A stretch of DNA of 64,000 nt, from assembly GCA_964640385.1 (NCBI GenBank), contig CAZXFL010000001.1, positions 15,179-79,178 of the forward strand, given 5' to 3'. The notes beneath the pieces were generated by a model. It saw only the letters and a program-made list of their open reading frames with translations. It made no database searches and was not told where the DNA came from. Origin of the DNA: an uncultured Actinomycetes bacterium. GTDB lineage: Bacteria; Actinomycetota; UBA4738; JBBDHU01. The position numbers and the translations under genes were made by a program. Positions within the stretch are counted from its first letter, which is position 1, and each line of letters opens with the position of its first letter. Below are positions 1-64,000 of the stretch, piece by piece.

Positions 1-786
1 GATTGGCTTGCCGCCGGCATCGATCCCGACCGCGCGACCGTGTACCGCCAGTCGGATCTGCCCGAGGTCGCCGAGATGGCGCTGCTGATGGGGATGATCG
101 TGCCGCTCGGGTGGCTCGAACGGGTCCCCACCTTCAAGGAGCGCCTGCGGGACCTCGCCGAGCGCGACATCGCGAACTTCGGGCTCCTCGGGTATCCCGT
201 GCTGCAGACCGTGGACATCACGATCGTGAAGGGCGAGATCGTCCCGGTGGGGGAGGACCAGCTTCCGCACCTGGAGCTCTCCCGCGAGATCGTGCGCCGC
301 TTCAACCGGCTCTACGGGGATGTGCTGATCGAACCGAAGGCGATGCTCTCGGACACCCCGCTCATCCCGGGGAGCGACGGCCGCAAGATGTCGAAGTCCC
401 TGAACAACGAGATCGGGCTTCGCGACGACCCCGAGACCATCCGCACGAAGGTGCGCAGCTTCGTCACCGACCCGAAGAAGGTTCGCAAGGGCGATCCGGG
501 GCGGCCGGCCATCTGTCCCATCTTCAAGCTCCACGAGCGCTTCTCGCCCGACATCGTCGAGTGGACGGACGAGAATTGCCGCTCCGGCGCGCTCGGTTGC
601 GTGGACTGCAAGACGAACCTGGCCGATCGCGTGATCGAGCAGTTGGCGCCGTTCCGAGAGAAGCGGAACGCCCTCGACGAGACGCCCGAGGTGGCCGACG
701 AGGTCCTCGAGAAGGGGCACGAGACGGTGCGTCCGATCGTCGAGGACACGTACGACGCGGTGAAGAACGCGATGCATCTGGCATGA
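1..786 (+). CDS. trpS: tryptophan--tRNA ligase, 3' portion (5' end lies upstream of window)
   Basis: Frame-1 translation from base 1 (DWLAAGIDPDRATVYRQSDLPEV...) runs into ORF 40..786. KMSKS motif (GRKMSKSLNNEIG) and class I aaRS C-terminal helical domain typical of TrpS. Confidence 0.85.
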   Translation, partial: DWLAAGIDPDRATVYRQSDLPEVAEMALLMGMIVPLGWLERVPTFKERLRDLAERDIANFGLLGYPVLQTVDITIVKGEIVPVGEDQLPHLELSREIVRRFNRLYGDVLIEPKAMLSDTPLIPGSDGRKMSKSLNNEIGLRDDPETIRTKVRSFVTDPKKVRKGDPGRPAICPIFKLHERFSPDIVEWTDENCRSGALGCVDCKTNLADRVIEQLAPFREKRNALDETPEVADEVLEKGHETVRPIVEDTYDAVKNAMHLA

Positions 787-798
787 GGGTGGTCCGGG

Positions 799-1527
799 GT
801 GCCTGAGCAGAGCGACTTCACGGTCGAGACGCCCGTCTTCACGGGTCCGTTCCGGTTGCTAGCCGACCTGATCCTCGAGCAGAAGATCGACGTCTGCGAT
901 GTCCCCGTCGCCGATATCACGGACCGCTTCATCGCCCATTCCAAGGAAGCCGACGGCTGGACCCTGGAGGAGGCGACCTGGTTCCTCGCGGTCTGCGCGG
1001 TCCTGCTCGAGCTGAAGGTCCACCGGCTGATGCCGAAGCACGAGGGCGGCCTCGACGAGGACGATCTGGGTTCGTCGCCGGACCTCGCGTTCGCGCGGAG
1101 CATCGAACTGCGGGCGTTCCGGCGGGCGGCGGAGGACCTCGCCCGGCGGATGGAGGCCAACGAGCGGTACTTCCCGCGGGACGTCGGGCCCTCGCGCGAG
1201 TTCGCCCACCTGTATCCGGATGTGATGGCGAACGTCACGGCCCAGGAGCTGGCGCGGATCGCGGCACAAGTCTTGGCGCCGCCACCGATGCTGGATCTCT
1301 CGCACGTGACGCCCATCAGGGTTACCGTCCAGGACGAACTCCGGGCGGTCGAGGAGCACATGGTCGAAGCCGGGCAGCTGAGCTTCCGCGATCTGGTGGC
1401 GAGCTGTCCCGACCGGATCTATGTGGTCGTTCGCTTCCTGGCACTGCTCGAGCTCTTCCGGGACGGGCGGGTCGACCTGCGCCAGGCGGCGACGTTCGGT
1501 GAGATCGAGGTGAGCTGGCAGGGATGA
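799..1527 (+). CDS. scpA: segregation and condensation protein A (kleisin)
   Basis: 242 aa. ScpA-like N-terminus (FRLLADLILEQKIDVCDVPVADIT) and C-terminal winged helix. Overlaps scpB start (ATGA), classic scpA-scpB pair. Confidence 0.8.
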   Translation: MPEQSDFTVETPVFTGPFRLLADLILEQKIDVCDVPVADITDRFIAHSKEADGWTLEEATWFLAVCAVLLELKVHRLMPKHEGGLDEDDLGSSPDLAFARSIELRAFRRAAEDLARRMEANERYFPRDVGPSREFAHLYPDVMANVTAQELARIAAQVLAPPPMLDLSHVTPIRVTVQDELRAVEEHMVEAGQLSFRDLVASCPDRIYVVVRFLALLELFRDGRVDLRQAATFGEIEVSWQG

Positions 1528-2210
1528 GCGAGGACGCCGCACGCGCGCTCGAGGCCATCCTGTTCGTCTGTGACGAGCCCTTGCCGGCGACGGTGCTCGC
1601 CCAGGCGCTGCACGTCGACCGGCGCGCGGCGGAGCGCATGCTCGACGAGCTGTCCGCCCGGCTCGAGGAGCGCGGCAGCGGACTGGTCCTGCGCAACGTG
1701 GCGGGGGGGTGGCAGCTGTTCACGCACTCCGATGCGCAGGGGTTCGTCGAGCGGTTCGTCCTCTCGTCGCGCCACGCCCGGATGACCAAGGCATCGCTCG
1801 AAACTCTTGCGATCGTGGCCTACAAGCAGCCCGTTACCCGGCATCAGATCGCCGCCATCCGGGGCGTGAACTCCGACGGCGTCCTCAAGTCGCTCATGGA
1901 CCGCGGACTGCTCATCGAGGTGGGCCGGGAAGAGGTCCCCGGTCGTCCCATGTTGTACGGGACGACCCCCGAGTTCCTCCAGCGACTCGGTGTGCCATCC
2001 GTGACCGCGCTGCCCTCGCTCGCACCTCTGCTGGATGCCGTCGATGGCGACGAGGAAGCCGAGGCCGAGGGGGAGGCGGACGGCGCCGGGGAGGATGCCG
2101 TGGAGGCGCCTGTGTCGGCGGACCCGGTGGCGGACCTGCTCGAAGAGGAGGACGAGGCCGGAGAACTCGGCTCCTTCGGGGCGGCACGCGGGCCGGAGGA
2201 AGCCGACTAG
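1524..2210 (+). CDS. scpB: segregation and condensation protein B
   Basis: 228 aa. ScpB tandem winged-helix region (ALEAILFVCDEPL..., TRHQIAAIRGVNSDGVLKSLMDRGLI) with acidic C-terminal tail. Translationally coupled to scpA. Confidence 0.8.
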   Translation: MSEDAARALEAILFVCDEPLPATVLAQALHVDRRAAERMLDELSARLEERGSGLVLRNVAGGWQLFTHSDAQGFVERFVLSSRHARMTKASLETLAIVAYKQPVTRHQIAAIRGVNSDGVLKSLMDRGLLIEVGREEVPGRPMLYGTTPEFLQRLGVPSVTALPSLAPLLDAVDGDEEAEAEGEADGAGEDAVEAPVSADPVADLLEEEDEAGELGSFGAARGPEEAD

Positions 2211-2217
2211 CGTCGCG

Positions 2218-2937
2218 ATGCCCGAGGAGCGGCTCCAGAGGGCGCTGGCCAGGGCGGGGATCGGCTCGCGCCGAGCGAGCGAGGTCTTGATCGAGGCGGG
2301 GCGGGTTCGCATCAACGGCCGCATCGCCACGCTCGGTGACAAGGTCGATGTGACTCGCGACATGGTCGAGGTCGACAAGCACCGCGTCCCGCTGGATCCC
2401 GCATCGAAATCGTATGCCCTCCACAAGCCGGCCGGGGTCGTGACCACGATGAGCGACCCCCAGGGACGCCCGGACCTGCGGGCATTCCTGCCAGGCGGCC
2501 CGCGGGTGTTCCCCGTCGGTCGGCTCGACCGCGATAGCGAGGGGCTGCTGCTCCTGACGAACGAGGGAGAACTCGCCAACCGCCTGACCCATCCGAGGTA
2601 CGAGGTCGAGAAGGAGTACCTGGCGGAGGTCGGTGGCCAGCCGGCGACCAAGCACGTGAATAGGCTTCGATCGGGCGTCACGTTGGAGGACGGACCGGCC
2701 CGGGCCCTGCGCGCCACGGTCGCGGGATCGACCGGCGACCGAGGCGCGATCCGGCTGGTCATGACCGAAGGCCGCAAGCGCGAGGTGCGGAGGTTGCTGG
2801 ACGCCGTGGGGCTTCCGGTCGTCCGTCTGATCCGCGTGCGCGTCGCGAACGTGAATCTCGGCAACCTCCCCGCTGGCCAGATCCGGGAACTGACCACCGA
2901 CGAGGTCCGGGGACTGTACGAGGCCGCCGGGCTGTAG
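2218..2937 (+). CDS. rluB: rRNA pseudouridine synthase, RsuA/RluB family
   Basis: S4 RNA-binding domain (RLQRALARAGIGSRRASEVLIEAGRVRINGR) followed by pseudouridine synthase catalytic core (LHKPAGVVTT, GRLDRDSEGLLLLTN). ATG 2218 chosen because it follows the scpB stop at 2210; the ORF-track start 2035 overlaps scpB. Confidence 0.75.
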   Translation: MPEERLQRALARAGIGSRRASEVLIEAGRVRINGRIATLGDKVDVTRDMVEVDKHRVPLDPASKSYALHKPAGVVTTMSDPQGRPDLRAFLPGGPRVFPVGRLDRDSEGLLLLTNEGELANRLTHPRYEVEKEYLAEVGGQPATKHVNRLRSGVTLEDGPARALRATVAGSTGDRGAIRLVMTEGRKREVRRLLDAVGLPVVRLIRVRVANVNLGNLPAGQIRELTTDEVRGLYEAAGL

Positions 2938-2947
2938 CCTTATCCCC

Positions 2948-3307
2948 ATGACGACGAGAGCCGCCCGTGGGGCGATCGTGGTGGCGAAGGACGAGCGCGA
3001 GCAGGTGCTCGGACAGAGCGCACGCCTGGTCGGAGAGCTGTTGGCGCGCAACGCTGTGCCTCCCGACGACGTCGTGAGCATCTTCTTCACCGCGACGGCC
3101 GATCTCGTCTCCGCCTTTCCCGCCGAGGGCGCCCGGGAACTCGGTCTCACCGGGGTTCCGCTCCTGTGCGCCCAGGAGATCGCGGTTCCGGGGTCCATGG
3201 CCCGGGTGATCCGCGTCCTCATGCATCTCGACACCGAGCGGATCCAGTCCGAGGTGCAGCACGTGTACCTCGACGGCGCCGAGCTCCTCCGTGATGACCT
3301 CGCCTGA
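2948..3307 (+). CDS. aroH: chorismate mutase, AroH class (monofunctional)
   Basis: 119 aa, begins RGAIVVAKDEREQVL like AroH-type chorismate mutases. Sits immediately upstream of tyrA and aroA (aromatic amino acid context). Confidence 0.65.
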   Translation: MTTRAARGAIVVAKDEREQVLGQSARLVGELLARNAVPPDDVVSIFFTATADLVSAFPAEGARELGLTGVPLLCAQEIAVPGSMARVIRVLMHLDTERIQSEVQHVYLDGAELLRDDLA

Positions 3308-4385
3308 CCGCGTCGCGGTCTTGGGCTGCGGTCTCGTCGGGACGTCGATCGCGATGGCGGTCGAACGAGCCGGCGGACGCGTGATCGGCTTCGACACCGA
3401 CCCCGGCGTCCTTGCGGCGTCCGCGGCGCGGTCGGGTCTGAAGCCGGCGACCGGCGTGATCGAGGCCGTCGAGGGCGCCTCGGTGGCGTTCGTCTGCACT
3501 CCGGTGCCCGTGATAGCTGCGGTGGCTCTCGAGGCGCTCGCGGCCGACCCGTCGGTCGTCGTGACCGACGCCGGGAGCGTGAAGGGGCCCGTCGTGCACG
3601 CGGTGCTTTCGGCTGCGGGGCCGGTGGCGGGCAGGTTCGTGGGGGGTCATCCGATGGGCGGGTCGGAGCGCTCCGGGCCCGACGGCGCGTCGGCATCGAT
3701 CATCGATGGCGCCGTCTGGGTCCTCACGCCCACCGAGGAGACGGATGCGGGGTCGGTCGGGGCGGTCGAAGGCTGGATCGAGCGCTCAGGAGCGAACCCG
3801 GTGCGCATGGAACCGAGGGCCCACGACAGGGTCGTGGCCGTCGTCAGTCACCTTCCGCAGGTGGCCGCGACCGCCCTGATGAACCTGGCATCCCGTGAGG
3901 AGGCCGGCCAGCCCGAGACCCTGCTGCTTGCGGCGGGCGGATTCCGCGATCTCACGCGCCTGGCGGCCTCCGATCCGCACCTGTGGGCCGGGATCCTGTC
4001 ATCGAACGGGGAGGAGCTCGTGCGGGCGCTCGACCTATACGCGGCGGAGCTCGCCTCCCTGCGCGATCTGGTTGCCGCAGCCGACGAGCAGGGCGTGGAG
4101 CGGACCTTCGCGGCGGCGACCGAGGAGCGGCGGAGGCTCGCCGCCAAGCCCCAGGTCAAGACCGGCATCGCCATCTTGCAGATCGGGATCGATGACCGCC
4201 CGGGAGTGCTGGCCGAGCTGACCGCCGCGTTCGGCGAGCGCGAGGTGAACATCGAGGACATCCAGCTCGTGCACTCGCCGGAAGGAGGGCGGGGATCGGT
4301 CCATGTCATCGTGGCCGCCGAGGACGCCGACCGGGCGGTCGAGGGGCTGGCTCTCCATTCCTTCGAGGCCGTGAGGATCGCCTGA
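3291..4385 (+). CDS. tyrA: prephenate dehydrogenase with C-terminal ACT domain
   Basis: N-terminal Rossmann motif (VAVLGCGLVGTSIA), PDH core (HPMGGSE), C-terminal ACT-like regulatory domain (GVLAELTAAFGEREVNIEDIQ). Confidence 0.8.
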   Translation: MMTSPDRVAVLGCGLVGTSIAMAVERAGGRVIGFDTDPGVLAASAARSGLKPATGVIEAVEGASVAFVCTPVPVIAAVALEALAADPSVVVTDAGSVKGPVVHAVLSAAGPVAGRFVGGHPMGGSERSGPDGASASIIDGAVWVLTPTEETDAGSVGAVEGWIERSGANPVRMEPRAHDRVVAVVSHLPQVAATALMNLASREEAGQPETLLLAAGGFRDLTRLAASDPHLWAGILSSNGEELVRALDLYAAELASLRDLVAAADEQGVERTFAAATEERRRLAAKPQVKTGIAILQIGIDDRPGVLAELTAAFGEREVNIEDIQLVHSPEGGRGSVHVIVAAEDADRAVEGLALHSFEAVRIA

Positions 4386-5746
4386 TGCGCGCCGTGGTCC
4401 GTCCCGGGGGGCGGGTTGCCGGCGAGGCGAAGGTCCCGGGCGATAAGTCCATCGCCCATCGGTGGCTGATCTTCGCAGCGTCCGGCCAGGGACGGTCCGA
4501 GCTGACCGGGGTTCCGGCCGCGCTCGACATCGCCTCCACCGCCCGGTGTATGGGCTCCCTGACGGGCGACGAGGGGTTGTCATCGTGGGCGGCAGCGGCT
4601 GCAGCCGAGGATGAGGGTGAGCGTCACACGTGGAACAAGTCACAGCCGCGTAATTACAAGCATGAAGTTCATGTCGAGGGTAAGGGGAGGGGAGGGCTCT
4701 CCTCGGTCTCGGGTCCTCTGGATTGCGGCAACTCAGGGACCACCATGCGTCTGCTTTCCGGGGTCGCCGCCGGCTGCGACTTCAGGACCATCCTGGATGG
4801 GGACGAGGGGCTCGGTGCCAGGCCGATGGAGCGGGTCGCCGAGCCGCTGCGTTTGATGGGGGCGGATGTGACGACGTCCGACGGGCATGCGCCGCTCGAG
4901 ATCACCGGCGGGCGCCTTGCCGGCATCGGGTACGCGCCGGCAACCCCGTCCTCGCAGGTGAAGGGCGCTGTGCTGTTGGCCGGACTGGCAGCGAGCGGTG
5001 ACACGACCGTCGAGGAGTCCACAGGAACGCGCGACCACACGGAGCGGTTCCTGCGGGCCGTGGGTGGCCCGGTCGAGATCGGCCAGGCCTCGGTGACGGT
5101 CTCGCCGTGGCAGCATCCGGGATTCGCGGCCCGCCTCCCCGGTGACCCCTCATCCGCGGCGTTCGTCCTGGCTGCCGCTGCGCTCACCGGAGGGACCGTC
5201 TCCATCTCGGATGTCGGGCTCAATCCGACCCGCACGCACTTCGTGGACGTCATGCGCCGCATGGGGGTCGAGGTCTCCACGGAGGAGACGTGGGAGTCGG
5301 TCGGCGAGCCGGCCGGGGTTGTCGCAGCGACGGCGGGCGGCTCCCTACGGGGGACCGTGGTCACGGCGCAGGAGTTCCCTCTCGTGCACGACGAGGTTCC
5401 GCTCCTCGCAGCGCTCGCGACCGCCGCAGACGGGGAGACGAGGTTCGAAGGCGCGGGCGAGCTGCGGGTGAAGGAGAGCAACCGGTTGGAGGGACTCGCG
5501 CAGGGTCTCCGTGGGCTCGGCGCCGACGCCGAGGTGCAGGGGGACGCGCTCGTGGTCGCCGGTGGCGGCCTCGCCGGTGGTACCGCCGATGCCCTGCGCG
5601 ACCACCGGCTGGCGATGGCGTTCGTCGTCGCCGGGCTGTCGGCCCGCGCGGAGTGCTCGATCGAGGGGATCGAGTGGACAGCGATCACGTTCCCGGGATT
5701 CGTCGCGGCGATGGATGCGCTCGGGGCCCGGATGGACGTGTCGTGA
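4385..5746 (+). CDS. aroA: 3-phosphoshikimate 1-carboxyvinyltransferase (EPSP synthase)
   Basis: 453 aa with EPSP synthase motifs (GDKSIAHR, LDCGNSGTTMRLL, RVKESNRL, DHRLAMAF). Contains an extra low-complexity insertion near the N-terminus. Confidence 0.85.
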   Translation: MRAVVRPGGRVAGEAKVPGDKSIAHRWLIFAASGQGRSELTGVPAALDIASTARCMGSLTGDEGLSSWAAAAAAEDEGERHTWNKSQPRNYKHEVHVEGKGRGGLSSVSGPLDCGNSGTTMRLLSGVAAGCDFRTILDGDEGLGARPMERVAEPLRLMGADVTTSDGHAPLEITGGRLAGIGYAPATPSSQVKGAVLLAGLAASGDTTVEESTGTRDHTERFLRAVGGPVEIGQASVTVSPWQHPGFAARLPGDPSSAAFVLAAAALTGGTVSISDVGLNPTRTHFVDVMRRMGVEVSTEETWESVGEPAGVVAATAGGSLRGTVVTAQEFPLVHDEVPLLAALATAADGETRFEGAGELRVKESNRLEGLAQGLRGLGADAEVQGDALVVAGGGLAGGTADALRDHRLAMAFVVAGLSARAECSIEGIEWTAITFPGFVAAMDALGARMDVS

Positions 5747-6399
5747 CGCGTTCCGGACCCGTTATCGCGATCGATGGACCGGCCGGATCGGGCAAGAGCA
5801 CGCTCGCCGTCGGCTTGGCCGCCCGGCTCGGCCTGCCGTACGTGAACACCGGCGTGATGTACCGGGCGCTGACCGCGCGCGTGCTGGAACGTGCGCTCGA
5901 TATCACGGACGGTCCTCGGCTGGCGTCGGAGGCGGCCGCGATCAGCTTCTCGTTCTCCGATGCTGCCCCTCTGTTGCTGCTGGTGGACGGGGAACCGACC
6001 GGTGCGGCGCTCACGGGGGGCGCGGTCGAGGCGGCCGTCTCCGAGGTCTCGTACCATCCCGAGGTGCGGGTGGTGATGCGAGATGCGCAGCGGATGCTGG
6101 GGGAGCGCGGCGCGGTCATGGAAGGACGCGACATCGCCACGGTCGTGTTCCCCGACGCCGAGTTGAAGATCTTCTTGGACGCGAGCGAGGGCGAGCGCGC
6201 TTCACGCCGGGTCGCGGAACGCGGTGGTCGCGAGGACCTCGCCGGCGAACTCGTGCAACGCGACGAGAAGGACGCCCGGGTGAATCCGTTCGTCCCGGCC
6301 GAGGGGGCAGTAGTGCTCGACACCTCGTCCAAAGGCGCGGATGAGGTGTTGGCCGAGGCGGTGCGGCTGGCCGCCGAGCGCGGCATCAAGGGTGCCTGA
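5743..6399 (+). CDS. cmk: cytidylate kinase
   Basis: GTG start overlapping the aroA stop (GTGA). P-loop (IAIDGPAGSGKST) and cytidylate kinase family core. Followed by der, as in the common cmk-der arrangement. Confidence 0.85.
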   Translation: MTRSGPVIAIDGPAGSGKSTLAVGLAARLGLPYVNTGVMYRALTARVLERALDITDGPRLASEAAAISFSFSDAAPLLLLVDGEPTGAALTGGAVEAAVSEVSYHPEVRVVMRDAQRMLGERGAVMEGRDIATVVFPDAELKIFLDASEGERASRRVAERGGREDLAGELVQRDEKDARVNPFVPAEGAVVLDTSSKGADEVLAEAVRLAAERGIKGA

Positions 6400-7706
6400 T
6401 GCCTGCGCGCGTCGCGATCGTCGGTCGGCAGAACGTCGGCAAGTCCACCCTGATCAACCGGTTGCACGGGCGCCGGGAGACCATCGCCGATGAGATGCCC
6501 GGGGTAACGCGCGACCGGCTCGAGTTGGACACGTCCTGGCGGGGCCGGGAGTTCACCCTGGTCGATACGGGCGGCTACGTTCGCGACGCAGCAGGGATCG
6601 AGGCCCTCGTCTCGGATCAGGCGACCCGAGCGGCGTCGGACGCCGACGTGATCGTGCTCGTCTGCGACGCCACGACCGGCCCCCAGGAGGAAGACGTCGA
6701 TCTCGCGAAACGCTTGCGCCGCATACGCACCCCGGTGCTGGTGGTCGCGAACAAGGTCGACTCGGACAAGGACGAGGCGGACGCCGCTTCCCTCCATGCG
6801 CTGGGACTCGGGGACCCCTTCCCGGTCTCGGCGCTGCATGGTCGCGGCACGGGCGACCTGCTCGACCGGATCGTAGCGATCCTCCCGGAGGATGACGACG
6901 CCCCGGCACCTTCACAGGAGATGCGGTTCGCCCTCGCAGGCCGCCCGAACGTTGGGAAGTCATCGCTGTTCAACCGGCTCGTGGGGGACGAGCGCGCGGT
7001 GGTCTTCGAGGAGGCGGGGACGACCCGGGATGCCGTCGATGCGGTGGTGACGTGGGAGGGCAAACCCGTCCGGTTCGTGGACACCGCGGGCCTGCGGAGC
7101 GTGGTCAAGACGCAGGGGGTCGAGTACTACGGACTCCTGCGGACCAACCGCGCCATCGGGCGCGCCGACGTGGTTCTGCTCGTCATCGACGCGAACGAGG
7201 GTCTGACGGGCGACGACAAGCGGATCGCCAACGACGTGATGGAGGCCGGGCGAGGATTGGTGGTGGCGGGGAACAAATGGGACCTAGTGGAGGACAAGGA
7301 CAGGGAGTTCAAGGATCTGTCCAAACGTTTTGAGTCGTACGCGCAGACGCAGATGCTCCGTACGTCGGCTGTGCACGGGAGCGGTGTGGCGCGGCTCCCG
7401 GGCGTACTGGCCGCCACGCGCGAGCGTTGGGCGAAGCGCGTCACGACGGCCAAGGTCAATGAGGTGCTCGAACGGGCGCAGGCGGAACGCCCGACCACCC
7501 GAGGCGTAGGGCGGTTCCGGTACGGAACGCAGGTGACCGCGGGACCTCCGACGTTCGTCCTGTTCGGTGGGAAACTCCCGGAGCCCTCGTACCGGCGCTA
7601 CCTCGAGCACCGGTTGCGCGACGCGTTCGGCTTCGAGGGAGTGCCGATCCGGCTGCGGTTCCGGCCGAAAGAGGGGCGCCGGGGTCGCGGCGAACGTGAC
7701 GGGTAG
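6399..7706 (+). CDS. der: ribosome-associated GTPase Der (EngA), tandem GTPase domains plus KH-like domain
   Basis: Two G domains (GRQNVGKST and GRPNVGKSS P-loops, DTGG/DTAG motifs) and a C-terminal KH-like domain. Confidence 0.85.
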   Translation: MPARVAIVGRQNVGKSTLINRLHGRRETIADEMPGVTRDRLELDTSWRGREFTLVDTGGYVRDAAGIEALVSDQATRAASDADVIVLVCDATTGPQEEDVDLAKRLRRIRTPVLVVANKVDSDKDEADAASLHALGLGDPFPVSALHGRGTGDLLDRIVAILPEDDDAPAPSQEMRFALAGRPNVGKSSLFNRLVGDERAVVFEEAGTTRDAVDAVVTWEGKPVRFVDTAGLRSVVKTQGVEYYGLLRTNRAIGRADVVLLVIDANEGLTGDDKRIANDVMEAGRGLVVAGNKWDLVEDKDREFKDLSKRFESYAQTQMLRTSAVHGSGVARLPGVLAATRERWAKRVTTAKVNEVLERAQAERPTTRGVGRFRYGTQVTAGPPTFVLFGGKLPEPSYRRYLEHRLRDAFGFEGVPIRLRFRPKEGRRGRGERDG

Positions 7707-7718
7707 AATCCGTGGTCA

Positions 7719-7792
7719 CGGGACGTGGCGCAGCCTGGTAGCGCACTGGTCTGGGGGACCAGGGGTCGCGGGTTCGAATCCCGCCGTCCCGA
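7719..7792 (+). tRNA. tRNA-Pro (anticodon GGG)
   Basis: Manual cloverleaf: 7-bp acceptor stem CGGGACG/CGTCCCG, D-arm GCGC..GCGC, anticodon stem CTGGT/ACCAG with loop CTGGGGG (anticodon GGG), T-arm GCGGG-TTCGAAT-CCCGC. CCA not encoded. Confidence 0.8.
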
Positions 7793-7798
7793 CCGACC

Positions 7799-9985
7799 TT
7801 ACTGGCCCGGTCTGACGGGCGGCTCGTCCAAGATCATCGGGGGCATCTCGACCGATGGATCTGCCGGTCCGGTCGGCAGGTAGACGTGGAACGCCGCTCC
7901 ACCGCCCGTCCGTTCGTTCACCCACGCCCGGCCTCCGTGCAGCTCGGCGAACCGTGCTACCAAGGACAGGCCGATGCCGACACCGGGGGATTGGACGGCA
8001 TCTCGACCGCCCTGCTTGAACGGTTCGAAGATCGTGTCCCACAGATCGGGCGGCACCCCCGGCCCGCTGTCCTCGACCGAGATCCGCACCCCGTCGTCCT
8101 TCGGGCGGACCCGCACCCATACCTGCGTCCCGGACGGCGTGTGCCGAGCGGTGTTGGCCAGGAGATTCTCGACGATACGCTCTACCTTCGCCGCGTCGAC
8201 GTTGACCACGACGGGCTCGGCGTCGATCTCGATCGGGCGGTCGGTGGTGAACCCAAGTTCCTCGACCACTCGCCGCACGAGGTCGCCGACATCGGTGCGG
8301 TGACGCCGCGGCGCGACGATCCCTCGTTCGAGGCGGTCCATGTCCAGCAGGTCATTCACGATCCGGTGCATCTTCCGGGCGCTGGATGCCAGACCCCGGA
8401 CCAGGCTCTGGCGGTCGCGCGGCGAGAGCATCGCCTCTTCTCGTTCAAGCGTCATCGCCGATCCGAGCATCGACGTGATCGGGCTCCGAAGGTCGTGGGA
8501 GACGGCGTGCAGGAGCGTGTTCTTCACCTCGTCGAGCTGCTGGAGGTGCTCCACAGCCTTCCGCTCGCGGCTCAGGGCCTCGGCGAGCTCCTCCTCGCTC
8601 TGGCGTCGGGCCGTGATGTCGTAGAGGAGGCCCTGGATCAGCCACGGTTCCCCGTCGTCGTTGCGCAGGATCTGGGCTTCCTCGCGGATCCACACGATGC
8701 GTCCGTCGTCGCGGACCATTCGGTACTCCTGCGCCATGGCCTCGCCGGTGCGGCGGTGTTCCACGTAGGTGTCCCAGACCCGGTCGAGGTCGTCCGGGTA
8801 GACGCGGCTCGCCCAGTAGTTCGGCGAACTCAGCCATTCCTCGACCGTGCCACCGATGATCGTCTCCACCTGGGGACTGATATAGATGGAGTCCTGGTCC
8901 TCGTCGATGGGATCGAGGTAGGTGATCGCCGGCAGCTGCTCGATCAGGGCCCGGTACTTGGTCTCAGCCTCCTTGAGCTGCTCCACCGCGTGCTTCTGTT
9001 CGGTCATGTCGAGCCAGATCCCTTGCCAATAGAGGGGGCGTCCGGCCTCGTCGCGGATGATCACGGCCTCGTCGTGAACCCACACCACGCTGCCGTCCTT
9101 GGCGAGCATGCGGTACTCGAGTTTCCACGGCGCCTCCGTTCGCAGGACCAGGTCCTGATCGGCGAGGGCCTGTTCCCGGTCGTCGGGATGCAGGATCTGC
9201 CGCCACCTGTCGGGTTCTGCGACCCATTCGTCGGGTGTGTAGCCGAGGAGCGACTCGACCTGGGGGCTGATGTAGATGGCCGAACTCGCCTCGTTGTACG
9301 CATCCAGGTACACGACGGCCGGGATGGTCTCCACGAGCGAGCGGAACCGTGTCTCGGCCTCCGACAGTGCCTCGGCCGTCGCCGCGTGCTGCTCGGCGAC
9401 ACGCCGCGACTCGGACGCCGTGCGCCGGAGCTCGAGCTGGGTGATGGCCTGACGTGCGAGCGTCGACAGTGCGGCCACCTGGTCGGAGGACAGGCCCCGC
9501 TCGGTCCGATCCATCACGCAGAGGGTTCCGACGACGAACCCTTCCGGCGAGGTGATCGGAGCACCCGCGTAGAAGCTGATCAGGGGGTCGGAGACCACCA
9601 TGGGGAGGTTGGCGAAGCGCTGGTCCTCGGCGGCGTCCTGGACCACCAGGGGCTCGCCTGTGGCGACCACATGGGAGCAGAAGGATTCGGGCCGAGCGGT
9701 CTGGGCCGCCAGGAGCCCGAGGTTGGCTTTGGACCACGTCCGCCGGTCGTCGACGAAGTTGATTAGGGCGATCGGCGTCCGGCAGATCGTGGCCGCCAGA
9801 CGTGCAAGGTCGTCGAAGGCCTCCTCGGGCGGGGTGTCGAGGACGCCGTAGGCGAGGAGGGCTTCCAGCCGCTTGGTCTCGGGGTCGGGTTCACCGACCT
9901 GAGCCGGCGGGGAGGCCGAAGGGTCGTCAGCTGGGTTCCGCGGCGCAGGCACGTCCCTCTCAGTATCGGCAGCTCTCGCCGGCAA
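7799..9985 (-). CDS. sensor histidine kinase with GAF and tandem PAS domains (HisKA + HATPase_c)
   Basis: 728 aa. N-terminal GAF, two PAS-like repeats (repeated YISPQVE...WV motifs), a phosphoacceptor region and a C-terminal HATPase domain (GGVGIGLSLVARFAELHGG). No response regulator is adjacent. Confidence 0.8.
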   Translation of the reverse strand: MPARAADTERDVPAPRNPADDPSASPPAQVGEPDPETKRLEALLAYGVLDTPPEEAFDDLARLAATICRTPIALINFVDDRRTWSKANLGLLAAQTARPESFCSHVVATGEPLVVQDAAEDQRFANLPMVVSDPLISFYAGAPITSPEGFVVGTLCVMDRTERGLSSDQVAALSTLARQAITQLELRRTASESRRVAEQHAATAEALSEAETRFRSLVETIPAVVYLDAYNEASSAIYISPQVESLLGYTPDEWVAEPDRWRQILHPDDREQALADQDLVLRTEAPWKLEYRMLAKDGSVVWVHDEAVIIRDEAGRPLYWQGIWLDMTEQKHAVEQLKEAETKYRALIEQLPAITYLDPIDEDQDSIYISPQVETIIGGTVEEWLSSPNYWASRVYPDDLDRVWDTYVEHRRTGEAMAQEYRMVRDDGRIVWIREEAQILRNDDGEPWLIQGLLYDITARRQSEEELAEALSRERKAVEHLQQLDEVKNTLLHAVSHDLRSPITSMLGSAMTLEREEAMLSPRDRQSLVRGLASSARKMHRIVNDLLDMDRLERGIVAPRRHRTDVGDLVRRVVEELGFTTDRPIEIDAEPVVVNVDAAKVERIVENLLANTARHTPSGTQVWVRVRPKDDGVRISVEDSGPGVPPDLWDTIFEPFKQGGRDAVQSPGVGIGLSLVARFAELHGGRAWVNERTGGGAAFHVYLPTGPADPSVEMPPMILDEPPVRPGQ

Positions 9986-10034
9986 CCTTACGCCTCTTGC
10001 AAGCAGGCGACGAGCGGCGGCCTAGACTGCCCTC

Positions 10035-10676
10035 GTGGGGAACGACGAGCCGACACCGATGGATCGGTTGCAGGAGGCCGCCAAGGGCCAGGGCGGCGGC
10101 TCCACCGACCGGATCCTCACGATCCCGAACCTGATCTCGCTCGCAAGGATCCTCCTCATCCCGGTGGTCGTCTGGCTACTCATCCACCCGGAAACGGCCG
10201 GCTGGGGGATCCTGCTGCTCGCCATCGTGGTCGGCACCGATTGGATCGACGGGCGCATCGCCCGCCGCTACAACCAGGTCTCTGAGCTCGGGAAGCTGCT
10301 GGACCCGACGGCCGACCGCCTGATCATCGCTGCGGGGCTCATCTCGCTGGTGGTGGTGGGCGCCTTCCCCCTGTGGGCAGCCCTCCTGGTGATCGTGCGC
10401 GACGTCTTCACGATGAGCATGTGGATCCTCCTGCTCAAGCGCCGGCTGCGGATCGACGTCCGCTACATCGGGAAGTCCGCCACCTTCATGCTCATGGCTG
10501 GGATCCCGCTGATCGCCTGGGGCAACTTCGATCTGCCCCTCGCGGCGGCCGCGCTGGCGATCGGATGGATGTCCTATGCCGTCGGCGTGGTCGAGTACTA
10601 CATCGCCGCCTATCTCTACATCGGGGACGTCCGGCGGGTCCTTGACCTGCGGAAACGGGGGTCAACCTCAGGGTGA
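10035..10676 (+). CDS. pgsA: CDP-alcohol phosphatidyltransferase (PgsA-like)
   Basis: CDP-OH phosphatidyltransferase motif (GTDWIDGRIARRYNQVSELGKLLDPTADRL) and multiple TM helices. Confidence 0.75.
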   Translation: MGNDEPTPMDRLQEAAKGQGGGSTDRILTIPNLISLARILLIPVVVWLLIHPETAGWGILLLAIVVGTDWIDGRIARRYNQVSELGKLLDPTADRLIIAAGLISLVVVGAFPLWAALLVIVRDVFTMSMWILLLKRRLRIDVRYIGKSATFMLMAGIPLIAWGNFDLPLAAAALAIGWMSYAVGVVEYYIAAYLYIGDVRRVLDLRKRGSTSG

Positions 10677-10846
10677 TAGCCAGGTCTTGAGGGCTCCCTA
10701 CCTCGCGCCACATCCTCAAGTTGAGCTTTCCATGAGCAACCCTGAACCCCATGATAGGAGCAGGCGCAGCCGGTGGTGAACGTCGACGTCTCGCCCTTCG
10801 ACAGAGAAGAAGGGTCGCAGATCTCCTTCGAACCCCAGAGCGACAG

Positions 10847-10875
10847 TTGACCCTCCCCTCATGTTTGGGTAACGT
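10847..10875 (+). promoter_or_regulatory. candidate sigma-70-like promoter (TTGACC - 17 nt - TAACGT) upstream of the FHA gene
   Basis: TTGACC at 10847-10852 and TAACGT at 10870-10875 with a 17-nt spacer, about 18 nt before the CDS start at 10893. Confidence 0.35.
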
Positions 10876-10892
10876 CCCGGCACGAGTCCGAC

Positions 10893-11426
10893 ATGATCGC
10901 GCGTGACCCGGTCGAGCCGGTCTCAACCTCCGAGGCAGCCTTCCGAGAGGAGACGTCGAGGGTGTTCTGTACCCGTTGTGGACATCCCAACAAGGACGAC
11001 GCGCGATTCTGTGCGAACTGTGGTGGTCCACTTCAAGGAGACACCACGCTGTCCCTGAACCCCGTTGAAGTTGAGGACGAGGCTGCGGCGGATGTCGCCG
11101 ATCTCGCCAGGGACCTGCGGCCTGGGCAGGCTCTCCTTGTGGTCAAGCATGGCCCGAACGAAGGGTCGAGCTTGCTGATCGAGCCAGGCACGGAGATCAC
11201 GACGATCGGCCGCAGCCCGGACAGCGACATGTTCCTGGACGACGTGACGGTCTCCCGCAAGCATGCGGAGATCCGCGAACGCGACGACGGCTTCTACATC
11301 CACGACGTGGGGAGTCTGAACGGGACGTACGTCAACCGGGAGCGGGTCGATGAGACCAAGCTGGCATCGGGGGACGAGCTACAGATCGGCAAGTTCCGCC
11401 TGCTCTTCGTCCCGGGGGAGGCCTAG
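10893..11426 (+). CDS. FHA-domain protein with N-terminal zinc ribbon (GarA/OdhI-like context)
   Basis: N-terminal CxxC...CxxC (CTRCGHPNKDDARFCANCGG) followed by an FHA domain (ITTIGRSPDSDMFLDDVTVSRKHAEI...GSLNGTYVN). Followed by a MerR gene, as in the Mycobacterium garA/Rv1828 pair. Confidence 0.75.
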   Translation: MIARDPVEPVSTSEAAFREETSRVFCTRCGHPNKDDARFCANCGGPLQGDTTLSLNPVEVEDEAAADVADLARDLRPGQALLVVKHGPNEGSSLLIEPGTEITTIGRSPDSDMFLDDVTVSRKHAEIRERDDGFYIHDVGSLNGTYVNRERVDETKLASGDELQIGKFRLLFVPGEA

Positions 11427-11428
11427 CC

Positions 11429-12133
11429 GTGCCTGCCCGGAACTACCAGTCCATCGGAGAGGTGCTGGTCGGCCTCAAGACTGAGTACCCGGACATCACG
11501 ATCTCCAAGATCCGGTTCTTGGAGTCGGAGGGCCTCATCGCCCCGGAGCGAACGCCCTCGGGATACCGGAAGTTCTACGACCCGGACGTGGATCGCCTCC
11601 GGATGATCCTCAAGCTCCAGCGGGACGAGTACCTGCCTCTGAAGGTCATCAAGGAGCGGCTCCAGGAGCAGGAGGCCGGCGAGGAGGCTGGGGAGATGCC
11701 CTCGGTCGATATGGAGGAGGACGGCGGGTCCGATCTCGCCGAGCCGGTCACGGGCCTGCAGATGAGCATCGATGAGATGTCCACGGCCACCGGCGTCGAA
11801 CCCGAGCGGATCAAGGAGCTCGAGTCGTTCGGGCTCATCTGTTCCCACGGGCCCGAGGGCGCGACCTACTACGACGGCGACGACTACCTCGTCCTATCCA
11901 TCGTGAAGGACTTCTTCCAGTACGGGGTCGAGCCCCGGCACCTGCGGATGTACCAGCTGTTCGGCGAACGGGAGTCCGGATTCTTCGAGTCCATCGTGGT
12001 CCCCGTCCTGCGCCAGCGGAACCCGGATGCGCGCAAGCAAGCGATCGGGACTCTCCAGGACCTATCGCGGGCGTCCCGCAAGTTGAGGGCCGCCCTGCTG
12101 CGCATCAACCTCAAGGAGTACCTGTCCGGCTAG
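11429..12133 (+). CDS. MerR-family transcriptional regulator (Rv1828-like)
   Basis: MerR HTH (YQSIGEVLVGLKTEYPDITISKIRFLESEGLI) with a second MerR-like repeat in the C-terminal half. Translationally adjacent to the FHA gene. Confidence 0.75.
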   Translation: MPARNYQSIGEVLVGLKTEYPDITISKIRFLESEGLIAPERTPSGYRKFYDPDVDRLRMILKLQRDEYLPLKVIKERLQEQEAGEEAGEMPSVDMEEDGGSDLAEPVTGLQMSIDEMSTATGVEPERIKELESFGLICSHGPEGATYYDGDDYLVLSIVKDFFQYGVEPRHLRMYQLFGERESGFFESIVVPVLRQRNPDARKQAIGTLQDLSRASRKLRAALLRINLKEYLSG

Positions 12134-12154
12134 GCCGGGCGGGGAGGAACAACC

Positions 12155-13405
12155 GTGCCGCGCCCCCGCCTCGCGAGGATCGCCGCTGCCCTCATCCTGA
12201 CGGTGATGGGGGCGATCGTTCCGCTCGCTTCCGTCGCAGCTGTCCAGGGCCCTCCGCCGACCCCCGTCCCGCCACGCGGTTCGCCCTCGCCGTTCATCCA
12301 GCGCCTGGACACGGCCCCGGCCACGGCCAAACCTCCGCGGATCCAGGCCAAGACCACGACCCTGGTCGACCTCGACACGGGACAGGTCCTGTATGAACGG
12401 CGACCCGACCTTGAGCGGCCGATAGCGAGCCTGACCAAAGTGATGACGGCCCTCCTGGTCCTCGAGGAGGCGAAGCTCAAGCAGCAGGTCACCGCGTCCC
12501 CGGAGGCGGTCCGGACGGCGGCGGTGGGGCTCTCATCGTTGGGCCTCCGTCCCGGGGAGAAGATCAGCGTCCAGGACCTGCTGTGGGCCCTGCTGCTCGG
12601 CTCGGCGAACGATGCGGCGGTGGCACTGGCCGAGCACGTCGCGGGCAGCGTCCCGGCGTTCGTGAAGCAGATGAATCGCCGAGCCGCGCAGCTCGGGATG
12701 GACCGCACCCATTTCGCTTCCCCGAACGGCCTGAGTGACAAGGGGTACTCGACCGCAGCGGACCTGATGACGGTGACACGTGAAGCCATGCAGCTGCCGA
12801 CGTTTGCGAGGATGGTGCGGACGAAGTCCCACACGGTGAAAGGGAAACCGCCTCGGCGCATCCAGAACCGGAACGTGTTGCTGTGGCTGTACCCGGGCGC
12901 GACGGGTGTCAAGACCGGGTTCACCACCGCGGCCCGCTACAACGTGATCGCGACCGCCCAGCGGAGTGGCCGCCGGTTGATCGTCGTCGTGCTCGGGGAG
13001 CCGCGCGAGGCGTTCTCCGACTCGGCGGAGTTGCTGAACTACGGCTTCAAGGGATTCACGCCGACCGAGGTGATCGCGGCCGGCGAGCTGGTGGGTCAGC
13101 GCACCGTGGGCGGTCGCCGGGTCGCGCTGGCGGCGGGGGCATCCTTCACGGCGCTCGCGCCGAAGAAGGGCCCTAGCGATGTCGCGTTCCGTCCCCTCCT
13201 GGACGCGGAGGTGTTTGACCCCGCTCCCGGGACCGAAGTCGGCCTCGTCCGCATCTCGCTCTCCGGGCGGGAGATCGGTAGCGTGCCGCTCGTCGTGTCC
13301 GAGGTCCTCGACACTTCGGCGGCCTCCGAACCGTCGGCGTGGACCCGGGCTGCGGAGGACGTCGCCAGGGGGCTCGGTGGCGCGCTCGGCGATGTATTGG
13401 GCTGA
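12155..13405 (+). CDS. dacB: D-alanyl-D-alanine carboxypeptidase (serine peptidase S11 / PBP5 family)
   Basis: Signal peptide and an SxxK active site (ASLTKVM). S11 family layout with a C-terminal PBP5-like domain. Confidence 0.75.
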   Translation: MPRPRLARIAAALILTVMGAIVPLASVAAVQGPPPTPVPPRGSPSPFIQRLDTAPATAKPPRIQAKTTTLVDLDTGQVLYERRPDLERPIASLTKVMTALLVLEEAKLKQQVTASPEAVRTAAVGLSSLGLRPGEKISVQDLLWALLLGSANDAAVALAEHVAGSVPAFVKQMNRRAAQLGMDRTHFASPNGLSDKGYSTAADLMTVTREAMQLPTFARMVRTKSHTVKGKPPRRIQNRNVLLWLYPGATGVKTGFTTAARYNVIATAQRSGRRLIVVVLGEPREAFSDSAELLNYGFKGFTPTEVIAAGELVGQRTVGGRRVALAAGASFTALAPKKGPSDVAFRPLLDAEVFDPAPGTEVGLVRISLSGREIGSVPLVVSEVLDTSAASEPSAWTRAAEDVARGLGGALGDVLG

Positions 13406-13419
13406 GTAGACTGCCCGCG

Positions 13420-13992
13420 ATGGCCGAGGGATGTACCGTCCTGTTCACCGCCGAACAGATCCGGCAACGCGTCGGGGAGCTCGGCCGCGAGATCGCGAAC
13501 GACTACGCCGCGCGCCGCCCCATCCTGATCGCGGTCCTGCGGGGCAGTTCCGTCTTCCTGGCCGACCTGATCCGGGTGACCCCTGTTCCCGTCGAGATCG
13601 ATTTCATGTCGATCTCCTCCTACGGCGGGGGAGGGGACAAAGGCGGCCGGGTGCGCATCATCAAGGACCTCGAGGAGGACATCGGGGATCGGGACGTCAT
13701 CCTCGTGGAGGACATCGTGGACACCGGCCTGACCGTGAACTACCTGGTCTCGGCGCTGCGTTCGCGGTCCCCCCGCTCCGTGGAGGTTTGTGCTCTGCTG
13801 GATAAATCGGTCCGCCGGATCGCGCCGCTGCCGGTGCGCTACGTGGGGTTCGACTGCCCGGATCGATTCGTCATCGGCTACGGGCTGGACTACGAACAAC
13901 GCTACCGGAACCTCACAGAGATCCTGACCGTGGACGACATGGAAGCGCTTTCCTCCGGCCCTCTGCTGGAGGCCGGGCCGGAGCCATCATGA
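13420..13992 (+). CDS. hpt: hypoxanthine-guanine phosphoribosyltransferase
   Basis: PRTase type I motifs (VILVEDIVDTGLT, PRPP-binding loop) and HPRT-like N-terminus (FTAEQIRQRVGELGREIANDY). ATG 13420 chosen within ORF 13339..13992. Confidence 0.85.
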   Translation: MAEGCTVLFTAEQIRQRVGELGREIANDYAARRPILIAVLRGSSVFLADLIRVTPVPVEIDFMSISSYGGGGDKGGRVRIIKDLEEDIGDRDVILVEDIVDTGLTVNYLVSALRSRSPRSVEVCALLDKSVRRIAPLPVRYVGFDCPDRFVIGYGLDYEQRYRNLTEILTVDDMEALSSGPLLEAGPEPS

Positions 13993-14050
13993 CCGCCCCC
14001 GTGATGGCTTGCCGTAGTTGGGGGCCGTGGCTACAGTGGGTTTCTGGACC

Positions 14051-14521
14051 ATGATCGAGATGAGCCTCGCGGGCGTGCGCGTCGAGCTCCCCAGCAACCA
14101 GCCCATCGTGTTGCTCAAAGAGGAGTCCGGCGAGCGTTACCTGCCCATTTGGATCGGCGCCGCCGAGGCGGCTGCCATCGCCTTCGCACTACAGGGCGTC
14201 GTCACGCCCCGGCCGATGACCCACGATCTGATGAAGAACGTGCTGGAGGAGGTAGGGGCTGCCGTCGACCGGATCGTGATCACGGACCTGCGGGAGGGAA
14301 CCTTCTACGCCGTTATCCGCCTGCACCAGAACGGAACTGTTCACGAGATCTCGTCGAGGCCGAGTGACGCCATCGCCCTCGCCGTCCGGTACGAGTGCCC
14401 GATCTTCGCCGACGAGGACGTCCTCTCCGAGGCCTCGATCCTCATCCCGACCGAGGAAGAAGAAGAGGTCGAGAGGTTCCGGGAGTTCCTCAACACGGTC
14501 GAGCCCGAGGATTTCGCCTAG
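14051..14521 (+). CDS. DUF151 / bifunctional nuclease (BFN) family protein (Rv1829-like)
   Basis: Conserved DUF151 core (PIVLLKEESGERYLPIWIGAAEAAAIA...HDL...VIITDLREGTFYA). Start uncertain (14018 or 14051). Confidence 0.6.
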   Translation: MIEMSLAGVRVELPSNQPIVLLKEESGERYLPIWIGAAEAAAIAFALQGVVTPRPMTHDLMKNVLEEVGAAVDRIVITDLREGTFYAVIRLHQNGTVHEISSRPSDAIALAVRYECPIFADEDVLSEASILIPTEEEEEVERFREFLNTVEPEDFA

Positions 14522-14917
14522 GCGCGCTCCCGGTGTTTCTGCCGGCCGCACCCCTCCTGAGCTGGATGTTCGGCGCCCCAGACCTGTAGGTCTAGGTCGA
14601 GAGGCCTAGGCGTTTCGACCCCACCTGTGGTACGAATGTGCCCACAGGTATCGGCTGAATGGTCCTCCGGAGGTAGGGCCGATGACCCACATCTAGCGGG
14701 GGAACTCCATGGCTCGCCCGGCTCGTCACTCTGGGTTTCACCGATCCTCGGCTATCTTCTCGCCGCTCTTCACGCCCGTCCTCCTGATCGGCCGCGCGTG
14801 TCTGGGCTTGGCGGCCCGGGGGCATCGTTCCTCGGGCGGAGACGTCGGCGCGGTACGGCGAGCTAACCGCGACCGACTGGAAGGGGTGGCCCGGGTCCGG
14901 CGGCCCGGGCCATCCGT

Positions 14918-15178
14918 CTATCCGTAGAAGATCACCGTGACCCAGCACCGCCCCCTGCTGTAGACGACGCCGGTGGCGACGTGGTCGTAGTTGCGACTCA
15001 GGATGTTGTCCCGATTATGGTCCGGGCTGTGCACGAAGGCGTCCTGGATACCCTCGAGGGAGCTCCCGGTGACGGCCAGTTTCCTCGGGCGCATGATCGC
15101 TTCCATGCCTGGGTATCGGCACTTCAGACCTAGGCCTTGAGTCGCGTCCTCGAAATCTGTTTGACAGCCCTCAGGCAC
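14918..15178 (-). pseudogene. CAP/SCP/PR1-like (YkwD-type) domain gene remnant, N-terminally truncated
   Basis: 86-aa ORF in a locally low-GC patch carries CAP-domain C-terminal motifs (HSPDHNRDNIL..., HVATGVVYS...RCWVTVIFY). It lacks the N-terminal helix region of a full CAP domain. Confidence 0.4.
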
Positions 15179-15215
15179 CCCACTAGGCTGCTCACGCCGT
15201 CGTAATTACGGAGCT

Positions 15216-15668
15216 GTGATGCGCGAAGAGCAGGGGTACGGGGTTCCCGAGGTTCTCAAGGTCGTTGGCGTGAGCTATCGGCAGCTGGACTATTGGGCAC
15301 GCACCGACCTGGTCCGTCCCTCGGTGCAGGACGCCGAAGGGTCGGGTACCCAGCGCGTGTACGCGTTCCAGGACCTGCTCAAGCTGCGGATCGTGAAGTC
15401 CCTGCTGGATGCGGGGGTGTCGCTCCAGAAGATCCGCACGGCCATCGACACGCTCGAGGAGCTCGAGCAGCCGGCCCAAGGGACCACGCTGATCTCCGAC
15501 GGTGAGCGGGTCTACGCCGAAGCCTCACCCGACGTGCTGCTCGACCTCCTCCAGCGGGGCCAGGGCGTGTTCGCCATCTCGGTAGATCGGGCATGGACGG
15601 ACCTCGAGAAGAGCGTAGGCAAGAGCGGCAAGGCCAAGGGCCGGGTCGCGCGAGCCGGAGGGTCGTGA
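15216..15668 (+). CDS. MerR-family transcriptional regulator (Rv1830-like)
   Basis: MerR HTH (VLKVVGVSYRQLDYWARTDLVRPS...QRVYAFQDLLKLRIVKSLL). Confidence 0.65.
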   Translation: MMREEQGYGVPEVLKVVGVSYRQLDYWARTDLVRPSVQDAEGSGTQRVYAFQDLLKLRIVKSLLDAGVSLQKIRTAIDTLEELEQPAQGTTLISDGERVYAEASPDVLLDLLQRGQGVFAISVDRAWTDLEKSVGKSGKAKGRVARAGGS

Positions 15669-16039
15669 CGCCGCAGACGGTCGTCGACGGTGGCATCCTC
15701 AAGAGCGAGACCATCCGGTTCGCGCACGAGAGCGAGCGGCAGTTCGCGCGCCTTCTCGACTTCTACGAGATCGAGTGGGAGTACGAACCGACTTCGTTCG
15801 ATCTGACGTGGGACGAGGAAGGCAAGGTCACGCAGCGGTTCACCCCGGATTTCTACATGCCCCAGTACGACCTGTACATCGAGATCACGACCTTGAACCA
15901 GAAGCTGGTCACGAAGAAGAACAGGAAGGTCCGTCGGCTCCGCGAGCTATACCCGGACGTGCGCTGCAAGATCTTCTACCAGCGGGACTATCTATCGCTG
16001 GTTGAGAAGTACGGTCTGGACGGTCTGGCGAAGGACTGA
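15665..16039 (+). CDS. conserved hypothetical protein, translationally coupled to the MerR regulator
   Basis: GTG start overlapping the MerR stop (GTGA). 124 aa with coherent, Lys-rich, non-repetitive composition. No recognised domain. Confidence 0.5.
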   Translation: MTPQTVVDGGILKSETIRFAHESERQFARLLDFYEIEWEYEPTSFDLTWDEEGKVTQRFTPDFYMPQYDLYIEITTLNQKLVTKKNRKVRRLRELYPDVRCKIFYQRDYLSLVEKYGLDGLAKD

Positions 16040-16054
16040 CCCCGGCGCGGGGGT

Positions 16055-16717
16055 CTAGCGGCGCGCGGCGAGAACGACGACGCCCCCGCCCAACATGCTC
16101 CGGTGGCGGACGCGAACCCGGCGGAACCCCGCGCCATACGCGAGCCCCCCCAACTCCGTTGCATCCCAACCCTGACGGTGATCGCGGGGAACGCGACCGA
16201 TGGCTCGGAGCAGGCGGACGATCGGGCCGAAGTCCGTTCCGTCGGCGATCACGAGCCGTCCGCCGGGCCGGACCACACGAGCGAGTTCATGGAATCCAGC
16301 GATCGGGTCGTGCCAATGGTGCGCCGACACGGAGCTGACGGCGGCATCGAAGGTTGCATCGGCGAACGGGAGCGCTTCGGCGGCGGCAATCGCGAACGTG
16401 GTTCGCGGTATCGTCGTCTTCTGCCGCGCCGCGCGCACCATCGAGGTTGCGGGGTCGACACCGGTGATGCGCCCGCCCGCGTTCCCTGCGATCCTCAGCG
16501 TGAGGTTGCCCGTGCCGCAGCCGACATCGATGATGCGCTCCCCGGCGGTCGGGGAGAGGGCCGCCAGGATCATCCGGTGAACCCTGCCGAAGAACAGCGG
16601 CTGGAAGAGTGACCGGTCATAGCGGGCCCCCCAGCGGTCGAACCGGCCCACGTTCCAATCCCGGGCGGCTCCCGGGTCATCAGGACCGTCGTGTCGGTGG
16701 TCTGCTCGCTCGCCCAT
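16055..16717 (-). CDS. class I SAM-dependent methyltransferase (Methyltransf_11/25-like)
   Basis: SAM-binding motif I (RIIDVGCGTGNLT) and post-I acidic residue (VTGVDPA). Only the C-terminal 220 aa of ORF 16055..17527 look like real coding sequence; an alternative start is at 16762. Confidence 0.7.
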   Translation of the reverse strand: MGERADHRHDGPDDPGAARDWNVGRFDRWGARYDRSLFQPLFFGRVHRMILAALSPTAGERIIDVGCGTGNLTLRIAGNAGGRITGVDPATSMVRAARQKTTIPRTTFAIAAAEALPFADATFDAAVSSVSAHHWHDPIAGFHELARVVRPGGRLVIADGTDFGPIVRLLRAIGRVPRDHRQGWDATELGGLAYGAGFRRVRVRHRSMLGGGVVVLAARR

Positions 16718-16892
16718 GAGCCCGATGCTATCGTCGGCAGCGATGGGGGGAGGGGAGCGCATACGCGACGACGGTGTGCCTGCGGTCCGAAGCGCAGCAC
16801 ATGCTCTAGGGGAGCGGGCGGCGGCGTGGTTCTGATTTCGCCGTCCAACAAATCGTGCCTGGCCAGAAGGGGTGTCTGCTCGTGCGTACTTA

Positions 16893-16910
16893 CCATAATG
16901 TACGTTATGG
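16893..16910. promoter_or_regulatory. 18-bp near-palindrome (CCATAATGTACGTTATGG) in an AT-rich patch upstream of the methyltransferase gene
   Basis: 16 of 18 positions are self-complementary. Lies within an unusually AT-rich 40 bp, immediately 3' of the lnt-ppm1 stop and about 175 bp upstream of the methyltransferase start. Confidence 0.3.
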
Positions 16911-16913
16911 GCG

Positions 16914-19172
16914 TTAGGCGCCATCAGGTTCAGGAGGGTCGGGGCGGAATCGCGCCTTCGCGCCCCATTTGGTGACCAGCCACAGGGCCTCGTAAACGAT
17001 GCGGCGGGAGATCTTGGATGTACCGTGCTCCCGTTCGCGGAAGGTGATCGGGACCTCGGCGAGCATGTACCCCTCCAGCCAGGTGCGGTACGCGAGCTCG
17101 ATCTGGAAGCCGTACCCCTCACTCGTGATCCCCTGCGACAGCATGGACTCCAGGACCTCCCGCCGGTAGACGCGGAACCCGCTGGTGGCGTCGTTGAGGG
17201 GGAACCCAAGGCACAGACGCGCGTAGAGGTTGCCGGCCCGGGAGAGCAGGCGCCGGAACGCTCCCCAATTGGTGACCGAGCCACCAGGGACGTAGCGGCT
17301 GCCGATGGTGAGGTCGGCCGTACGGGCTCCGGCGAGGAGGCCGGGGAGCTCCTCGGGTTGGTGGGAGAGATCAGAGTCCATCTCGACCACGAGGTCGTAC
17401 CCATCGTCGATGGCGACGCGGAAGCCCTCGAGGTAGGCCGAGGCGAGTCCGGACTTCGACGGACGGCTGTGGATCCGGATCGGCGCCCCGCCGGCGGCCG
17501 CCTTCCGGACGATGTCCGCGGTCCCATCGGGGGAACTGTCGTCGACGACTAGGATGTCGATCCGCTCCGGGAGCTCCAGCAGCCTCGTCAGGACCTCGGC
17601 GATCGTGGCCGCCTCGTCGAAGGTGGGCAGGATCACCAGCGCCCGAGCATCCGCGGGAAGCGCGCCGGCGGTCCCGCGTTCCTGGCGGCGGCGAGGGACC
17701 AGGAAGGCGGTGACCACGCCGGCCGCGCAGAGCCACGTGAACCAATCTCCGTATCGGGTATAGACCGTGGTCACCGTCGACGCGGTGATCTGCCGGCGGA
17801 TCACGCCGGGTCGGAACAGCTCCGTCTGGTCGTAGACGCGGCCGTTCGGATCGATGAAGCCACTGATCCCCGTCAGACCGGCATGCACGATCCAACGCGC
17901 ATTCTCAACGGCGCGGAGCTGGCTGATCTGCAGGTGCTGCGCCGAAGCGGGCGAATACCCGTAGTTCGCGTTGTTCGTCGAGACGACGAGGAACTGGCTT
18001 CCGTCCCCCACGAGGCGGCGGTCGATCTCCGAGAACGCGTTCTCGTAGCAGATCACGCTCCCGAAGATCAAGCCCTGCAAGCGGATCGGATCGATCTGCG
18101 TTCCGGGCGTCAGATCCCGCCGGATCAGCGCCACTTCCTTGATGAATCTGCCGAGGAAGTCGCGCGCGGGGGCGTACTCGCCGAAGGGGACGAGGTGGAC
18201 CTTGTTATAGAGGTCGCGCAAGAGCCCATCCGACCCGTACAGCAGCGTGCCGTTGAACTGAACCCCGTCCGGCGGACCGGTGATCGCGCCGACGAGCGTC
18301 GGCGCTCGGAAGTCGCGTACCGCATCCGTCACGAGGCGGCCGTATGCGGGATCCAAGGTCGGATCGACGTCCAGGGCGTTCTCCGGCCAGATGACGAGAT
18401 CGGGGGGAGGGTCGCGCAGGGATCGGTGCATGTCGGCGAATCGCTCCGCGATGAGCCGGTCCTCGGTCACCTCGTCGGAGGCGTCCGGCAGGTCGATCTG
18501 GATCGCGGCGACGACAACCGCGTCCCCGTTCGGCTGGGGGATGGGGATGAGGGCGGGCGCGAGCACGATGCAGATCGCCACCCCCGTGTACGCGGCCGCC
18601 GGCCGCCACTCCCCCGCTCGTCGCAGCAGGCGCTCGCCGGACAGCAGCAATAGTCCGTTTACCAGGACGACGACGAAGGTGATCCCTCGTGCTCCGGTCA
18701 CCGAGGCGAGTGGGACCAACGTGGCGTTATCGGCCTGCGCGTAGGCTGCCTCGCCCCAAGGGAAGCCTCCCAGCGGCCAGGAGCCCCGCAGGAACTCGAG
18801 GACGGTCCAGAGAGCTGCCAGCGCCGCCATCGAACGGGCCGGGTGGTCGGGCCGCCACAGAGCCGGGGTCAGGGCCCCGAAGGCCCCTGCATACGCGGCG
18901 CACGCAACCACCAGTGCCGCCCAGGCGGGTTTGCCGAACAACATGATCCACGACAGCGAAAGGCCGAAGTACGTCAGGCCGAACACGAGGCCGACGAGCA
19001 CCCCCCGGCGCGACCGCGCTGTTCGGATCACCCAGAGCAAGGGGATGAGCGCGACGAACGCGACCGGCCACAGACCCAGCGGCGGGCCGGTCAGGAATAG
19101 CAGGACCCCGGACAGCGCCCCGAGCAGGAGCGTAACGGGGAGGGGAGGACGGCCGGGGCGGCCCCGGCTCAC
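16914..19172 (-). CDS. ppm1: bifunctional apolipoprotein N-acyltransferase / polyprenol-phosphate mannosyltransferase (Lnt-Ppm1 fusion)
   Basis: The N-terminal half is a multi-TM nitrilase-fold Lnt (CYENAF region). The C-terminal half is a GT2 Ppm1/dolichol-phosphate mannosyltransferase (LVILPTFDEAATIAEVL...DILVVDDSSPDGT). This is the same fusion as Mycobacterium tuberculosis Rv2051c. Start set to GTG 19172, which overlaps the upstream gene's stop (GTGA). Confidence 0.8.
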   Translation of the reverse strand: MSRGRPGRPPLPVTLLLGALSGVLLFLTGPPLGLWPVAFVALIPLLWVIRTARSRRGVLVGLVFGLTYFGLSLSWIMLFGKPAWAALVVACAAYAGAFGALTPALWRPDHPARSMAALAALWTVLEFLRGSWPLGGFPWGEAAYAQADNATLVPLASVTGARGITFVVVLVNGLLLLSGERLLRRAGEWRPAAAYTGVAICIVLAPALIPIPQPNGDAVVVAAIQIDLPDASDEVTEDRLIAERFADMHRSLRDPPPDLVIWPENALDVDPTLDPAYGRLVTDAVRDFRAPTLVGAITGPPDGVQFNGTLLYGSDGLLRDLYNKVHLVPFGEYAPARDFLGRFIKEVALIRRDLTPGTQIDPIRLQGLIFGSVICYENAFSEIDRRLVGDGSQFLVVSTNNANYGYSPASAQHLQISQLRAVENARWIVHAGLTGISGFIDPNGRVYDQTELFRPGVIRRQITASTVTTVYTRYGDWFTWLCAAGVVTAFLVPRRRQERGTAGALPADARALVILPTFDEAATIAEVLTRLLELPERIDILVVDDSSPDGTADIVRKAAAGGAPIRIHSRPSKSGLASAYLEGFRVAIDDGYDLVVEMDSDLSHQPEELPGLLAGARTADLTIGSRYVPGGSVTNWGAFRRLLSRAGNLYARLCLGFPLNDATSGFRVYRREVLESMLSQGITSEGYGFQIELAYRTWLEGYMLAEVPITFREREHGTSKISRRIVYEALWLVTKWGAKARFRPDPPEPDGA

Positions 19173-19558
19173 GCGCAGTCGCGGCAGAGCTGCTTCTTCT
19201 TGTCCGCCAGCTGGCTCTGGTGCTTCACGAGGTAACACCTCTTGCATACGAACTCGGTGGGTTGCGGCGGGACGACCTTGACGGCCAGCGTCTCGAGGCG
19301 TTCCTCACGCCCCAGGTTGAGGAGCGAGTCGTCGTCCTCGCCGGCCCGGACCGCCTCTTTCTTGGCCAGGAGGTCCTCGATGGACTCTACAACCGCTCCG
19401 CCCGCGGCAGCGTCGGGGGTCGCCGGAGGGACGGTCGCCTCCGCGATCTCTTCCTCGTCGGGCTCGTCGCCCTCTTCGGCGTCGTCCTCCGAATCGTCTT
19501 CGCGCTTCTCGTCGTCCGCGTCGCCCATCAACCCTGCCCCTGTCGGCGAGCCAGGCAC
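19169..19558 (-). CDS. DUF4193-family protein (acidic N-terminus, C-terminal Cys cluster)
   Basis: 129 aa. Highly acidic N-terminal half and a C-terminal FVCKRCYLVKHQSQLADKKKQLCRDCA motif, as in the actinobacterial DUF4193 family. Confidence 0.6.
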   Translation of the reverse strand: MPGSPTGAGLMGDADDEKREDDSEDDAEEGDEPDEEEIAEATVPPATPDAAAGGAVVESIEDLLAKKEAVRAGEDDDSLLNLGREERLETLAVKVVPPQPTEFVCKRCYLVKHQSQLADKKKQLCRDCA

Positions 19559-19824
19559 GCCATGCTCGCATGGCCGGGGATTCTACCCGTGCTTGGCCCC
19601 GGCGTCCGGCCATCCACGGGCGATTTCCCGAAACCTCGACGCGCGGAGGGATGTTCCCGGGGAAGGCTGATGGCGGAGGAGGAGACGCAGAGGACCCAAG
19701 AGACCTTTGGGGCCGCAACGCCGGAGCGCCGCGTTCTCTACTCAGCCTCTTGGGTCCTCGACCCTGCCGCCGGAGCGGCATAGCGTGCGTACTCTAGGAC
19801 CGGCTCCGGCGCGTGTCAAACGTC

Positions 19825-21348
19825 CTACTGAACGTACACGTCGCGGCCGAGCGAAACCGTCGTGATCGGGCGAAGCGCGGCGATGTCGTCATGGGTCGCC
19901 GGGTCCTGCTCGTACGCCGCGAAGTCCGCGTGCATCCCCGGCTCGAGGCGTCCCTTCTTGCCCTGGTGGGCCAACCGGGCCGAGCCGACGGTGGCGAGCC
20001 GGAGCGCCTCCTCGCGTCCCAGCGACTGGGCGGGGTCATGATGATGTTCGAGCGCGTGGACGCCCGCCAGAGGATCCAACGGCGTGATAGGCGTGTCAGA
20101 CCCCGCTCCCAACGTGAGCCCGCGCTCCATCATCGTCCGGAACGGGTTCATAGCCGCCGCTCGTTCCTGGCCGAGCCGCTGTTCGTAGAGCTGTCCTGGG
20201 AAGCCCCAGGTGGCGTCGAACGCCGGTTGGACCGAGATCGCAAGCCCGAGCGCCGCGGCGCGCTCGATGTGACCCTCCCCCGCCATCTCGAAGTGCTCGA
20301 TACGGTGCCGGCGCGCGCGGAAGTGGCGGCGCAACCGCGAGTCGAGCCCCCGGTACACGCGTTCCCAGGCGGCGACGGCTCGCCCGATCGCGACGTCCCC
20401 GATCGCGTGGAGTCCGACCTGGAGACCGGCGACATGTGCTTCCTGGAGGAACCCGGCGAGTTCCTCCTCGTCGATGTAGGCGACCCCGTTCCCGGGGTCG
20501 TCGACGTAGGGCGCCCCGACGAAGGCCGTCCGGGCGCCGATGGATCCGTCCATCGAGAGGTCTCCCCCGATCCGGCCCAGACCGCGTTCCATCACGAGGG
20601 GGATCTCCATCGTCGCCGCGTACGCGACGACGTCCACGGGGAGGCGCTCACGGTGCGCCAGGAGGACGTCCAAGTCTCGGGTGCCGCGGGCCGCGGGGAT
20701 CGACATCTCGTGCACGCTGGTCACCCCCCTGGCGGCAGCCACGGCCGCCGCTTGCAACTGCAGCTCCTCCAGTTCGTGATCGCTCAGCTGGTCGACGTAC
20801 CAGCGCTGCAGGGCGTCGTTCGCCGACTGCGTGACAAGGCCCGTCGGCGAGCCGGTGTCGTCCCGCAGGACGCCGGGGAGGTCAAGGATGCCGGAGCGCT
20901 CGAGTGCGGGGGTATTCGCCAGGCTGACGTGTCCGTCGGTCCGCACGCAGACCAGCGGGTGGGGGCCGATCGCATCCAACTCGGCGAGCGTCGGGACCTG
21001 CCGATCGCCCCAACGGGACTCGTCGTAGCCGTGGACGAGGATGGTGGCATCGTGCCGGCGCAGCACATCGGCCAGCGCCAGGATCAGCTCCTCTCGAGAG
21101 CCCGCCGCAGCGGCCTGCGGCCACCGCGAGCGGATGCCCGTCCCCGTCAGGTGGACGTGCGCGTCGATGAAGCCCGGCACGATGGTGGCGCCGGGCAGAT
21201 CTACCACGCGATCTGCGGGTGGAGGGTCCCCCACACCGACCCTCTCCACGTGGCGCCCATCGACTAGGAGCCAGTCGCCCGTCGCCGGCTGTCCCTGGGT
21301 CCGAACGCAGGTCGCCCGGTACAGGGTCCTGATCGCCCCATCATCCAC
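19825..21348 (-). CDS. metal-dependent amidohydrolase (Amidohydro_3 family)
   Basis: 507 aa with the HxH metal motif near the N-terminus (GFIDAHVHLTGTG) and Amidohydro_3-like C-terminal signatures. GTG start lies 7 nt after the RT stop. Confidence 0.75.
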   Translation of the reverse strand: MDDGAIRTLYRATCVRTQGQPATGDWLLVDGRHVERVGVGDPPPADRVVDLPGATIVPGFIDAHVHLTGTGIRSRWPQAAAAGSREELILALADVLRRHDATILVHGYDESRWGDRQVPTLAELDAIGPHPLVCVRTDGHVSLANTPALERSGILDLPGVLRDDTGSPTGLVTQSANDALQRWYVDQLSDHELEELQLQAAAVAAARGVTSVHEMSIPAARGTRDLDVLLAHRERLPVDVVAYAATMEIPLVMERGLGRIGGDLSMDGSIGARTAFVGAPYVDDPGNGVAYIDEEELAGFLQEAHVAGLQVGLHAIGDVAIGRAVAAWERVYRGLDSRLRRHFRARRHRIEHFEMAGEGHIERAAALGLAISVQPAFDATWGFPGQLYEQRLGQERAAAMNPFRTMMERGLTLGAGSDTPITPLDPLAGVHALEHHHDPAQSLGREEALRLATVGSARLAHQGKKGRLEPGMHADFAAYEQDPATHDDIAALRPITTVSLGRDVYVQ

Positions 21349-21357
21349 CTCCGTATC

Positions 21358-22074
21358 CTAAGGCGCTTCCTCGCGGTGGCCACCGCAGGAGGAGGTGAGG
21401 AGCAGTGCTCCCGTCAGGCGGTTGGCCTCGTGGACCGGGGCGATCCGGGTCTTCCTTGGATTCAGCCGCAGGTCGAGCACCGAGAGCGTCTCCGCGATCC
21501 GCGCCACGACCTCGTCGGCCTGTCGTTCGCCTGCAGCGGCCACGAGGATGTCATCGACCCATCGGGCGTACGCGACGCGTTGCCGCTCCAGCGATCGGTC
21601 GACCTGCTGCAGGACGGCGTTGGCCAGGACGCCCGAGCCCCGAGGCCCGACTGGGATGCCGCGGACTCCGAGAGCGACGAGCTCCTCGAGGAAGCGCCTC
21701 AGCGGTGCCACCTCCGACGGGTGGCATCCTAGCTCTAGGAGTGAGCGCTCGACCGTAGCCGGTGCGATCGATGGGAAGCAGTCCCGGATGTCGACCCGAG
21801 CGAGGACGTGACCGGAGCGTTGCAGGTGAGTCTGCGCGTTGGCGAACCGTCGCCGCGCTGCTCCGGGCCCTTCCAGCCCGCTGCCGCCACAGCTGAGGCG
21901 GTCGGTGGCGACCAACGGGGTCAGCGATCGCTCGACGTGATGGGCGATCCGCGAGACGAGCTGCGCATACCGGGCCCGTTCTCGCGCGGCGAGGTGAGTG
22001 ATGGTTCGGGTTCCGCCCATCGGCTTGGGTACGTGCGTGAACGTCGGGGCACAGGTGGCGACGATCGAGTTCAA
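21358..22074 (-). CDS. retron-type reverse transcriptase (short; lacks C-terminal X/thumb extension)
   Basis: RT motif 1 (VPKPMGGTRTI), the retron-specific NAxxH motif (ANAQTH), motif 2 (VDIRDCFPSI, like retron FFPSI), motif 4 (IPVGPRGSGVLANAVL), YxDD (YARWVDDIL) and an LTG motif (HEANRLTGALL) that aligns with the retron VTG motif. TTG start at 22074 is preceded by AGGGAGGA. The upstream part of ORF 21358..22443 is R/P/G-rich junk. Confidence 0.65.
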   Translation of the reverse strand: MNSIVATCAPTFTHVPKPMGGTRTITHLAARERARYAQLVSRIAHHVERSLTPLVATDRLSCGGSGLEGPGAARRRFANAQTHLQRSGHVLARVDIRDCFPSIAPATVERSLLELGCHPSEVAPLRRFLEELVALGVRGIPVGPRGSGVLANAVLQQVDRSLERQRVAYARWVDDILVAAAGERQADEVVARIAETLSVLDLRLNPRKTRIAPVHEANRLTGALLLTSSCGGHREEAP

Positions 22075-22285
22075 CGTTCCTCCCTCTATTCGGCCGGTTC
22101 CGGGAGGAGGTCGGACCGACCCCCTTTGTACCCGAGTGCGGGGACGCGGGCAATCGCATGTTCGGGGGAATCTCGAGTCCCCCGGAGCCAGGCCATCAGC
22201 GGCCCTTCGTACTCGGCACCACCGAACCAGCGGCCGAGCGGGCGTTCCTCCGCTGGTTATGCGGCACGCGCCTGGCATCTCCCCT

Positions 22286-22744
22286 ATGATGTTCGGCGTG
22301 CTCGACGATCGAGACCTCGAGATCCTCGCGGCCCTCCAGGAGGACGCCCGGGCGACGTATGCAGACATCGCTCGCAGGGTCGGTCTGTCCCCCTCTTCGG
22401 TCCACGACCGGGTGCGCAAGCTCGAGCAGTCGGGTGTGATCAAGGCCTACCGCGCCGAGGTCGACCCCCGGGCCCTAGGGCTCCAGGTCACTGCCCTGGT
22501 GTCCGTCAGCCCGCTCGACCCGAAGGAGCCGGACGACTTCCCCGAACGGATCGTTGATTTCGTTGAGATCGAAGACTGCCTGAGCGTGGCCGGTGCCGAA
22601 AACTACATCCTGAAGGTCCGGACGAGGACCACCGCCGAACTCGAGGATCTACTCCAGCGGCTCCGTGAGAAGGCCGAGGTTCACACCCGCACCACCGTCG
22701 TCCTCTCCATCCCCTTCGAGAGCAGGCCGGTCCTGGGCGGCTGA
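22286..22744 (+). CDS. lrp: Lrp/AsnC-family transcriptional regulator
   Basis: AsnC-type HTH (LDDRDLEILAALQEDARATYADIARRVGLSPSSVHDRVRKLEQSGVI) plus a C-terminal RAM domain. ATG 22286 chosen within ORF 21998..22744. Confidence 0.75.
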   Translation: MMFGVLDDRDLEILAALQEDARATYADIARRVGLSPSSVHDRVRKLEQSGVIKAYRAEVDPRALGLQVTALVSVSPLDPKEPDDFPERIVDFVEIEDCLSVAGAENYILKVRTRTTAELEDLLQRLREKAEVHTRTTVVLSIPFESRPVLGG

Positions 22745-22808
22745 CCCGGGGCCGCCCGTTGGCGAACGCTCTTCCGCTTGGGTCCTGCGTTCTATGCTGT
22801 TGGCTCAC

Positions 22809-24197
22809 ATGCGCTTGTACAACACGCTCACACGCGAGGTCGAAGAGGTCGTCTCGCTTGAGCACGGGCTCATCAAGATGTACACGTGCGGCCCGACCGT
22901 GTACCGCTTCGCCCACCTGGGCAACCTGCGGACATTCCTTCTGGCCGACCTCGTTCGCCGTGCATCGGAATTCGAGGGATACGACGTCACGCAGATCATG
23001 AACATCACCGACGTTGGGCATATGACCGATGAGTCCTCGGCGGCGGCCGTCGACAAGATGCAACTCGCCGCCGGCGACGAGGGCTTGGCCCCGCTGGAGA
23101 TCGCGGCGAAGTACACGGAGGCGTTCCTGGCAGACGCGGCAGCCATCGGGATCCAACCCGCGCATGGGTACCCGAAGGCAACCGAGCACATCCCGGAGAT
23201 GCTCGACCTCACGAAGACGCTCGTCGAGAAGGGCCATGCGTATGGATCGGACGGCAACGTCTACTTCGATGTGCGGTCGTTCCCGGCCTACGGGGAGCTC
23301 TCTGGGAACACCCTCGACAACCTCGTTCCCGGTCACCGCGATCTCGAGACCGCCCCGGGCAAGAGGCACCATGCGGACTTCTCGCTCTGGAAGAAGGCTG
23401 GGCCCGGTCGGCTGATGAGATGGGACAGTCCGTGGGGCGAGGGGTTCCCCGGATGGCACATCGAGTGTTCGGCGATGTCGATGAAGTACCTAGGCGACCG
23501 GTTCGACATCCACACCGGCGGCATCGACCTCACCTTCCCGCATCACGAGGACGAGATCGCCCAGTCCGAAGGAGGTGCCGGCCACCGGGTGATCAACACT
23601 TGGGTACATGGGGGCCACCTACGGCTCAAGGGCCAGAAGATCGCCAAGTCCTCCGGGAACGTGGTCCGGGTCCTCGAGGTCGTCGACCGCGGCGTCGATC
23701 CGCGTTCGTTCCGCTATCTGACGTTCCAGACCCGCTACCGGAGCGAGATGGACTTCTCGTGGGAGGCACTGGAGACTGCCGACCACCGCGTCAAGCAGCT
23801 CCGCCACCGGATGGCGGAGTGGTCCCCCGCGGCGGCTGAGCCGGGTCCCGAGGCTCAGACGTTCGACGAACGTTTCCGCGAGGCGGTCGCGACCGATCTG
23901 GACATGCCGAAGGCGGTCGTGATCCTGAACGAGCTGGTGTCCTCCGGGGCCGTGCCCGACGCAGAGAAGTACGCGCTGCTTGCGTCGTGGGACGAGGTCC
24001 TCGGGCTGGACCTGGAGCGGGAGGCCCGCGCCGGCTGGGAACCGACGGCGGGGATGCGCGCGTTGGTCGATGAACGCGACGCGTCCCGGGCGGCCAAGGA
24101 CTTCGCCAAGGCCGACGGGCTGCGCGATCGGCTCCAGGCGATGGGCCTGGAGGTCATGGACAGCGCCGAAGGGACCAAGGTTCGGCCTCGAGACTAA
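22809..24197 (+). CDS. cysS: cysteine--tRNA ligase
   Basis: HIGH-region (CGPTVYRFAHLGN), KMSKS-like (KIAKSSGN), zinc ligands and a C-terminal DALSR anticodon-binding domain. 462 aa, consistent with CysS rather than the shorter MshC. Confidence 0.85.
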   Translation: MRLYNTLTREVEEVVSLEHGLIKMYTCGPTVYRFAHLGNLRTFLLADLVRRASEFEGYDVTQIMNITDVGHMTDESSAAAVDKMQLAAGDEGLAPLEIAAKYTEAFLADAAAIGIQPAHGYPKATEHIPEMLDLTKTLVEKGHAYGSDGNVYFDVRSFPAYGELSGNTLDNLVPGHRDLETAPGKRHHADFSLWKKAGPGRLMRWDSPWGEGFPGWHIECSAMSMKYLGDRFDIHTGGIDLTFPHHEDEIAQSEGGAGHRVINTWVHGGHLRLKGQKIAKSSGNVVRVLEVVDRGVDPRSFRYLTFQTRYRSEMDFSWEALETADHRVKQLRHRMAEWSPAAAEPGPEAQTFDERFREAVATDLDMPKAVVILNELVSSGAVPDAEKYALLASWDEVLGLDLEREARAGWEPTAGMRALVDERDASRAAKDFAKADGLRDRLQAMGLEVMDSAEGTKVRPRD

Positions 24198-24238
24198 CTT
24201 CCCCGGGCCGGTCGTTCCCCGCTGCTAGGCTCCCCCCC

Positions 24239-24748
24239 ATGTCCGACACTTCCGGCAACGGGGACCTGAAAGCGGTCCCTACGCACGTGCCGTTGTGGAT
24301 GGCACTGTTGTCCATCGGCCTGGCGGTCGGCATCACGACGCTCTTGCTACTCGTACTCGTCGGGGAGACGACGGGGCCCGGCCAGGTGGTCGGCGAGTTC
24401 TACGAAGCGGCTCGCTCAGGCGACTGCGATGCCGCCTCCGGCCTCTTCGATGCGACGGTGATCGCGGAAGGCCCGGACCTCTGTGCGGCTCTTCCTCCCC
24501 CCGACTCGGTGCCCACACACAAGATCGATTCGGTCACGCTCGAAGGTGAGGGGGGTGCGACCGCTCGTGTGAAGGTGATCGAAGGCGACGACGAGGCCGT
24601 GGTCATCGTTTGGGGCCTTCGCCGCGACGGCGACGCCTGGGCCATCGTCGCGGTACCGTGCTACGGCGCATTCCGCGGACTGGCAGAGGCATCCTTGGTG
24701 ACCCCGATGCCGCTCGTGCAGGGCGGCGAGGGTTGCACTGGGACCTAG
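24239..24748 (+). CDS. hypothetical membrane-anchored protein
   Basis: 169 aa with an N-terminal TM helix (VPLWMALLSIGLAVGITTLLLLVLV). No recognised domain. Confidence 0.5.
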   Translation: MSDTSGNGDLKAVPTHVPLWMALLSIGLAVGITTLLLLVLVGETTGPGQVVGEFYEAARSGDCDAASGLFDATVIAEGPDLCAALPPPDSVPTHKIDSVTLEGEGGATARVKVIEGDDEAVVIVWGLRRDGDAWAIVAVPCYGAFRGLAEASLVTPMPLVQGGEGCTGT

Positions 24749-25650
24749 AGCTTCAGGTTCACTGCCGAAGGCATGACGACTACCTTCGCTGGCGTAGTTC
24801 CGATCACCTGACCGTCCGCGTGCACCGGCATCGGGCGATCCGCCTCGACGCCGACGCCGATCTTCGCGCGGAGCTCGGCGAGGTGAGGAGAGGGGACGTG
24901 CTCGCCGCGGGACATCTTCGACATCAGCGTGAACTGGTCCGAGCGAGGCCCGTGCCATACGAGGATGTCGAGTACGCCGTCCCCCGGGTAGGAGCGGGGC
25001 GAAACGCGGAGCCCCCGGAAGAAGTTGCAGTTGCCCACGATGACCTCGTACCCGCGCCCTTCCCACTCCTTGCGGTCCGCGCGGACGTGCAACTCCGCCA
25101 TCGGGGCACGCGCCAGGGCGGACCAGAACGCGACGAAGCGCCGGCCGCCGCCGCCGAGGAAGTGCGGCAGCCGGCGCTCGCGGCGCAGCATGTCGGCTGT
25201 CGAGCCGATCATCGCAACCAGCGCGAAGTGCCGCATGATCTCGCCCCCGTCCGGTCCGGCACATGTGATCCGTCCGATGTCGAGCGGATAGTGGTTCTCG
25301 CCGAGGAGATGCCGCGCCGCGGCCGGCCCGGCGGGCAGTCCGAACGTCTTGATGAGATCGCTTTCGGGGTCCGTCGAGATCATCCCGAGGGTGAGAGCCC
25401 TGTCGGCGGATGAGGTCGTCAGGGCCGCATCGACCGCGTCGTTGAAGGTCCGGTCATCACCGACGATCGCCAGGAATCGCTCCCCCCGGGACATGGCACC
25501 GAAGACCATCTCGCGGACGCCGCTGCCATCGGCCCGCCGATGGGGGCACCCACGATCGTCGAGGAAATCCGCTGCAGCGGATCCGGTAGACCCGGCGTCG
25601 GCGATCCGAGGATCGGCGACGAAGGTCACCGGGCCGAAGGATTCCTCCAC
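24745..25650 (-). CDS. diacylglycerol-kinase catalytic-domain family lipid kinase (divergent)
   Basis: DAGK_cat-like layout but with a degenerate GGDG motif (IVGDDRTF). Second lipid-kinase paralog flanking helY. Confidence 0.55.
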   Translation of the reverse strand: MEESFGPVTFVADPRIADAGSTGSAAADFLDDRGCPHRRADGSGVREMVFGAMSRGERFLAIVGDDRTFNDAVDAALTTSSADRALTLGMISTDPESDLIKTFGLPAGPAAARHLLGENHYPLDIGRITCAGPDGGEIMRHFALVAMIGSTADMLRRERRLPHFLGGGGRRFVAFWSALARAPMAELHVRADRKEWEGRGYEVIVGNCNFFRGLRVSPRSYPGDGVLDILVWHGPRSDQFTLMSKMSRGEHVPSPHLAELRAKIGVGVEADRPMPVHADGQVIGTTPAKVVVMPSAVNLKL

Positions 25651-25652
25651 TG

Positions 25653-28301
25653 CTATACCCCCGTGTAGGAAACGACGCCGCGGTTGACGGCGTTCCTGGC
25701 GGCCCCCGCATCCGTCGCCTCTGGCGCGACCTCATGGATCTGGCGGAGGAGGTCCAGCAGCTGCTTGCAGTTCCGGACGAAATCTCCCGGGGTCATGCCG
25801 GCCTCCTCGAGCACGTCCGGCAGACCCTCGCCGTCGGCCCATCGATGGATCGGGTCCGCGAACCCGAGGTCGAGTTCGCGGCACAGCTCCACCTGATGCG
25901 CTTCCTCGATCCTCCGGATGCGCTTCCAGATCCCGGCGAGTCCCCGCGCCGCCTCAGCCGACGCCTCCGAGGGCATCCGGCCTTCCCGCGGAAACCGTTC
26001 GCGCGACTCGTACACCATGGTGGAGACCGCCGCCGCCGTCTCCGGCGGGGTCAGTCCGAGCAGGATCCCCTCCTCGATCGCCTCCCCCACCAGGATGTCG
26101 CCCTCCCCGTAGATGCGGGCCAGTACCTCTCCCTTCGGGAGGATCGCGAAGTCCTTCACGTATCCGAGCTCCTCGAGGACCGCGAGCACCCGATCGAAGC
26201 GCCGGCCCAGCGTCTCGGTCTTCGTCCGTATCCGGCGTTCCGCGCGTTCGATCGTGGACGCGATCTTCGAGGCCTGGACGCCGTAGCGTTCATGGGCCTT
26301 GCGATCGGGACAGGCGTTGCACGGATGACGATCGGCCCGGCGATCGATGTCCCGCCCCTCCTGCGCGGCCGCGGGGTCGGATCGCTGCCGGGACGGCCTG
26401 GGCGGGCGGACGTCGAGCGCCAGGAGGGCCGATGCGACGTCGCGCCGGTACTTCGGACTGTGGGCCCTTCCGGACCGTGGGAGCGCGATCTTGGTCACCG
26501 GCTCGGGCGGTTCGGGGAAATCGTTCGCGAGGAGCCGGAAGGGGCGCTCGCGGCGATCCTGCGTCACGGCCGTCGGCTTGCCGTCGCGTGAGGAGACGAC
26601 CGCGGCCAGACCACGCCGGCGGGAGCCGGGGAGGAAGATCACATCTCCGGGTCGCAGGGTGGCGAGCCGTTGCTTGATCGTATCGGTCCGAACGCGCTCG
26701 CCGTCCGTGCGGACCGCCCGGCGAACCTGGCGAGCCCGTTCGCGGAGCCTCCAGTACTCCAGGAAGTCACCGCGATCGCACGCCATACGTTCCTGGAGCG
26801 CGGAGATCCGCTCTCGGTCTCGTTGGATCCCGCGTTCGACCGAGACCATGCTGCGGTCGGCGAGGAACTGGCCGAAGGACGAGTCCAGCAGGTGATGCGC
26901 CTGCTCCCTCGTGTAGTTGCGGACGAGGTTGACCGCCATGTTGTACGAGGGACGGAAAGAGGAACGCAGTTCGTAGGTACACGTGCTGGCCAGCGCCGCT
27001 ACGCGCTCGAACTCCACGTCGCGTTGGTAGACGACCACCGCATGGCCGACCTCGTCGATGGATCGGCGTCCCGCCCGCCCTGTGAGCTGCGTGTACTCGC
27101 CCGGCGTGAGCATCTCGTGCCGCTCTCCCTGGAACTTCCAGAGGTCCTCGAGGACGACGGTCTTCGCCGGCATGTTGATCCCGAGTGAGAGCGTCTCGGT
27201 TGCGAAGACCACCTTGACGAGCCCTTGCTCGAACAGCTCCTCGACCGTCTCCTTGAACAGCGGCAGCATGCCGGCGTGATGCGACGAGACGCCGGCTGCG
27301 AGAGCGTCGACGAAGTCCGCGAACCCAAGCGTCCAGAGATCGTCCTCGTCCATCCAGGCCGCTCGAAGTTCGGCGAACTCGCGGATGCGCCGCGCTTCCT
27401 CCGCGGTCGTGAGGCGCACCCCTGCGTCCATGATCATCCGAACGCTGCGATCGCAACCGGCCCTGCTGAAGATGAAGTAGATCGCCGGCAGCATCCCGGC
27501 GTCGTCGAGGACTTCGACGACTTCTTCCCGCCGGGGGATGTACACGCGCCGGTCGTCCTCGCGTGGCCGTCCGCGCTGGCTCTGGGTCCGCCGGCCGCCC
27601 GACCGTCGTCGTTGCGTGCGGACCTGCAACTCGCGTTGGTCCAGGGATACCAGGTAGGGGTTCGGCGCGGGGCGGCTGTCCTGGTCGACGTGCATCGGGT
27701 GCAGCTGGTGTCCCACTAGATAGTGGTGCTCCAGAGGCACCGGCCGGCGTTCCTCGATCACGACCTCGGTGGGTCCGCGCAAGGTCCCGATCCACTCGCC
27801 GAACTCCTCGGCGTTGGAGATCGTCGCCGACAGGCACACGACACCGACCGAGGGCGGAAGGTGGATCAGGACCTCCTCCCACACGGCTCCGCGGTAAGGA
27901 TCCTGGAGGTAGTGCACCTCGTCCATCACGACGCAGGCGAGACCACCGAGCGTCGAGCTCCGCTCGTAGAGCATGTTCCGGAGCACCTCGGTAGTCATGA
28001 CGACGACGGGCGCCTCACCGTTGATCGTGTTGTCTCCCGTCAGCAGCCCCACCTGCTCGGCTCCGTAGCGAGCGACGAAATCTCCGAACTTCTGGTTGGA
28101 GAGAGCCTTCAGGGGCGTCGTGTAGAAGACCTTCCGGCCGGCTTCGAGAGCGAGGTGGATCGCGTATTCGGCGACCACGGTCTTGCCGCTCCCGGTCGGG
28201 GCGGCGAGCAGCACCGACCGGCCCTCGTCCAGGGCGGCGATCGCGTCCAGCTGGAATCCGTCGAGCGGGAACGGATATCTGGCGGAGAACTCCTCAAGCA
28301 T
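25653..28301 (-). CDS. helY: Ski2-like ATP-dependent RNA helicase HelY
   Basis: 882 aa. Walker A (AAPTGSGKT), DEVH box (VMDEVHYLQD), helicase C, and arch/DSHCT-like C-terminal region. Adjacent to tatC/tatA, as helY (Rv2092c) is in Mycobacterium. Confidence 0.85.
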   Translation of the reverse strand: MLEEFSARYPFPLDGFQLDAIAALDEGRSVLLAAPTGSGKTVVAEYAIHLALEAGRKVFYTTPLKALSNQKFGDFVARYGAEQVGLLTGDNTINGEAPVVVMTTEVLRNMLYERSSTLGGLACVVMDEVHYLQDPYRGAVWEEVLIHLPPSVGVVCLSATISNAEEFGEWIGTLRGPTEVVIEERRPVPLEHHYLVGHQLHPMHVDQDSRPAPNPYLVSLDQRELQVRTQRRRSGGRRTQSQRGRPREDDRRVYIPRREEVVEVLDDAGMLPAIYFIFSRAGCDRSVRMIMDAGVRLTTAEEARRIREFAELRAAWMDEDDLWTLGFADFVDALAAGVSSHHAGMLPLFKETVEELFEQGLVKVVFATETLSLGINMPAKTVVLEDLWKFQGERHEMLTPGEYTQLTGRAGRRSIDEVGHAVVVYQRDVEFERVAALASTCTYELRSSFRPSYNMAVNLVRNYTREQAHHLLDSSFGQFLADRSMVSVERGIQRDRERISALQERMACDRGDFLEYWRLRERARQVRRAVRTDGERVRTDTIKQRLATLRPGDVIFLPGSRRRGLAAVVSSRDGKPTAVTQDRRERPFRLLANDFPEPPEPVTKIALPRSGRAHSPKYRRDVASALLALDVRPPRPSRQRSDPAAAQEGRDIDRRADRHPCNACPDRKAHERYGVQASKIASTIERAERRIRTKTETLGRRFDRVLAVLEELGYVKDFAILPKGEVLARIYGEGDILVGEAIEEGILLGLTPPETAAAVSTMVYESRERFPREGRMPSEASAEAARGLAGIWKRIRRIEEAHQVELCRELDLGFADPIHRWADGEGLPDVLEEAGMTPGDFVRNCKQLLDLLRQIHEVAPEATDAGAARNAVNRGVVSYTGV

Positions 28302-28335
28302 GGCGTCAGTCTACGGGCGTCCGGCGACGAAGTCC

Positions 28336-29223
28336 TCAGCGCGACAGGACGCGGAGCGCGTCGGGAACGACTTCGAACGTCGCCGGGAGCCCCCCGACCG
28401 ACTCCCCATCGGCGAACACCCGGGTGGGCCGATCCGCGGAGACCTCGAACCGCTGCCCGTGCAGCATCGCGACCTTCGGATGGCGGACGTGGTTGCCCCG
28501 GTAGACCCTCGGGAACGTCGCGAGGAACCGCCCGCGTCCCAGCGCCCGGACGACGCAGGCCTCGAGTTCGCCATCGTCGATGCGGGCGCCCGGTGTTACC
28601 TGCATGCCGCCACCGTAGGTGGGCCCGTTCCCGATGGCGATGAGCATCGCCGGCACGGAGGATCGCGCGCCGTCGACCACGACCTCGAGATCGAGAGGCT
28701 CGAACCGTCGGAGGGTCTTGAACAGCGCCAGCACGTACTTCATCCGCCCACCGTGCCGGATGCCGTTCGCGACCTGGGCGACCTCCGCATCGAAGCCGGC
28801 ACTGGCGACGGCGACGAAATACCGGCGGAACTCACCGATCGTGACGAGACCGAGGTCCACGATACGCGGGTGCGGATCGGCGAGCAGATCCAGGGCCTCG
28901 AGGGGCCGGCGTCTCGAGAGTCCGAGGGTCCGGGCGAAATCGTCGCCGGTCCCGCCGGGGATGAGCGCGAGCGCTGTCGAGGACCCGGTGAGCCCGTTGG
29001 CGACCATCCCGGCGAGCCCGTCCCCCCCGATGGCGACCAGGGCCGGCGCTCCCCCTTCGGCCGCCTCACGCGCGATCTCCTCTGGTTCGTGCGGTCCTCT
29101 GGACACATGCACGATGTGCGGGATGTGCCGGCGCTTGAGTCCGGCGCGTACCTCGGGCACGAGCCTGAGCGCTCGACCTCGGCCGGCGGCCGGATTGACG
29201 ACCACGACGGTCGGTTCGGACAC
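28336..29223 (-). CDS. diacylglycerol kinase family lipid kinase (YegS/DgkA-like)
   Basis: DAGK_cat motif (LVAIGGDGLAGMVANGL) and a C-terminal accessory domain. Confidence 0.75.
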   Translation of the reverse strand: MSEPTVVVVNPAAGRGRALRLVPEVRAGLKRRHIPHIVHVSRGPHEPEEIAREAAEGGAPALVAIGGDGLAGMVANGLTGSSTALALIPGGTGDDFARTLGLSRRRPLEALDLLADPHPRIVDLGLVTIGEFRRYFVAVASAGFDAEVAQVANGIRHGGRMKYVLALFKTLRRFEPLDLEVVVDGARSSVPAMLIAIGNGPTYGGGMQVTPGARIDDGELEACVVRALGRGRFLATFPRVYRGNHVRHPKVAMLHGQRFEVSADRPTRVFADGESVGGLPATFEVVPDALRVLSR

Positions 29224-30017
29224 TACGGCACGACAGGAGCGGGCGCCCCCGGGATGGGCTGGGTCCCCCCAGCAGGGATCCCGCCTGGCAGCGGGCCCGG
29301 CATCCCGGGGGGAACCCCTGGGGGACCCGAAGAGGCCGAGCTAGAGAGGGAATACTCGGACAAGGTGAGGATGTATCGCTGGTAGCCGCTGGCGAATACC
29401 TTCTTGGCGCCGGCAAGCGCTTGGTCGGCTGCGTCCAGCAGGTACGCCTGTTCTACTCCCTCCGACTCCGCGGCTCGCTGTAGCAGGAGAGCGGAACGTT
29501 GCATCGCCTCGATCCCTTCCCGCATGACGTCACGGGAACCGACGATCGCATCGGTGACCAATAGCGGAAGTCCGGGCTTCAGACGGTCGACGTCGATCGC
29601 CTGAAGCGCTGCGCTCGCCGCCTTCGTCGACTTGACTGCGTCTCGTGCGGCCTGCGCCGCCTGACGATCGCTCTGCTCCCCGCTCCGCACGGAGTCGGCG
29701 GTCGGAAGATCGGGCAGCATCTGAAAGCCGTCGGGCGCCGGCGGCCCGACATCCTCCAATGCGGCATCAACCTCGCCCCGATACGAGGTCAGTGCTTTCA
29801 TGGCCGCTGCCCGTTGCCTCCCGGATGCGTCGATAGAGGACTGATTCCCGAACCCGTACCCGATGCCCAACGCGAGGCCGGAGGTGAGGATCGCGACCAC
29901 GGTGATCTGGAACCACCGGCGCGCGACCAGCGGCTGCTTCGGGGTGACGACGACGGGCTTGGGCGCCGCCGCCTTGGGTCGCCGTCCCTTGGTCTTCCTC
30001 TTTCCCTTGATGGCCAC
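29223..30017 (-). CDS. hypothetical membrane-anchored protein with Pro/Gly-rich C-terminus
   Basis: Basic N-terminus and one TM helix (WFQITVVAILTSGLALGIGY). C-terminal PGxPG low-complexity tail. Confidence 0.5.
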   Translation of the reverse strand: MAIKGKRKTKGRRPKAAAPKPVVVTPKQPLVARRWFQITVVAILTSGLALGIGYGFGNQSSIDASGRQRAAAMKALTSYRGEVDAALEDVGPPAPDGFQMLPDLPTADSVRSGEQSDRQAAQAARDAVKSTKAASAALQAIDVDRLKPGLPLLVTDAIVGSRDVMREGIEAMQRSALLLQRAAESEGVEQAYLLDAADQALAGAKKVFASGYQRYILTLSEYSLSSSASSGPPGVPPGMPGPLPGGIPAGGTQPIPGAPAPVVP

Positions 30018-30032
30018 AGGCCCTCCTCCGAA

Positions 30033-30797
30033 CTACTTCTTGAGCAGGCGAGCCACCAGGATAGCGCCCTCGTAGAACAGGTACATCGGCACCGCCATGG
30101 CCAGCAGCGTGTAGGGATCCTGGCTCGGCGTGATGATCGCCGCGAGCAGGCAGACGCCGACGACGGCGTAGCGCCGCCAGGCGCGGAGCTGGTTGCTCGA
30201 GATGATGCCGACCACACACAGGAAGATGAGGACGATCGGCAACTCGAAGGAGATGCCGAACGCCAGGGTCATCAGGATGAAGAAACCGATGTACCGGCTG
30301 GCCGTCAGCAACGGGACGAACCCTTCGCCCGCGAAGCCGAGGAGGAACTGGAGGCCCTTCGGCAGCGTCCAGAACGCGAACCAAGCCCCCAGGCTGAAGA
30401 GCAGGACCGAGCACAGGATGAACGGCACCGCGTAGCGCTTCTCCTTCTTCGTCATCCCCGGCGTGACGAAGAGCCAGAACTGCCACAGCAAGATGGGGAG
30501 CGCGATGAGAAGGCCGAGGAAGACGACGACCTTCAGCTTGATCATGAACGGCTCGACGGGGCCGTTGAAGACCAGGTCACACCCGGTTGGCGGCTTTGAC
30601 CTCTCCGGCAACGCGGACACCGCATCGCAGAAGGGGTCCCGGAGCAGGTCAAGGAACGGCTCGAACAGGAACCAGCCGACGACGGACGCCACGGCGATTG
30701 CCGCCGCGGAGATGACCAGGCGCGTCCGCAGCTCCACGAGATGCTCCACGATCGTCATCTCGCGCGGTCGTTCGCGGCGCCTCGGGATGAATTTCAT
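30033..30797 (-). CDS. tatC: twin-arginine translocase subunit TatC
   Basis: 6-TM TatC signature (VEHLVELRTRLV...). Adjacent to tatA. Confidence 0.85.
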   Translation of the reverse strand: MKFIPRRRERPREMTIVEHLVELRTRLVISAAAIAVASVVGWFLFEPFLDLLRDPFCDAVSALPERSKPPTGCDLVFNGPVEPFMIKLKVVVFLGLLIALPILLWQFWLFVTPGMTKKEKRYAVPFILCSVLLFSLGAWFAFWTLPKGLQFLLGFAGEGFVPLLTASRYIGFFILMTLAFGISFELPIVLIFLCVVGIISSNQLRAWRRYAVVGVCLLAAIITPSQDPYTLLAMAVPMYLFYEGAILVARLLKK

Positions 30798-30812
30798 CGT
30801 CGGTGTCGGTGG

Positions 30813-31172
30813 CTAGTCCGTGTCCGCCGATGTAGACGAACGCGCATCCGGCTCGTCCGGACTCGGCGCTCCGACGTCCGCGGCCGGGTCCGGGTCGGCA
30901 GCCGACCCGTCCGGTGCGGAGCTCGGTTCCTCGTCGTCGGGATCCTGGCCCCGCGACCCCCGGGTCATCGGGCCGACGGACCTGCGGGACGGCTGCGCCG
31001 GCTCATCGTCCATATCGAACTCGATGGTTCGCCGGAGGTCGTCCTGGGCTTTTCGGAACTCGCGCAGCGACTTGCCGATCGTTTTCCCGAGCTCCGGCAA
31101 CCGCTTCGGGCCCACCACGACGAGTGCCACCGCCAAGACGAGCAGGATCTCCATGGGACCGATGTTGAACAT
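30813..31172 (-). CDS. tatA: twin-arginine translocase subunit TatA/E
   Basis: N-terminal TM helix and hinge (MFNIGPMEILLVLAVALVVVGPKRLPELGKTIGKSLREFRK), acidic tail. Start set at the internal Met of ORF 30813..31205. Confidence 0.8.
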   Translation of the reverse strand: MFNIGPMEILLVLAVALVVVGPKRLPELGKTIGKSLREFRKAQDDLRRTIEFDMDDEPAQPSRRSVGPMTRGSRGQDPDDEEPSSAPDGSAADPDPAADVGAPSPDEPDARSSTSADTD

Positions 31173-31207
31173 GGCACGGACGTGGGCCGACGGCCCTCGG
31201 GGCAATC

Positions 31208-31474
31208 CTATCGCCCGATGCGCCGAAGCGTGTTGCGGACCTTTGTGAAGCGTTCGCCGACCTCGGCGCTGCGCTCCTGGAGCTCCGTCGCGCGTGCCTG
31301 GGCCCGGAAGGCCTCCGAGCTGATGCGCGCGACCTCCGGGGAGATCTCCTGGACGAAGTGCATCGCGGAGCGCATCAAGCGGGCCCCATTGATGCCGATC
31401 CCGATGGCGAGGACCACGAAGAGCCCGAAGGCCAGGAGGGCGAGGACGAGGATAACGAGGGCGGGGGCTGACAT
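31208..31474 (-). CDS. hypothetical small membrane protein
   Basis: 88 aa with an N-terminal TM helix (LVILVLALLAFGLFVVLAIGIGI). Lies between pafC and tatA, a position not occupied in Mycobacterium. Confidence 0.45.
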   Translation of the reverse strand: MSAPALVILVLALLAFGLFVVLAIGIGINGARLMRSAMHFVQEISPEVARISSEAFRAQARATELQERSAEVGERFTKVRNTLRRIGR

Positions 31475-31492
31475 CGCACCTATCCTACGCCG

Positions 31493-31831
31493 TCAGCCGT
31501 CCTCCAGGAACCGCTGCAGCGCGTCGTCGTCCTGGAGCTTGTAGTGGAACTCGATCACATCGTCCAGGCTGATCGGCGGAGCTTCCGGGAGGCCCGGCGC
31601 AGCGGGAGGGGAGCCGCCGTTCCCGGCCGCAACCGACACGCCCGCGGAAACCAGCAGGGCGACGATCTTGCGATCCGCCTGCTTCTCGACGTCCTCGTTG
31701 CAGCCCGGACAGACGAAGCTGTAGATGCCTTCCCCGCCCTCCCCGGACACCGAGAGGCGGATGGAGGTCGGCCCCATGTCCACTTCTCCGCAGCGAGGGC
31801 AGGTAGTCCGGATGGTAGTCACGCCCCTCAT
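31493..31831 (-). CDS. hypothetical zinc-ribbon protein
   Basis: 112 aa with CPRCG...CPGC pairs. Lies between pafC and tatA. Confidence 0.5.
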   Translation of the reverse strand: MRGVTTIRTTCPRCGEVDMGPTSIRLSVSGEGGEGIYSFVCPGCNEDVEKQADRKIVALLVSAGVSVAAGNGGSPPAAPGLPEAPPISLDDVIEFHYKLQDDDALQRFLEDG

Positions 31832-31866
31832 ATCGGTCCGGGCCGTCCCCGCCTTGAGCGCGTCCG

Positions 31867-32811
31867 TCAGCGGTAATTCGCCAAGGCCGCCGCGGCCTCG
31901 TCGCGCACCCGTTGCCGCAGCTCATCGGGCTCGATGACCTCCGCGAGTCCTCGGAGGCGGAGCAGCAGTTTCACCACCCACGCCAGTTGCATCACGGGCA
32001 GATCGATCTCGACCGAACCGTCCTCCGAGCGGTCCACGATCTCCGCCTCGTAGTACTCAGCGACCCAGCCCGCCCCGGGACCGAGGCGGAGGCGCACGTG
32101 ATGGTCCTGCGGACCGGGTTCGTACAGACGCATGCGCGCATCGGCCAGTCCCCTCGGGACGAACGACCCCTCGACCACGCGGGCGTCGCGGATGCGGTCG
32201 AGGCGGAACGTCCGTGTGTCCTCGACGTCCTCGTCCCACGCGACGACGTACCAGAAACCGGATGCGGTGAAGATCTGCTCGGGATCCACCGTCCGGATCG
32301 ACACGTCGTCCCGTGAGGCGGAGTAGTACTCGATCTGCACCCGCTGCCGTTCGCGGGCCGCCATGCGCAGGAGCTCGAGGGACTCCGGAGCTGTCGGGGT
32401 TCCGGCGGTCTCGACGCGTGAGGCGACGTCGCCGAGCTCTTCGCCCAGCGCCGTTGCGATCTTGTCAAGAGCCGAGGCCAGCGCCGGAGCCTCCTGCAGG
32501 CCGGGCGTTCCCAGGACGGCCTTGCCGCGCAGGTAGAGCGCGATCGCCTCGTTCCTCGTCAGTCGGAGCGGACGGGAGAAGTAGTCGGCCATCGAGATCC
32601 AGACCCGGTCCTCCTCGATCTCCACCTCGATCAGCTCCCCCGGGCCGTAGGGGGGGATGCCGGTGAGGAACAGGAGGTTCAGGTCCGAGGCGATCTCGTC
32701 CGCGGTTCCCCCGAAGAGGGCGGCCAGCTCCCCCACCGGAACGCCCGGATGCTGGATCACATACGGAACCATGATGAGCAGCCGACGGACACGCTCGACC
32801 GCTCTAGACAT
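31867..32811 (-). CDS. pafC: proteasome accessory factor C (HTH + WYL domain regulator)
   Basis: Winged HTH N-terminus and WYL domain (FTASGFWYVVAWDEDVEDTRTFRLDRI). Immediately downstream of pafB. Confidence 0.75.
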   Translation of the reverse strand: MSRAVERVRRLLIMVPYVIQHPGVPVGELAALFGGTADEIASDLNLLFLTGIPPYGPGELIEVEIEEDRVWISMADYFSRPLRLTRNEAIALYLRGKAVLGTPGLQEAPALASALDKIATALGEELGDVASRVETAGTPTAPESLELLRMAARERQRVQIEYYSASRDDVSIRTVDPEQIFTASGFWYVVAWDEDVEDTRTFRLDRIRDARVVEGSFVPRGLADARMRLYEPGPQDHHVRLRLGPGAGWVAEYYEAEIVDRSEDGSVEIDLPVMQLAWVVKLLLRLRGLAEVIEPDELRQRVRDEAAAALANYR

Positions 32812-33745
32812 CAGCCATCGTCTCCAGGGCTTGGATGGCATCTGCCCGGAGCGTGTCGGGTTCCAGCGCTTCAGCCTCCGAGCCGAGCGACAGGACCCAC
32901 TCCACCACGCCTGGCTGCATGGGGGCCGTGATCAGGACCCGTCCGACGTCATGCGCGCCGGCGATCGTCGCGTCGCGGAGAGTCCTCGCTGCCCACCACG
33001 CGACGCGCTCGGCCACCGCGACCCGCGCCGGCGGGCCGTCGTCTTCTGACCGCTCCCACGGTCCGGCCACGTGATCTGCCGCGTGGAACCCCTCGGGTCT
33101 CGGGCCGGCAGGCGGTCCCTCCCCCACCGGAGAGGTGACCCGCGATACACGGAACGCCCGGATCTGGTCTTGCCCCCGGTCGCGACCGACGACGTACCAG
33201 CGCAGCGAGCGGGTCACCAGTCCGAACGGGTCGACGGACCTTCGGGAAGCCTTCCCGGACGAGGTCCGATACTCGAAGTCGACCGAGCGTCCGCGGCGCA
33301 TCGCCGCCCAGACGGCCGCGAGCGCACCTCCTGCCGTGTCGGGGCCGGCAGCGACCAGCGACCCACCGAGCCCGAGCGGCCCGTCCTTGGCCCCGTAGAT
33401 CAGCTTCCGGAGTCCCTGGACGGCCGCGTCGTCCTCGTCGGGTGTGGCGGCCAGCACCATCAGCGCCGACGCCTCTTCCGGCGTGAGCTCGACGTCCGGG
33501 AGGTAGTACCGGTCGGCGGGGATCGCATAGGCCTCGCCGGTCTCCCAGGCGTCGACCGGGACCAGCTCGATCGGCACCCCCATAGCCCGGAGGTCGTCCT
33601 TGTCCCGTTCGAACATGCGCTTGGCGGACTCTTCGTCGTCCTGCTCGTAGGCAGGGAACCGCTCGCGGATCTGCTCGAAGGTCAGAGGCCCCGATGCATC
33701 CAGCAGGAGGGCCACCAACTGGAGCTGCCGTTCAACCTTGTGCAT
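32804..33745 (-). CDS. pafB: proteasome accessory factor B (HTH + WYL domain regulator)
   Basis: N-terminus MHKVERQLQLVALLL matches the PafB N-terminus. WYL domain (WYVVGRDRGQDQIRAFRVSRV). Start chosen at Met85 of ORF 32804..33997. Confidence 0.75.
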   Translation of the reverse strand: MHKVERQLQLVALLLDASGPLTFEQIRERFPAYEQDDEESAKRMFERDKDDLRAMGVPIELVPVDAWETGEAYAIPADRYYLPDVELTPEEASALMVLAATPDEDDAAVQGLRKLIYGAKDGPLGLGGSLVAAGPDTAGGALAAVWAAMRRGRSVDFEYRTSSGKASRRSVDPFGLVTRSLRWYVVGRDRGQDQIRAFRVSRVTSPVGEGPPAGPRPEGFHAADHVAGPWERSEDDGPPARVAVAERVAWWAARTLRDATIAGAHDVGRVLITAPMQPGVVEWVLSLGSEAEALEPDTLRADAIQALETMADV

Positions 33746-33767
33746 CGCGGCGCATAATACCCCCCTC

Positions 33768-34862
33768 ATGGTTGAACTCAGGAACGGCCGGGTGACCGAG
33801 GTCGGCGCGACGCGCCCCGGAGCCGTCGAATTGACCGTCGAGGTCGACGGTGCGGAGGCCCCGGCGCTGGCATACCCGGACCTGGTCGGCGCGGTAGCGG
33901 TCGGGGACGAGGTGCTGCTCAACACCGGCGCGATGACGCTCGGGCTCGGAACCGGCGGCTTCCATCTGGTCGTCGCCGTGGACGGGGCCGCCCCCACCGA
34001 GATCGGTCATCCGGGACGGGTGATGAAGGCCCGGTACACCCCGCTCCAGGTGCCCGTGCCGTCGGTCGAGGAGACCGATCGCGACGCGCTGGAGGGATCC
34101 GTCGGACTCATGGGGACCCCCGTCGTTGCGGCCCCGCTGCACTCGATGATCGCCCACATCGCGGCGGGCGCGAAGGTATCCGGCGCGCAGCGGGTCGTGT
34201 ACGTGATGACGGACGGCGCGTGCTTGCCGGGAAGCGTCTCGCGCTTGGTTCCCAGGCTGCGGGACGCGGGCATGCTCGACGGCTTCGTGACGTGTGGCCA
34301 GGCGTTCGGCGGCGAGCTCGAAGCGGTCACGATCTGGACCGGGATGCTCGCCGCGAAGGAACTCCTCCATGCCGACGTCATCGTCGTCGCCGACGGGCCG
34401 GGGAACCTGGGGACCGACACCCGGTGGGGTGCCAGCGCCTTGACGAGTGGCAACGCCCTGAACGCGACCGAGGCGCTCGGTGGACGTCCGGTCGCGGCGC
34501 TCCGGGTGAGCTTCGCCGACGAGCGGTCGCGTCACCACGGCGTCTCGCACCACTCGATCACGATCCTGTCCGACATCTGTGGCTCGCAGGTGAACGTCGC
34601 CGTCCCGACGCTCGAGGCACCGGAGCGCCATGAGGTATGGGCCACGCTCCGCGACGCCCAGCTCGAGCGGAAGCACCGGCTGATCGAGGTCCTCGGGTGG
34701 CCGGCGGTGCACCGGCTGGAGGAAGCGGAGATCCAGGTCACCTCGATGGGACGGGGGCTCGAGGACGATCCGATCTTCTTCCTGGCCGCGGGAGGAGCGG
34801 GGATCCTCGCGGGCCGGATGGCCGCTGGATCCGAGGCCTGGCAGCGCGCCGTTGAAGACTGA
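33768..34862 (+). CDS. conserved hypothetical protein (about 365 aa, possibly DUF3866-like), inserted on the opposite strand between pafB and pafA
   Basis: Coherent, non-repetitive composition with a Gly-rich putative nucleotide- or phosphate-binding segment (VIVVADGPGNLGTDTRWGASALTSGNALNA). No domain confidently recognised. Confidence 0.55.
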   Translation: MVELRNGRVTEVGATRPGAVELTVEVDGAEAPALAYPDLVGAVAVGDEVLLNTGAMTLGLGTGGFHLVVAVDGAAPTEIGHPGRVMKARYTPLQVPVPSVEETDRDALEGSVGLMGTPVVAAPLHSMIAHIAAGAKVSGAQRVVYVMTDGACLPGSVSRLVPRLRDAGMLDGFVTCGQAFGGELEAVTIWTGMLAAKELLHADVIVVADGPGNLGTDTRWGASALTSGNALNATEALGGRPVAALRVSFADERSRHHGVSHHSITILSDICGSQVNVAVPTLEAPERHEVWATLRDAQLERKHRLIEVLGWPAVHRLEEAEIQVTSMGRGLEDDPIFFLAAGGAGILAGRMAAGSEAWQRAVED

Positions 34863-34877
34863 ACGGGGCGGCCGCCT

Positions 34878-35255
34878 CTACTCCAAGCAGTCCGCGACGC
34901 CTCCGACGAAGGTCACGACGAGCAGCATCGTGCTTCCCAACGCGACGAAGATCCCGGCGACCGAACCGGCGACGCCGAGCCACTTGACCGACATCTGCCG
35001 ACGGACGCCCATCTCACAGAGGACGACGGCCGCCACACCGGCGAGGATGCCGACCACGGCTCCGAGCCGGAGTTGGACGGACGCGAGGCCGGTGTCGGCG
35101 CAGTCGACGAAGGCCGGGGTCAACGTGATCATCCGGTAGGCACCGATGGTCGCCGCGACGAGTCCCCCGACGCCAAGCAGGAGCCCACCGCCGGCCCGTT
35201 TCATGGTCATGCGGCCGGTGCTCCCGCCCTGGAGCCGGTCACCGCTTCCGTTCAT
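34878..35255 (-). CDS. hypothetical integral membrane protein
   Basis: 125 aa with 3-4 predicted TM helices. Lies between pafA and the opposite-strand hypothetical gene. Confidence 0.45.
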   Translation of the reverse strand: MNGSGDRLQGGSTGRMTMKRAGGGLLLGVGGLVAATIGAYRMITLTPAFVDCADTGLASVQLRLGAVVGILAGVAAVVLCEMGVRRQMSVKWLGVAGSVAGIFVALGSTMLLVVTFVGGVADCLE

Positions 35256-35303
35256 CCCTTCCCCCCTTCAGATGGATCCGGCGTCCGGCGTCGCCCGATC
35301 GAG

Positions 35304-36662
35304 TCACATGTGTGAGATGAGCTGCTCCACGCGCTCGTCGGTGGCACGGAACGGATCCTTGCACAGCACGGTCCGCTGAGCCTGGTCGTTCAGCTTCAGG
35401 TGAACCCAGTCCACCGTGTAGTCGCGCCGCTTCTGCTTCGCCTGCTTGATGAAGTCGCCGCGGAGCTTTGCCCGGGTGGTCTGGGGCGGCTCGCGGGTCG
35501 CCTTCTGGATGCGGTCCTCGTCGACGGCCCGGTCGACCTTCCCCCTGCGTTCGAGCAGGTAGTAGAGGCCGCGGTCGCGGTTCACGTCGTGATACGCGAG
35601 ATCCATCAGCGCGACCTTCGGGTGGGCCAATGGCAGTCCGTGCTTGGCTCGGTAGCGATCGATGAGGAAGAACTTCGTCACCCAGTCGACCTTGCGGATC
35701 AGCCGTTCAGGTTCCCCGGCGGCAAGGGCATCGAGGGCTCCCTCCCACTCAGCGAGGAGGCCACTGGTGAGCTTATCTTCACCGCGCTGTTCCGCGAAGC
35801 GCACCGCCCGGTCCAGGTACTCGTGCTGGATCTCGATCGCGGAGAGTTCCCGTCCATTGGCGAGTCGGACGCGCTTGCGGCAGGTCATATCATGCGAGAT
35901 CTCGCGGATGGCGCGGATCGGGTTCTCCAGGGTCAGGTCGCGCATCACCGCGTTTTCCTCCACCATCCGCAGGACCAAGTCCGTGATGCCGATCTTCATG
36001 AACGTCGTCCATTCGCTCATGTTCGAATCGCCGACGATCACGTGCAGGCGCCGGAACCGCTCGGCGTCCGCGTGCGGCTCGTCCCGGGTGTTGATGATGG
36101 GCCGGGACCGGGTGGTCGCCGAAGACACCCCTTCCCAGATGTGCTCGGCACGCTGCGAGATGCAGAACTGGGCGCCGCGCGGCCCGTTGAGGACCTTCCC
36201 CGCCCCGCAGATGATCTGCCGGCTGACGAAGAACGGGATCAGCACGTCGGCCATACGCGCGAACTCGCCTTGGCGTGCAACGAGGTAGTTCTCGTGGCAG
36301 CCGTAGGAGTTTCCCGCGGAGTCCGTATTGTTCTTGAACAGGTATACGTCACCCGAGATGCCCTCCTCGTGCAGCCGGACCTCGGCGGCCGACAGCAGCG
36401 CCTCGAGGATCCGCTCGCCCGCCTTGTCATGTGCCACTAGATCCAGCACCGAGTCGCATTCGGGGGTCGCGTACTCGGGGTGCGAGCCGACATCGAGGTA
36501 CAGCCGTGCCCCGTTCTCGAGGAAGACGTTCGAGGATCGGCCCCAGTGCACAACCCGGCGGAAGAGGTACCGAGCGACCTCGTCAGGCGAGAGGCGCCGC
36601 TGGCCTCGGAAGGTACACGTGACGCCGTACTCGTTCTCGAGGCCGAAGATGCGGCGATCCAC
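35304..36662 (-). CDS. pafA: Pup--protein ligase PafA
   Basis: N-terminus [17 protein letters not shown] matches PafA (Mtb begins MQRRIMGIETEFGVTCT). Carboxylate-amine ligase fold, 452 aa. Lies downstream of prcA. Confidence 0.85.
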
Positions 36663-36698
36663 GTTCCCAGTGTAGTCGCGGGCGGCCGCGCGGGTCGG

Positions 36699-37388
36699 CT
36701 AGGAGGAGGCGAGGATGCCGGTGACCTCGTCGTCGTCCAGGCGCCGGAACTTGCGCCTCCCCTTGCGGGAATGGTCCAGGACCGCGCCTTCGATCTGGTC
36801 CGCCTCGACTGACCGGCCTTCGACCGTCGACAGTGCGGTGACCGCCGAACGGACCGCTTCGTCGAGCGCCCATCCCTCCCGGTACGCGTCTTCGAGATGC
36901 TGGGTCAGTTGCTCGGCGTGGCCTCCGATGCCCACGTAGCCGTGGACGTCGTTCACGCTCCCGTCGAACAGGAGGTGATACATCTCGGTCTCGGTGCCAC
37001 CTTCCACGATCTCGGCCACCAGGATCTCGACCTCGTAGGGTTTCATCTGCTGCGTGAAGATCGATGAGAGGGCCTGCGAGTAGGCGTTGGCAACGGTCTT
37101 CGCCCTCACGTCCTCGCGCCCGTACGCGTAGCCACGGGTATCCGCCAGCCGCACGCCCGCGATGCGCAGGTCTTCGAACTCGCTGTACTTACCGACACCG
37201 GCGAACGCGATCCGGTCATAGATCTCGGAGATCTTGTGCAGCGTTGCACTCGGGTTCTCGGCGAGGAATAGGACTCCCTCGGAGTACTCGAGCGCCACGA
37301 CGGATTTCCCGCGCGCGATGCCCTTGCGGGCGTACTCGGAGCGGTCCTTCATCAGCTGTTCCGGCGGTACGTACGGCTGGAAGGACAT
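36699..37388 (-). CDS. prcA: proteasome subunit alpha
   Basis: Start set at MSFQPYV (Met71 of ORF 36699..37598). Alpha-subunit core (ARKGIARGKSVVAL, YGREDVRAKTVANAY). Confidence 0.85.
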   Translation of the reverse strand: MSFQPYVPPEQLMKDRSEYARKGIARGKSVVALEYSEGVLFLAENPSATLHKISEIYDRIAFAGVGKYSEFEDLRIAGVRLADTRGYAYGREDVRAKTVANAYSQALSSIFTQQMKPYEVEILVAEIVEGGTETEMYHLLFDGSVNDVHGYVGIGGHAEQLTQHLEDAYREGWALDEAVRSAVTALSTVEGRSVEADQIEGAVLDHSRKGRRKFRRLDDDEVTGILASS

Positions 37389-38185
37389 CAGCGACGCTCC
37401 CCCTCGGCGGCCTCGACCGCGCCTCGCAGCTCGCCCTCCGCGACCTCCTCCACGCCGCCGGCGGTGATCACTCGGACCGTGGGGAAGATCCCCCGGGACA
37501 GGCTCGGGCCCCCGGTCGCGACGTCTTCGTCGGCCGCATCCAGCAGTGCGTCGACGGCCAGACGGATCGCCTCGGCCCGGGTCAGGCCTGGGCGCCATTG
37601 CTTCTTGAGCGTGCCCTTGGCTCCACGTCCTCCCGAACCGGTAGCGTGGAACTCTTCATCCTCCCAACGCCCACCGGTCGCGTCGTAGCGGAACAGGCGC
37701 CCCTCACTCCGGCGTTCGTCGAACCCGCCGAACAGGGGGACCACGACGAGCCCTTGCAACGCCATCGGGAAGTTCTCGCGGATCATCTGTGCGAGCCGGT
37801 TCGCCTTGCCTTCCAAGGACAGCCGGTCGCCGGTGACCTTCTCGTAGTGCTCCAGTTCGACCTGGAAGAGCTTGACGATCTCGACGGCCTGCCCCGCGGC
37901 TCCGGAGATCGCGATCGCCGAGTACGTGTCCGCCTCGAACACCTTCTGCATCCGGTCGTCGGCGATCTCGTATCCGGCCGTGGCGCGGCGGTCGCCCGCG
38001 ACGATCACGCCAGTGTCGAACTTGAGCCCGAGGACGGTGGTCCCGTGCGCCGTGAGCCCGTCCGCTCTGAGCCCTTCCGTCGCCGGCATCGCCTCTGCTC
38101 TGGCACTGCGCAGCAGGTCCGAGAAGCTCGGGTTGGCGCCGATCAGGCCCGGCATACCGGGCTCCGGGATCAGCGGCCCCGTCAT
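37388..38185 (-). CDS. prcB: proteasome subunit beta (with propeptide)
   Basis: Propeptide followed by the catalytic Thr in [10 protein letters not shown]. Beta-subunit fold. Overlaps prcA start and pup stop. Confidence 0.85.
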
Positions 38186-38415
38186 TCGCCGCCCTTCTGG
38201 ACGTAGCTCTTGACGAACTCCTCCGCGTTCTCCTCAAGGACCTCGTCGATCTCGTCGAGGATGTCGTCCATCTCTTCCTTGAGCTTCTCGCCTTTCTCGG
38301 TCGACTGGATCTGGCCGGCGTCATCGCCGCCGTCATCGCCGCCCTGGCTGCGCTTCTGGACCCGCTTCTGTTCTTGGGACACTCCCGCTCCTCCTGCTTG
38401 GATGCGTCCCCCCAT
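38182..38415 (-). CDS. pup: prokaryotic ubiquitin-like protein Pup (C-terminal GGE)
   Basis: Disordered acidic protein ending ...[17 protein letters not shown], closely matching the Mtb Pup C-terminus but ending in Glu rather than Gln. Start position uncertain. Confidence 0.8.
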
Positions 38416-38433
38416 CCTAGCGGGGAGAAGCGG

Positions 38434-39921
38434 CTAGGACTGCAGCTGCCGCACGAGCGAGGCAGCGTCCGGCACGCTCTCCAGCAGGCCGTCCACGTGC
38501 TCACGGGTACCGCGGAGCGGCTCCCGCATCGGGACGCGTTGCAGCGCATCCTCACCCGTATCGAAGATCAGCGAGTCCCACGATGCGGCCGTGATGGAAT
38601 CCCGGAAGCGCTCGATGCACCGGCCGCGGAAGTAGGCCCGGGTATCGTCGGGCGGTTCGCTGACCGCGCTGTCAACCTCGTCGTCCGAAGCGAGGCGGTC
38701 GATCTTCCCACTGGAGAGGAGCCGGTAGTAGAGACCTTTGTCGCGCCGGACGTCGTGGTATTGGAGGGCGATGAGCTGGAGCTTGTGGTCGTCCCATGAG
38801 AGGCCGTCGCGCTCGCGGTACCGCTCCAGCAGGTGGTACTTGGCCGCCCAGTCCAGCTCGCGGTGCAGCGACAGCGGGTCGTCGTCCAAGGCGCCCAGCA
38901 CGGATTCCCAGCGCTGCAGCACGTCCGCGTTCTCGGCCGAGGGGTCGTGCTCCTTCACGTACCGCTTGGCGTGGTCGAGGTACTCCCACTGCAGGGCCAC
39001 CGCGGTGATGCTCCGGCCATCGGCCATCGGAACGCTCGTCCGGCATCGGATATCGCGCGAGACCTCATGGAGTGCCTGGACCGGATTCTCGAGGGACAAC
39101 TCGGGCAGGAACTCGTCCTCGATCATCTTCAGTACGAGCGCCGTCGTGCCCACCTTCAGGTAGGTGGAGATCTCCGACATGTTCGCGTCACCGACGATCA
39201 CGTGCAGCCGGCGGTACTTGGCCGGATCGGCGTGCGGCTCGTCGCGGGTATTGATGATCGGCCGCTTCAGCGTGGTCTCCAGCCCGACCTCCGCCTCGAA
39301 GAAGTCGGCGCGCTGGGTGAGCTGGTAGCCCGTCCCGCTCTCTGGGGCGTCGCCTCCGCCCTCGAACCCGAGCTTGCCGGCACCGGTGAAGATCTGGCGC
39401 GTCACGAAGAACGGGGTGAGATCGCGAACGATGCGCGCGAAGGGGGTCTCGCGAGACATCAGGTAGTTCTCATGCGTCCCGTACGAATTGCCCTTGCCGT
39501 CGCTGTTGTTCTTGTAGATCGCCAGCCGCTGTCCGGGCGGGAGCACCTCCCGGACCTCCTCCAGCGACCGCTCCAGGATCCGCTCCCCCGCCTTGTCGTG
39601 GATGACCAGGTCGCGCGGACCGGTGCACTCGGGCGTCGAATACTCGGGGTGTGCGTGATCGACGTAGTACCGGGCGCCGTTCGGAAGGACGACGTTCGCC
39701 AGGCCGACATCCTCCTCGCCCGGCTCCCGGGCGGGAGCCGCGTCGAACCCGCGAGCGTCTCGCGTCGGCGATTCCTGCTCGTAGTCCCATCGGATGCGCC
39801 GCAGGCTTCCCGCATAGGTGCCGATGAGCAGCGACGAGGACAGGACTGGGTTGAAATCGGGCACACCGGGTGCCGAGATGCCGTACTCGGTCTCGATGCC
39901 CATGACCTTCGCGATGGCCAT
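38434..39921 (-). CDS. dop: Pup deamidase/depupylase Dop
   Basis: N-terminus MAIAKVMGIETEYGISAP matches Dop (Mtb begins MQRIIGTEVEYGIS). 495 aa. Located upstream of pup, as in Mycobacterium. Confidence 0.85.
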   Translation of the reverse strand: MAIAKVMGIETEYGISAPGVPDFNPVLSSSLLIGTYAGSLRRIRWDYEQESPTRDARGFDAAPAREPGEEDVGLANVVLPNGARYYVDHAHPEYSTPECTGPRDLVIHDKAGERILERSLEEVREVLPPGQRLAIYKNNSDGKGNSYGTHENYLMSRETPFARIVRDLTPFFVTRQIFTGAGKLGFEGGGDAPESGTGYQLTQRADFFEAEVGLETTLKRPIINTRDEPHADPAKYRRLHVIVGDANMSEISTYLKVGTTALVLKMIEDEFLPELSLENPVQALHEVSRDIRCRTSVPMADGRSITAVALQWEYLDHAKRYVKEHDPSAENADVLQRWESVLGALDDDPLSLHRELDWAAKYHLLERYRERDGLSWDDHKLQLIALQYHDVRRDKGLYYRLLSSGKIDRLASDDEVDSAVSEPPDDTRAYFRGRCIERFRDSITAASWDSLIFDTGEDALQRVPMREPLRGTREHVDGLLESVPDAASLVRQLQS

Positions 39922-39969
39922 CAGGGGTTCCCTTCCGTCGTGCCCGGTCCTCCCGAGGGAGGGACGCTC

Positions 39970-41727
39970 CTACAGGTACTGGCCGGCGCTGACGCGTTCG
40001 ACTTGGCGACCCTCGCCCTCGGTCTCGCCGAGGAGCGTCCGCACGTACACGATACGCTCGCCCTTCTTGCCCGAGATCCGTGCCCAGTCGTCCGGGTTCG
40101 TCGTGTTCGGCAGGTCCTCGTTCTCCTTGAACTCCTCGCGCATGGCGAAGAGCAGGTCCTCACCCTTGATGCCCTTCTCGCCGGACTGCAGGAAGCGCTT
40201 GATCGCCTCCTTCTTGGCGCGCGCCACGATGTTCTCGGTCATCGCGCCCGAGTTGAAGTCCTTGAAGAACAGAACCTCCTTGTCCCCGGACTGGTAGGTG
40301 ACCTCGAGGAAGCGGTTCTCGTCGTCCTCGGCGTACATCCGCTCGACGGAACGGTCGATCATCTTCTTCAGCGCGACCTCGACGTCGCCGCCAGACTTCT
40401 CGACCTCGATCGGGTGGATCGGCACGGAGGCGTTCAGGTACTTGGCCATGATGGAGGCGGACTGCTTGGCATCCGGGCGCTCGATCTTGATCTTCACGTC
40501 CAGCCGGCCCGGGCGTAGGATCGCCGGGTCGATCAGGTCCTCGCGGTTCGAAGCCCCGATCACGACGACGTTCTTGAGGCTCTCCACCCCGTCGATCTCG
40601 GCGAGCAGCTGCGGCACGATCGTCGACTCCACGTCCGAGGAGATGCCGGTTCCCCGCGTACGGAAGATGGACTCCATCTCGTCGAAGAACACGATGACCG
40701 GCAACCCCTCTTCGGATTTCTCGCGGGCCCGCTGGAAGATGACCCGGATCTGCCGCTCGGTCTCACCGACGTACTTGGAGAGCAGCTCGGGTCCCTTGAT
40801 GTTCAGGAAGTAGGAGGTGACGTCCTCGCGGCCGGTGCGCTCTCGGACCTGATCGGCCAGGGACCGCGCGACCGCCTTCGCGATCAGTGTCTTCCCGCAG
40901 CCGGGAGGCCCGTAGAGCAAGACCCCCTTCGGGGGACGCAACTGGTGCTCCTGGAAGAGCTCGGCGTACAGGTACGGCAATTCGACCGCATCGCGGATCG
41001 CCACGATCTGCTCCTCGAGTCCGCCGATGTCGTCGTAGGAGATGTCTGGCACTTCTTCCAGGACGAGTTCCTCGAACTGCTCCTTCGGCAACTTCTCCAG
41101 GAGGAGTCCGGAGCGCGGGTCGTACAGGAGCGGATCCCCGGCGCGGACCTTCTGGCCCTTGAGCGACTCGGCGATCGTGCCGACCAGTTCGTCGTCCCCT
41201 CGTCCGAGCACGATCGCCCGGTCGTCGCCCAGCATCTCCCGCACCGTCACAACCTCGCCCTGGCGGTCGTGCTCGAGGATCTCGACCACGTTCATGCCCT
41301 CGTTCAGGATCACCTCGGCGCCCAAGCGGAACCGGGAGGCGTCGACGTCCGGCGAGACGTTCACCCGCATCTTGCGACCGCCCGTGAAGATATCTATGGA
41401 GCCATCGTCATTCGCTCCGAGGTAGACGCCGAACGAGGCCGGTGGTTGGGTGAGCTTCTCGACCTCTTCGCGCAGTGCCTCGATCCGCTCGCGCTCGGCC
41501 TGCAGCACACCGGTCAGCTTCTCGTTCTGCGTCATGGCCTTGGCCAGATCGGCCCGGGCCTCGTTCAGACGTTCTTCAAGGATGGTGACCTGACGGGGTG
41601 CGTTCGACAAGCGGCGGCGCAGCAGGGCGACCTCGTCCTCCAGGAACTTGACCTGGGTGCCGAGCTCGTGGATCTGCTTCTCGTACTCCTCGCGGCGTGC
41701 CTCGTCGTCGGCGTTCGTACCGGCCAC
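39970..41727 (-). CDS. mpa: proteasome-associated AAA+ ATPase Mpa/ARC
   Basis: Coiled-coil N-terminus, OB domains, AAA+ Walker A (GPPGCGKT) and the C-terminal GQYL proteasome-docking tail. GTG start at 41727 is preceded by GGAGGGAGG. The upstream part of ORF 39970..42063 is junk. Confidence 0.85.
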
Positions 41728-41750
41728 CGTGCCTCCCTCCGAACGTTCGT

Positions 41751-42599
41751 TCAGTATAGGTCGGCCTCCGGAGAGGTCGAGTCCTCTCCCTCTCCCTTCG
41801 ACACGTCTCCAGGCTCGGTTGATGCGGGCCCCTTGCGCGCCGAGACGAGGAACCCGGTGTGCCCCACCATGCGGTGGTCCGGACGCACGCTGCGCTGCTC
41901 GACGTGCCAGGTTCGTTGCAGGACCTCCAGCGTCTCGACCTGAACGTAGCCCGCCCGGCGCAGGGCCATCACGAAGTCCTGGACCTGGATCGTCGTCGGG
42001 ATGTAGCCGCAGATGATTCCTCCCGGTCGCAGCACGTCTTGGGCGACCTCGAGCGCATCCCACGGCTGGGCCATGTCCAGCACGATCCGGTCGTAGCGCT
42101 CGCTCCGCGGGGTGTCGCGGACGTCGCCCGTCCGGAACTCGAGCATCGGTGGAACGTTCCCGAAGAACGCGCGGACGTTGCGCTCGCCCTGCTCACGGTG
42201 GTCGTCACGCAGCTCACACGTCACGACCGTTCCACCGTCGCCCACGGCCCGGCAGAGCGCGATCGTGAGAGCCGCCGACCCGGTTCCCGCCTCGAGGACG
42301 AGTAGTCCGGGGTACAGATCCGCCTGCATCAGGATGGGACCGATCTCCTTGGGGTAGACGACCTGCGCCCCCCGCGGCATCTTGACCACGAAGTCGGTCA
42401 GGCGCGGGCGCACGCAGATCAGGGTCGCTCCCGACGGGGACTGCACGGTTACGCCCTCCTCGTGCCCGATGATCTCGTCGTGCGCCACCCCCCCGCTGTG
42501 GAAATGGAAGCTGCCGCCATCTTTCAACGTTATGAGGTAGGTGCGGCCACGGGCGTCAAGCAAGAGTGCTTTCTCGCCGGCACGGAACGGTTCGCTCAC
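41751..42599 (-). CDS. trmI: tRNA (adenine58-N1)-methyltransferase TrmI (Rv2118c-like)
   Basis: N-terminal beta-barrel and Rossmann SAM-binding domain ([14 protein letters not shown]). Adjacent to mpa, as Rv2118c is in Mycobacterium. Confidence 0.8.
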
Positions 42600-42635
42600 G
42601 GCACAGACGCTACTGCATGCGTCCGCCCCCGAGAA

Positions 42636-43757
42636 CTACGGCAGCGGGTTCACGCCGAGGGTGACCTCGACGGTTTCGGGTGTGCCATCCGGGCGAATGA
42701 TATCCACGTCCACCCGGTCGCCCGGGTCGTGCTCTTGGATCCGCGAGGAGAGCTCCTCGGGGGTGCCGACGCGGTTGCCGTCGAAGCCGACGATGACGTC
42801 CCCGGTCTCGATCTCCGCGTCTTCGGCCGCCCCACCGGCCGCCGTGTCCGCAACGTAGACGCCATGGTCGACCAGAAGGTCCGGCGGAAGTCCGGGCGAG
42901 TCAACGGACACGGCCTGGGTGACGACGCCAAGATAGGGCCCCGGATCACCCGGGTTCTCGACCGCGTACTCGATGGTCTCGCGAGCGGTATCGATCGAGA
43001 TCGCGAAACCGACGTTCTCAGCGAAGCTCGCTCCGACACCGGCGGAGTTGATCCCGACGACCTCGCCGCGGAGGTTGAGCAGCGGCCCGCCGGAGTTGCC
43101 GGCGTTGATGGCTGCATCGGTCTGGATGACACCCTGGTACGTACGGGTGCCGCCTTCACACTCGGCGCAGTTCGGGTCCGGGACACCCGCGACGACCCGG
43201 TCCAGCGCGGACACGATGCCGGTCGTCACGGAAGGGCCTCCCTCCAAGGCCAGCGCGTACCCGATGGCCACGACCGGCTCCCCGAGGAGCAGCTCCTCGG
43301 AGCGCCCCAGCGGGATCGTCGGCAGGTTCTTTCCCTCGATCTGGATGACCGCCAGGTCCGCGGACGGGTCGCCGCCGATCACCCGGCCGTCGTACCGCTT
43401 CAGATGAGGCTCCGGCGTGATGACGGTGATCTTCTGCGCTCCCTCGACCACGTGGTAGTTAGTGACGAGGATCCCATCGGACCGGATGATGAACCCGGTG
43501 CCGGTCCCCTGTCCTTCTTGGACGCCGAGGGGAGTGTTCTGGACACCGGTGGTGGTCACGTTCACGACGGCCGGCCTCGCGGCCTGGACGACCTGGACGA
43601 TCGGGTCTGAGCCCGGATCGGCCTGGGTCGAGAGCGTCCGGGCCTCCGGGAGCCCGACCGGCGTTCCTCCGCCTCCGCTGGTACTGCAAGCGGCCGCGAG
43701 GACGGCGGCTCCGATGGACAGGGCGACGAGCAGCGGGCGTGCGCGATTCATCTGCAT
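42636..43757 (-). CDS. htrA: HtrA/DegP-family trypsin-like serine protease with PDZ domain
   Basis: Lipoprotein-like signal (LLVALSIGAAVLAAACS), catalytic triad context (TNYHVV, DLAVIQ, GNSGGPLLN) and a C-terminal PDZ domain. Start set at Met65 or Met67 of ORF 42636..43949. Confidence 0.75.
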   Translation of the reverse strand: MQMNRARPLLVALSIGAAVLAAACSTSGGGGTPVGLPEARTLSTQADPGSDPIVQVVQAARPAVVNVTTTGVQNTPLGVQEGQGTGTGFIIRSDGILVTNYHVVEGAQKITVITPEPHLKRYDGRVIGGDPSADLAVIQIEGKNLPTIPLGRSEELLLGEPVVAIGYALALEGGPSVTTGIVSALDRVVAGVPDPNCAECEGGTRTYQGVIQTDAAINAGNSGGPLLNLRGEVVGINSAGVGASFAENVGFAISIDTARETIEYAVENPGDPGPYLGVVTQAVSVDSPGLPPDLLVDHGVYVADTAAGGAAEDAEIETGDVIVGFDGNRVGTPEELSSRIQEHDPGDRVDVDIIRPDGTPETVEVTLGVNPLP

Positions 43758-43812
43758 CCTCGGGTTCAACCGGCTTCCTCCCCCCGATATTCGCCGCGGG
43801 CCCAGTGAAGTT

Positions 43813-44409
43813 TCATCCGACGTCGAGTGCCCGGATATCCACGACCTCGGCGAGCCCCGGTCGCAGGCGGACCGCTCCCAGGTGAGGGATCTGAACCGTC
43901 GGGAACGCGTCCATCCCACGGTCGCCGCCGACCACCCAGGCTGCGCCAAGGGGCGCCTCGTGGGAGATGCCGAGGACCAGGCCCTGCCGGTAAAGGTTAC
44001 CGGCCTCCCCGGCCCACTCCAGGATCCGCTCCCCGACGGTCTGCAAGGGGTCCTGGGGGTGCAGCGAGCTGGGATCGGTGAGGTACTTCTCGAACGTCTC
44101 CGGCGCCTGCTCCCGCAGGGTCATCCACGGGGTTCCCTCCCACAGGCTCCAGAAGCTCCATTCGACGAGACGCTCGTCGGTCAGAACGGGAAGACCGTGA
44201 GGATCGGCGATTGCGGCGGCGGTCTCCTGGGCCCGCTCGAGTGGACTGGCGTACACGGCGACGACCCTGCGCTCCGCGAGGGCCTCTCCGAGGGCGTCGG
44301 CCGAACGCCGTCCGGCTTCGGAGAGGTGGTAGCCGGGAAGCCGGGCATAGACGAGGTTCCCCGGGTTCTCGACGGGCGCGTGGCGCATCCCGAGTACTGT
44401 TGCGGGCAC
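43813..44409 (-). CDS. histidine phosphatase family protein (phosphoglycerate mutase-like)
   Basis: RHA catalytic motif at the N-terminus (LGMRHAPVEN), His phosphatase branch-1 fold, 198 aa. Confidence 0.65.
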   Translation of the reverse strand: MPATVLGMRHAPVENPGNLVYARLPGYHLSEAGRRSADALGEALAERRVVAVYASPLERAQETAAAIADPHGLPVLTDERLVEWSFWSLWEGTPWMTLREQAPETFEKYLTDPSSLHPQDPLQTVGERILEWAGEAGNLYRQGLVLGISHEAPLGAAWVVGGDRGMDAFPTVQIPHLGAVRLRPGLAEVVDIRALDVG

Positions 44410-44412
44410 TGG

Positions 44413-45564
44413 CTACCGGATGGGGCCCATAGCCCAGCCGAGCCCCATGATCGCCACGGGCGTGAGGAACAGGCCCCCCACGAAGATCCACGTTCGTCGG
44501 CTGGTCCCGACCACCCAGTCGTCGAGACCGATGACCATCTTCGTGATCGGCCTGTAGAGGACGATGAGGTAGAAGAGCGTGACGACCGTCACGCCTATGG
44601 CCTCGGCCAGGACGATCTGAGCGGCGCCGGCCTTCGCGAGCATCGCGACGACCAGCGTGTCCGCAAGTGTGGTGATGTTGGCGCCCATGATGTAAGGGAT
44701 GGACTCCCGCCGATTGATGTACCCCTTGGCGGCCAGCGGCACGAGGATCGTCAGCGCGACCGAGACCGACAGGGTCAGGAAGGCGGCGAGGCAGCCGAGC
44801 CCGAACATGGTCCACGGCTTCTTGAGCCAGTGGATGCGGTCGGCGGCGTGCTTCTCGCCGTCCAATTCCGGGAGGACCCGGTCGAGCAGCTTGAAGGAGA
44901 TCAGGATTACGCCCAGTCCGACCGGGAAGAGCAGCATCCCAGGGATGTGGTCGGTGATGAGCGTGACGAACGGACCCCAGACCTTGTCGATCAGGCTGTC
45001 CAATTCGCCGGATGCCTGGAGGTTGAAGCCGGACAGGAGCCCCAACTTGAGGATGAAGTACCCGAGGAACATCCCGGGGATGTAGACGAGCGCCGTCAGG
45101 GACAAGGCGAGGACGCCGATGCCGATCGTTCGCTTCTTATCCCTGTTCCTGATTGAGTACAGGAACCCGACGAGCAGAACGATGAGGGCCGCGCCGAGCC
45201 GGGAGCCCGACAGCATCGTGAACGTCTGCAGGGGGGTGAGGACGTTCCCCGAGTAGAAGGCGATGGCCGAGGCCGCGATCGGTGACCCGGAGAGCACGAG
45301 GTAGGCGCCCAGCCAGCCCATCCCCAGTGTCGTGACTCCGTTGTAGGTAAGGAAAGTGCCGTCGAGGCGGGGACCGATGAACTGGGCCCCCTTCGTCATC
45401 AGCTTGATCGCCAGGATGAACAGGAACAGGGCCACTACGAAGTGGAGCAGTTTGGACGCTCGCGAGCGCCACACGGCTGCGGAGGACGATCCGGGCCCGG
45501 GTGATTCGGGGAGCGTTGAGCCCGTGCTCACGGCAACATCATCTGAGGCTTCCAACGGTTCCTC
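44413..45564 (-). CDS. Na/Pi-cotransporter II-related family membrane protein (start uncertain)
   Basis: Na_Pi_cotrans-like repeat (ALFLFILAIKLMTKGAQ...SGSPIAASAIA) and multiple TM helices. The N-terminal 190 aa of ORF 44413..46152 overlap the divergent binding-protein gene and look non-coding. Possible starts are TTG 45564 or GTG 45531. Confidence 0.5.
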   Translation of the reverse strand, partial: EEPLEASDDVAVSTGSTLPESPGPGSSSAAVWRSRASKLLHFVVALFLFILAIKLMTKGAQFIGPRLDGTFLTYNGVTTLGMGWLGAYLVLSGSPIAASAIAFYSGNVLTPLQTFTMLSGSRLGAALIVLLVGFLYSIRNRDKKRTIGIGVLALSLTALVYIPGMFLGYFILKLGLLSGFNLQASGELDSLIDKVWGPFVTLITDHIPGMLLFPVGLGVILISFKLLDRVLPELDGEKHAADRIHWLKKPWTMFGLGCLAAFLTLSVSVALTILVPLAAKGYINRRESIPYIMGANITTLADTLVVAMLAKAGAAQIVLAEAIGVTVVTLFYLIVLYRPITKMVIGLDDWVVGTSRRTWIFVGGLFLTPVAIMGLGWAMGPIR

Positions 45565-45717
45565 GCTCAACGGCAGCTCCGACCTGGGGGGCTCGGGGTT
45601 CAAGTGAGGATATCGGCCGCCCCCGACCCTGGCAATGAACGGGGGTCCCGCTCGTCCCCCGATGGGCCTATAGTGGTGAACCGCAAGAGGTATCCGGTTC
45701 CCAAGGAGGTTGCAGCC

Positions 45718-46614
45718 ATGCAGAAGTTTCGGTTGTTGACGCTGTTCCTGATGGTCCTCGCCCTGACGGCGGCGGCTTGTACCAAGGGCGGATCCACGCC
45801 ATCGCCCGCCGGCGGGGGCGGGACAGAACCCGCGGGCAACGACCTTCTCGCGAAGATCAAGGCGGATGGGGTCATCCGCGTGTCTACGGACCCCGCCTAC
45901 CCGCCGCAGTCCGAGCTCAACCCCAAGACCGGTGAGTACGAGGGGTTCGACATCGATGTGGCCGAGGAGATTGCACGACGCCTCGACGTGAAAGTCGAAT
46001 GGGAGGCTCCGTCGTGGGACCTGATCACGGCCGGCGGCTGGAACGACCGCTGGGACATGAGCGTTGGGTCGATGACCGTGACGCCCGAGCGGGCGGAGGT
46101 CGTGGACTTCACTCCGGGGTACTACTACACGCCCGCCGTGGCGATGGTGCACGCGGACAACACGACCATCGTGGACCCGGCGGCGGACCTCGCCGGGAAG
46201 CAGGTCGGGGTATGCGGCGGCTGCACGTACGACTTCTACCTGCAGAAGACGCTCGAGATCCCCGGTGAAACGATCGACTTCCAGATCGACGACGCACAGA
46301 TCAAGACCTACGACACGGACTCGACCGCCATCCAGGACCTAACGTTGGGCGACGGTGACCGGCTGGATGCGGTCATCACTGCCGGGCCGACCGCAGAGGG
46401 CGCGGTGGACAAGGGCAAGCCGGTGAAGATCGTCGGCGAGCCGCTCTTCTACGAGCCGCTGGCCGTGGCGTTCGACAAGAAGTCCGAGCTAGACGGAGCC
46501 AGCCTCGTTGCCGCCGTCAGCGACATCATCACCGAGATGCATGCGGACGGCACCCTGACGGAGCTGTCGAACCAGTGGTTCGGCCAGGACCTCACGACCA
46601 GGGTCGCGAGCTAG
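45718..46614 (+). CDS. polar amino acid ABC transporter substrate-binding lipoprotein (SBP family 3)
   Basis: AAGGAGG RBS 8 nt before ATG 45718. Lipoprotein signal with lipobox (LTAAACTKG) and SBP_bac_3 fold. Confidence 0.8.
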   Translation: MQKFRLLTLFLMVLALTAAACTKGGSTPSPAGGGGTEPAGNDLLAKIKADGVIRVSTDPAYPPQSELNPKTGEYEGFDIDVAEEIARRLDVKVEWEAPSWDLITAGGWNDRWDMSVGSMTVTPERAEVVDFTPGYYYTPAVAMVHADNTTIVDPAADLAGKQVGVCGGCTYDFYLQKTLEIPGETIDFQIDDAQIKTYDTDSTAIQDLTLGDGDRLDAVITAGPTAEGAVDKGKPVKIVGEPLFYEPLAVAFDKKSELDGASLVAAVSDIITEMHADGTLTELSNQWFGQDLTTRVAS

Positions 46615-46690
46615 CCCGCCACGAGCTTGAAGCGATGACGCGGGCCGGGAGCCAAGGCGCTCTCGGCCCTCTCGCTGTCCGGGGGGCGCG

Positions 46691-47749
46691 GTGACGAACG
46701 CGACGGTCTACATGATCGGGGCCCTCGGCCTTTGGGCGGGGATCGTGGTCCCCCTGGCCGGGTGGGTCATCGTCCGGGCAGCCAAGGATCGCTCATGGGG
46801 CTGGCTCGCGCTGACGGTCGTCCTGGTCGCACTCGGAGTCCTGCCGGCCACGGTCGCCGTGATCGTCTACCCGATCATGGCTCATCGGCGTGTCCCGTTC
46901 CGTCTCTGGGTTGCGGTCGTGTGGATCGAGATCTTCGTGATCCTCGCGGCCCTCTTCACCCTGACCGGCTTCGACCTCGCCTGGATGCAGGAATACGGTC
47001 CCTACATCGTCAAGGGCCTGTGGGTGACGATCCTGATCGCACTCGGCGCGATCATCCTCGCCTTGATCCTGGCCCTCCTCGGGGCCCTCGGCCGTCTCTC
47101 GCGCAATCCGATCGCGTACGGCGTGGCAGGCTTCTACACATCCTTCTTCCGCGGTACACCCTTGATCGTGCAGCTCTTCCTCATCTACCTCGCACTTCCG
47201 CAGATGGTCCAAGGCCTCGATCTCCCGAGCGGGATCCAGGATCTCTTCCTCTTCGACGCCGTCGTCGCGGGGATCCTCGGTATCGGGCTGAACTACGGCG
47301 CGTACATGACCGAGATCTTCCGCGCCGGGATCGAGTCGGTGAGTCACGGCCAGCGTGAGGCTGCCGAGGCACTCGGGATGAGCTACCGCCAGACCATGCG
47401 CCGCGTCGTGCTTCCGCAGGCCTTCCGCGTCATCATCCCCCCCACGGGCAACGAGTTCATCGCCATGCTGAAGGACACCGCCCTCGTCAGTTTCCTCGGC
47501 GCAACCATCGAGTTCACCGAGATCTTCCGCCTCAGCCAGCTCTACGGGAAGGCAGACTTCAAGAACCTCGAAGCGTATGTCCTGGTCGCAGGGATGTACT
47601 GGATCCTGACGGCCATCTTCTCCTTCTTCCAAGCCAAGCTGGAGAGACGGATGGGCCGGGGCTACGTGCGGGCCGCGGCGGAAGCGGCGGCAGAGGGTGG
47701 CCTCGTGGTGTCGGCCGGACACCCCCGCGGCCAGGCGGGGCTCCACTGA
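46691..47749 (+). CDS. amino acid ABC transporter permease (with N-terminal TM extension)
   Basis: HisM/GlnP-type permease with the EAA-like loop ([22 protein letters not shown]). The extra N-terminal region holds about four TM helices. Confidence 0.75.
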
Positions 47750-48504
47750 TGCCGGAGCCGGTCGTCCGTGTCGAGCATCTGGGCAAGTCCTTCGGGAACC
47801 TCGAGGTGCTCAGCGATATCAACATCGAAGTCCAGCAGCGTGAGGTCATCGTCATCTTCGGCCGATCCGGGTCGGGAAAGTCGACCCTCCTGCGCTGCAT
47901 CAACTTCCTCGAGGAACCCACGTCGGGAGCGATCGAGGTCGACGGCGTCCGTGTCGACGCGGCCGCTCATCGCAACCGGCACGCGCGGGAGACCATCAGA
48001 GGTCTCCGCACCCACGCAGGCATGGTTTTCCAGGAGTTCAATCTGTTCCCCCACCTGTCGGTCCTCGAGAACATCATGAGCGGCCCCCTGATCGTCAAGA
48101 ACGCGGAGCGCTCCGAGGTCGAGCCGATGGCGCGCGAACTGCTCACCAAGGTCGGGCTGGCCGAGAAGGCCGACGAATACCCGATCCGGCTCTCCGGTGG
48201 TCAGAAGCAGCGAGTGGTGATCGCCCGCGCGCTTGCCATGCAGCCGAAGGTGATGCTCTTCGACGAGCCGACCTCGGCCCTCGACCCCGAGCTGATCGGC
48301 GAGGTCCTCGCCGTCATGAAGGAACTGGCCTCGGAGGGGATGACCATGCTGGTCGTTACCCACGAGATGGGGTTCGCTCGCGAGGTCGCCGACCGGCTTC
48401 TGTTCTTCCACGAGGGGGTCATCCTCGAACAAGGACCGCCGTCGGAGATCATCGCGAACCCGCAGCGCGAAGAGACGCGCAAGTTCCTCTCGGCGGTGCT
48501 GTAA
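47749..48504 (+). CDS. amino acid ABC transporter ATP-binding protein
   Basis: Walker A (GRSGSGKST), signature (LSGGQKQR), Walker B ([10 protein letters not shown]), H-loop. Overlaps the permease stop. Confidence 0.85.
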
Positions 48505-48509
48505 CCCCG

Positions 48510-49442
48510 TTACGGCGCCATCTGAGGGCGGGGCAACAGGCCGGACTCCTCGACGACCTTCGAGATCACCTCGGGGGCTTTGATCGAGATCAAGTGCACC
48601 CCCGCGACGCCGGCCATGTCACGCAGTTCCTTGACGATCTCGAGGCCGATCTGCACACCCTCCTCGGCTTGCTTCTCCTTCCGCGTGCCGTCCATCCGGG
48701 CGAGGAGCTCCTCCGGAACGTCGATCCCCGGGACCTGCTCAGACATGTAGTGCAGGGAGCGGGCGCTGCGTGGGATGCAGACAGACGGAAGGATGAAGAT
48801 CTTCTCGGGCAGACCGAGATCGTTGCACATCGACATGAACTCGCGCATCCGGTCGATGTTGAAGACGAGCTGCAGCTGGCAGAACTCTGCCCCGGCCTCC
48901 GCCTTCTTCGCCAGCCGGATCGGCCGGTAGTCCTGCGGCGGGGCGAACGGGTTCTCGACGCATCCGAGGAAGAAGCCGGGTCGGGCGTCGAGCTTGCGGC
49001 CGGACAGGTACGTCCCCTCGGTCCGCATGATGTCGAGGATCCGAAGCAGATGCACCGAGTCGATGTCGTAGATCGGCTTGGCCTCCGGGTGGTCACCGGC
49101 CGAGACATCGTCGCCCGTCAGGGCGCAGATGTTCTTCATCCCGAGCGCCATCGCTCCCAGGAGGTCCGCTTGCAGCGCAAGCCGGTTCCGGTCCCGGCAG
49201 ACGAACTGCACGATCGGCTCGAACCCGAGATCGACCAGCAGATGGCCGGCTGCGACGTTCTGGATGTGCGGGTGAGCGGACGAGTTGTCGGTCACGTTCA
49301 GGCCGTCGACATGCCCGCGCAGGACCTCGGTGACTTCGCGGATCGAGTCCGGGTCAGGGCTGTCCGTGGTCTCCAGCTCGGCGGTGACGACGAACGTCCC
49401 CGAGCGCAACAGCCTCTCGACATGACTCCGCGGTTCGATCAT
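48510..49442 (-). CDS. metF: 5,10-methylenetetrahydrofolate reductase (MetF, MTHFR family)
   Basis: MTHFR TIM-barrel family signatures. Paired with an MTHFR_C-like small Cys-rich protein upstream. Start set at MIEPRSH (internal Met of ORF 48510..49526). Confidence 0.75.
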   Translation of the reverse strand: MIEPRSHVERLLRSGTFVVTAELETTDSPDPDSIREVTEVLRGHVDGLNVTDNSSAHPHIQNVAAGHLLVDLGFEPIVQFVCRDRNRLALQADLLGAMALGMKNICALTGDDVSAGDHPEAKPIYDIDSVHLLRILDIMRTEGTYLSGRKLDARPGFFLGCVENPFAPPQDYRPIRLAKKAEAGAEFCQLQLVFNIDRMREFMSMCNDLGLPEKIFILPSVCIPRSARSLHYMSEQVPGIDVPEELLARMDGTRKEKQAEEGVQIGLEIVKELRDMAGVAGVHLISIKAPEVISKVVEESGLLPRPQMAP

Positions 49443-49486
49443 GGCTCCTCTTCGGTTCGGGTCGCCGATCCTCGACGGCCCCGCGC

Positions 49487-49909
49487 TCAGTGCGTCGCGC
49501 CGACCCGTTCGGCGTGAGCCCTCCATCCGTCGGGCACGACCTTATCGCGCCGCGTCACGAGGTTCTCCCACGAGCCCGTGTCCTGGAGCCGGAAGTCGAC
49601 CGGCGGGTTGATGTGCTTCATGTGGCTGCGCCAGAGCGGCATCTTGCGCGAACGCTCCCACGCCAGGACCCAGACGCAGGGCTTGTCGGGGAGGACCTCA
49701 CAGTTCCCGTTCAGCATCGTCCCGCCGCACGGGCCGTTGCGAAGGTTCTTCGGGCAGGTCATCGGACAGGTCAGACCGGTCGAGTGCAGGATGCACTGGC
49801 CGCACATCCGGCAGTCGAAGGCCACCTCCTTTCCCTTCTTCTCGAAGAGCAAGATCGCCTTGCGCAGGCCGCCGACGTGCTCAGCGGCGGGCCGTCCCTC
49901 GGGCTTCAT
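49487..49909 (-). CDS. metV: methylene-THF reductase C-terminal-domain-like zinc-binding protein (MetV-like partner of MetF)
   Basis: 140 aa with Cys clusters (CRMCGQC..., CPMTCPKNLRNGPCGG) characteristic of the MTHFR_C / MetV subunit that pairs with MetF in acetogen-type MetVF systems. Confidence 0.65.
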   Translation of the reverse strand: MKPEGRPAAEHVGGLRKAILLFEKKGKEVAFDCRMCGQCILHSTGLTCPMTCPKNLRNGPCGGTMLNGNCEVLPDKPCVWVLAWERSRKMPLWRSHMKHINPPVDFRLQDTGSWENLVTRRDKVVPDGWRAHAERVGATH

Positions 49910-49992
49910 CCCGTCGGTCCTCCCTGGTCACGACGGGCGAGCCGAGAAGGCCCGCCCGTCCCAGATTCTCGCATACGGTTCCTGACCCGGCG

Positions 49993-51177
49993 TCAGCCGC
50001 GCAGGTCCGCGGCCGGAACCTCCTTGCGCTGATCGACGAACGGGATCGCGGCGGTCTGGCCGACCAGCTTCTCCCCGTCCTCGGTCAAGACATCCAGCGG
50101 GGTACCGGGCTCGGACAGTCCGATCGGAACCCAGACGAAGCCGATGTTCTTCTCGAGGCCCGGCGAGTACACCGCGTCCGTCATGTGGCCGACCTTCTTT
50201 CCCCCGCTCAGGACGTCCCAGTACTCGGACATCTCAGCGCGAAGCTCCGGCATGTCCGGGAACTCGATGCCGACGAGCTTGCGGTCGACGCCCTTGGTGC
50301 GCAACCGCTCGAGCGCGTCCTTCCCGATGTAGTCGGCGTCCTGCTTCTCGACCAGGCGCTCGAGGCCCATCACGTGGAACGGGGTATCCGTCAACCGGAT
50401 GTCGGAGCCATAGTTGAAGATCCCCGCCTCGATGCGTCGAGCCTCGCACGGGGCGATCGGCCGGATCGCATGCTCCTCGCCCGCGGCAAGGACCGCGTCC
50501 CACAGGCGGCCACCCTCGTCGTAGCCGAGCAGGTTGATCTCGAAGCCCTGCACCGCCGTCCATCCCGTGCGGCTGATGACCACCGGGATACCGTCGATCT
50601 CGAAGTCGCCCGTCCAGTAGTACTTCAGATCGAGGATGCCGTCGCCCACCAGCTTCTCCAGTACCTTCGCGGCTTTCGCACCCTGCACCTGCATCGGGTA
50701 CACATCCGGCAGGGTCACCTGGACGTCCAACCCGGCGACCGCCGCGACGCCGAGCGCGTACAAGCCTGCGTCCGAGTCCGCCAACTGCATCCACCAGACG
50801 TTCTCCTTCGGGTGCAGCAGGACCGGGTCGTTGACGATCCCGCCGTCCGGCGCCGTGACGAGCTGGTACTTGCCCTGGTGGACCGCGACGTTCGACAGGT
50901 CGCGGCAGGTGATCATGTCGATGAGCTTGTCCGCGTCCGGGCCGCTCACTTCTACCGTCCGCTCGACGGCGACGTCCCACAGGGTGACGTCGTTGCGCAG
51001 CGCCCAGTACTCGACGACCGGATCATCGTAGTAGCCGGGGATGTACATGTGGTTGTAGATGTCGTATGCGGTGCAGCCGGCCTCGCGCGTCTTCTCGAAG
51101 TACGGCGACTTCCGGTACCACGGCCCGAAGTACAGGGTCGCGCTCTTCTCCAGCATCTCCTGACGCTCGTTCACCAT
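49993..51177 (-). CDS. GcvT-family aminomethyltransferase-like THF-dependent methyltransferase/demethylase, paralog 1
   Basis: GcvT fold signatures (SRTGWTAVQGFEI, C-terminal barrel). Stand-alone about 390 aa, like DmdA/LigM/DesA-type THF-dependent demethylases. Start at MVNERQEM. Confidence 0.75.
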   Translation of the reverse strand: MVNERQEMLEKSATLYFGPWYRKSPYFEKTREAGCTAYDIYNHMYIPGYYDDPVVEYWALRNDVTLWDVAVERTVEVSGPDADKLIDMITCRDLSNVAVHQGKYQLVTAPDGGIVNDPVLLHPKENVWWMQLADSDAGLYALGVAAVAGLDVQVTLPDVYPMQVQGAKAAKVLEKLVGDGILDLKYYWTGDFEIDGIPVVISRTGWTAVQGFEINLLGYDEGGRLWDAVLAAGEEHAIRPIAPCEARRIEAGIFNYGSDIRLTDTPFHVMGLERLVEKQDADYIGKDALERLRTKGVDRKLVGIEFPDMPELRAEMSEYWDVLSGGKKVGHMTDAVYSPGLEKNIGFVWVPIGLSEPGTPLDVLTEDGEKLVGQTAAIPFVDQRKEVPAADLRG

Positions 51178-51267
51178 CGCTTGCTCCTTACTTCCTCCGT
51201 GCGGCCGCGGGGGGCTCCCCGCGTCCGCATCCTCGCACCCCCGGTTCCCGGGGGCCAAATCCTGTGC

Positions 51268-52422
51268 TTAGCCCTTCGGAACATCCTTGCGCGGATCCAG
51301 GAACGGCAACGTCGTGGTCGTCCCGGTCAGCGTCCCGTCCGGGGACTCGATCTCGATCTGCGTGCCCGGTGCGGCTAGTTCGATCGGGAGCCAAACGTAG
51401 GCTAGGTTCTTCTCCACGCGAGGCGAGAAGCAGGCGGACGTCACGCGGCCGACCACCTCTCCCCCGCTGCGAACCGGCCAGAAGTCCACCAACCACCCTC
51501 GGAACGGCGGTCCGTCGATGAACGCGCCGGTAAGCTTGCGGCGCACGCCGTCCCGGCGCTGTCGCTCAAGGGCAGCCTTCCCGATGTAGTCGGCGTCCTG
51601 CTCCTCGACGAGGCGCTCCATACCCTCGACCTCGAAAGGCGTGTCCGTGATCCACATGTCGTTGTTGTAGTTGAAGATCCCGGCCTCCATGCGGCGGATG
51701 TCGTTGGGGGCAACGGTGCGAACCTCGTAGGGCTCCCCGGCCTGCTTGACCTTGTCCCAGAGGTCCGGCCCCCGGCTCCCGTCACGCAGGTACAGCTCGT
51801 AGCCGACCTCGCCGGACCAACCCGTCCTGCTGATGACCAGCGGGATCCCGTCCAGTTCGACCTGCCGGCACCAGTAATACTTCATGTCCAGGATGGAGTC
51901 TCCGAAGAGGTCCCGAACCACGTCCTTGGACCTCGGGCCTTGGATCTGCATCGGCGATACGTCCGGCTCACCGATGGTCACGTCAAGACCACTGTTGATG
52001 GCGACGCCCTTCGCCCAGAGCAGCGTGTCCGAGTCCGCGATGGAGAGCCAGAAATGGTCGTCGGCCAGGCGGAGCAGGATCGGGTCGTTGATGATGCCCC
52101 CGTCCGCGGCGGTGATGGGCGCGTACTTGCACTGGTCGACCTCGCACTTGGTCAGATCACGGCATGTCAGCCGGTTCGTGAACTCGAACGCATCCGGTCC
52201 GGTGACCTCCACCTGCCGCTCTACGCCGACGTCCCACATCGTGACCTTGTTGAGCAGGTGCCAGTACTCGTCGACGTCGTCCCCGTACACCGTCGGGATC
52301 AGCATGTGGTTGTAGATGTCGAAGCTCTGAACACCGTCCTCGATCGTCTTCGCGTAGTACGGCGACTTCCGGTACCAGGACGCGACGTAGAACGTGAACG
52401 TGTCTTCCTCATTGAGCGGCAT
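51268..52422 (-). CDS. GcvT-family THF-dependent methyltransferase/demethylase, paralog 2
   Basis: Homologous to paralogs 1 and 3 throughout (WYRKSPYY..., SRTGWSGEVGYEL, NLAYVWLPIELA). Confidence 0.75.
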   Translation of the reverse strand: MPLNEEDTFTFYVASWYRKSPYYAKTIEDGVQSFDIYNHMLIPTVYGDDVDEYWHLLNKVTMWDVGVERQVEVTGPDAFEFTNRLTCRDLTKCEVDQCKYAPITAADGGIINDPILLRLADDHFWLSIADSDTLLWAKGVAINSGLDVTIGEPDVSPMQIQGPRSKDVVRDLFGDSILDMKYYWCRQVELDGIPLVISRTGWSGEVGYELYLRDGSRGPDLWDKVKQAGEPYEVRTVAPNDIRRMEAGIFNYNNDMWITDTPFEVEGMERLVEEQDADYIGKAALERQRRDGVRRKLTGAFIDGPPFRGWLVDFWPVRSGGEVVGRVTSACFSPRVEKNLAYVWLPIELAAPGTQIEIESPDGTLTGTTTTLPFLDPRKDVPKG

Positions 52423-52494
52423 GCGGGCAGTCCTCCCCGGTCCGGCGCGTCGTCCACGGGCGGCGGAGACCTTCGAACCCGGATCCGATGATAG

Positions 52495-52520
52495 CCCTTG
52501 ACTGACTGGTCAGTCAAGGG
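52495..52520. promoter_or_regulatory. perfect 12-bp-arm palindrome CCCTTGACTGAC-TG-GTCAGTCAAGGG (candidate operator)
   Basis: Arms 52495-52506 and 52509-52520 are exact reverse complements around a 2-nt centre. Lies 73 to 98 bp upstream of paralog 2's start, between demethylase paralogs 3 and 2. Confidence 0.4.
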
Positions 52521-52547
52521 CTGGACCGTCCTTCTCGGACTGGACGT

Positions 52548-52585
52548 GAAGAAGGCCCCCGCCGCGAACGACGGAGGCCTTCTTC
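52548..52585 (-). terminator. GC-rich stem-loop (10-bp stem, 18-nt loop) 20 nt downstream of paralog 3's stop
   Basis: GAAGAAGGCC ... GGCCTTCTTC perfect inverted repeat. No strong U-tract, as is common in high-GC genomes. Confidence 0.35.
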
Positions 52586-52604
52586 GGCGGTTCCTGGGTA
52601 CCGG

Positions 52605-53762
52605 CTACTGCAGAGGGATCGTCTTCTTCGGGTCGACGAACGGGGTGGGAACGACCTGCGAGATCCGGTCGCCGTACGGGGTCTGCACTTCGACCTTCGT
52701 CCCCTCGCCGGCGAGTTCGATCGGCAGCCACGCGAACCCGATGTTCTTCTCGAGCCTCGGCGAGTAGATGGCCGACGTGACCTTGCCAACCTTCTTTCCC
52801 CCCTCGTGAACGTGCCACTTGGTGAAGTTCAGCTCGGGAAGCGGGTCGCCCTCGATCTCGATCCCGACGAGCTTCTTCGCGACACCCTTCTCTTTGATCG
52901 CCCGCAGCGCCGGGAGCGAGATGACCGCGTCGTCGGGAAGGTCCCAGTCGACGAGGCGCTCCAGGCCGGTGATCTCGAGCGGGCTGTTCTTCCAAGTCAT
53001 GTCGGCGCCCCAGTTGTAGATGGCGCCTTCGACCCGGCGGATGTCGACGGGACCCGTGGGCTTGATGTTGTACTTGGCCCCCGCCTCCATGATCCGCTCG
53101 TAAAGCTCAACGCCCCTGGTGCGGTCGGTTAGGTAGATCTCGTACCCGACCTCGGAGGTCCAACCTGTGCGGGTGATGACGACCGGGATGCCGTCCAGAT
53201 CCGTCTCGATGAAGAAGTAGTACTTGATGTCGAGGATCTGATCGCCGAAGACGTCCACCATCAGCTCCTTCGACCTCGGGCCCTGGATCTGCAGCGGCGA
53301 CACGTCCGCCTCCGTGACCGTCGCATCGAGGCCGTAGGCATCCGCGAGCCCCTTCGCGTAGAAGAGGACGTCGCTCGAGGCCAGGGCCAGCCAGAACTTG
53401 TTCTCGGACATCCTGGTCAGGACCGGGTCATTGAGGATGCCCCCGTCCTTCGCACAGATCAGGACGTACTTCGCCTGGCCGACCGCGCACTTCGAGAGGT
53501 CGCGCGGCGTCATCATCTGGGTCAGCTTGAATCCATCCGGCCCGTCGATCTCGACGCACCGCTCCACCGACACGTCCCAGACCGTGACGTCGTTCAGGAG
53601 CGTGTTGAGCTCATTCTCGAAGGCGTCGAAGCGGATCGGGAACAGCATGTGGTTGTAGACGGTGTAGCCCTTCGGACCGTATTTCTGCTCGGCCTCGTAG
53701 TACGGCGTCCGGCGCAACCGCGCCCCCCGTTGCACCAGCCTCATGTCGAATGATTCAGCCAT
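52605..53762 (-). CDS. GcvT-family THF-dependent methyltransferase/demethylase, paralog 3
   Basis: Same family as paralogs 1 and 2 (SRTGWTSEVGYEI, NIGFAWLPIELA), with more Lys/Ile-rich composition. Confidence 0.75.
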   Translation of the reverse strand: MAESFDMRLVQRGARLRRTPYYEAEQKYGPKGYTVYNHMLFPIRFDAFENELNTLLNDVTVWDVSVERCVEIDGPDGFKLTQMMTPRDLSKCAVGQAKYVLICAKDGGILNDPVLTRMSENKFWLALASSDVLFYAKGLADAYGLDATVTEADVSPLQIQGPRSKELMVDVFGDQILDIKYYFFIETDLDGIPVVITRTGWTSEVGYEIYLTDRTRGVELYERIMEAGAKYNIKPTGPVDIRRVEGAIYNWGADMTWKNSPLEITGLERLVDWDLPDDAVISLPALRAIKEKGVAKKLVGIEIEGDPLPELNFTKWHVHEGGKKVGKVTSAIYSPRLEKNIGFAWLPIELAGEGTKVEVQTPYGDRISQVVPTPFVDPKKTIPLQ

Positions 53763-53975
53763 CTCATACCTCCCTCGGTCTCCCTCCGGCGGACGGCTTC
53801 AGCCGACCGCACCGCTCCTAGCGACCTCAGCATGGTACACCGAACGTCCTTCGGGTTGCACTCCCAGATTCCGGGTATCGTGCGGCGCCATACCGTCAAC
53901 AGCGAACGGATGGAGGTCAGGCGGGGGGTATCTCTGCAGGTCATTCGGCACGTGGGACGGCCGGTTGGCCGACAG

Positions 53976-55628
53976 CTACCAACCGATCTCGGGGTCCGCG
54001 AAGACGGCTTCACCCTCGACCAACGTCAGGAGGGCCCGGGCGTCGCCGATCGGACCGCCGTCGGGCGCCAACAGGTTCCGGTCCGCGACCACCAGGTCCG
54101 CGTACTTCCCGGCCTCGAGTGATCCGGTGACATCGTCCTGGTGGTTCACGTAGGCGGCACCCATGGTGTAGGCGCGGATCGCTTGCTCGAGCGAGATGGC
54201 TTCATCGGGAAGCAGCGGTTCCGCCTCGGGTGCGTCACGACCGATCCGCGTCACTGCCACCTCCATCTGCAGGAACACGTTGGGCGACGAAACGCTCCAG
54301 TCGCTCCCGCCCGCCATCCGGGCGCCGCTTCGGAGCAGGCTCCCGAACGGGTAGAGCCAGCCCGACCGCTCCGGGCCCAGGATCGGGATGTTCAGGAGGT
54401 CCATCGCGGGCTCGTGGCACGCCCACAGCGGCTGCATGTTCGCGGTCACATCGAGCTGGGCGAACCGACCGATATCGTCGGGGTGAACGATCTGGATGTG
54501 CGAGATGTGGTGGCGGTGGGCGCGCCTTCCCGCCTGGCTCACGTGAGCCAATGCGTTCAGCCCGTTGCGGACCGCCCGTTCGCCGATGGCATGCATGTGG
54601 ATCTGGAAACCATCCTCATCCAGCATCGGCGCGATCTTGAGCAGCTGATCCGGGTCGATGAACTCGATGCCTCGCTCGGCCGTCGGTTTCCCATCCGGCC
54701 CGAGGTAGGGGTCGATGACGCACGCGGTCTTGTTCTCTACGATCCCATCGAGCATGAGCTTGACGGATGTCGGCCGGAAGCTCCCTGCTGCGAACGCTTC
54801 CCGTTTCTCGCGAAGGTCGTCCAGTTGCCCGAGGCCCCGCTCCGGGAACCACCAGAGCGCGCCGACGACCCGCGCGGTCAACGCTCCGCTCTCCCCGAAC
54901 TCCCGGTACACACCGAGCGCGTCCCCCCAGGAGGACTCCCCGACGATGGCGTCCTGCCATGACGTGATCCCCAAGGCGTGCAGGTACTCCTGTGCGACCA
55001 GCAACCCCCTCCGGACGTCGTCGATGGTCGGTGACGGGGCGAAGCGCCCGACGAGGTCGGCGGCGCCCTCCTGGAACATGCCGATGGGCTTCCCACCGGG
55101 GTCACGTTCGAGATACCCGTCCGGGGGATCGGGCGTGTCCTTCGTCACGCCGGCCAGTTCCATCGCCTTCGTGTTGGCCCAGGCGCCGTGGCCGTCCGAG
55201 TTCGAGAGGAAGGCAGGACGGTCCGGAACGACCGCATCCAGTTCGGCTGCGGTGGGGACGCCACCCGGGAAACTGGAGAGCCCCCACCCGCTGCCCAGGA
55301 TCCAGGGCTCGTCGGGGTGGCTCGCGGCGTAGGCCCGGACCGCCTCGAGGACCTCGTCGTGGCCTTCGACCTCGAGGAGGTCGCACCGCATGCGGTCGAT
55401 GCCGGCTATGGGCGGATGGACGTGCGCATCTTGGAAGCCGGGCAGGATCATCCGGCCGGGCAGGTCGAGCACACGGGTCGACGGGCCGCGCAGCTCGTCC
55501 ACGTCTTCGCTGGAACCGACCGCCACGATGCGGCCCCCGCGCACGGCCAGCGCCTGCGCCCAGGGTTCCGCCGGATCGACCGTGTAGACGGCCGCCCCGG
55601 TCAGGATCAGATCGGCTTCGGTGCCCAC
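53976..55628 (-). CDS. metal-dependent amidohydrolase (Amidohydro_3 family)
   Basis: 550 aa with HxH motif (GFQDAHVHPPIAG) and Amidohydro_3 C-terminal signatures. Same orientation and immediately upstream of the demethylase paralogs. Confidence 0.75.
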   Translation of the reverse strand: MGTEADLILTGAAVYTVDPAEPWAQALAVRGGRIVAVGSSEDVDELRGPSTRVLDLPGRMILPGFQDAHVHPPIAGIDRMRCDLLEVEGHDEVLEAVRAYAASHPDEPWILGSGWGLSSFPGGVPTAAELDAVVPDRPAFLSNSDGHGAWANTKAMELAGVTKDTPDPPDGYLERDPGGKPIGMFQEGAADLVGRFAPSPTIDDVRRGLLVAQEYLHALGITSWQDAIVGESSWGDALGVYREFGESGALTARVVGALWWFPERGLGQLDDLREKREAFAAGSFRPTSVKLMLDGIVENKTACVIDPYLGPDGKPTAERGIEFIDPDQLLKIAPMLDEDGFQIHMHAIGERAVRNGLNALAHVSQAGRRAHRHHISHIQIVHPDDIGRFAQLDVTANMQPLWACHEPAMDLLNIPILGPERSGWLYPFGSLLRSGARMAGGSDWSVSSPNVFLQMEVAVTRIGRDAPEAEPLLPDEAISLEQAIRAYTMGAAYVNHQDDVTGSLEAGKYADLVVADRNLLAPDGGPIGDARALLTLVEGEAVFADPEIGW

Positions 55629-55691
55629 GAGGAGGAATCCTACCGGCCCCTGCTACCCTTTCCCGGTCGAACGTCGAGGAGGCAAGAGCGG

Positions 55692-56132
55692 ATGGCGGGA
55701 CCGGAACGGCTTGAGGTGCGCTACGAGCACCTGTACGTGAAGGTGCCCGGCACCGACAAGCTGCGGAAGACAGCCGATGGCCGGCTGCGCTCCCTGCTCA
55801 CTGACGGGTGGCGCGAGATCCAGCGCACCCAGGAGACCGACTACATCCAGGTCCGGCTCGAGCGGACGGGTCACAAGCCGCCGATGCGGCGCTTGCCCTA
55901 CATCCCGCCGCAGCAGCCGCGCCAGCGGCGCGAGGGTGGATTCCGCGGCGGTGACCGTCGTGGCCCCGGTGGACCTGGTGGACCTGGTGGACCTGGTGGA
56001 CGCCCGCCGCAGGGCCAAACCGCGCCTGCGCCGACGGCCGCTGCCCCCGTGACAGCCGCTGCCCCCGTGACACCGGCTCCAGAGTCGCCGGCAGCCCCGG
56101 CTCCAGCCCCAACCCCAACGTCTTCGTCCTAG
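55692..56132 (+). CDS. hypothetical protein with Gly-Pro repeat and Ala/Pro-rich C-terminus
   Basis: GAGGAGG RBS 8 nt upstream of ATG 55692. Structured N-terminal 70 aa followed by (GGP)n and AAPVT repeats. Confidence 0.55.
   Translation: MAGPERLEVRYEHLYVKVPGTDKLRKTADGRLRSLLTDGWREIQRTQETDYIQVRLERTGHKPPMRRLPYIPPQQPRQRREGGFRGGDRRGPGGPGGPGGPGGRPPQGQTAPAPTAAAPVTAAAPVTPAPESPAAPAPAPTPTSSS
55965..56000 (+). repeat. tandem 9-nt (GGTGGACCT) repeat encoding GPGGPGGPGG
   Basis: Three or four direct 9-nt units inside the CDS. An adjacent 18-nt duplication at about 56037-56078 encodes AAPVTAAAPVT. Confidence 0.5.
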
Positions 56133-56142
56133 ACGCGAACGA

Positions 56143-56170
56143 GCCCGGCCTACCGGCCGGGCCCTTTCAT
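56143..56170 (+). terminator. intrinsic terminator-like hairpin (GCCCGGCC-TACC-GGCCGGGC followed by CCTTTCAT)
   Basis: Perfect 8-bp GC stem with a 4-nt loop and a T-rich tail. Lies between the convergent hypothetical gene and cspA. Confidence 0.45.
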
Positions 56171-56195
56171 CGCTCTGGTGGTCCTGCGCGATGTC

Positions 56196-56399
56196 CTATT
56201 GGGCGACACGGACGTTCGAAGCCTGCGGGCCTTTGTCGCCCGATGTGACCTCGTACTCGACCTTCTGTCCCTCATCCAGGGTCTTGAAGCCCTCGGACTG
56301 GATCGAGGAGAAGTGGACGAACACGTCGGTGCCGTCCTCGCCGGTGATGAAACCGTAGCCCTTCTCGGCGCTGAACCACTTCACGGTACCTGTCGCCAC
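56196..56399 (-). CDS. cspA: cold-shock protein (CspA family)
   Basis: 67 aa with RNP1/RNP2 motifs ([20 protein letters not shown]). Confidence 0.9.
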
Positions 56400-56499
56400 C
56401 CGCTGTTCCTTTCCGAACGACGTACGCGCCGGACTGTAACACGAGGGGCCATCCGGGGGACAACGGGCGTCGGACGGGCTCTTCAGGTGGGTGATCAGG

Positions 56500-56589
56500 T
56501 GGTGTCGGAGGAGGGATTTGAACCCTCACGCCCCGTAAGGGGCACTAGGCCCTCAACCTAGCGCGTCTACCAAGTTCCGCCACTCCGAC
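56500..56589 (-). tRNA. tRNA-Leu (anticodon GAG), class II with long variable arm, CCA encoded
   Basis: Reverse complement folds as acceptor GTCGGAG/CTCCGAC, anticodon stem CTAGG/CCTAG with loop TTGAGGG (anticodon GAG), long variable arm (GTGCCCCTTACGGGGCG), T-arm GAGGG-TTCAAAT-CCCTC and a 3' ACCA. Confidence 0.8.
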
Positions 56590-56637
56590 GAGTGCGCCCG
56601 AGATCCTACCCGGGCCGTCCGGCCCGCTCGGCCGGCC

Positions 56638-56862
56638 CTAGCTCCACTTCCAGGAGAGCCAGAAGGTCGTCATCCCGAACACAACGGCCGTGATCACCGT
56701 GATGCGGTCCAGCCGGCGTTCCATGCCGGTCCCGCCCGAGAGCCCAGCTCCGCCGCCGAACATGTCCGACAGTCCCCCACCCTTCCCGGAGTGCAGCAGC
56801 ACCAGGAAGATCAGCGCGAGCGCGGCGATGACGTCGGTGATCAGGACGATGACGTTGAGCAT
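56638..56862 (-). CDS. secG: preprotein translocase subunit SecG
   Basis: 74 aa: MLNVIVLITDVIAALALIFLVLLHSGKGGGLSDMFGGG..., typical SecG. GAGGAG RBS upstream of ATG 56862. Confidence 0.8.
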   Translation of the reverse strand: MLNVIVLITDVIAALALIFLVLLHSGKGGGLSDMFGGGAGLSGGTGMERRLDRITVITAVVFGMTTFWLSWKWS

Positions 56863-56906
56863 CGGTTCTCCTCGTGTGGGTGTCCCCGATGATAGCGCGA
56901 GCGGGC

Positions 56907-57925
<1,019 letters not shown>

Positions 57926-57929
<4 letters not shown>

Positions 57930-58942
57930 GTTCGGTGGTCCCTCAGTTCGGTGAACAACCGTTCCTTCTCCTCGGGGGCGAGGAAACACGCTGAGGCATG
58001 GGTTCCGGCGTCGGCCACGAGCTCTGGCCGTTCCGACCGACACCGGTCCATGACGTGTGGGCAGCGGGGATGGAAGGCGCAACCACTCGGAACCCCGATC
58101 AAGGATGGCGGCAGCCCGGCGATCGGGGTGAGGCGATCCCCGGCCGGATCCTCGAGACGCGGGATGGAACCGAGCAGGCCCCAGGTGTAGGGGTGGCGAG
58201 CGCGGTAGTAGAGATCATCAGCCCGGCCTCGTTCGACAATCCGGCCTGCGTACATGACCGCGATCTCGTCGCAGTGCTCGGCGACCACCCCGAGGTCGTG
58301 CGTGATGAGCACCACGGCCGTGTTCATCTCCTCACGGAGGCGCTGGATCAGATCGAGGATCTGCGCTTGCACCGTCACATCCAGCGCCGTGGTCGGCTCG
58401 TCCGCGATCAGCAGGACCGGGTCCAGCGCGAGGGCCATCGCGATCATCGCGCGCTGACGCATCCCCCCGGAAAACTCATGTGGATACTGCCGGGCCCGTT
58501 CCGCCGGCTTCGCGATGGCCACCTTGGCTAGCATGTCCACCGCACGTTCCGATGCCTCCCGCTTGGAGATCGGCTCGTGGGCCCGGATCGCTTCGGCGAT
58601 CTGGTCCCCGACCCGGTAGAAGGGGTGGAGGGAGGTCATCGGATCCTGGAAGATCATGCTGATCTGTCGACCTCGAACCTCCTGCATCTCCGACGACGAG
58701 AGGGTGAGAAGATCCCGGCCTCCGAAGTGCGCCGCACCCTCGCGCACCGACGACGCCGGATCCAGCAGACCCATCACGGCGAGCCAGGAGACACTCTTAC
58801 CCGAACCTGACTCCCCCACAACGCCGACCATCGACCCGGCCTCAACCGACAGGCTGATCCCATCGACCGCCTTCACCGTGCCATCCTCGGTGGGGAACCG
58901 GACGCGGAGGTCGTCGATCTCGAGGATGGGCTTGGATGTCAT
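57926..58942 (-). CDS. oppD: oligopeptide/dipeptide ABC transporter ATP-binding protein (OppD/DppD-like)
   Basis: Walker A (GESGSGKS), signature (FSGGMRQR), Walker B ([11 protein letters not shown]) and a C-terminal extension. Confidence 0.8.
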
Positions 58943-58944
58943 CG

Positions 58945-59916
58945 CTACTCGTACCTCACCCGGGGATCCAGGAACGCGTACGACACGTCGACAACCAGAT
59001 TCGCGACGACGATGAAGAAGGCGGCGATCACGGTGACGGCCATCGTGGCCGGGAAGTCGTTGTTGTTAAGGGCATCCACTGCGTACTTCCCGAGACCGTG
59101 GAGGTTGAAGGCGACCTCGGTGATGATCACGCCTCCGAGGAGCGCCCCGACATCGAGTCCCAGCATCGTCACGATGGGAGTCAGTGACGAGCGCAGCCCG
59201 TGTTTGTAGATCACCCGGCGTTCGGAGAGACCTTTGGCTCGAGCCGTCCGGATGTAGTCCTCACCCAAGGTCTCGAGCATGTTGCTCCGGACCATCCTGG
59301 TGTAGAAGGCAGCCGACGTGATCGCGATCGTGAGCCACGGCAACCAGAACCGCCCCTGCACGATCGCCTCGGGGATCGACTCGTTCACGGGGATCCCGCT
59401 GCTCGGCGCCCAACCGAGCTTGAACGCGAATACGAAGAGCAAGAGTTGCGCGATCCAGAACGTCGGCGCTGAGACCCCGACGATGGCGCCGACCATCGCC
59501 GTCCGGTCCGCGAGCGTGCCTCGCTTGACCGCCGAGATGACTCCGGTGGGGATCCCGATCGCCAGCCAGAGGATGGCACCGCCGATGGCCAGCGTGGCCG
59601 TGATCGGGAACCGCTCGGCGATCTCCTCCCGAACCGCGACTCCACTGCCATACGAGTAGTACACGTCCTCGTTGAGGAACCACCCGGGAACCGGCACCAG
59701 TCCCTTTGCGAAACGGCCGTACTGCACGTACCACGGCTGATCCAGGCCGAGACCCGCCCGCGCCTCCGCGATCGCCTCCGGCGTCGGTGATTTGCCCGCG
59801 GCTCTCCTGGCCGGATCCCCTGGAGGGATCACGACGAAGATGAGGAAGGTCACCACCGACACGATCCACAGAACCAGGACCATGAAGAGGGCACGCCGGA
59901 TCAGGTACCGGCCCAT
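58945..59916 (-). CDS. peptide ABC transporter permease (DppB/OppB-like)
   Basis: Starts MGRYLIRRALF like DppB. BPD_transp_1 region with EAA loop (IRTARAKGLSERRVIYKHGLR). Confidence 0.75.
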   Translation of the reverse strand: MGRYLIRRALFMVLVLWIVSVVTFLIFVVIPPGDPARRAAGKSPTPEAIAEARAGLGLDQPWYVQYGRFAKGLVPVPGWFLNEDVYYSYGSGVAVREEIAERFPITATLAIGGAILWLAIGIPTGVISAVKRGTLADRTAMVGAIVGVSAPTFWIAQLLLFVFAFKLGWAPSSGIPVNESIPEAIVQGRFWLPWLTIAITSAAFYTRMVRSNMLETLGEDYIRTARAKGLSERRVIYKHGLRSSLTPIVTMLGLDVGALLGGVIITEVAFNLHGLGKYAVDALNNNDFPATMAVTVIAAFFIVVANLVVDVSYAFLDPRVRYE

Positions 59917-59976
59917 GTCGCTCCCGCAAGTCCTGCCGCCGCTGGATCACCCAGATCGGTCATGTGCGTCGCCGGG

Positions 59977-61836
59977 TCACGCTCCCCCTACGGCAACGTG
60001 GTCGAGCGACATCATGTCCGCCCAGGTATCCACGTGGTAGTTCTGCAGCCGCTCGGAAACGATGTCGATCCAGTTCGAGAACCCGAACGGGACCCACGGA
60101 ACGACCTCCTCCATCAGATAGCGGTCGAACGCCGCGTAGCACGTCACGCGTGGTGTTCCCTCCAGCACCTCGCACTCCCTCATGCGCTCCTCAGCGCTGG
60201 GCACCTCCGTCGTGGCGTATCCCCACTTCTTCAACTGCGCCGGGCTCGCACCGACGAGTCCGGCATTCGTTCCCTCGAGGAACTCGACTCCGAAGAGCGG
60301 CGGAGCGAACGTATATGCATCCGGGTAGTCGCGCGCCCACGCGAAGGTGGGGCAGAACGCGACGTGATTGTTCGGATCCTCACACTGGTCGTACATCGCG
60401 TAGTACCCGACGTACTTCACATCCAGGGTGATCCCGAGGTTCTTGAGTCCGTCCTCGATCACTGCGACTTGCTTCGGCCGCGGGGTCGCCTGGTAGGCCA
60501 CGGTCAATACGCCTTCACACACGGGGTCGTCGCAGACGCCGTCACCGTTGGAGTCGTACATGGACTCCTTCATGGCCTCCTTGGCGGCCTCGACATCGCC
60601 TCGATCGCCGGGAGTCCCGTAGGGGGCGTAGTCCGCATTGATGCCACCGGTCAGGCCATCGGGGATGATGTGGTTGGCGATATCGCCGAGGATGGCTCCC
60701 CCTCCGACCCGCCGCCGAGCTTCCTTGTCCACCACCAGATTGACGGCCTTGCGTACGGCGATGTCGTCGAACGGAGGCTCTGCCACGTTGAATGCCCCGT
60801 AGCTCGTCGTGTCCGTCGGTGTCACGTGCATCCTCGGCTGGAGCGCGGGATCGTTCTGGTAGCGCTGGATCTGGTCGGGCGATTGGTCGGCGTTGAACCC
60901 GGCGTCGATCTCACCCGCATCCACCTTGTTGGAGATGTCCTCCACCGTGGCGCCGATGTCCATCTGGATCTCATCCACGTAGGCGGGCCGAAGCGGATCG
61001 GTGGCCGGATCCCACGAGGGGTTGCGCACCAGATGGATCGAGCGGTCCGGATCGTATCCGGGCGCCGGGGTCTGGTCCTCGGGCGCGTCGGCGAAAGTCA
61101 TCTGCTCGCTTCCCTCGAACATGTACGGCCCCGTCGCCACCTGGAACCGTCCGAAGTCCTTGGTGTGACCCTCGGCGATGCCGAGTGGTGCATCCGGGTT
61201 ATCCGGATTGGGCGGGATCGGCGAAGCAGCCGCCATCGCCATCCGGTACCCGAAGTCCCCGAGAGGGTCGGTGAGCCTCACGACCAAGGTGTGGTCGTCG
61301 GGAGCCGTCATGCCGCTGATGGTGTCGGCCTTCCCGTCGGAGAACTCCTCGAACCCTTCGATGATGTGGTAGTAGGGCCGGTAGCCCCCTCGCGATGCCT
61401 CCGGGTCGGCCTCGCGCATCATCGCGCGGATGAAGTCGGGGGCGGTCATTTCGACGTCTTGCAAGGGCGGGCCGTACATGATCCCCGGACGCAGGCGGAA
61501 CGTCCACGTGAGTCCATCCTCCGAGATCTCCGGCAGCTCGGCCGCGAGATCGGGGTGAAGCTCTGCGCCGCCCTGGTCAGCCTCCATCCCGTTGTTCGAG
61601 AGCAAGGTTCGCGTGATGACCCGCTGGAACTCCCAGTTCACCGAGCAGTACGCCTTCTGGGGATCGAACGAGTTACACACATCACTCTCTGAAGCGAGCA
61701 GAAGGGTGCCGCCGCGTTCGGGTTCGCCGCCGGCCCCCTGACCTGTCGTTGCGTCCTGACCGGACTTCGCTCCGGGACAGGCCGTCGCGACTAGCGCCGC
61801 GAGCGTGACCATCAGGATGATCTTTCTCGTCCTCAT
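59977..61836 (-). CDS. peptide/nickel ABC transporter substrate-binding lipoprotein (SBP family 5)
   Basis: 619 aa with a lipoprotein signal (LMVTLAALVATACPG) and SBP_bac_5 architecture. Confidence 0.8.
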   Translation of the reverse strand: MRTRKIILMVTLAALVATACPGAKSGQDATTGQGAGGEPERGGTLLLASESDVCNSFDPQKAYCSVNWEFQRVITRTLLSNNGMEADQGGAELHPDLAAELPEISEDGLTWTFRLRPGIMYGPPLQDVEMTAPDFIRAMMREADPEASRGGYRPYYHIIEGFEEFSDGKADTISGMTAPDDHTLVVRLTDPLGDFGYRMAMAAASPIPPNPDNPDAPLGIAEGHTKDFGRFQVATGPYMFEGSEQMTFADAPEDQTPAPGYDPDRSIHLVRNPSWDPATDPLRPAYVDEIQMDIGATVEDISNKVDAGEIDAGFNADQSPDQIQRYQNDPALQPRMHVTPTDTTSYGAFNVAEPPFDDIAVRKAVNLVVDKEARRRVGGGAILGDIANHIIPDGLTGGINADYAPYGTPGDRGDVEAAKEAMKESMYDSNGDGVCDDPVCEGVLTVAYQATPRPKQVAVIEDGLKNLGITLDVKYVGYYAMYDQCEDPNNHVAFCPTFAWARDYPDAYTFAPPLFGVEFLEGTNAGLVGASPAQLKKWGYATTEVPSAEERMRECEVLEGTPRVTCYAAFDRYLMEEVVPWVPFGFSNWIDIVSERLQNYHVDTWADMMSLDHVAVGGA

Positions 61837-61884
61837 CGTTCCTCCTTCATCTCACAGCACGTTGCGGTTCTCGGTTCGTGTACC

Positions 61885-62895
61885 TCACTCCTCCAGGGTT
61901 GCCCCCGTTCGAGGATCGAGCGCGTCCCGAAGGCCGTCGCCCACCAGGTTGAACGCGAGTGTCGTTGCGAACAGGAACAGCCCCGGGAAGAGCATGTACC
62001 ACCAGGCGTACCGGAACGAGCCGCTCGCCTCCTGCAGCATGGCGCCCCACGACGGGATGGACTCAGGGATGCCGATCCCGAGGTACGACAGCGCCGCCTC
62101 GAACAGGATGTTGGTCGGGATCATCAGGGTCGCGTACACGATCAGTGGCGCGACGAGGTTCGGGAACACCTCTCGCCTCATGATCGTTCGATCGGACGCG
62201 CCGAGCGCCCGCGAGGCCTGGATGAACTCCTTCTCCCGGAGGGACAACACCTGCCCCCGCACGATCCGCGCGACGTACGGCCAGCTGAAGAGTCCGATCA
62301 CCAGGGCGACCAAGAGCAGGCCGGGCTTGATCAGTCCCCAGAGACATCCTTCCTTCGTCGTGCCGCATGCCGCGACCAGGCCCAGGGCCAGCAGGATCAC
62401 CGGGAGCGCCAGGAACACATCGGAGATGCGGGAGATGACGGTGTCGGCCTTGCCCCGATAGAAACCGGCCATCACGCCGAGCGACACGCCGATGACCAGT
62501 TCGATCCCCGTTGCCAGGAGCGCAACCGTCAGGGACGTCCGGGCCCCATACATGATGCGTACGAACAGATCCCGACCCGTGAGGTCGGCGCCGAACCAGA
62601 AGGTGGCCGAGGGCGCTGCCTTCTCCGGCGAGAATCCGAGCTCGCTGGTCGTCGTCTCGTAGACGAAGAGCTCGTTCGGTCCGTGCCCAGTCATCGCTGC
62701 GAACAGGGGAGCCGCCAACGCCAGCGCCATCATGACGACGACGAACATGCCGCCGACGATCGCCCAACGATCCCGTCGGAACCGTCGCCAGAAGAGTTGC
62801 CACGGACTGCAGCCGATGATGGCATCTGAGGGAGGACCGGCGGGCGCTCCGTGCGGCCCGTCCGTCAGGAGGGCCGGCTCGCTGACCTGTGCCAA
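61885..62895 (-). CDS. peptide ABC transporter permease (DppC/OppC-like)
   Basis: OppC-type N-terminal extension and BPD_transp_1 core with EAA loop (IQASRALGASDRTIMRREVFPN). Confidence 0.75.
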   Translation of the reverse strand: MAQVSEPALLTDGPHGAPAGPPSDAIIGCSPWQLFWRRFRRDRWAIVGGMFVVVMMALALAAPLFAAMTGHGPNELFVYETTTSELGFSPEKAAPSATFWFGADLTGRDLFVRIMYGARTSLTVALLATGIELVIGVSLGVMAGFYRGKADTVISRISDVFLALPVILLALGLVAACGTTKEGCLWGLIKPGLLLVALVIGLFSWPYVARIVRGQVLSLREKEFIQASRALGASDRTIMRREVFPNLVAPLIVYATLMIPTNILFEAALSYLGIGIPESIPSWGAMLQEASGSFRYAWWYMLFPGLFLFATTLAFNLVGDGLRDALDPRTGATLEE

Positions 62896-62964
62896 AGGTG
62901 TGACCCTCCGTTCTCGCCCCCAGCATGGAGTTCCCCGCCCCCACCGAGGGGTTCTAGTGCATGG

Positions 62965-64000
62965 CTAGTGCATAAACTGAACGAGTCGGGGCAGGATGTC
63001 CACCCCTCGAAGGTCCCCCAGTGAGCCTTGCGCCGCTTCGCGTTCGCCGAACGACCTGGACCCGTCGGGCTGGACACCTGCGCCCGAAACCAGCAGCGGC
63101 ACGGGGTCGGCCGTGTGAGCTGCCCGGACGCAGGAGGTCGAGTGGTCCGCCGTCACCGCGATGATCGTGTCCTTCTGGTCGATGCGGGCAAGTACCTCCC
63201 CGAAGAACGCGCGGTCGATGTCGGCGATGACCTTCTTCTTCAGTTCGGCGTTCCCGTCGTGTGCGGGAACGTCAGGTCCCTTGAGGTGGATATAGAGGGC
63301 CTGGAAATCCGGCAACGCGTCCGCGGCGAGCTGGGCCCACTCCGCGTACTGGTCGTCGGAGATCAGGCGTGGCGCCGGTACCGCCTCCATCCCGAGCAGG
63401 AGCGCGATCCCCCGCTCGACGGGCATCTCGACGAAGCAGCCCCACTTCAGACCGAACCGCTCCTCGATCGGCTGCAGGTGCGGGATGCGGTCGCCGCCGT
63501 CGCGGGTGAGGATCAGGTTCCCAGGGACCTTGCCTTCGATGCGCCGGATCTCGTTGATCGTCGACTTCTCCATGATCCAGTGGGACTCTTCGACGAAGGC
63601 GTTCGTCAGGAGCGCCGCGCGCTTGGCTTCGTCGGTGTCCTCGAGCGGTTCGCAGTGCACGACTTCGTTCTCGAAGGTCTCGAGCGCCACCCCCATCGAC
63701 CCTTCCTTGGCATAGGCGGGATCGGTGTTGGTGACCGCGGCGGACAGCGGACCTTCCTGGGAACGGATCACGAGGACACCCCGATGCTCGACCGTGGCTC
63801 GGAGCTCGAACGTCGCCCCGGACAGCGACAGCTTCTCGTTGACTTCGTCGGCCAATTCGGCCGATTCCTGGGACGCCAGATCGCGGCCGACGCGGCGGTC
63901 GATGATGGTCGGCCATTCCGCGGTTGCGAAGTTGATCCGGTACGCGAGGTTCCCGTCTTCGAAATCCATCTCGCACCCGATCGCTTCGACGACCCCGCGG
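62965..64000 (-). CDS. apgM: cofactor-independent phosphoglycerate mutase, archaeal-type (ApgM-like metalloenzyme superfamily); 5' end beyond window
   Basis: C-terminal metalloenzyme-domain signatures (VTADHSTS, GKVPGNLILTRDGG). The frame continues past the window end; the listed Met at 63969 is probably internal. Confidence 0.6.
   Translation of the reverse strand, partial: RGVVEAIGCEMDFEDGNLAYRINFATAEWPTIIDRRVGRDLASQESAELADEVNEKLSLSGATFELRATVEHRGVLVIRSQEGPLSAAVTNTDPAYAKEGSMGVALETFENEVVHCEPLEDTDEAKRAALLTNAFVEESHWIMEKSTINEIRRIEGKVPGNLILTRDGGDRIPHLQPIEERFGLKWGCFVEMPVERGIALLLGMEAVPAPRLISDDQYAEWAQLAADALPDFQALYIHLKGPDVPAHDGNAELKKKVIADIDRAFFGEVLARIDQKDTIIAVTADHSTSCVRAAHTADPVPLLVSGAGVQPDGSRSFGEREAAQGSLGDLRGVDILPRLVQFMH

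Follow-up and report, generated by a model that had tools for sequence, protein, structure and literature searches.

What do three tandem GcvT-fold proteins do when their genes stand directly upstream of an MTHFR in an uncultured actinomycete, and which of their neighbors belong to the same system? The cluster that raises this question lies within a stretch of 64,000 nucleotides (hereafter, the window). It comprises six intact genes, all on the minus strand, as the first-pass annotation had described: a YtcJ-like Amidohydro_3 hydrolase of 550 residues (53976–55628; PF07969, 284 bits over residues 52–543); the DmdA-like folate-binding protein T1 (52605–53762, 385 residues); its DmdA-like paralog T2 (51268–52422, 384 residues); the derived DmdA-like paralog T3 (49993–51177, 394 residues), whose ATG start is internal to a 421-residue ORF; MetV, the Cys-rich small subunit of a MetVF-type MTHFR (49487–49909, 140 residues; PF12225, 96.8 bits); and MetF, the catalytic MTHFR subunit (48510–49442, 310 residues; PF02219, 101 bits), for which an alternative start at 49526 would give 338 residues. 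From the hydrolase to metF, the intergenic gaps measure 213, 182, 90, 83, and 44 bp; the short gaps originally reported apply to the last three, but those of 213 and 182 bp can hardly be called short. The polar amino-acid ABC transporter (SBP_bac_3, permease, and ATPase according to Pfam; 45604–48504, plus strand) was indeed found next to the cluster, convergent with metF and ending 5 bp from its stop codon.

The GC3 of the cluster genes is 0.86–0.91, and the comparison with two related MAGs revealed dN/dS values of 0.06–0.10 for T1–T3, MetV, and MetF (T1, 0.06–0.07; T2, 0.06–0.10; T3, 0.07–0.08), that is, purifying selection; the genes are not pseudogenes. The hydrolase evolves faster, with a dN/dS of 0.16–0.17 and an identity of 79–81% versus 88–95% for the other genes.

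The three T proteins share a stand-alone GCV_T + GCV_T_C architecture (Pfam) and, with 384–394 residues, the size of DmdA. The best NCBIfam model for each of them is DmdA, ahead of Tdm, GcvT, SoxA, and DesA/LigM, the runner-up being the TMAO demethylase; the solved structure matching them best is that of Pelagibacter ubique DmdA (3TFH), and their identity to DmdA is 34–38% (38% for T1 and 35% for T2, versus 3TFH). Nevertheless, all three miss the 410-bit whole-protein cut-off of the curated DmdA equivalog NF009133, with scores of 361.4 (T1), 362.6 (T2), and 297.2 bits (T3). GcvT was rejected, with 129–160 bits for TIGR00528 (cut-off 235.85) and 150–173 bits for NF001567 (cut-off 300); the identity to Escherichia coli GcvT is 26–29%, and probing the 64-kb window with E. 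coli GcvH and GcvP (tblastn) did not retrieve any match. The proposal of stand-alone, folate-binding demethylase-like proteins is thus borne out, while their assignment to the LigM/DesA type is not: these aryl O-demethylases have a reference length of about 450–470 residues, and their models gave only 29–60 bits (cut-offs 580 and 800) and matched the N-terminal folate domain only. As to the placement that the first-pass annotation had called for, the nearest characterized relative is DmdA rather than LigM/DesA or GcvT.

T1–T3 are members of a very large, mostly soil-borne sister family of DmdA, and soil MAG collections are the main source of the related genomes and contigs; in the searchable literature, no biochemical data on members of this family were found. 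Judged from their sequences, the three are old paralogs rather than the outcome of a recent triplication, because their mutual identity is only 46–54% and they fall into three separate, old, and widespread clades; the number of T genes in syntenic relatives (0, 1, 2, or 3) likewise argues against the tandem triplication as a recent event.

In DmdA, W171 contacts DMSP, and E178 and Y180 belong to the folate site (PMC7487153); these residues correspond to positions 197, 204, and 206 of the 3TFH chain. According to the alignment, all three T proteins retain the DMSP-contact Trp, the catalytic NDP motif, and the folate-site Glu; the folate-site Tyr is present in T1 and T2 and replaced by Asn in T3. 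T3 carries replacements at sites where the other members of the family do not vary (E147L, P158A, S160A, E200V, and Y206N, 3TFH chain numbering); these are common to the relatives' loci L006, L088, L090, and L091 (L-numbers label the loci compared with the window cluster) and are not found in the T3-like gene of L095. A further set of residues (K94, D149, Q154, Y177, Y178, R238, N246, R329, and N333) is invariant in the T family and different in DmdA.

The side-by-side arrangement of PF12225 and PF02219, with MetV directly upstream, corresponds to the MetVF-type (type 3) architecture. In every related locus of sufficient length, MetF directly follows MetV, and eight Cys residues of MetV are invariant among six homologues. 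Among the NCBIfam models, MetF best matches that of the YitJ-type bifunctional enzyme, in its MTHFR half (187 bits); the canonical MetF models score far below their own cut-offs, and MTHFR structures in the PDB match it at only about 1e-8. The first-pass annotation regarded the MetV/MetF pairing as uncommon, but relatives of MetV are encoded in more than 568 metagenome stretches, and the pair also occurs in a cultured Nocardiopsis. MetVF-type enzymes are regarded as reductive, and the type 4 (S6MTHFR-type) enzymes are single-subunit proteins with three specific motifs, namely, loop β2-α3, helix α8, and loop β8-α11 (PMC11868366).

The gene organization in the relatives was then used to ask which neighbors go together. 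T1 orthologues adjoin MetVF in L006, L088, L090, L091, L093–L096, L099, L101, L102, L105, L106, and L108. When the metagenome loci are restricted to those extending 2.5 kb or more upstream of metV, T1 (alone or together with T3) adjoins MetVF in 10 out of the 14 whose MetV is at least about 63% identical (L106 counted) and in none of the remaining 25, where MetV identity is lower. The T1/T3–MetVF adjacency persists down to about 65% identity (roughly 35% divergence) and survives the rearrangement of L095, where the order is T1-MetV-MetF-T3. T2 is restricted to the closest relatives, being present in L006 and L088 and absent from L090 and from all of L091–L108.

The other two neighbors behave differently. 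L089 harbors the hydrolase, MetVF, and the transporter without any T gene, and L100 harbors MetVF and the transporter, again without T genes; conversely, L090 and L091 possess T genes and lack the transporter. Neither the hydrolase nor the transporter is thus tied to the T genes, although the hydrolase is a neighbor conserved by synteny. The first-pass annotation placed the hydrolase in the module and noted the transporter beside it; the membership of the hydrolase in the system is doubtful, also considering that it stands beside T-family genes in none of 80 genome loci, and that of the transporter is not borne out. The structures nearest to the hydrolase (3igh and 3icj) are both uncharacterized, and it did not match any specific NCBIfam equivalog; the best NCBIfam matches of the transporter are cystine and Lys/Arg/Orn binding proteins, below cut-off. 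The sole counter-hint to an unlinked transporter is L074, where a T1-clade gene is flanked by ABC-transporter homologues (49% and 43% identity). No gene for a dedicated transporter or regulator pointing to the substrate was found at the cluster.

In L091, L093, L101, L102, L106, and, in fragmented form, L095, the space separating the hydrolase from T1 holds a GbcA/Stc2/CntA-like Rieske oxygenase gene, whose best matches are GbcA, Stc2, and CntA; in L094 and L096, this gene precedes T1 where the contig is cut off. L090, L105, and L108 harbor only T1, or T1 and T3, without a Rieske gene. Rieske-bearing relatives have T1 and T3; T2 occurs without Rieske in three loci and Rieske without T2 in eight. 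In the window itself, no homologue of Rieske oxygenases, of CrtO-like FAD oxidases, or of DMGDH was detected by tblastn over the whole 64 kb.

Outside this lineage, genes of a sister clade (bootstrap 0.87) directly precede a short MTHFR gene of another type in seven loci from Actinomycetota and Steroidobacteraceae; in Nocardiopsis rhodophaea, such a gene lies beside a divergently transcribed MetV-MetF pair. Its loci are choline/glycine-betaine clusters, with DMG dehydrogenase-like genes, SoxA/B/G, an OpuAC transporter, an Fe-ADH, and an aldehyde dehydrogenase. Since no GbcA-like gene is present in them, the sister-clade T protein is the sole local candidate for the conversion of glycine betaine into dimethylglycine. 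The members of this glycine-betaine-locus clade, to which T1–T3 do not belong, have Tyr at the aligned substrate-contact Trp and Ala at N246. A different context surrounds the closest outside relatives: a 538-residue CrtO-like FAD oxidoreductase is encoded directly upstream of T2-clade genes in 33 of the 80 genome loci, none of these 33 with an MTHFR. The sister clade of T2 in soil actinomycete MAGs and T1-clade genes in Gemmatimonadota are likewise directly downstream of such a gene. Homologues of the Rieske catalytic domain follow T2-clade genes in 12 loci, and full-length Rieske homologues follow T1-clade genes in L057 and L073. Finally, soil Thermoplasmata harbor an independent tandem triplet of the T family, all archaeal copies being monophyletic (bootstrap 0.95).

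The regulatory signals of the cluster were also considered. In the region 48000–56600, the only sigma70-like match falls in the T1–T2 gap (52488–52517, minus strand; TTGACT, 18-nt spacer, TATCAT), and its −35 element lies within a perfect 20-bp palindrome, TTGACTGACCAGTCAGTCAA (52498–52517). The palindrome, which occurs once in the window against a chance expectation of 0.01 matches, is the only block of this gap conserved in L006 and L088; in L037 and L095, T-like genes are preceded by related sites, and all these palindrome sites have their best match in the E. coli betI-betT intergenic region, at TTGATTGGACGTTCAATATA, so that the palindrome resembles the bet operator region. It may serve as a repressor-binding operator controlling T2 and the downstream genes; T2-T3-metV-metF would then probably form a single regulated transcription unit behind a palindromic-operator promoter, with T1 and the hydrolase predicted to have separate upstream regions each.

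We consider, with moderate confidence, that T1–T3 are DmdA-like, folate-dependent methyltransferases acting on betaine-type donors and coupled to MetVF. Each T protein would bind THF and accept a methyl group from a cationic donor in a direct transfer, yielding 5-methyl-THF, with involvement of neither oxygen nor a corrinoid; candidate donors are betaine-type quaternary ammonium compounds, the products of their partial demethylation, and sulfonium compounds. MetVF would oxidize 5-methyl-THF to 5,10-methylene-THF, thereby regenerating THF and feeding the C1 pool, or else the methyl-THF might go straight to methionine synthesis. The three paralogs would differ in specificity, for different donors or different steps. 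We infer the methyl-THF product, the direction of MetVF, the substrate class, and the operon structure; gene content, family placement, purifying selection, the conserved T–MetVF neighborhood, and the contexts of the related clades follow directly from the analysis. As no oxidase partner was detected in the 64 kb, only a redox-neutral methyl transfer fits the gene set of the window, and a betaine theme in the window's own lineage (the Rieske genes of the relatives) and the bet-like palindrome count in its favor, as does the known pairing of THF-dependent demethylases with a methyl-THF-oxidizing MTHFR. The functional T–MTHFR link originally suggested is plausible in light of the adjacency down to about 65% identity, the rearranged L095, and the sister clade upstream of an MTHFR. 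Against the proposal, the closest outside relatives of T1–T3 adjoin CrtO-like or Rieske genes and not an MTHFR, type 3 enzymes are regarded as reductive, and T3 lacks the folate-site Tyr. Furthermore, MetVF is probably the general MTHFR of the lineage, because it stays in relatives without T genes (L089 and L100), and the T–MetVF adjacency could be inherited synteny. If the proposal is correct, an uncultured soil/sediment actinobacterium probably strips betaine-type methyl groups onto folate.

The neighbors of the outside relatives would also fit C1 capture. In dimethylglycine oxidase, sarcosine oxidase, and TMAO demethylase, GcvT-like domains capture C1 units as 5,10-methylene-THF, and the T proteins might similarly trap the iminium or hydroxymethyl intermediate of a separate oxidase or Rieske monooxygenase; in that case, MetVF would supply methionine synthesis by reducing methylene-THF, or be a mere neighbor. 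The CrtO-like genes preceding T2-clade and gemmatimonad T1-clade genes, the Rieske homologues following T2- and T1-clade genes, the betaine-type Rieske gene preceding T1 in the window's own lineage, and the second-best HMM match to TMAO demethylase all favor this explanation. We regard it as rather unlikely, since the clusters of the window, L006, L088, L090, L105, and L108 have no oxidase or Rieske gene, yet the T genes are under strong purifying selection, and a catabolic route of this kind would be expected beside FolD, PurU, or Fhs rather than an MTHFR. Moreover, the sister clade has no oxidase to serve in the glycine-betaine loci, since a GcvT domain is already part of the DMG dehydrogenase, yet it is tightly linked to an MTHFR; to our knowledge, no Rieske oxygenase has been described as relying on a stand-alone GcvT-fold protein.

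A special case of the preferred methyl transfer is that the paralogs strip the three methyl groups of one trimethylammonium compound in turn, all onto THF (e.g., glycine betaine to dimethylglycine, sarcosine, and glycine), with MetVF as the oxidizing partner. Three enzymes without an oxidase in the cluster, a leaving-group chemistry that would be alike in all three steps, the independent triplet in Thermoplasmata, and the occurrence of T2 only in clusters without a Rieske gene (three versus eight loci) are consistent with it. It appears improbable, given that L090, L105, and L108 manage with T1 or T1 and T3 and no Rieske gene, that none of T1–T3 falls in the glycine-betaine-locus clade with its Trp-to-Tyr and N246-to-Ala changes, and that T2-clade genes elsewhere coexist with Rieske homologues instead of replacing them; in addition, T3 has lost the folate-site Tyr, and the nearby transporter is of the amino-acid rather than the betaine type, besides being unlinked to the T genes. 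At the other extreme, the cluster might combine three unrelated jobs, i.e., a housekeeping MetVF, an unrelated hydrolase, and T genes as accessory insertions, with a merely historical adjacency and T products working independently of MetVF as DMSP/S-methylmethionine demethylases or glycine-cleavage-like enzymes. The T-free L089 and L100, the varying T number, the predicted promoter and operator of T2, and the retained DMSP-contact Trp agree with this. It is nonetheless very unlikely: the T1/T3–MetVF adjacency is kept over roughly 35% divergence despite a change in gene order, the sister clade acquired the same pairing with another type of MTHFR, the DmdA and GcvT cut-offs are missed with no dmdBCD-like or gcvHP gene nearby, and the relatives are largely soil MAGs, from habitats where DMSP is presumably scarce.

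The preferred reading, that is, folate-dependent methyl transfer coupled to MetVF, can be compared with several known systems. DmdA carries out a redox-neutral methyl transfer to THF, yielding 5-methyl-THF. The enzymes of P. ubique (3TFH) and Ruegeria pomeroyi share with T1–T3 the stand-alone GcvT fold of about 370–390 residues; however, T1–T3 are only 34–38% identical to DmdA, fall below its curated cut-off, have their own set of family-invariant residues, and come from a lineage whose related genomes are largely soil MAGs rather than marine. No dmdB/C/D, acyl-CoA ligase, or dehydrogenase gene is present among the annotated neighbors of the cluster. In anaerobes, MtgB, MtcB, MtpB, and MtyB carry out a corrinoid-dependent, oxygen-independent betaine demethylation in which the methyl group reaches THF and the MTHFR runs in reverse; besides an MttB-fold enzyme, such systems use a corrinoid protein, an activase, and a second methyltransferase, and the annotated genes surrounding the cluster include none of these. 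The aerobic betaine route proceeds through a Rieske enzyme (GbcAB/BmoAB, Stc2, or CntAB), DgcAB or DMGDH, and Sox, and its products are formaldehyde or methylene-THF rather than methyl-THF. Its Rieske gene occurs in the relatives' clusters, and DMGDH and Sox flank the sister clade; in the window, no homologue of Rieske oxygenases, DMGDH, or CrtO-like oxidases was detected.

The pairing of THF-dependent demethylases with a methyl-THF-oxidizing type 4 MTHFR has already been described (PMC11868366). The ligM-metF-ligH genes of Sphingobium lignivorans SYK-6 follow the same logic, in that the demethylase makes 5-methyl-THF and the adjacent MTHFR oxidizes it (PMC11868366). The window cluster differs from this known pairing in that its T proteins, three paralogs, belong to another branch of the GcvT superfamily, its MTHFR is a heteromeric Fe-S type 3 MetVF (with predicted Fe-S/FMN cofactors) instead of a single-subunit type 4 enzyme, and no ligH/purU-like gene is present. 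Lastly, SAR11_1265 and SAR11_1303 are GcvT-family aminomethyltransferases of unknown function from SAR11, marine and alphaproteobacterial, with no MTHFR neighbor reported (PMC3160333). One of these SAR11 paralogs is encoded beside a glycine-betaine transporter and sarcosine oxidase (PMC3160333), a setting that parallels the glycine-betaine-locus clade.

The six co-oriented minus-strand genes described in the first-pass annotation were borne out, together with their gene content. They encode a YtcJ-like Amidohydro_3 hydrolase (53976-55628), three proteins each harboring the GCV_T and GCV_T_C domains, hereafter T1 (52605-53762), T2 (51268-52422), and T3 (49993-51177), and the MetV (49487-49909; PF12225) and MetF (48510-49442; PF02219) proteins, which represent a heteromeric type 3 MTHFR (MetVF). 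The intergenic gaps, from the hydrolase to MetF, are 213, 182, 90, 83, and 44 bp, and the third-position GC of the six genes is 0.86-0.91; the starts of T3 and MetF were fixed by concordant gene calls on an identical JGI metagenome contig. The Pup-proteasome genes coding for Mpa, Dop, and PrcB are located just downstream of the cluster region, and the window, which derives from an uncultured actinomycetotal bacterium, has the MAG GCA_040880465.1 ("Actinomycetota bacterium") as its nearest named relative. The minus strand encodes a further YtcJ-like Amidohydro_3 protein at 19825-21357 (510 aa), a paralog sharing 28% identity with the cluster hydrolase.

The top NCBI model for all three T proteins is DmdA (361, 363, and 297 bits for T1, T2, and T3, respectively; cut-off 410); the TMAO demethylase, GcvT, SoxA, DesA, and LigM models score far lower, all below their cut-offs. 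The HMM scores thus rule out the LigM/DesA-type O-demethylase reading proposed at first. The closest solved structure is that of Pelagibacter DmdA (3TFH, 34-38% identity), and the identity with the E. coli GcvT is 26-29%. The T proteins were rejected as true GcvT proteins because of the sub-cut-off scores and since neither gcvH nor gcvP is found in the 64-kb window; they were not accepted as true DmdA either, given the sub-cut-off scores, the lack of dmdBCD nearby, and the origin of the related genomes, which are largely from soil MAG collections. The placement of DmdA relative to the T family has a bootstrap of at most 0.26. The three genes had also been regarded as a tandem triplication; a recent one is rejected, since the copies are 46-54% identical and fall into three separate clades (bootstrap 0.82-0.995). 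Moreover, the dN/dS values calculated against the orthologues from two related MAGs are 0.06-0.10 for T1, T2, T3, MetV, and MetF (0.16-0.17 for the hydrolase), so that the T genes are not pseudogenes. Scores, identities, and dN/dS values, as a whole, indicate that T1, T2, and T3 are intact, constrained, and old paralogs of a DmdA-like family.

This T family is very large and generically or misleadingly annotated. A protein search with T2, in which 8,000 candidates were scored, retrieved at least 7,986 family proteins at E <= 1e-20; metagenome proteins sharing about 65% identity with T2 number in the hundreds, and the source annotations of the family read only "aminomethyltransferase" or "glycine cleavage T protein". 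Species-representative genomes harbor more than 593 matching stretches, the best 80 of which come from soil MAGs of Actinomycetota, Gaiellaceae, Gemmatimonadota, Chloroflexota, Binatia, Steroidobacteraceae, and Thermoplasmata, from a few marine Alphaproteobacteria, and from one cultured strain, Nocardiopsis rhodophaea.

Neighbour-joining trees (200 bootstraps) were constructed and the neighbouring ORFs were clustered. One clade (bootstrap 0.87), sharing 52-56% identity with T2, belongs to glycine betaine loci: in seven loci, the gene of a short MTHFR directly follows the T gene, and the neighbours code for DAO-GCV_T (dimethylglycine dehydrogenase-like), SoxA, SoxB, SoxG, an OpuAC-type ABC transporter, Fe-ADH, aldehyde dehydrogenase, and GntR or IclR regulators; in Nocardiopsis, the T gene of this clade is partnered with a divergently transcribed MetV-MetF pair. 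No GbcA-like Rieske gene was found in the loci of this clade, where the T protein is the only candidate for the step from betaine to dimethylglycine. Since the adjacency to MTHFRs, which are of two different types, is sensible only with 5-methyl-THF as the product, we infer that the T protein makes this compound.

T1, T2, and T3 lie outside that clade, in three others. The T2 clade (bootstrap 0.88) contains genes from soil actinomycete MAGs located immediately downstream of a gene for a 538-aa CrtO/phytoene-desaturase-like FAD oxidoreductase. The second T gene of these CrtO-type loci forms a clade close to T2 and T3, with which it groups (bootstrap 0.81). The T1 clade includes Gemmatimonadota genes beside the same kind of FAD oxidoreductase and one gammaproteobacterial gene flanked by homologues of the ABC transporter of the window. 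Among the 80 genome loci, the FAD oxidoreductase occurs in 33, an MTHFR in 8, and both in none. The CrtO-like oxidoreductase could be a candidate oxidiser of the product, of the substrate, or even of methyl-THF; it lies immediately upstream of a T gene in the genome loci L004, L005, and L008-L044 (e.g., L011, 8375-9991), and its frequent companions are MFS_3 transporters, DUF179, a second T gene, a SAM methyltransferase, a Rieske ferredoxin, and a ferredoxin reductase. Furthermore, proteins of about 320 aa, whose genes closely follow T2-clade genes, align with the catalytic (Ring_hydroxyl_A) half of the betaine-type Rieske oxygenase and with no other part of it (L016, L017, L022, L026, L027, L030, L032, L036, L039, L040, L043, and L067), with an identity of 56-63% in 11 loci and of 49-54%, in two pieces, in L039; the arrangement resembles a split oxygenase whose Rieske ferredoxin is a small protein of its own. 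Lastly, soil Thermoplasmata MAGs harbor tandem T paralogs, three in L046, L048, and L052 and two in L047, adjoined by a DDAH/arginine-deiminase-like gene; the archaeal copies are all monophyletic (bootstrap 0.95), hence the Thermoplasmata triplet arose independently of T1, T2, and T3.

In the lineage of the window, the loci share the backbone iPGM-(Opp)-secG-csp-hydrolase ... MetV-MetF-(amino-acid ABC)-Na/Pi-HisPhos-HtrA-TrmI-Mpa and vary in the interval between the hydrolase and MetV. This interval holds T1-T2-T3 in the window, L006, and L088, T1-T3 in L090 (which lacks the ABC transporter), L105, and L108, Rieske-T1-T3 in L091 and L093, and Rieske-T1 in L101, L102, L106, and L095, the last with T3 after MetF. 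L094 and L096 show Rieske-T1-T3 on contigs cut within the Rieske gene, so that the hydrolase is not seen. The interval is empty in L089, where MetVF is followed by the ABC transporter, and L100 has MetVF and the ABC transporter with neither hydrolase nor T gene upstream. Since the hydrolase, MetVF, and the ABC transporter (45604-48504, plus strand, convergent with metF) occur without T genes, they are not dedicated to them; the membership of hydrolase and amino-acid transporter in the pathway is therefore unsupported by their presence and absence across relatives, and MetVF is probably the general MTHFR of the lineage. The T genes, in turn, stay attached to MetVF across a large divergence: among metagenome loci that extend upstream of metV by at least 2.5 kb, a T gene lies beside MetVF in 10 of the 14 whose MetV is at least about 63% identical (counting L106) and in none of the 25 others. 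Two MetV-MetF pairs lie about 2 kb apart on the related metagenome contig L100 (5028-6259 and 8001-9338), one being 69% and 68% identical to the window proteins and the other 43% and 41%.

The Rieske protein of the lineage, with Rieske and Ring_hydroxyl_A domains, has its best matches in GbcA, the glycine betaine monooxygenase (174 bits, cut-off 670), in the stachydrine demethylase Stc2 (3vca, 4qup), and in the carnitine monooxygenase CntA (6y8j); the lineage cluster has, in other words, a betaine flavour. T2 occurs only where the Rieske gene is missing among the lineage loci compared, and it is a late addition to the cluster. In the window, L088, and L090, an Opp/Dpp-type ABC transporter (56907-62895 in the window; OppC, SBP_bac_5, OppB, OppD, and OppF) is inserted between secG and the iPGM-like gene; it was rejected as a part of the system, being absent there in L006 (4177-5739) and separated from the cluster by secG, tRNA-Leu, and cspA.

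Several residues that are invariant elsewhere in the family are replaced in T3 (3TFH chain numbering): E147 is replaced by L, M, or Y, and the changes P158A, S160A, E200V, and Y206N are found as well. Y206 of the 3TFH chain is the folate-site tyrosine named Y180 (PMC7487153). The replacements are common to the T3 of the window, L006 (11246-12430), L088 (14365-15549), L090 (11153-12334), and L091 (6773-7942); in L095, the T3-like gene retains the ancestral state. Their conservation in the lineage, together with a dN/dS of 0.07-0.08, that is, strong purifying selection, points to a derived paralog with an altered function rather than to a decaying gene.

According to the reading that we favour, and to which we assign about an even chance, the T proteins would transfer a methyl group from a betaine-type or sulfonium donor onto THF in a DmdA-type reaction, and MetVF would oxidise the resulting 5-methyl-THF. 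The same logic applies to LigM, DesA, Dmt, and CmuAB with type 4 MTHFRs (PMC11868366); the window departs from these pairings in its demethylase family and in its reductase, which is of type 3 (MetVF). The main rival, which we judge somewhat unlikely, is that the T proteins capture C1 units for separate oxidases, as the frequent FAD-oxidoreductase and Rieske neighbours in the sister clades might suggest; this explanation is weakened by the MTHFR linkage and because the clusters of five relatives hold no partner of this kind, nor was one detected in the window. The three-step demethylation route of the first-pass annotation appears improbable, and a mere historical adjacency of the genes slightly more so.

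DmdA-type transfer onto THF can be extended to a joint reading, quite improbable when all its components are taken together, that is, the complete O2- and corrinoid-free removal of all three N-methyls from a trimethylammonium osmolyte, e.g., glycine betaine. T2, T1, and T3 would handle one methyl group apiece, loading it onto THF, and the 5-methyl-THF would be oxidised by MetVF; T2 would replace, in its sub-lineage, the GbcA/Stc2-like Rieske monooxygenase at the first step; and the glycine-betaine-locus clade would be the long-missing folate-dependent enzyme with which many soil bacteria demethylate glycine betaine.

Betaine demethylation is known to start with Rieske oxygenases, betaine-homocysteine methyltransferase, or corrinoid systems. 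Nothing was found in the literature on a folate-dependent GcvT-fold methyltransferase for glycine betaine or betaine-type substrates, nor on the biochemistry of the T family; thus, the demethylase-MTHFR pairing being already known, the locus is a new variation on it. A 2011 paper had pointed out SAR11 "aminomethyltransferases of unknown function" beside a betaine transporter and left their role open (PMC3160333). Methylated osmolytes, betaines and choline derivatives among them, are major sources of carbon, nitrogen, and methyl groups in soil. If this holds, the pairing of DmdA-like N-methyl transfer onto folate with an MTHFR would add a fourth route of betaine demethylation, a cheap one requiring neither oxygen nor cobalamin; many soil genomes would then be mis-annotated and their capacity for methyl-group use underestimated. 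The locus of the cultured N. rhodophaea (L072) offers an experimental handle on the family.

Concerning regulation, no THF, SAM, glycine, or B12 riboswitch was retrieved from Rfam in the region 45000-57000, even at E up to 1. The sole sigma70-like promoter match in 48000-56600 falls in the T1-T2 gap (52517-52488; TTGACT, 18-nt spacer, TATCAT), and its predicted position supports at least two transcription units, T1 alone and T2-T3-metV-metF. The -35 of this putative T2 promoter is contained in a perfect 20-bp palindrome, TTGACTGACCAGTCAGTCAA (52498-52517), unique in the window and the only block of the gap conserved in L006 and L088. Its counterparts lie at 9910 in L006 and at 13069 in L088, and related sites are found in L037 (446 and 2044), where they precede a T-like gene, and in L095 (9340), ahead of the T3-like gene. 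Within the E. coli betI-betT intergenic region, all six sites match best at one and the same place, the dyad TTGATTGGACGTTCAATATA (12-16 of 20 bases), which we take to be the BetI operator. In a comparison with 2000 shuffled versions of each site, clear significance was limited to L037 (score reached by 4 shuffles for one site and by 0 for the other), the window (81 of 2000) and L006 (43 of 2000) being marginal. A tblastn search did not retrieve any BetI homologue from the window or from any locus, and ten further ORFs of the window yielded no TetR regulator, only MerR-type ones. As a lead, TTGACTGACCAGTCAGTCAA may be a candidate BetI-like operator.

A tRNA-Leu(GAG) (56500-56589) lies between secG and the cold-shock protein gene; the region of the latter gene and its leader (56136-56555) matches the cspA thermoregulator at 61.7 bits, below the gathering score of 78.
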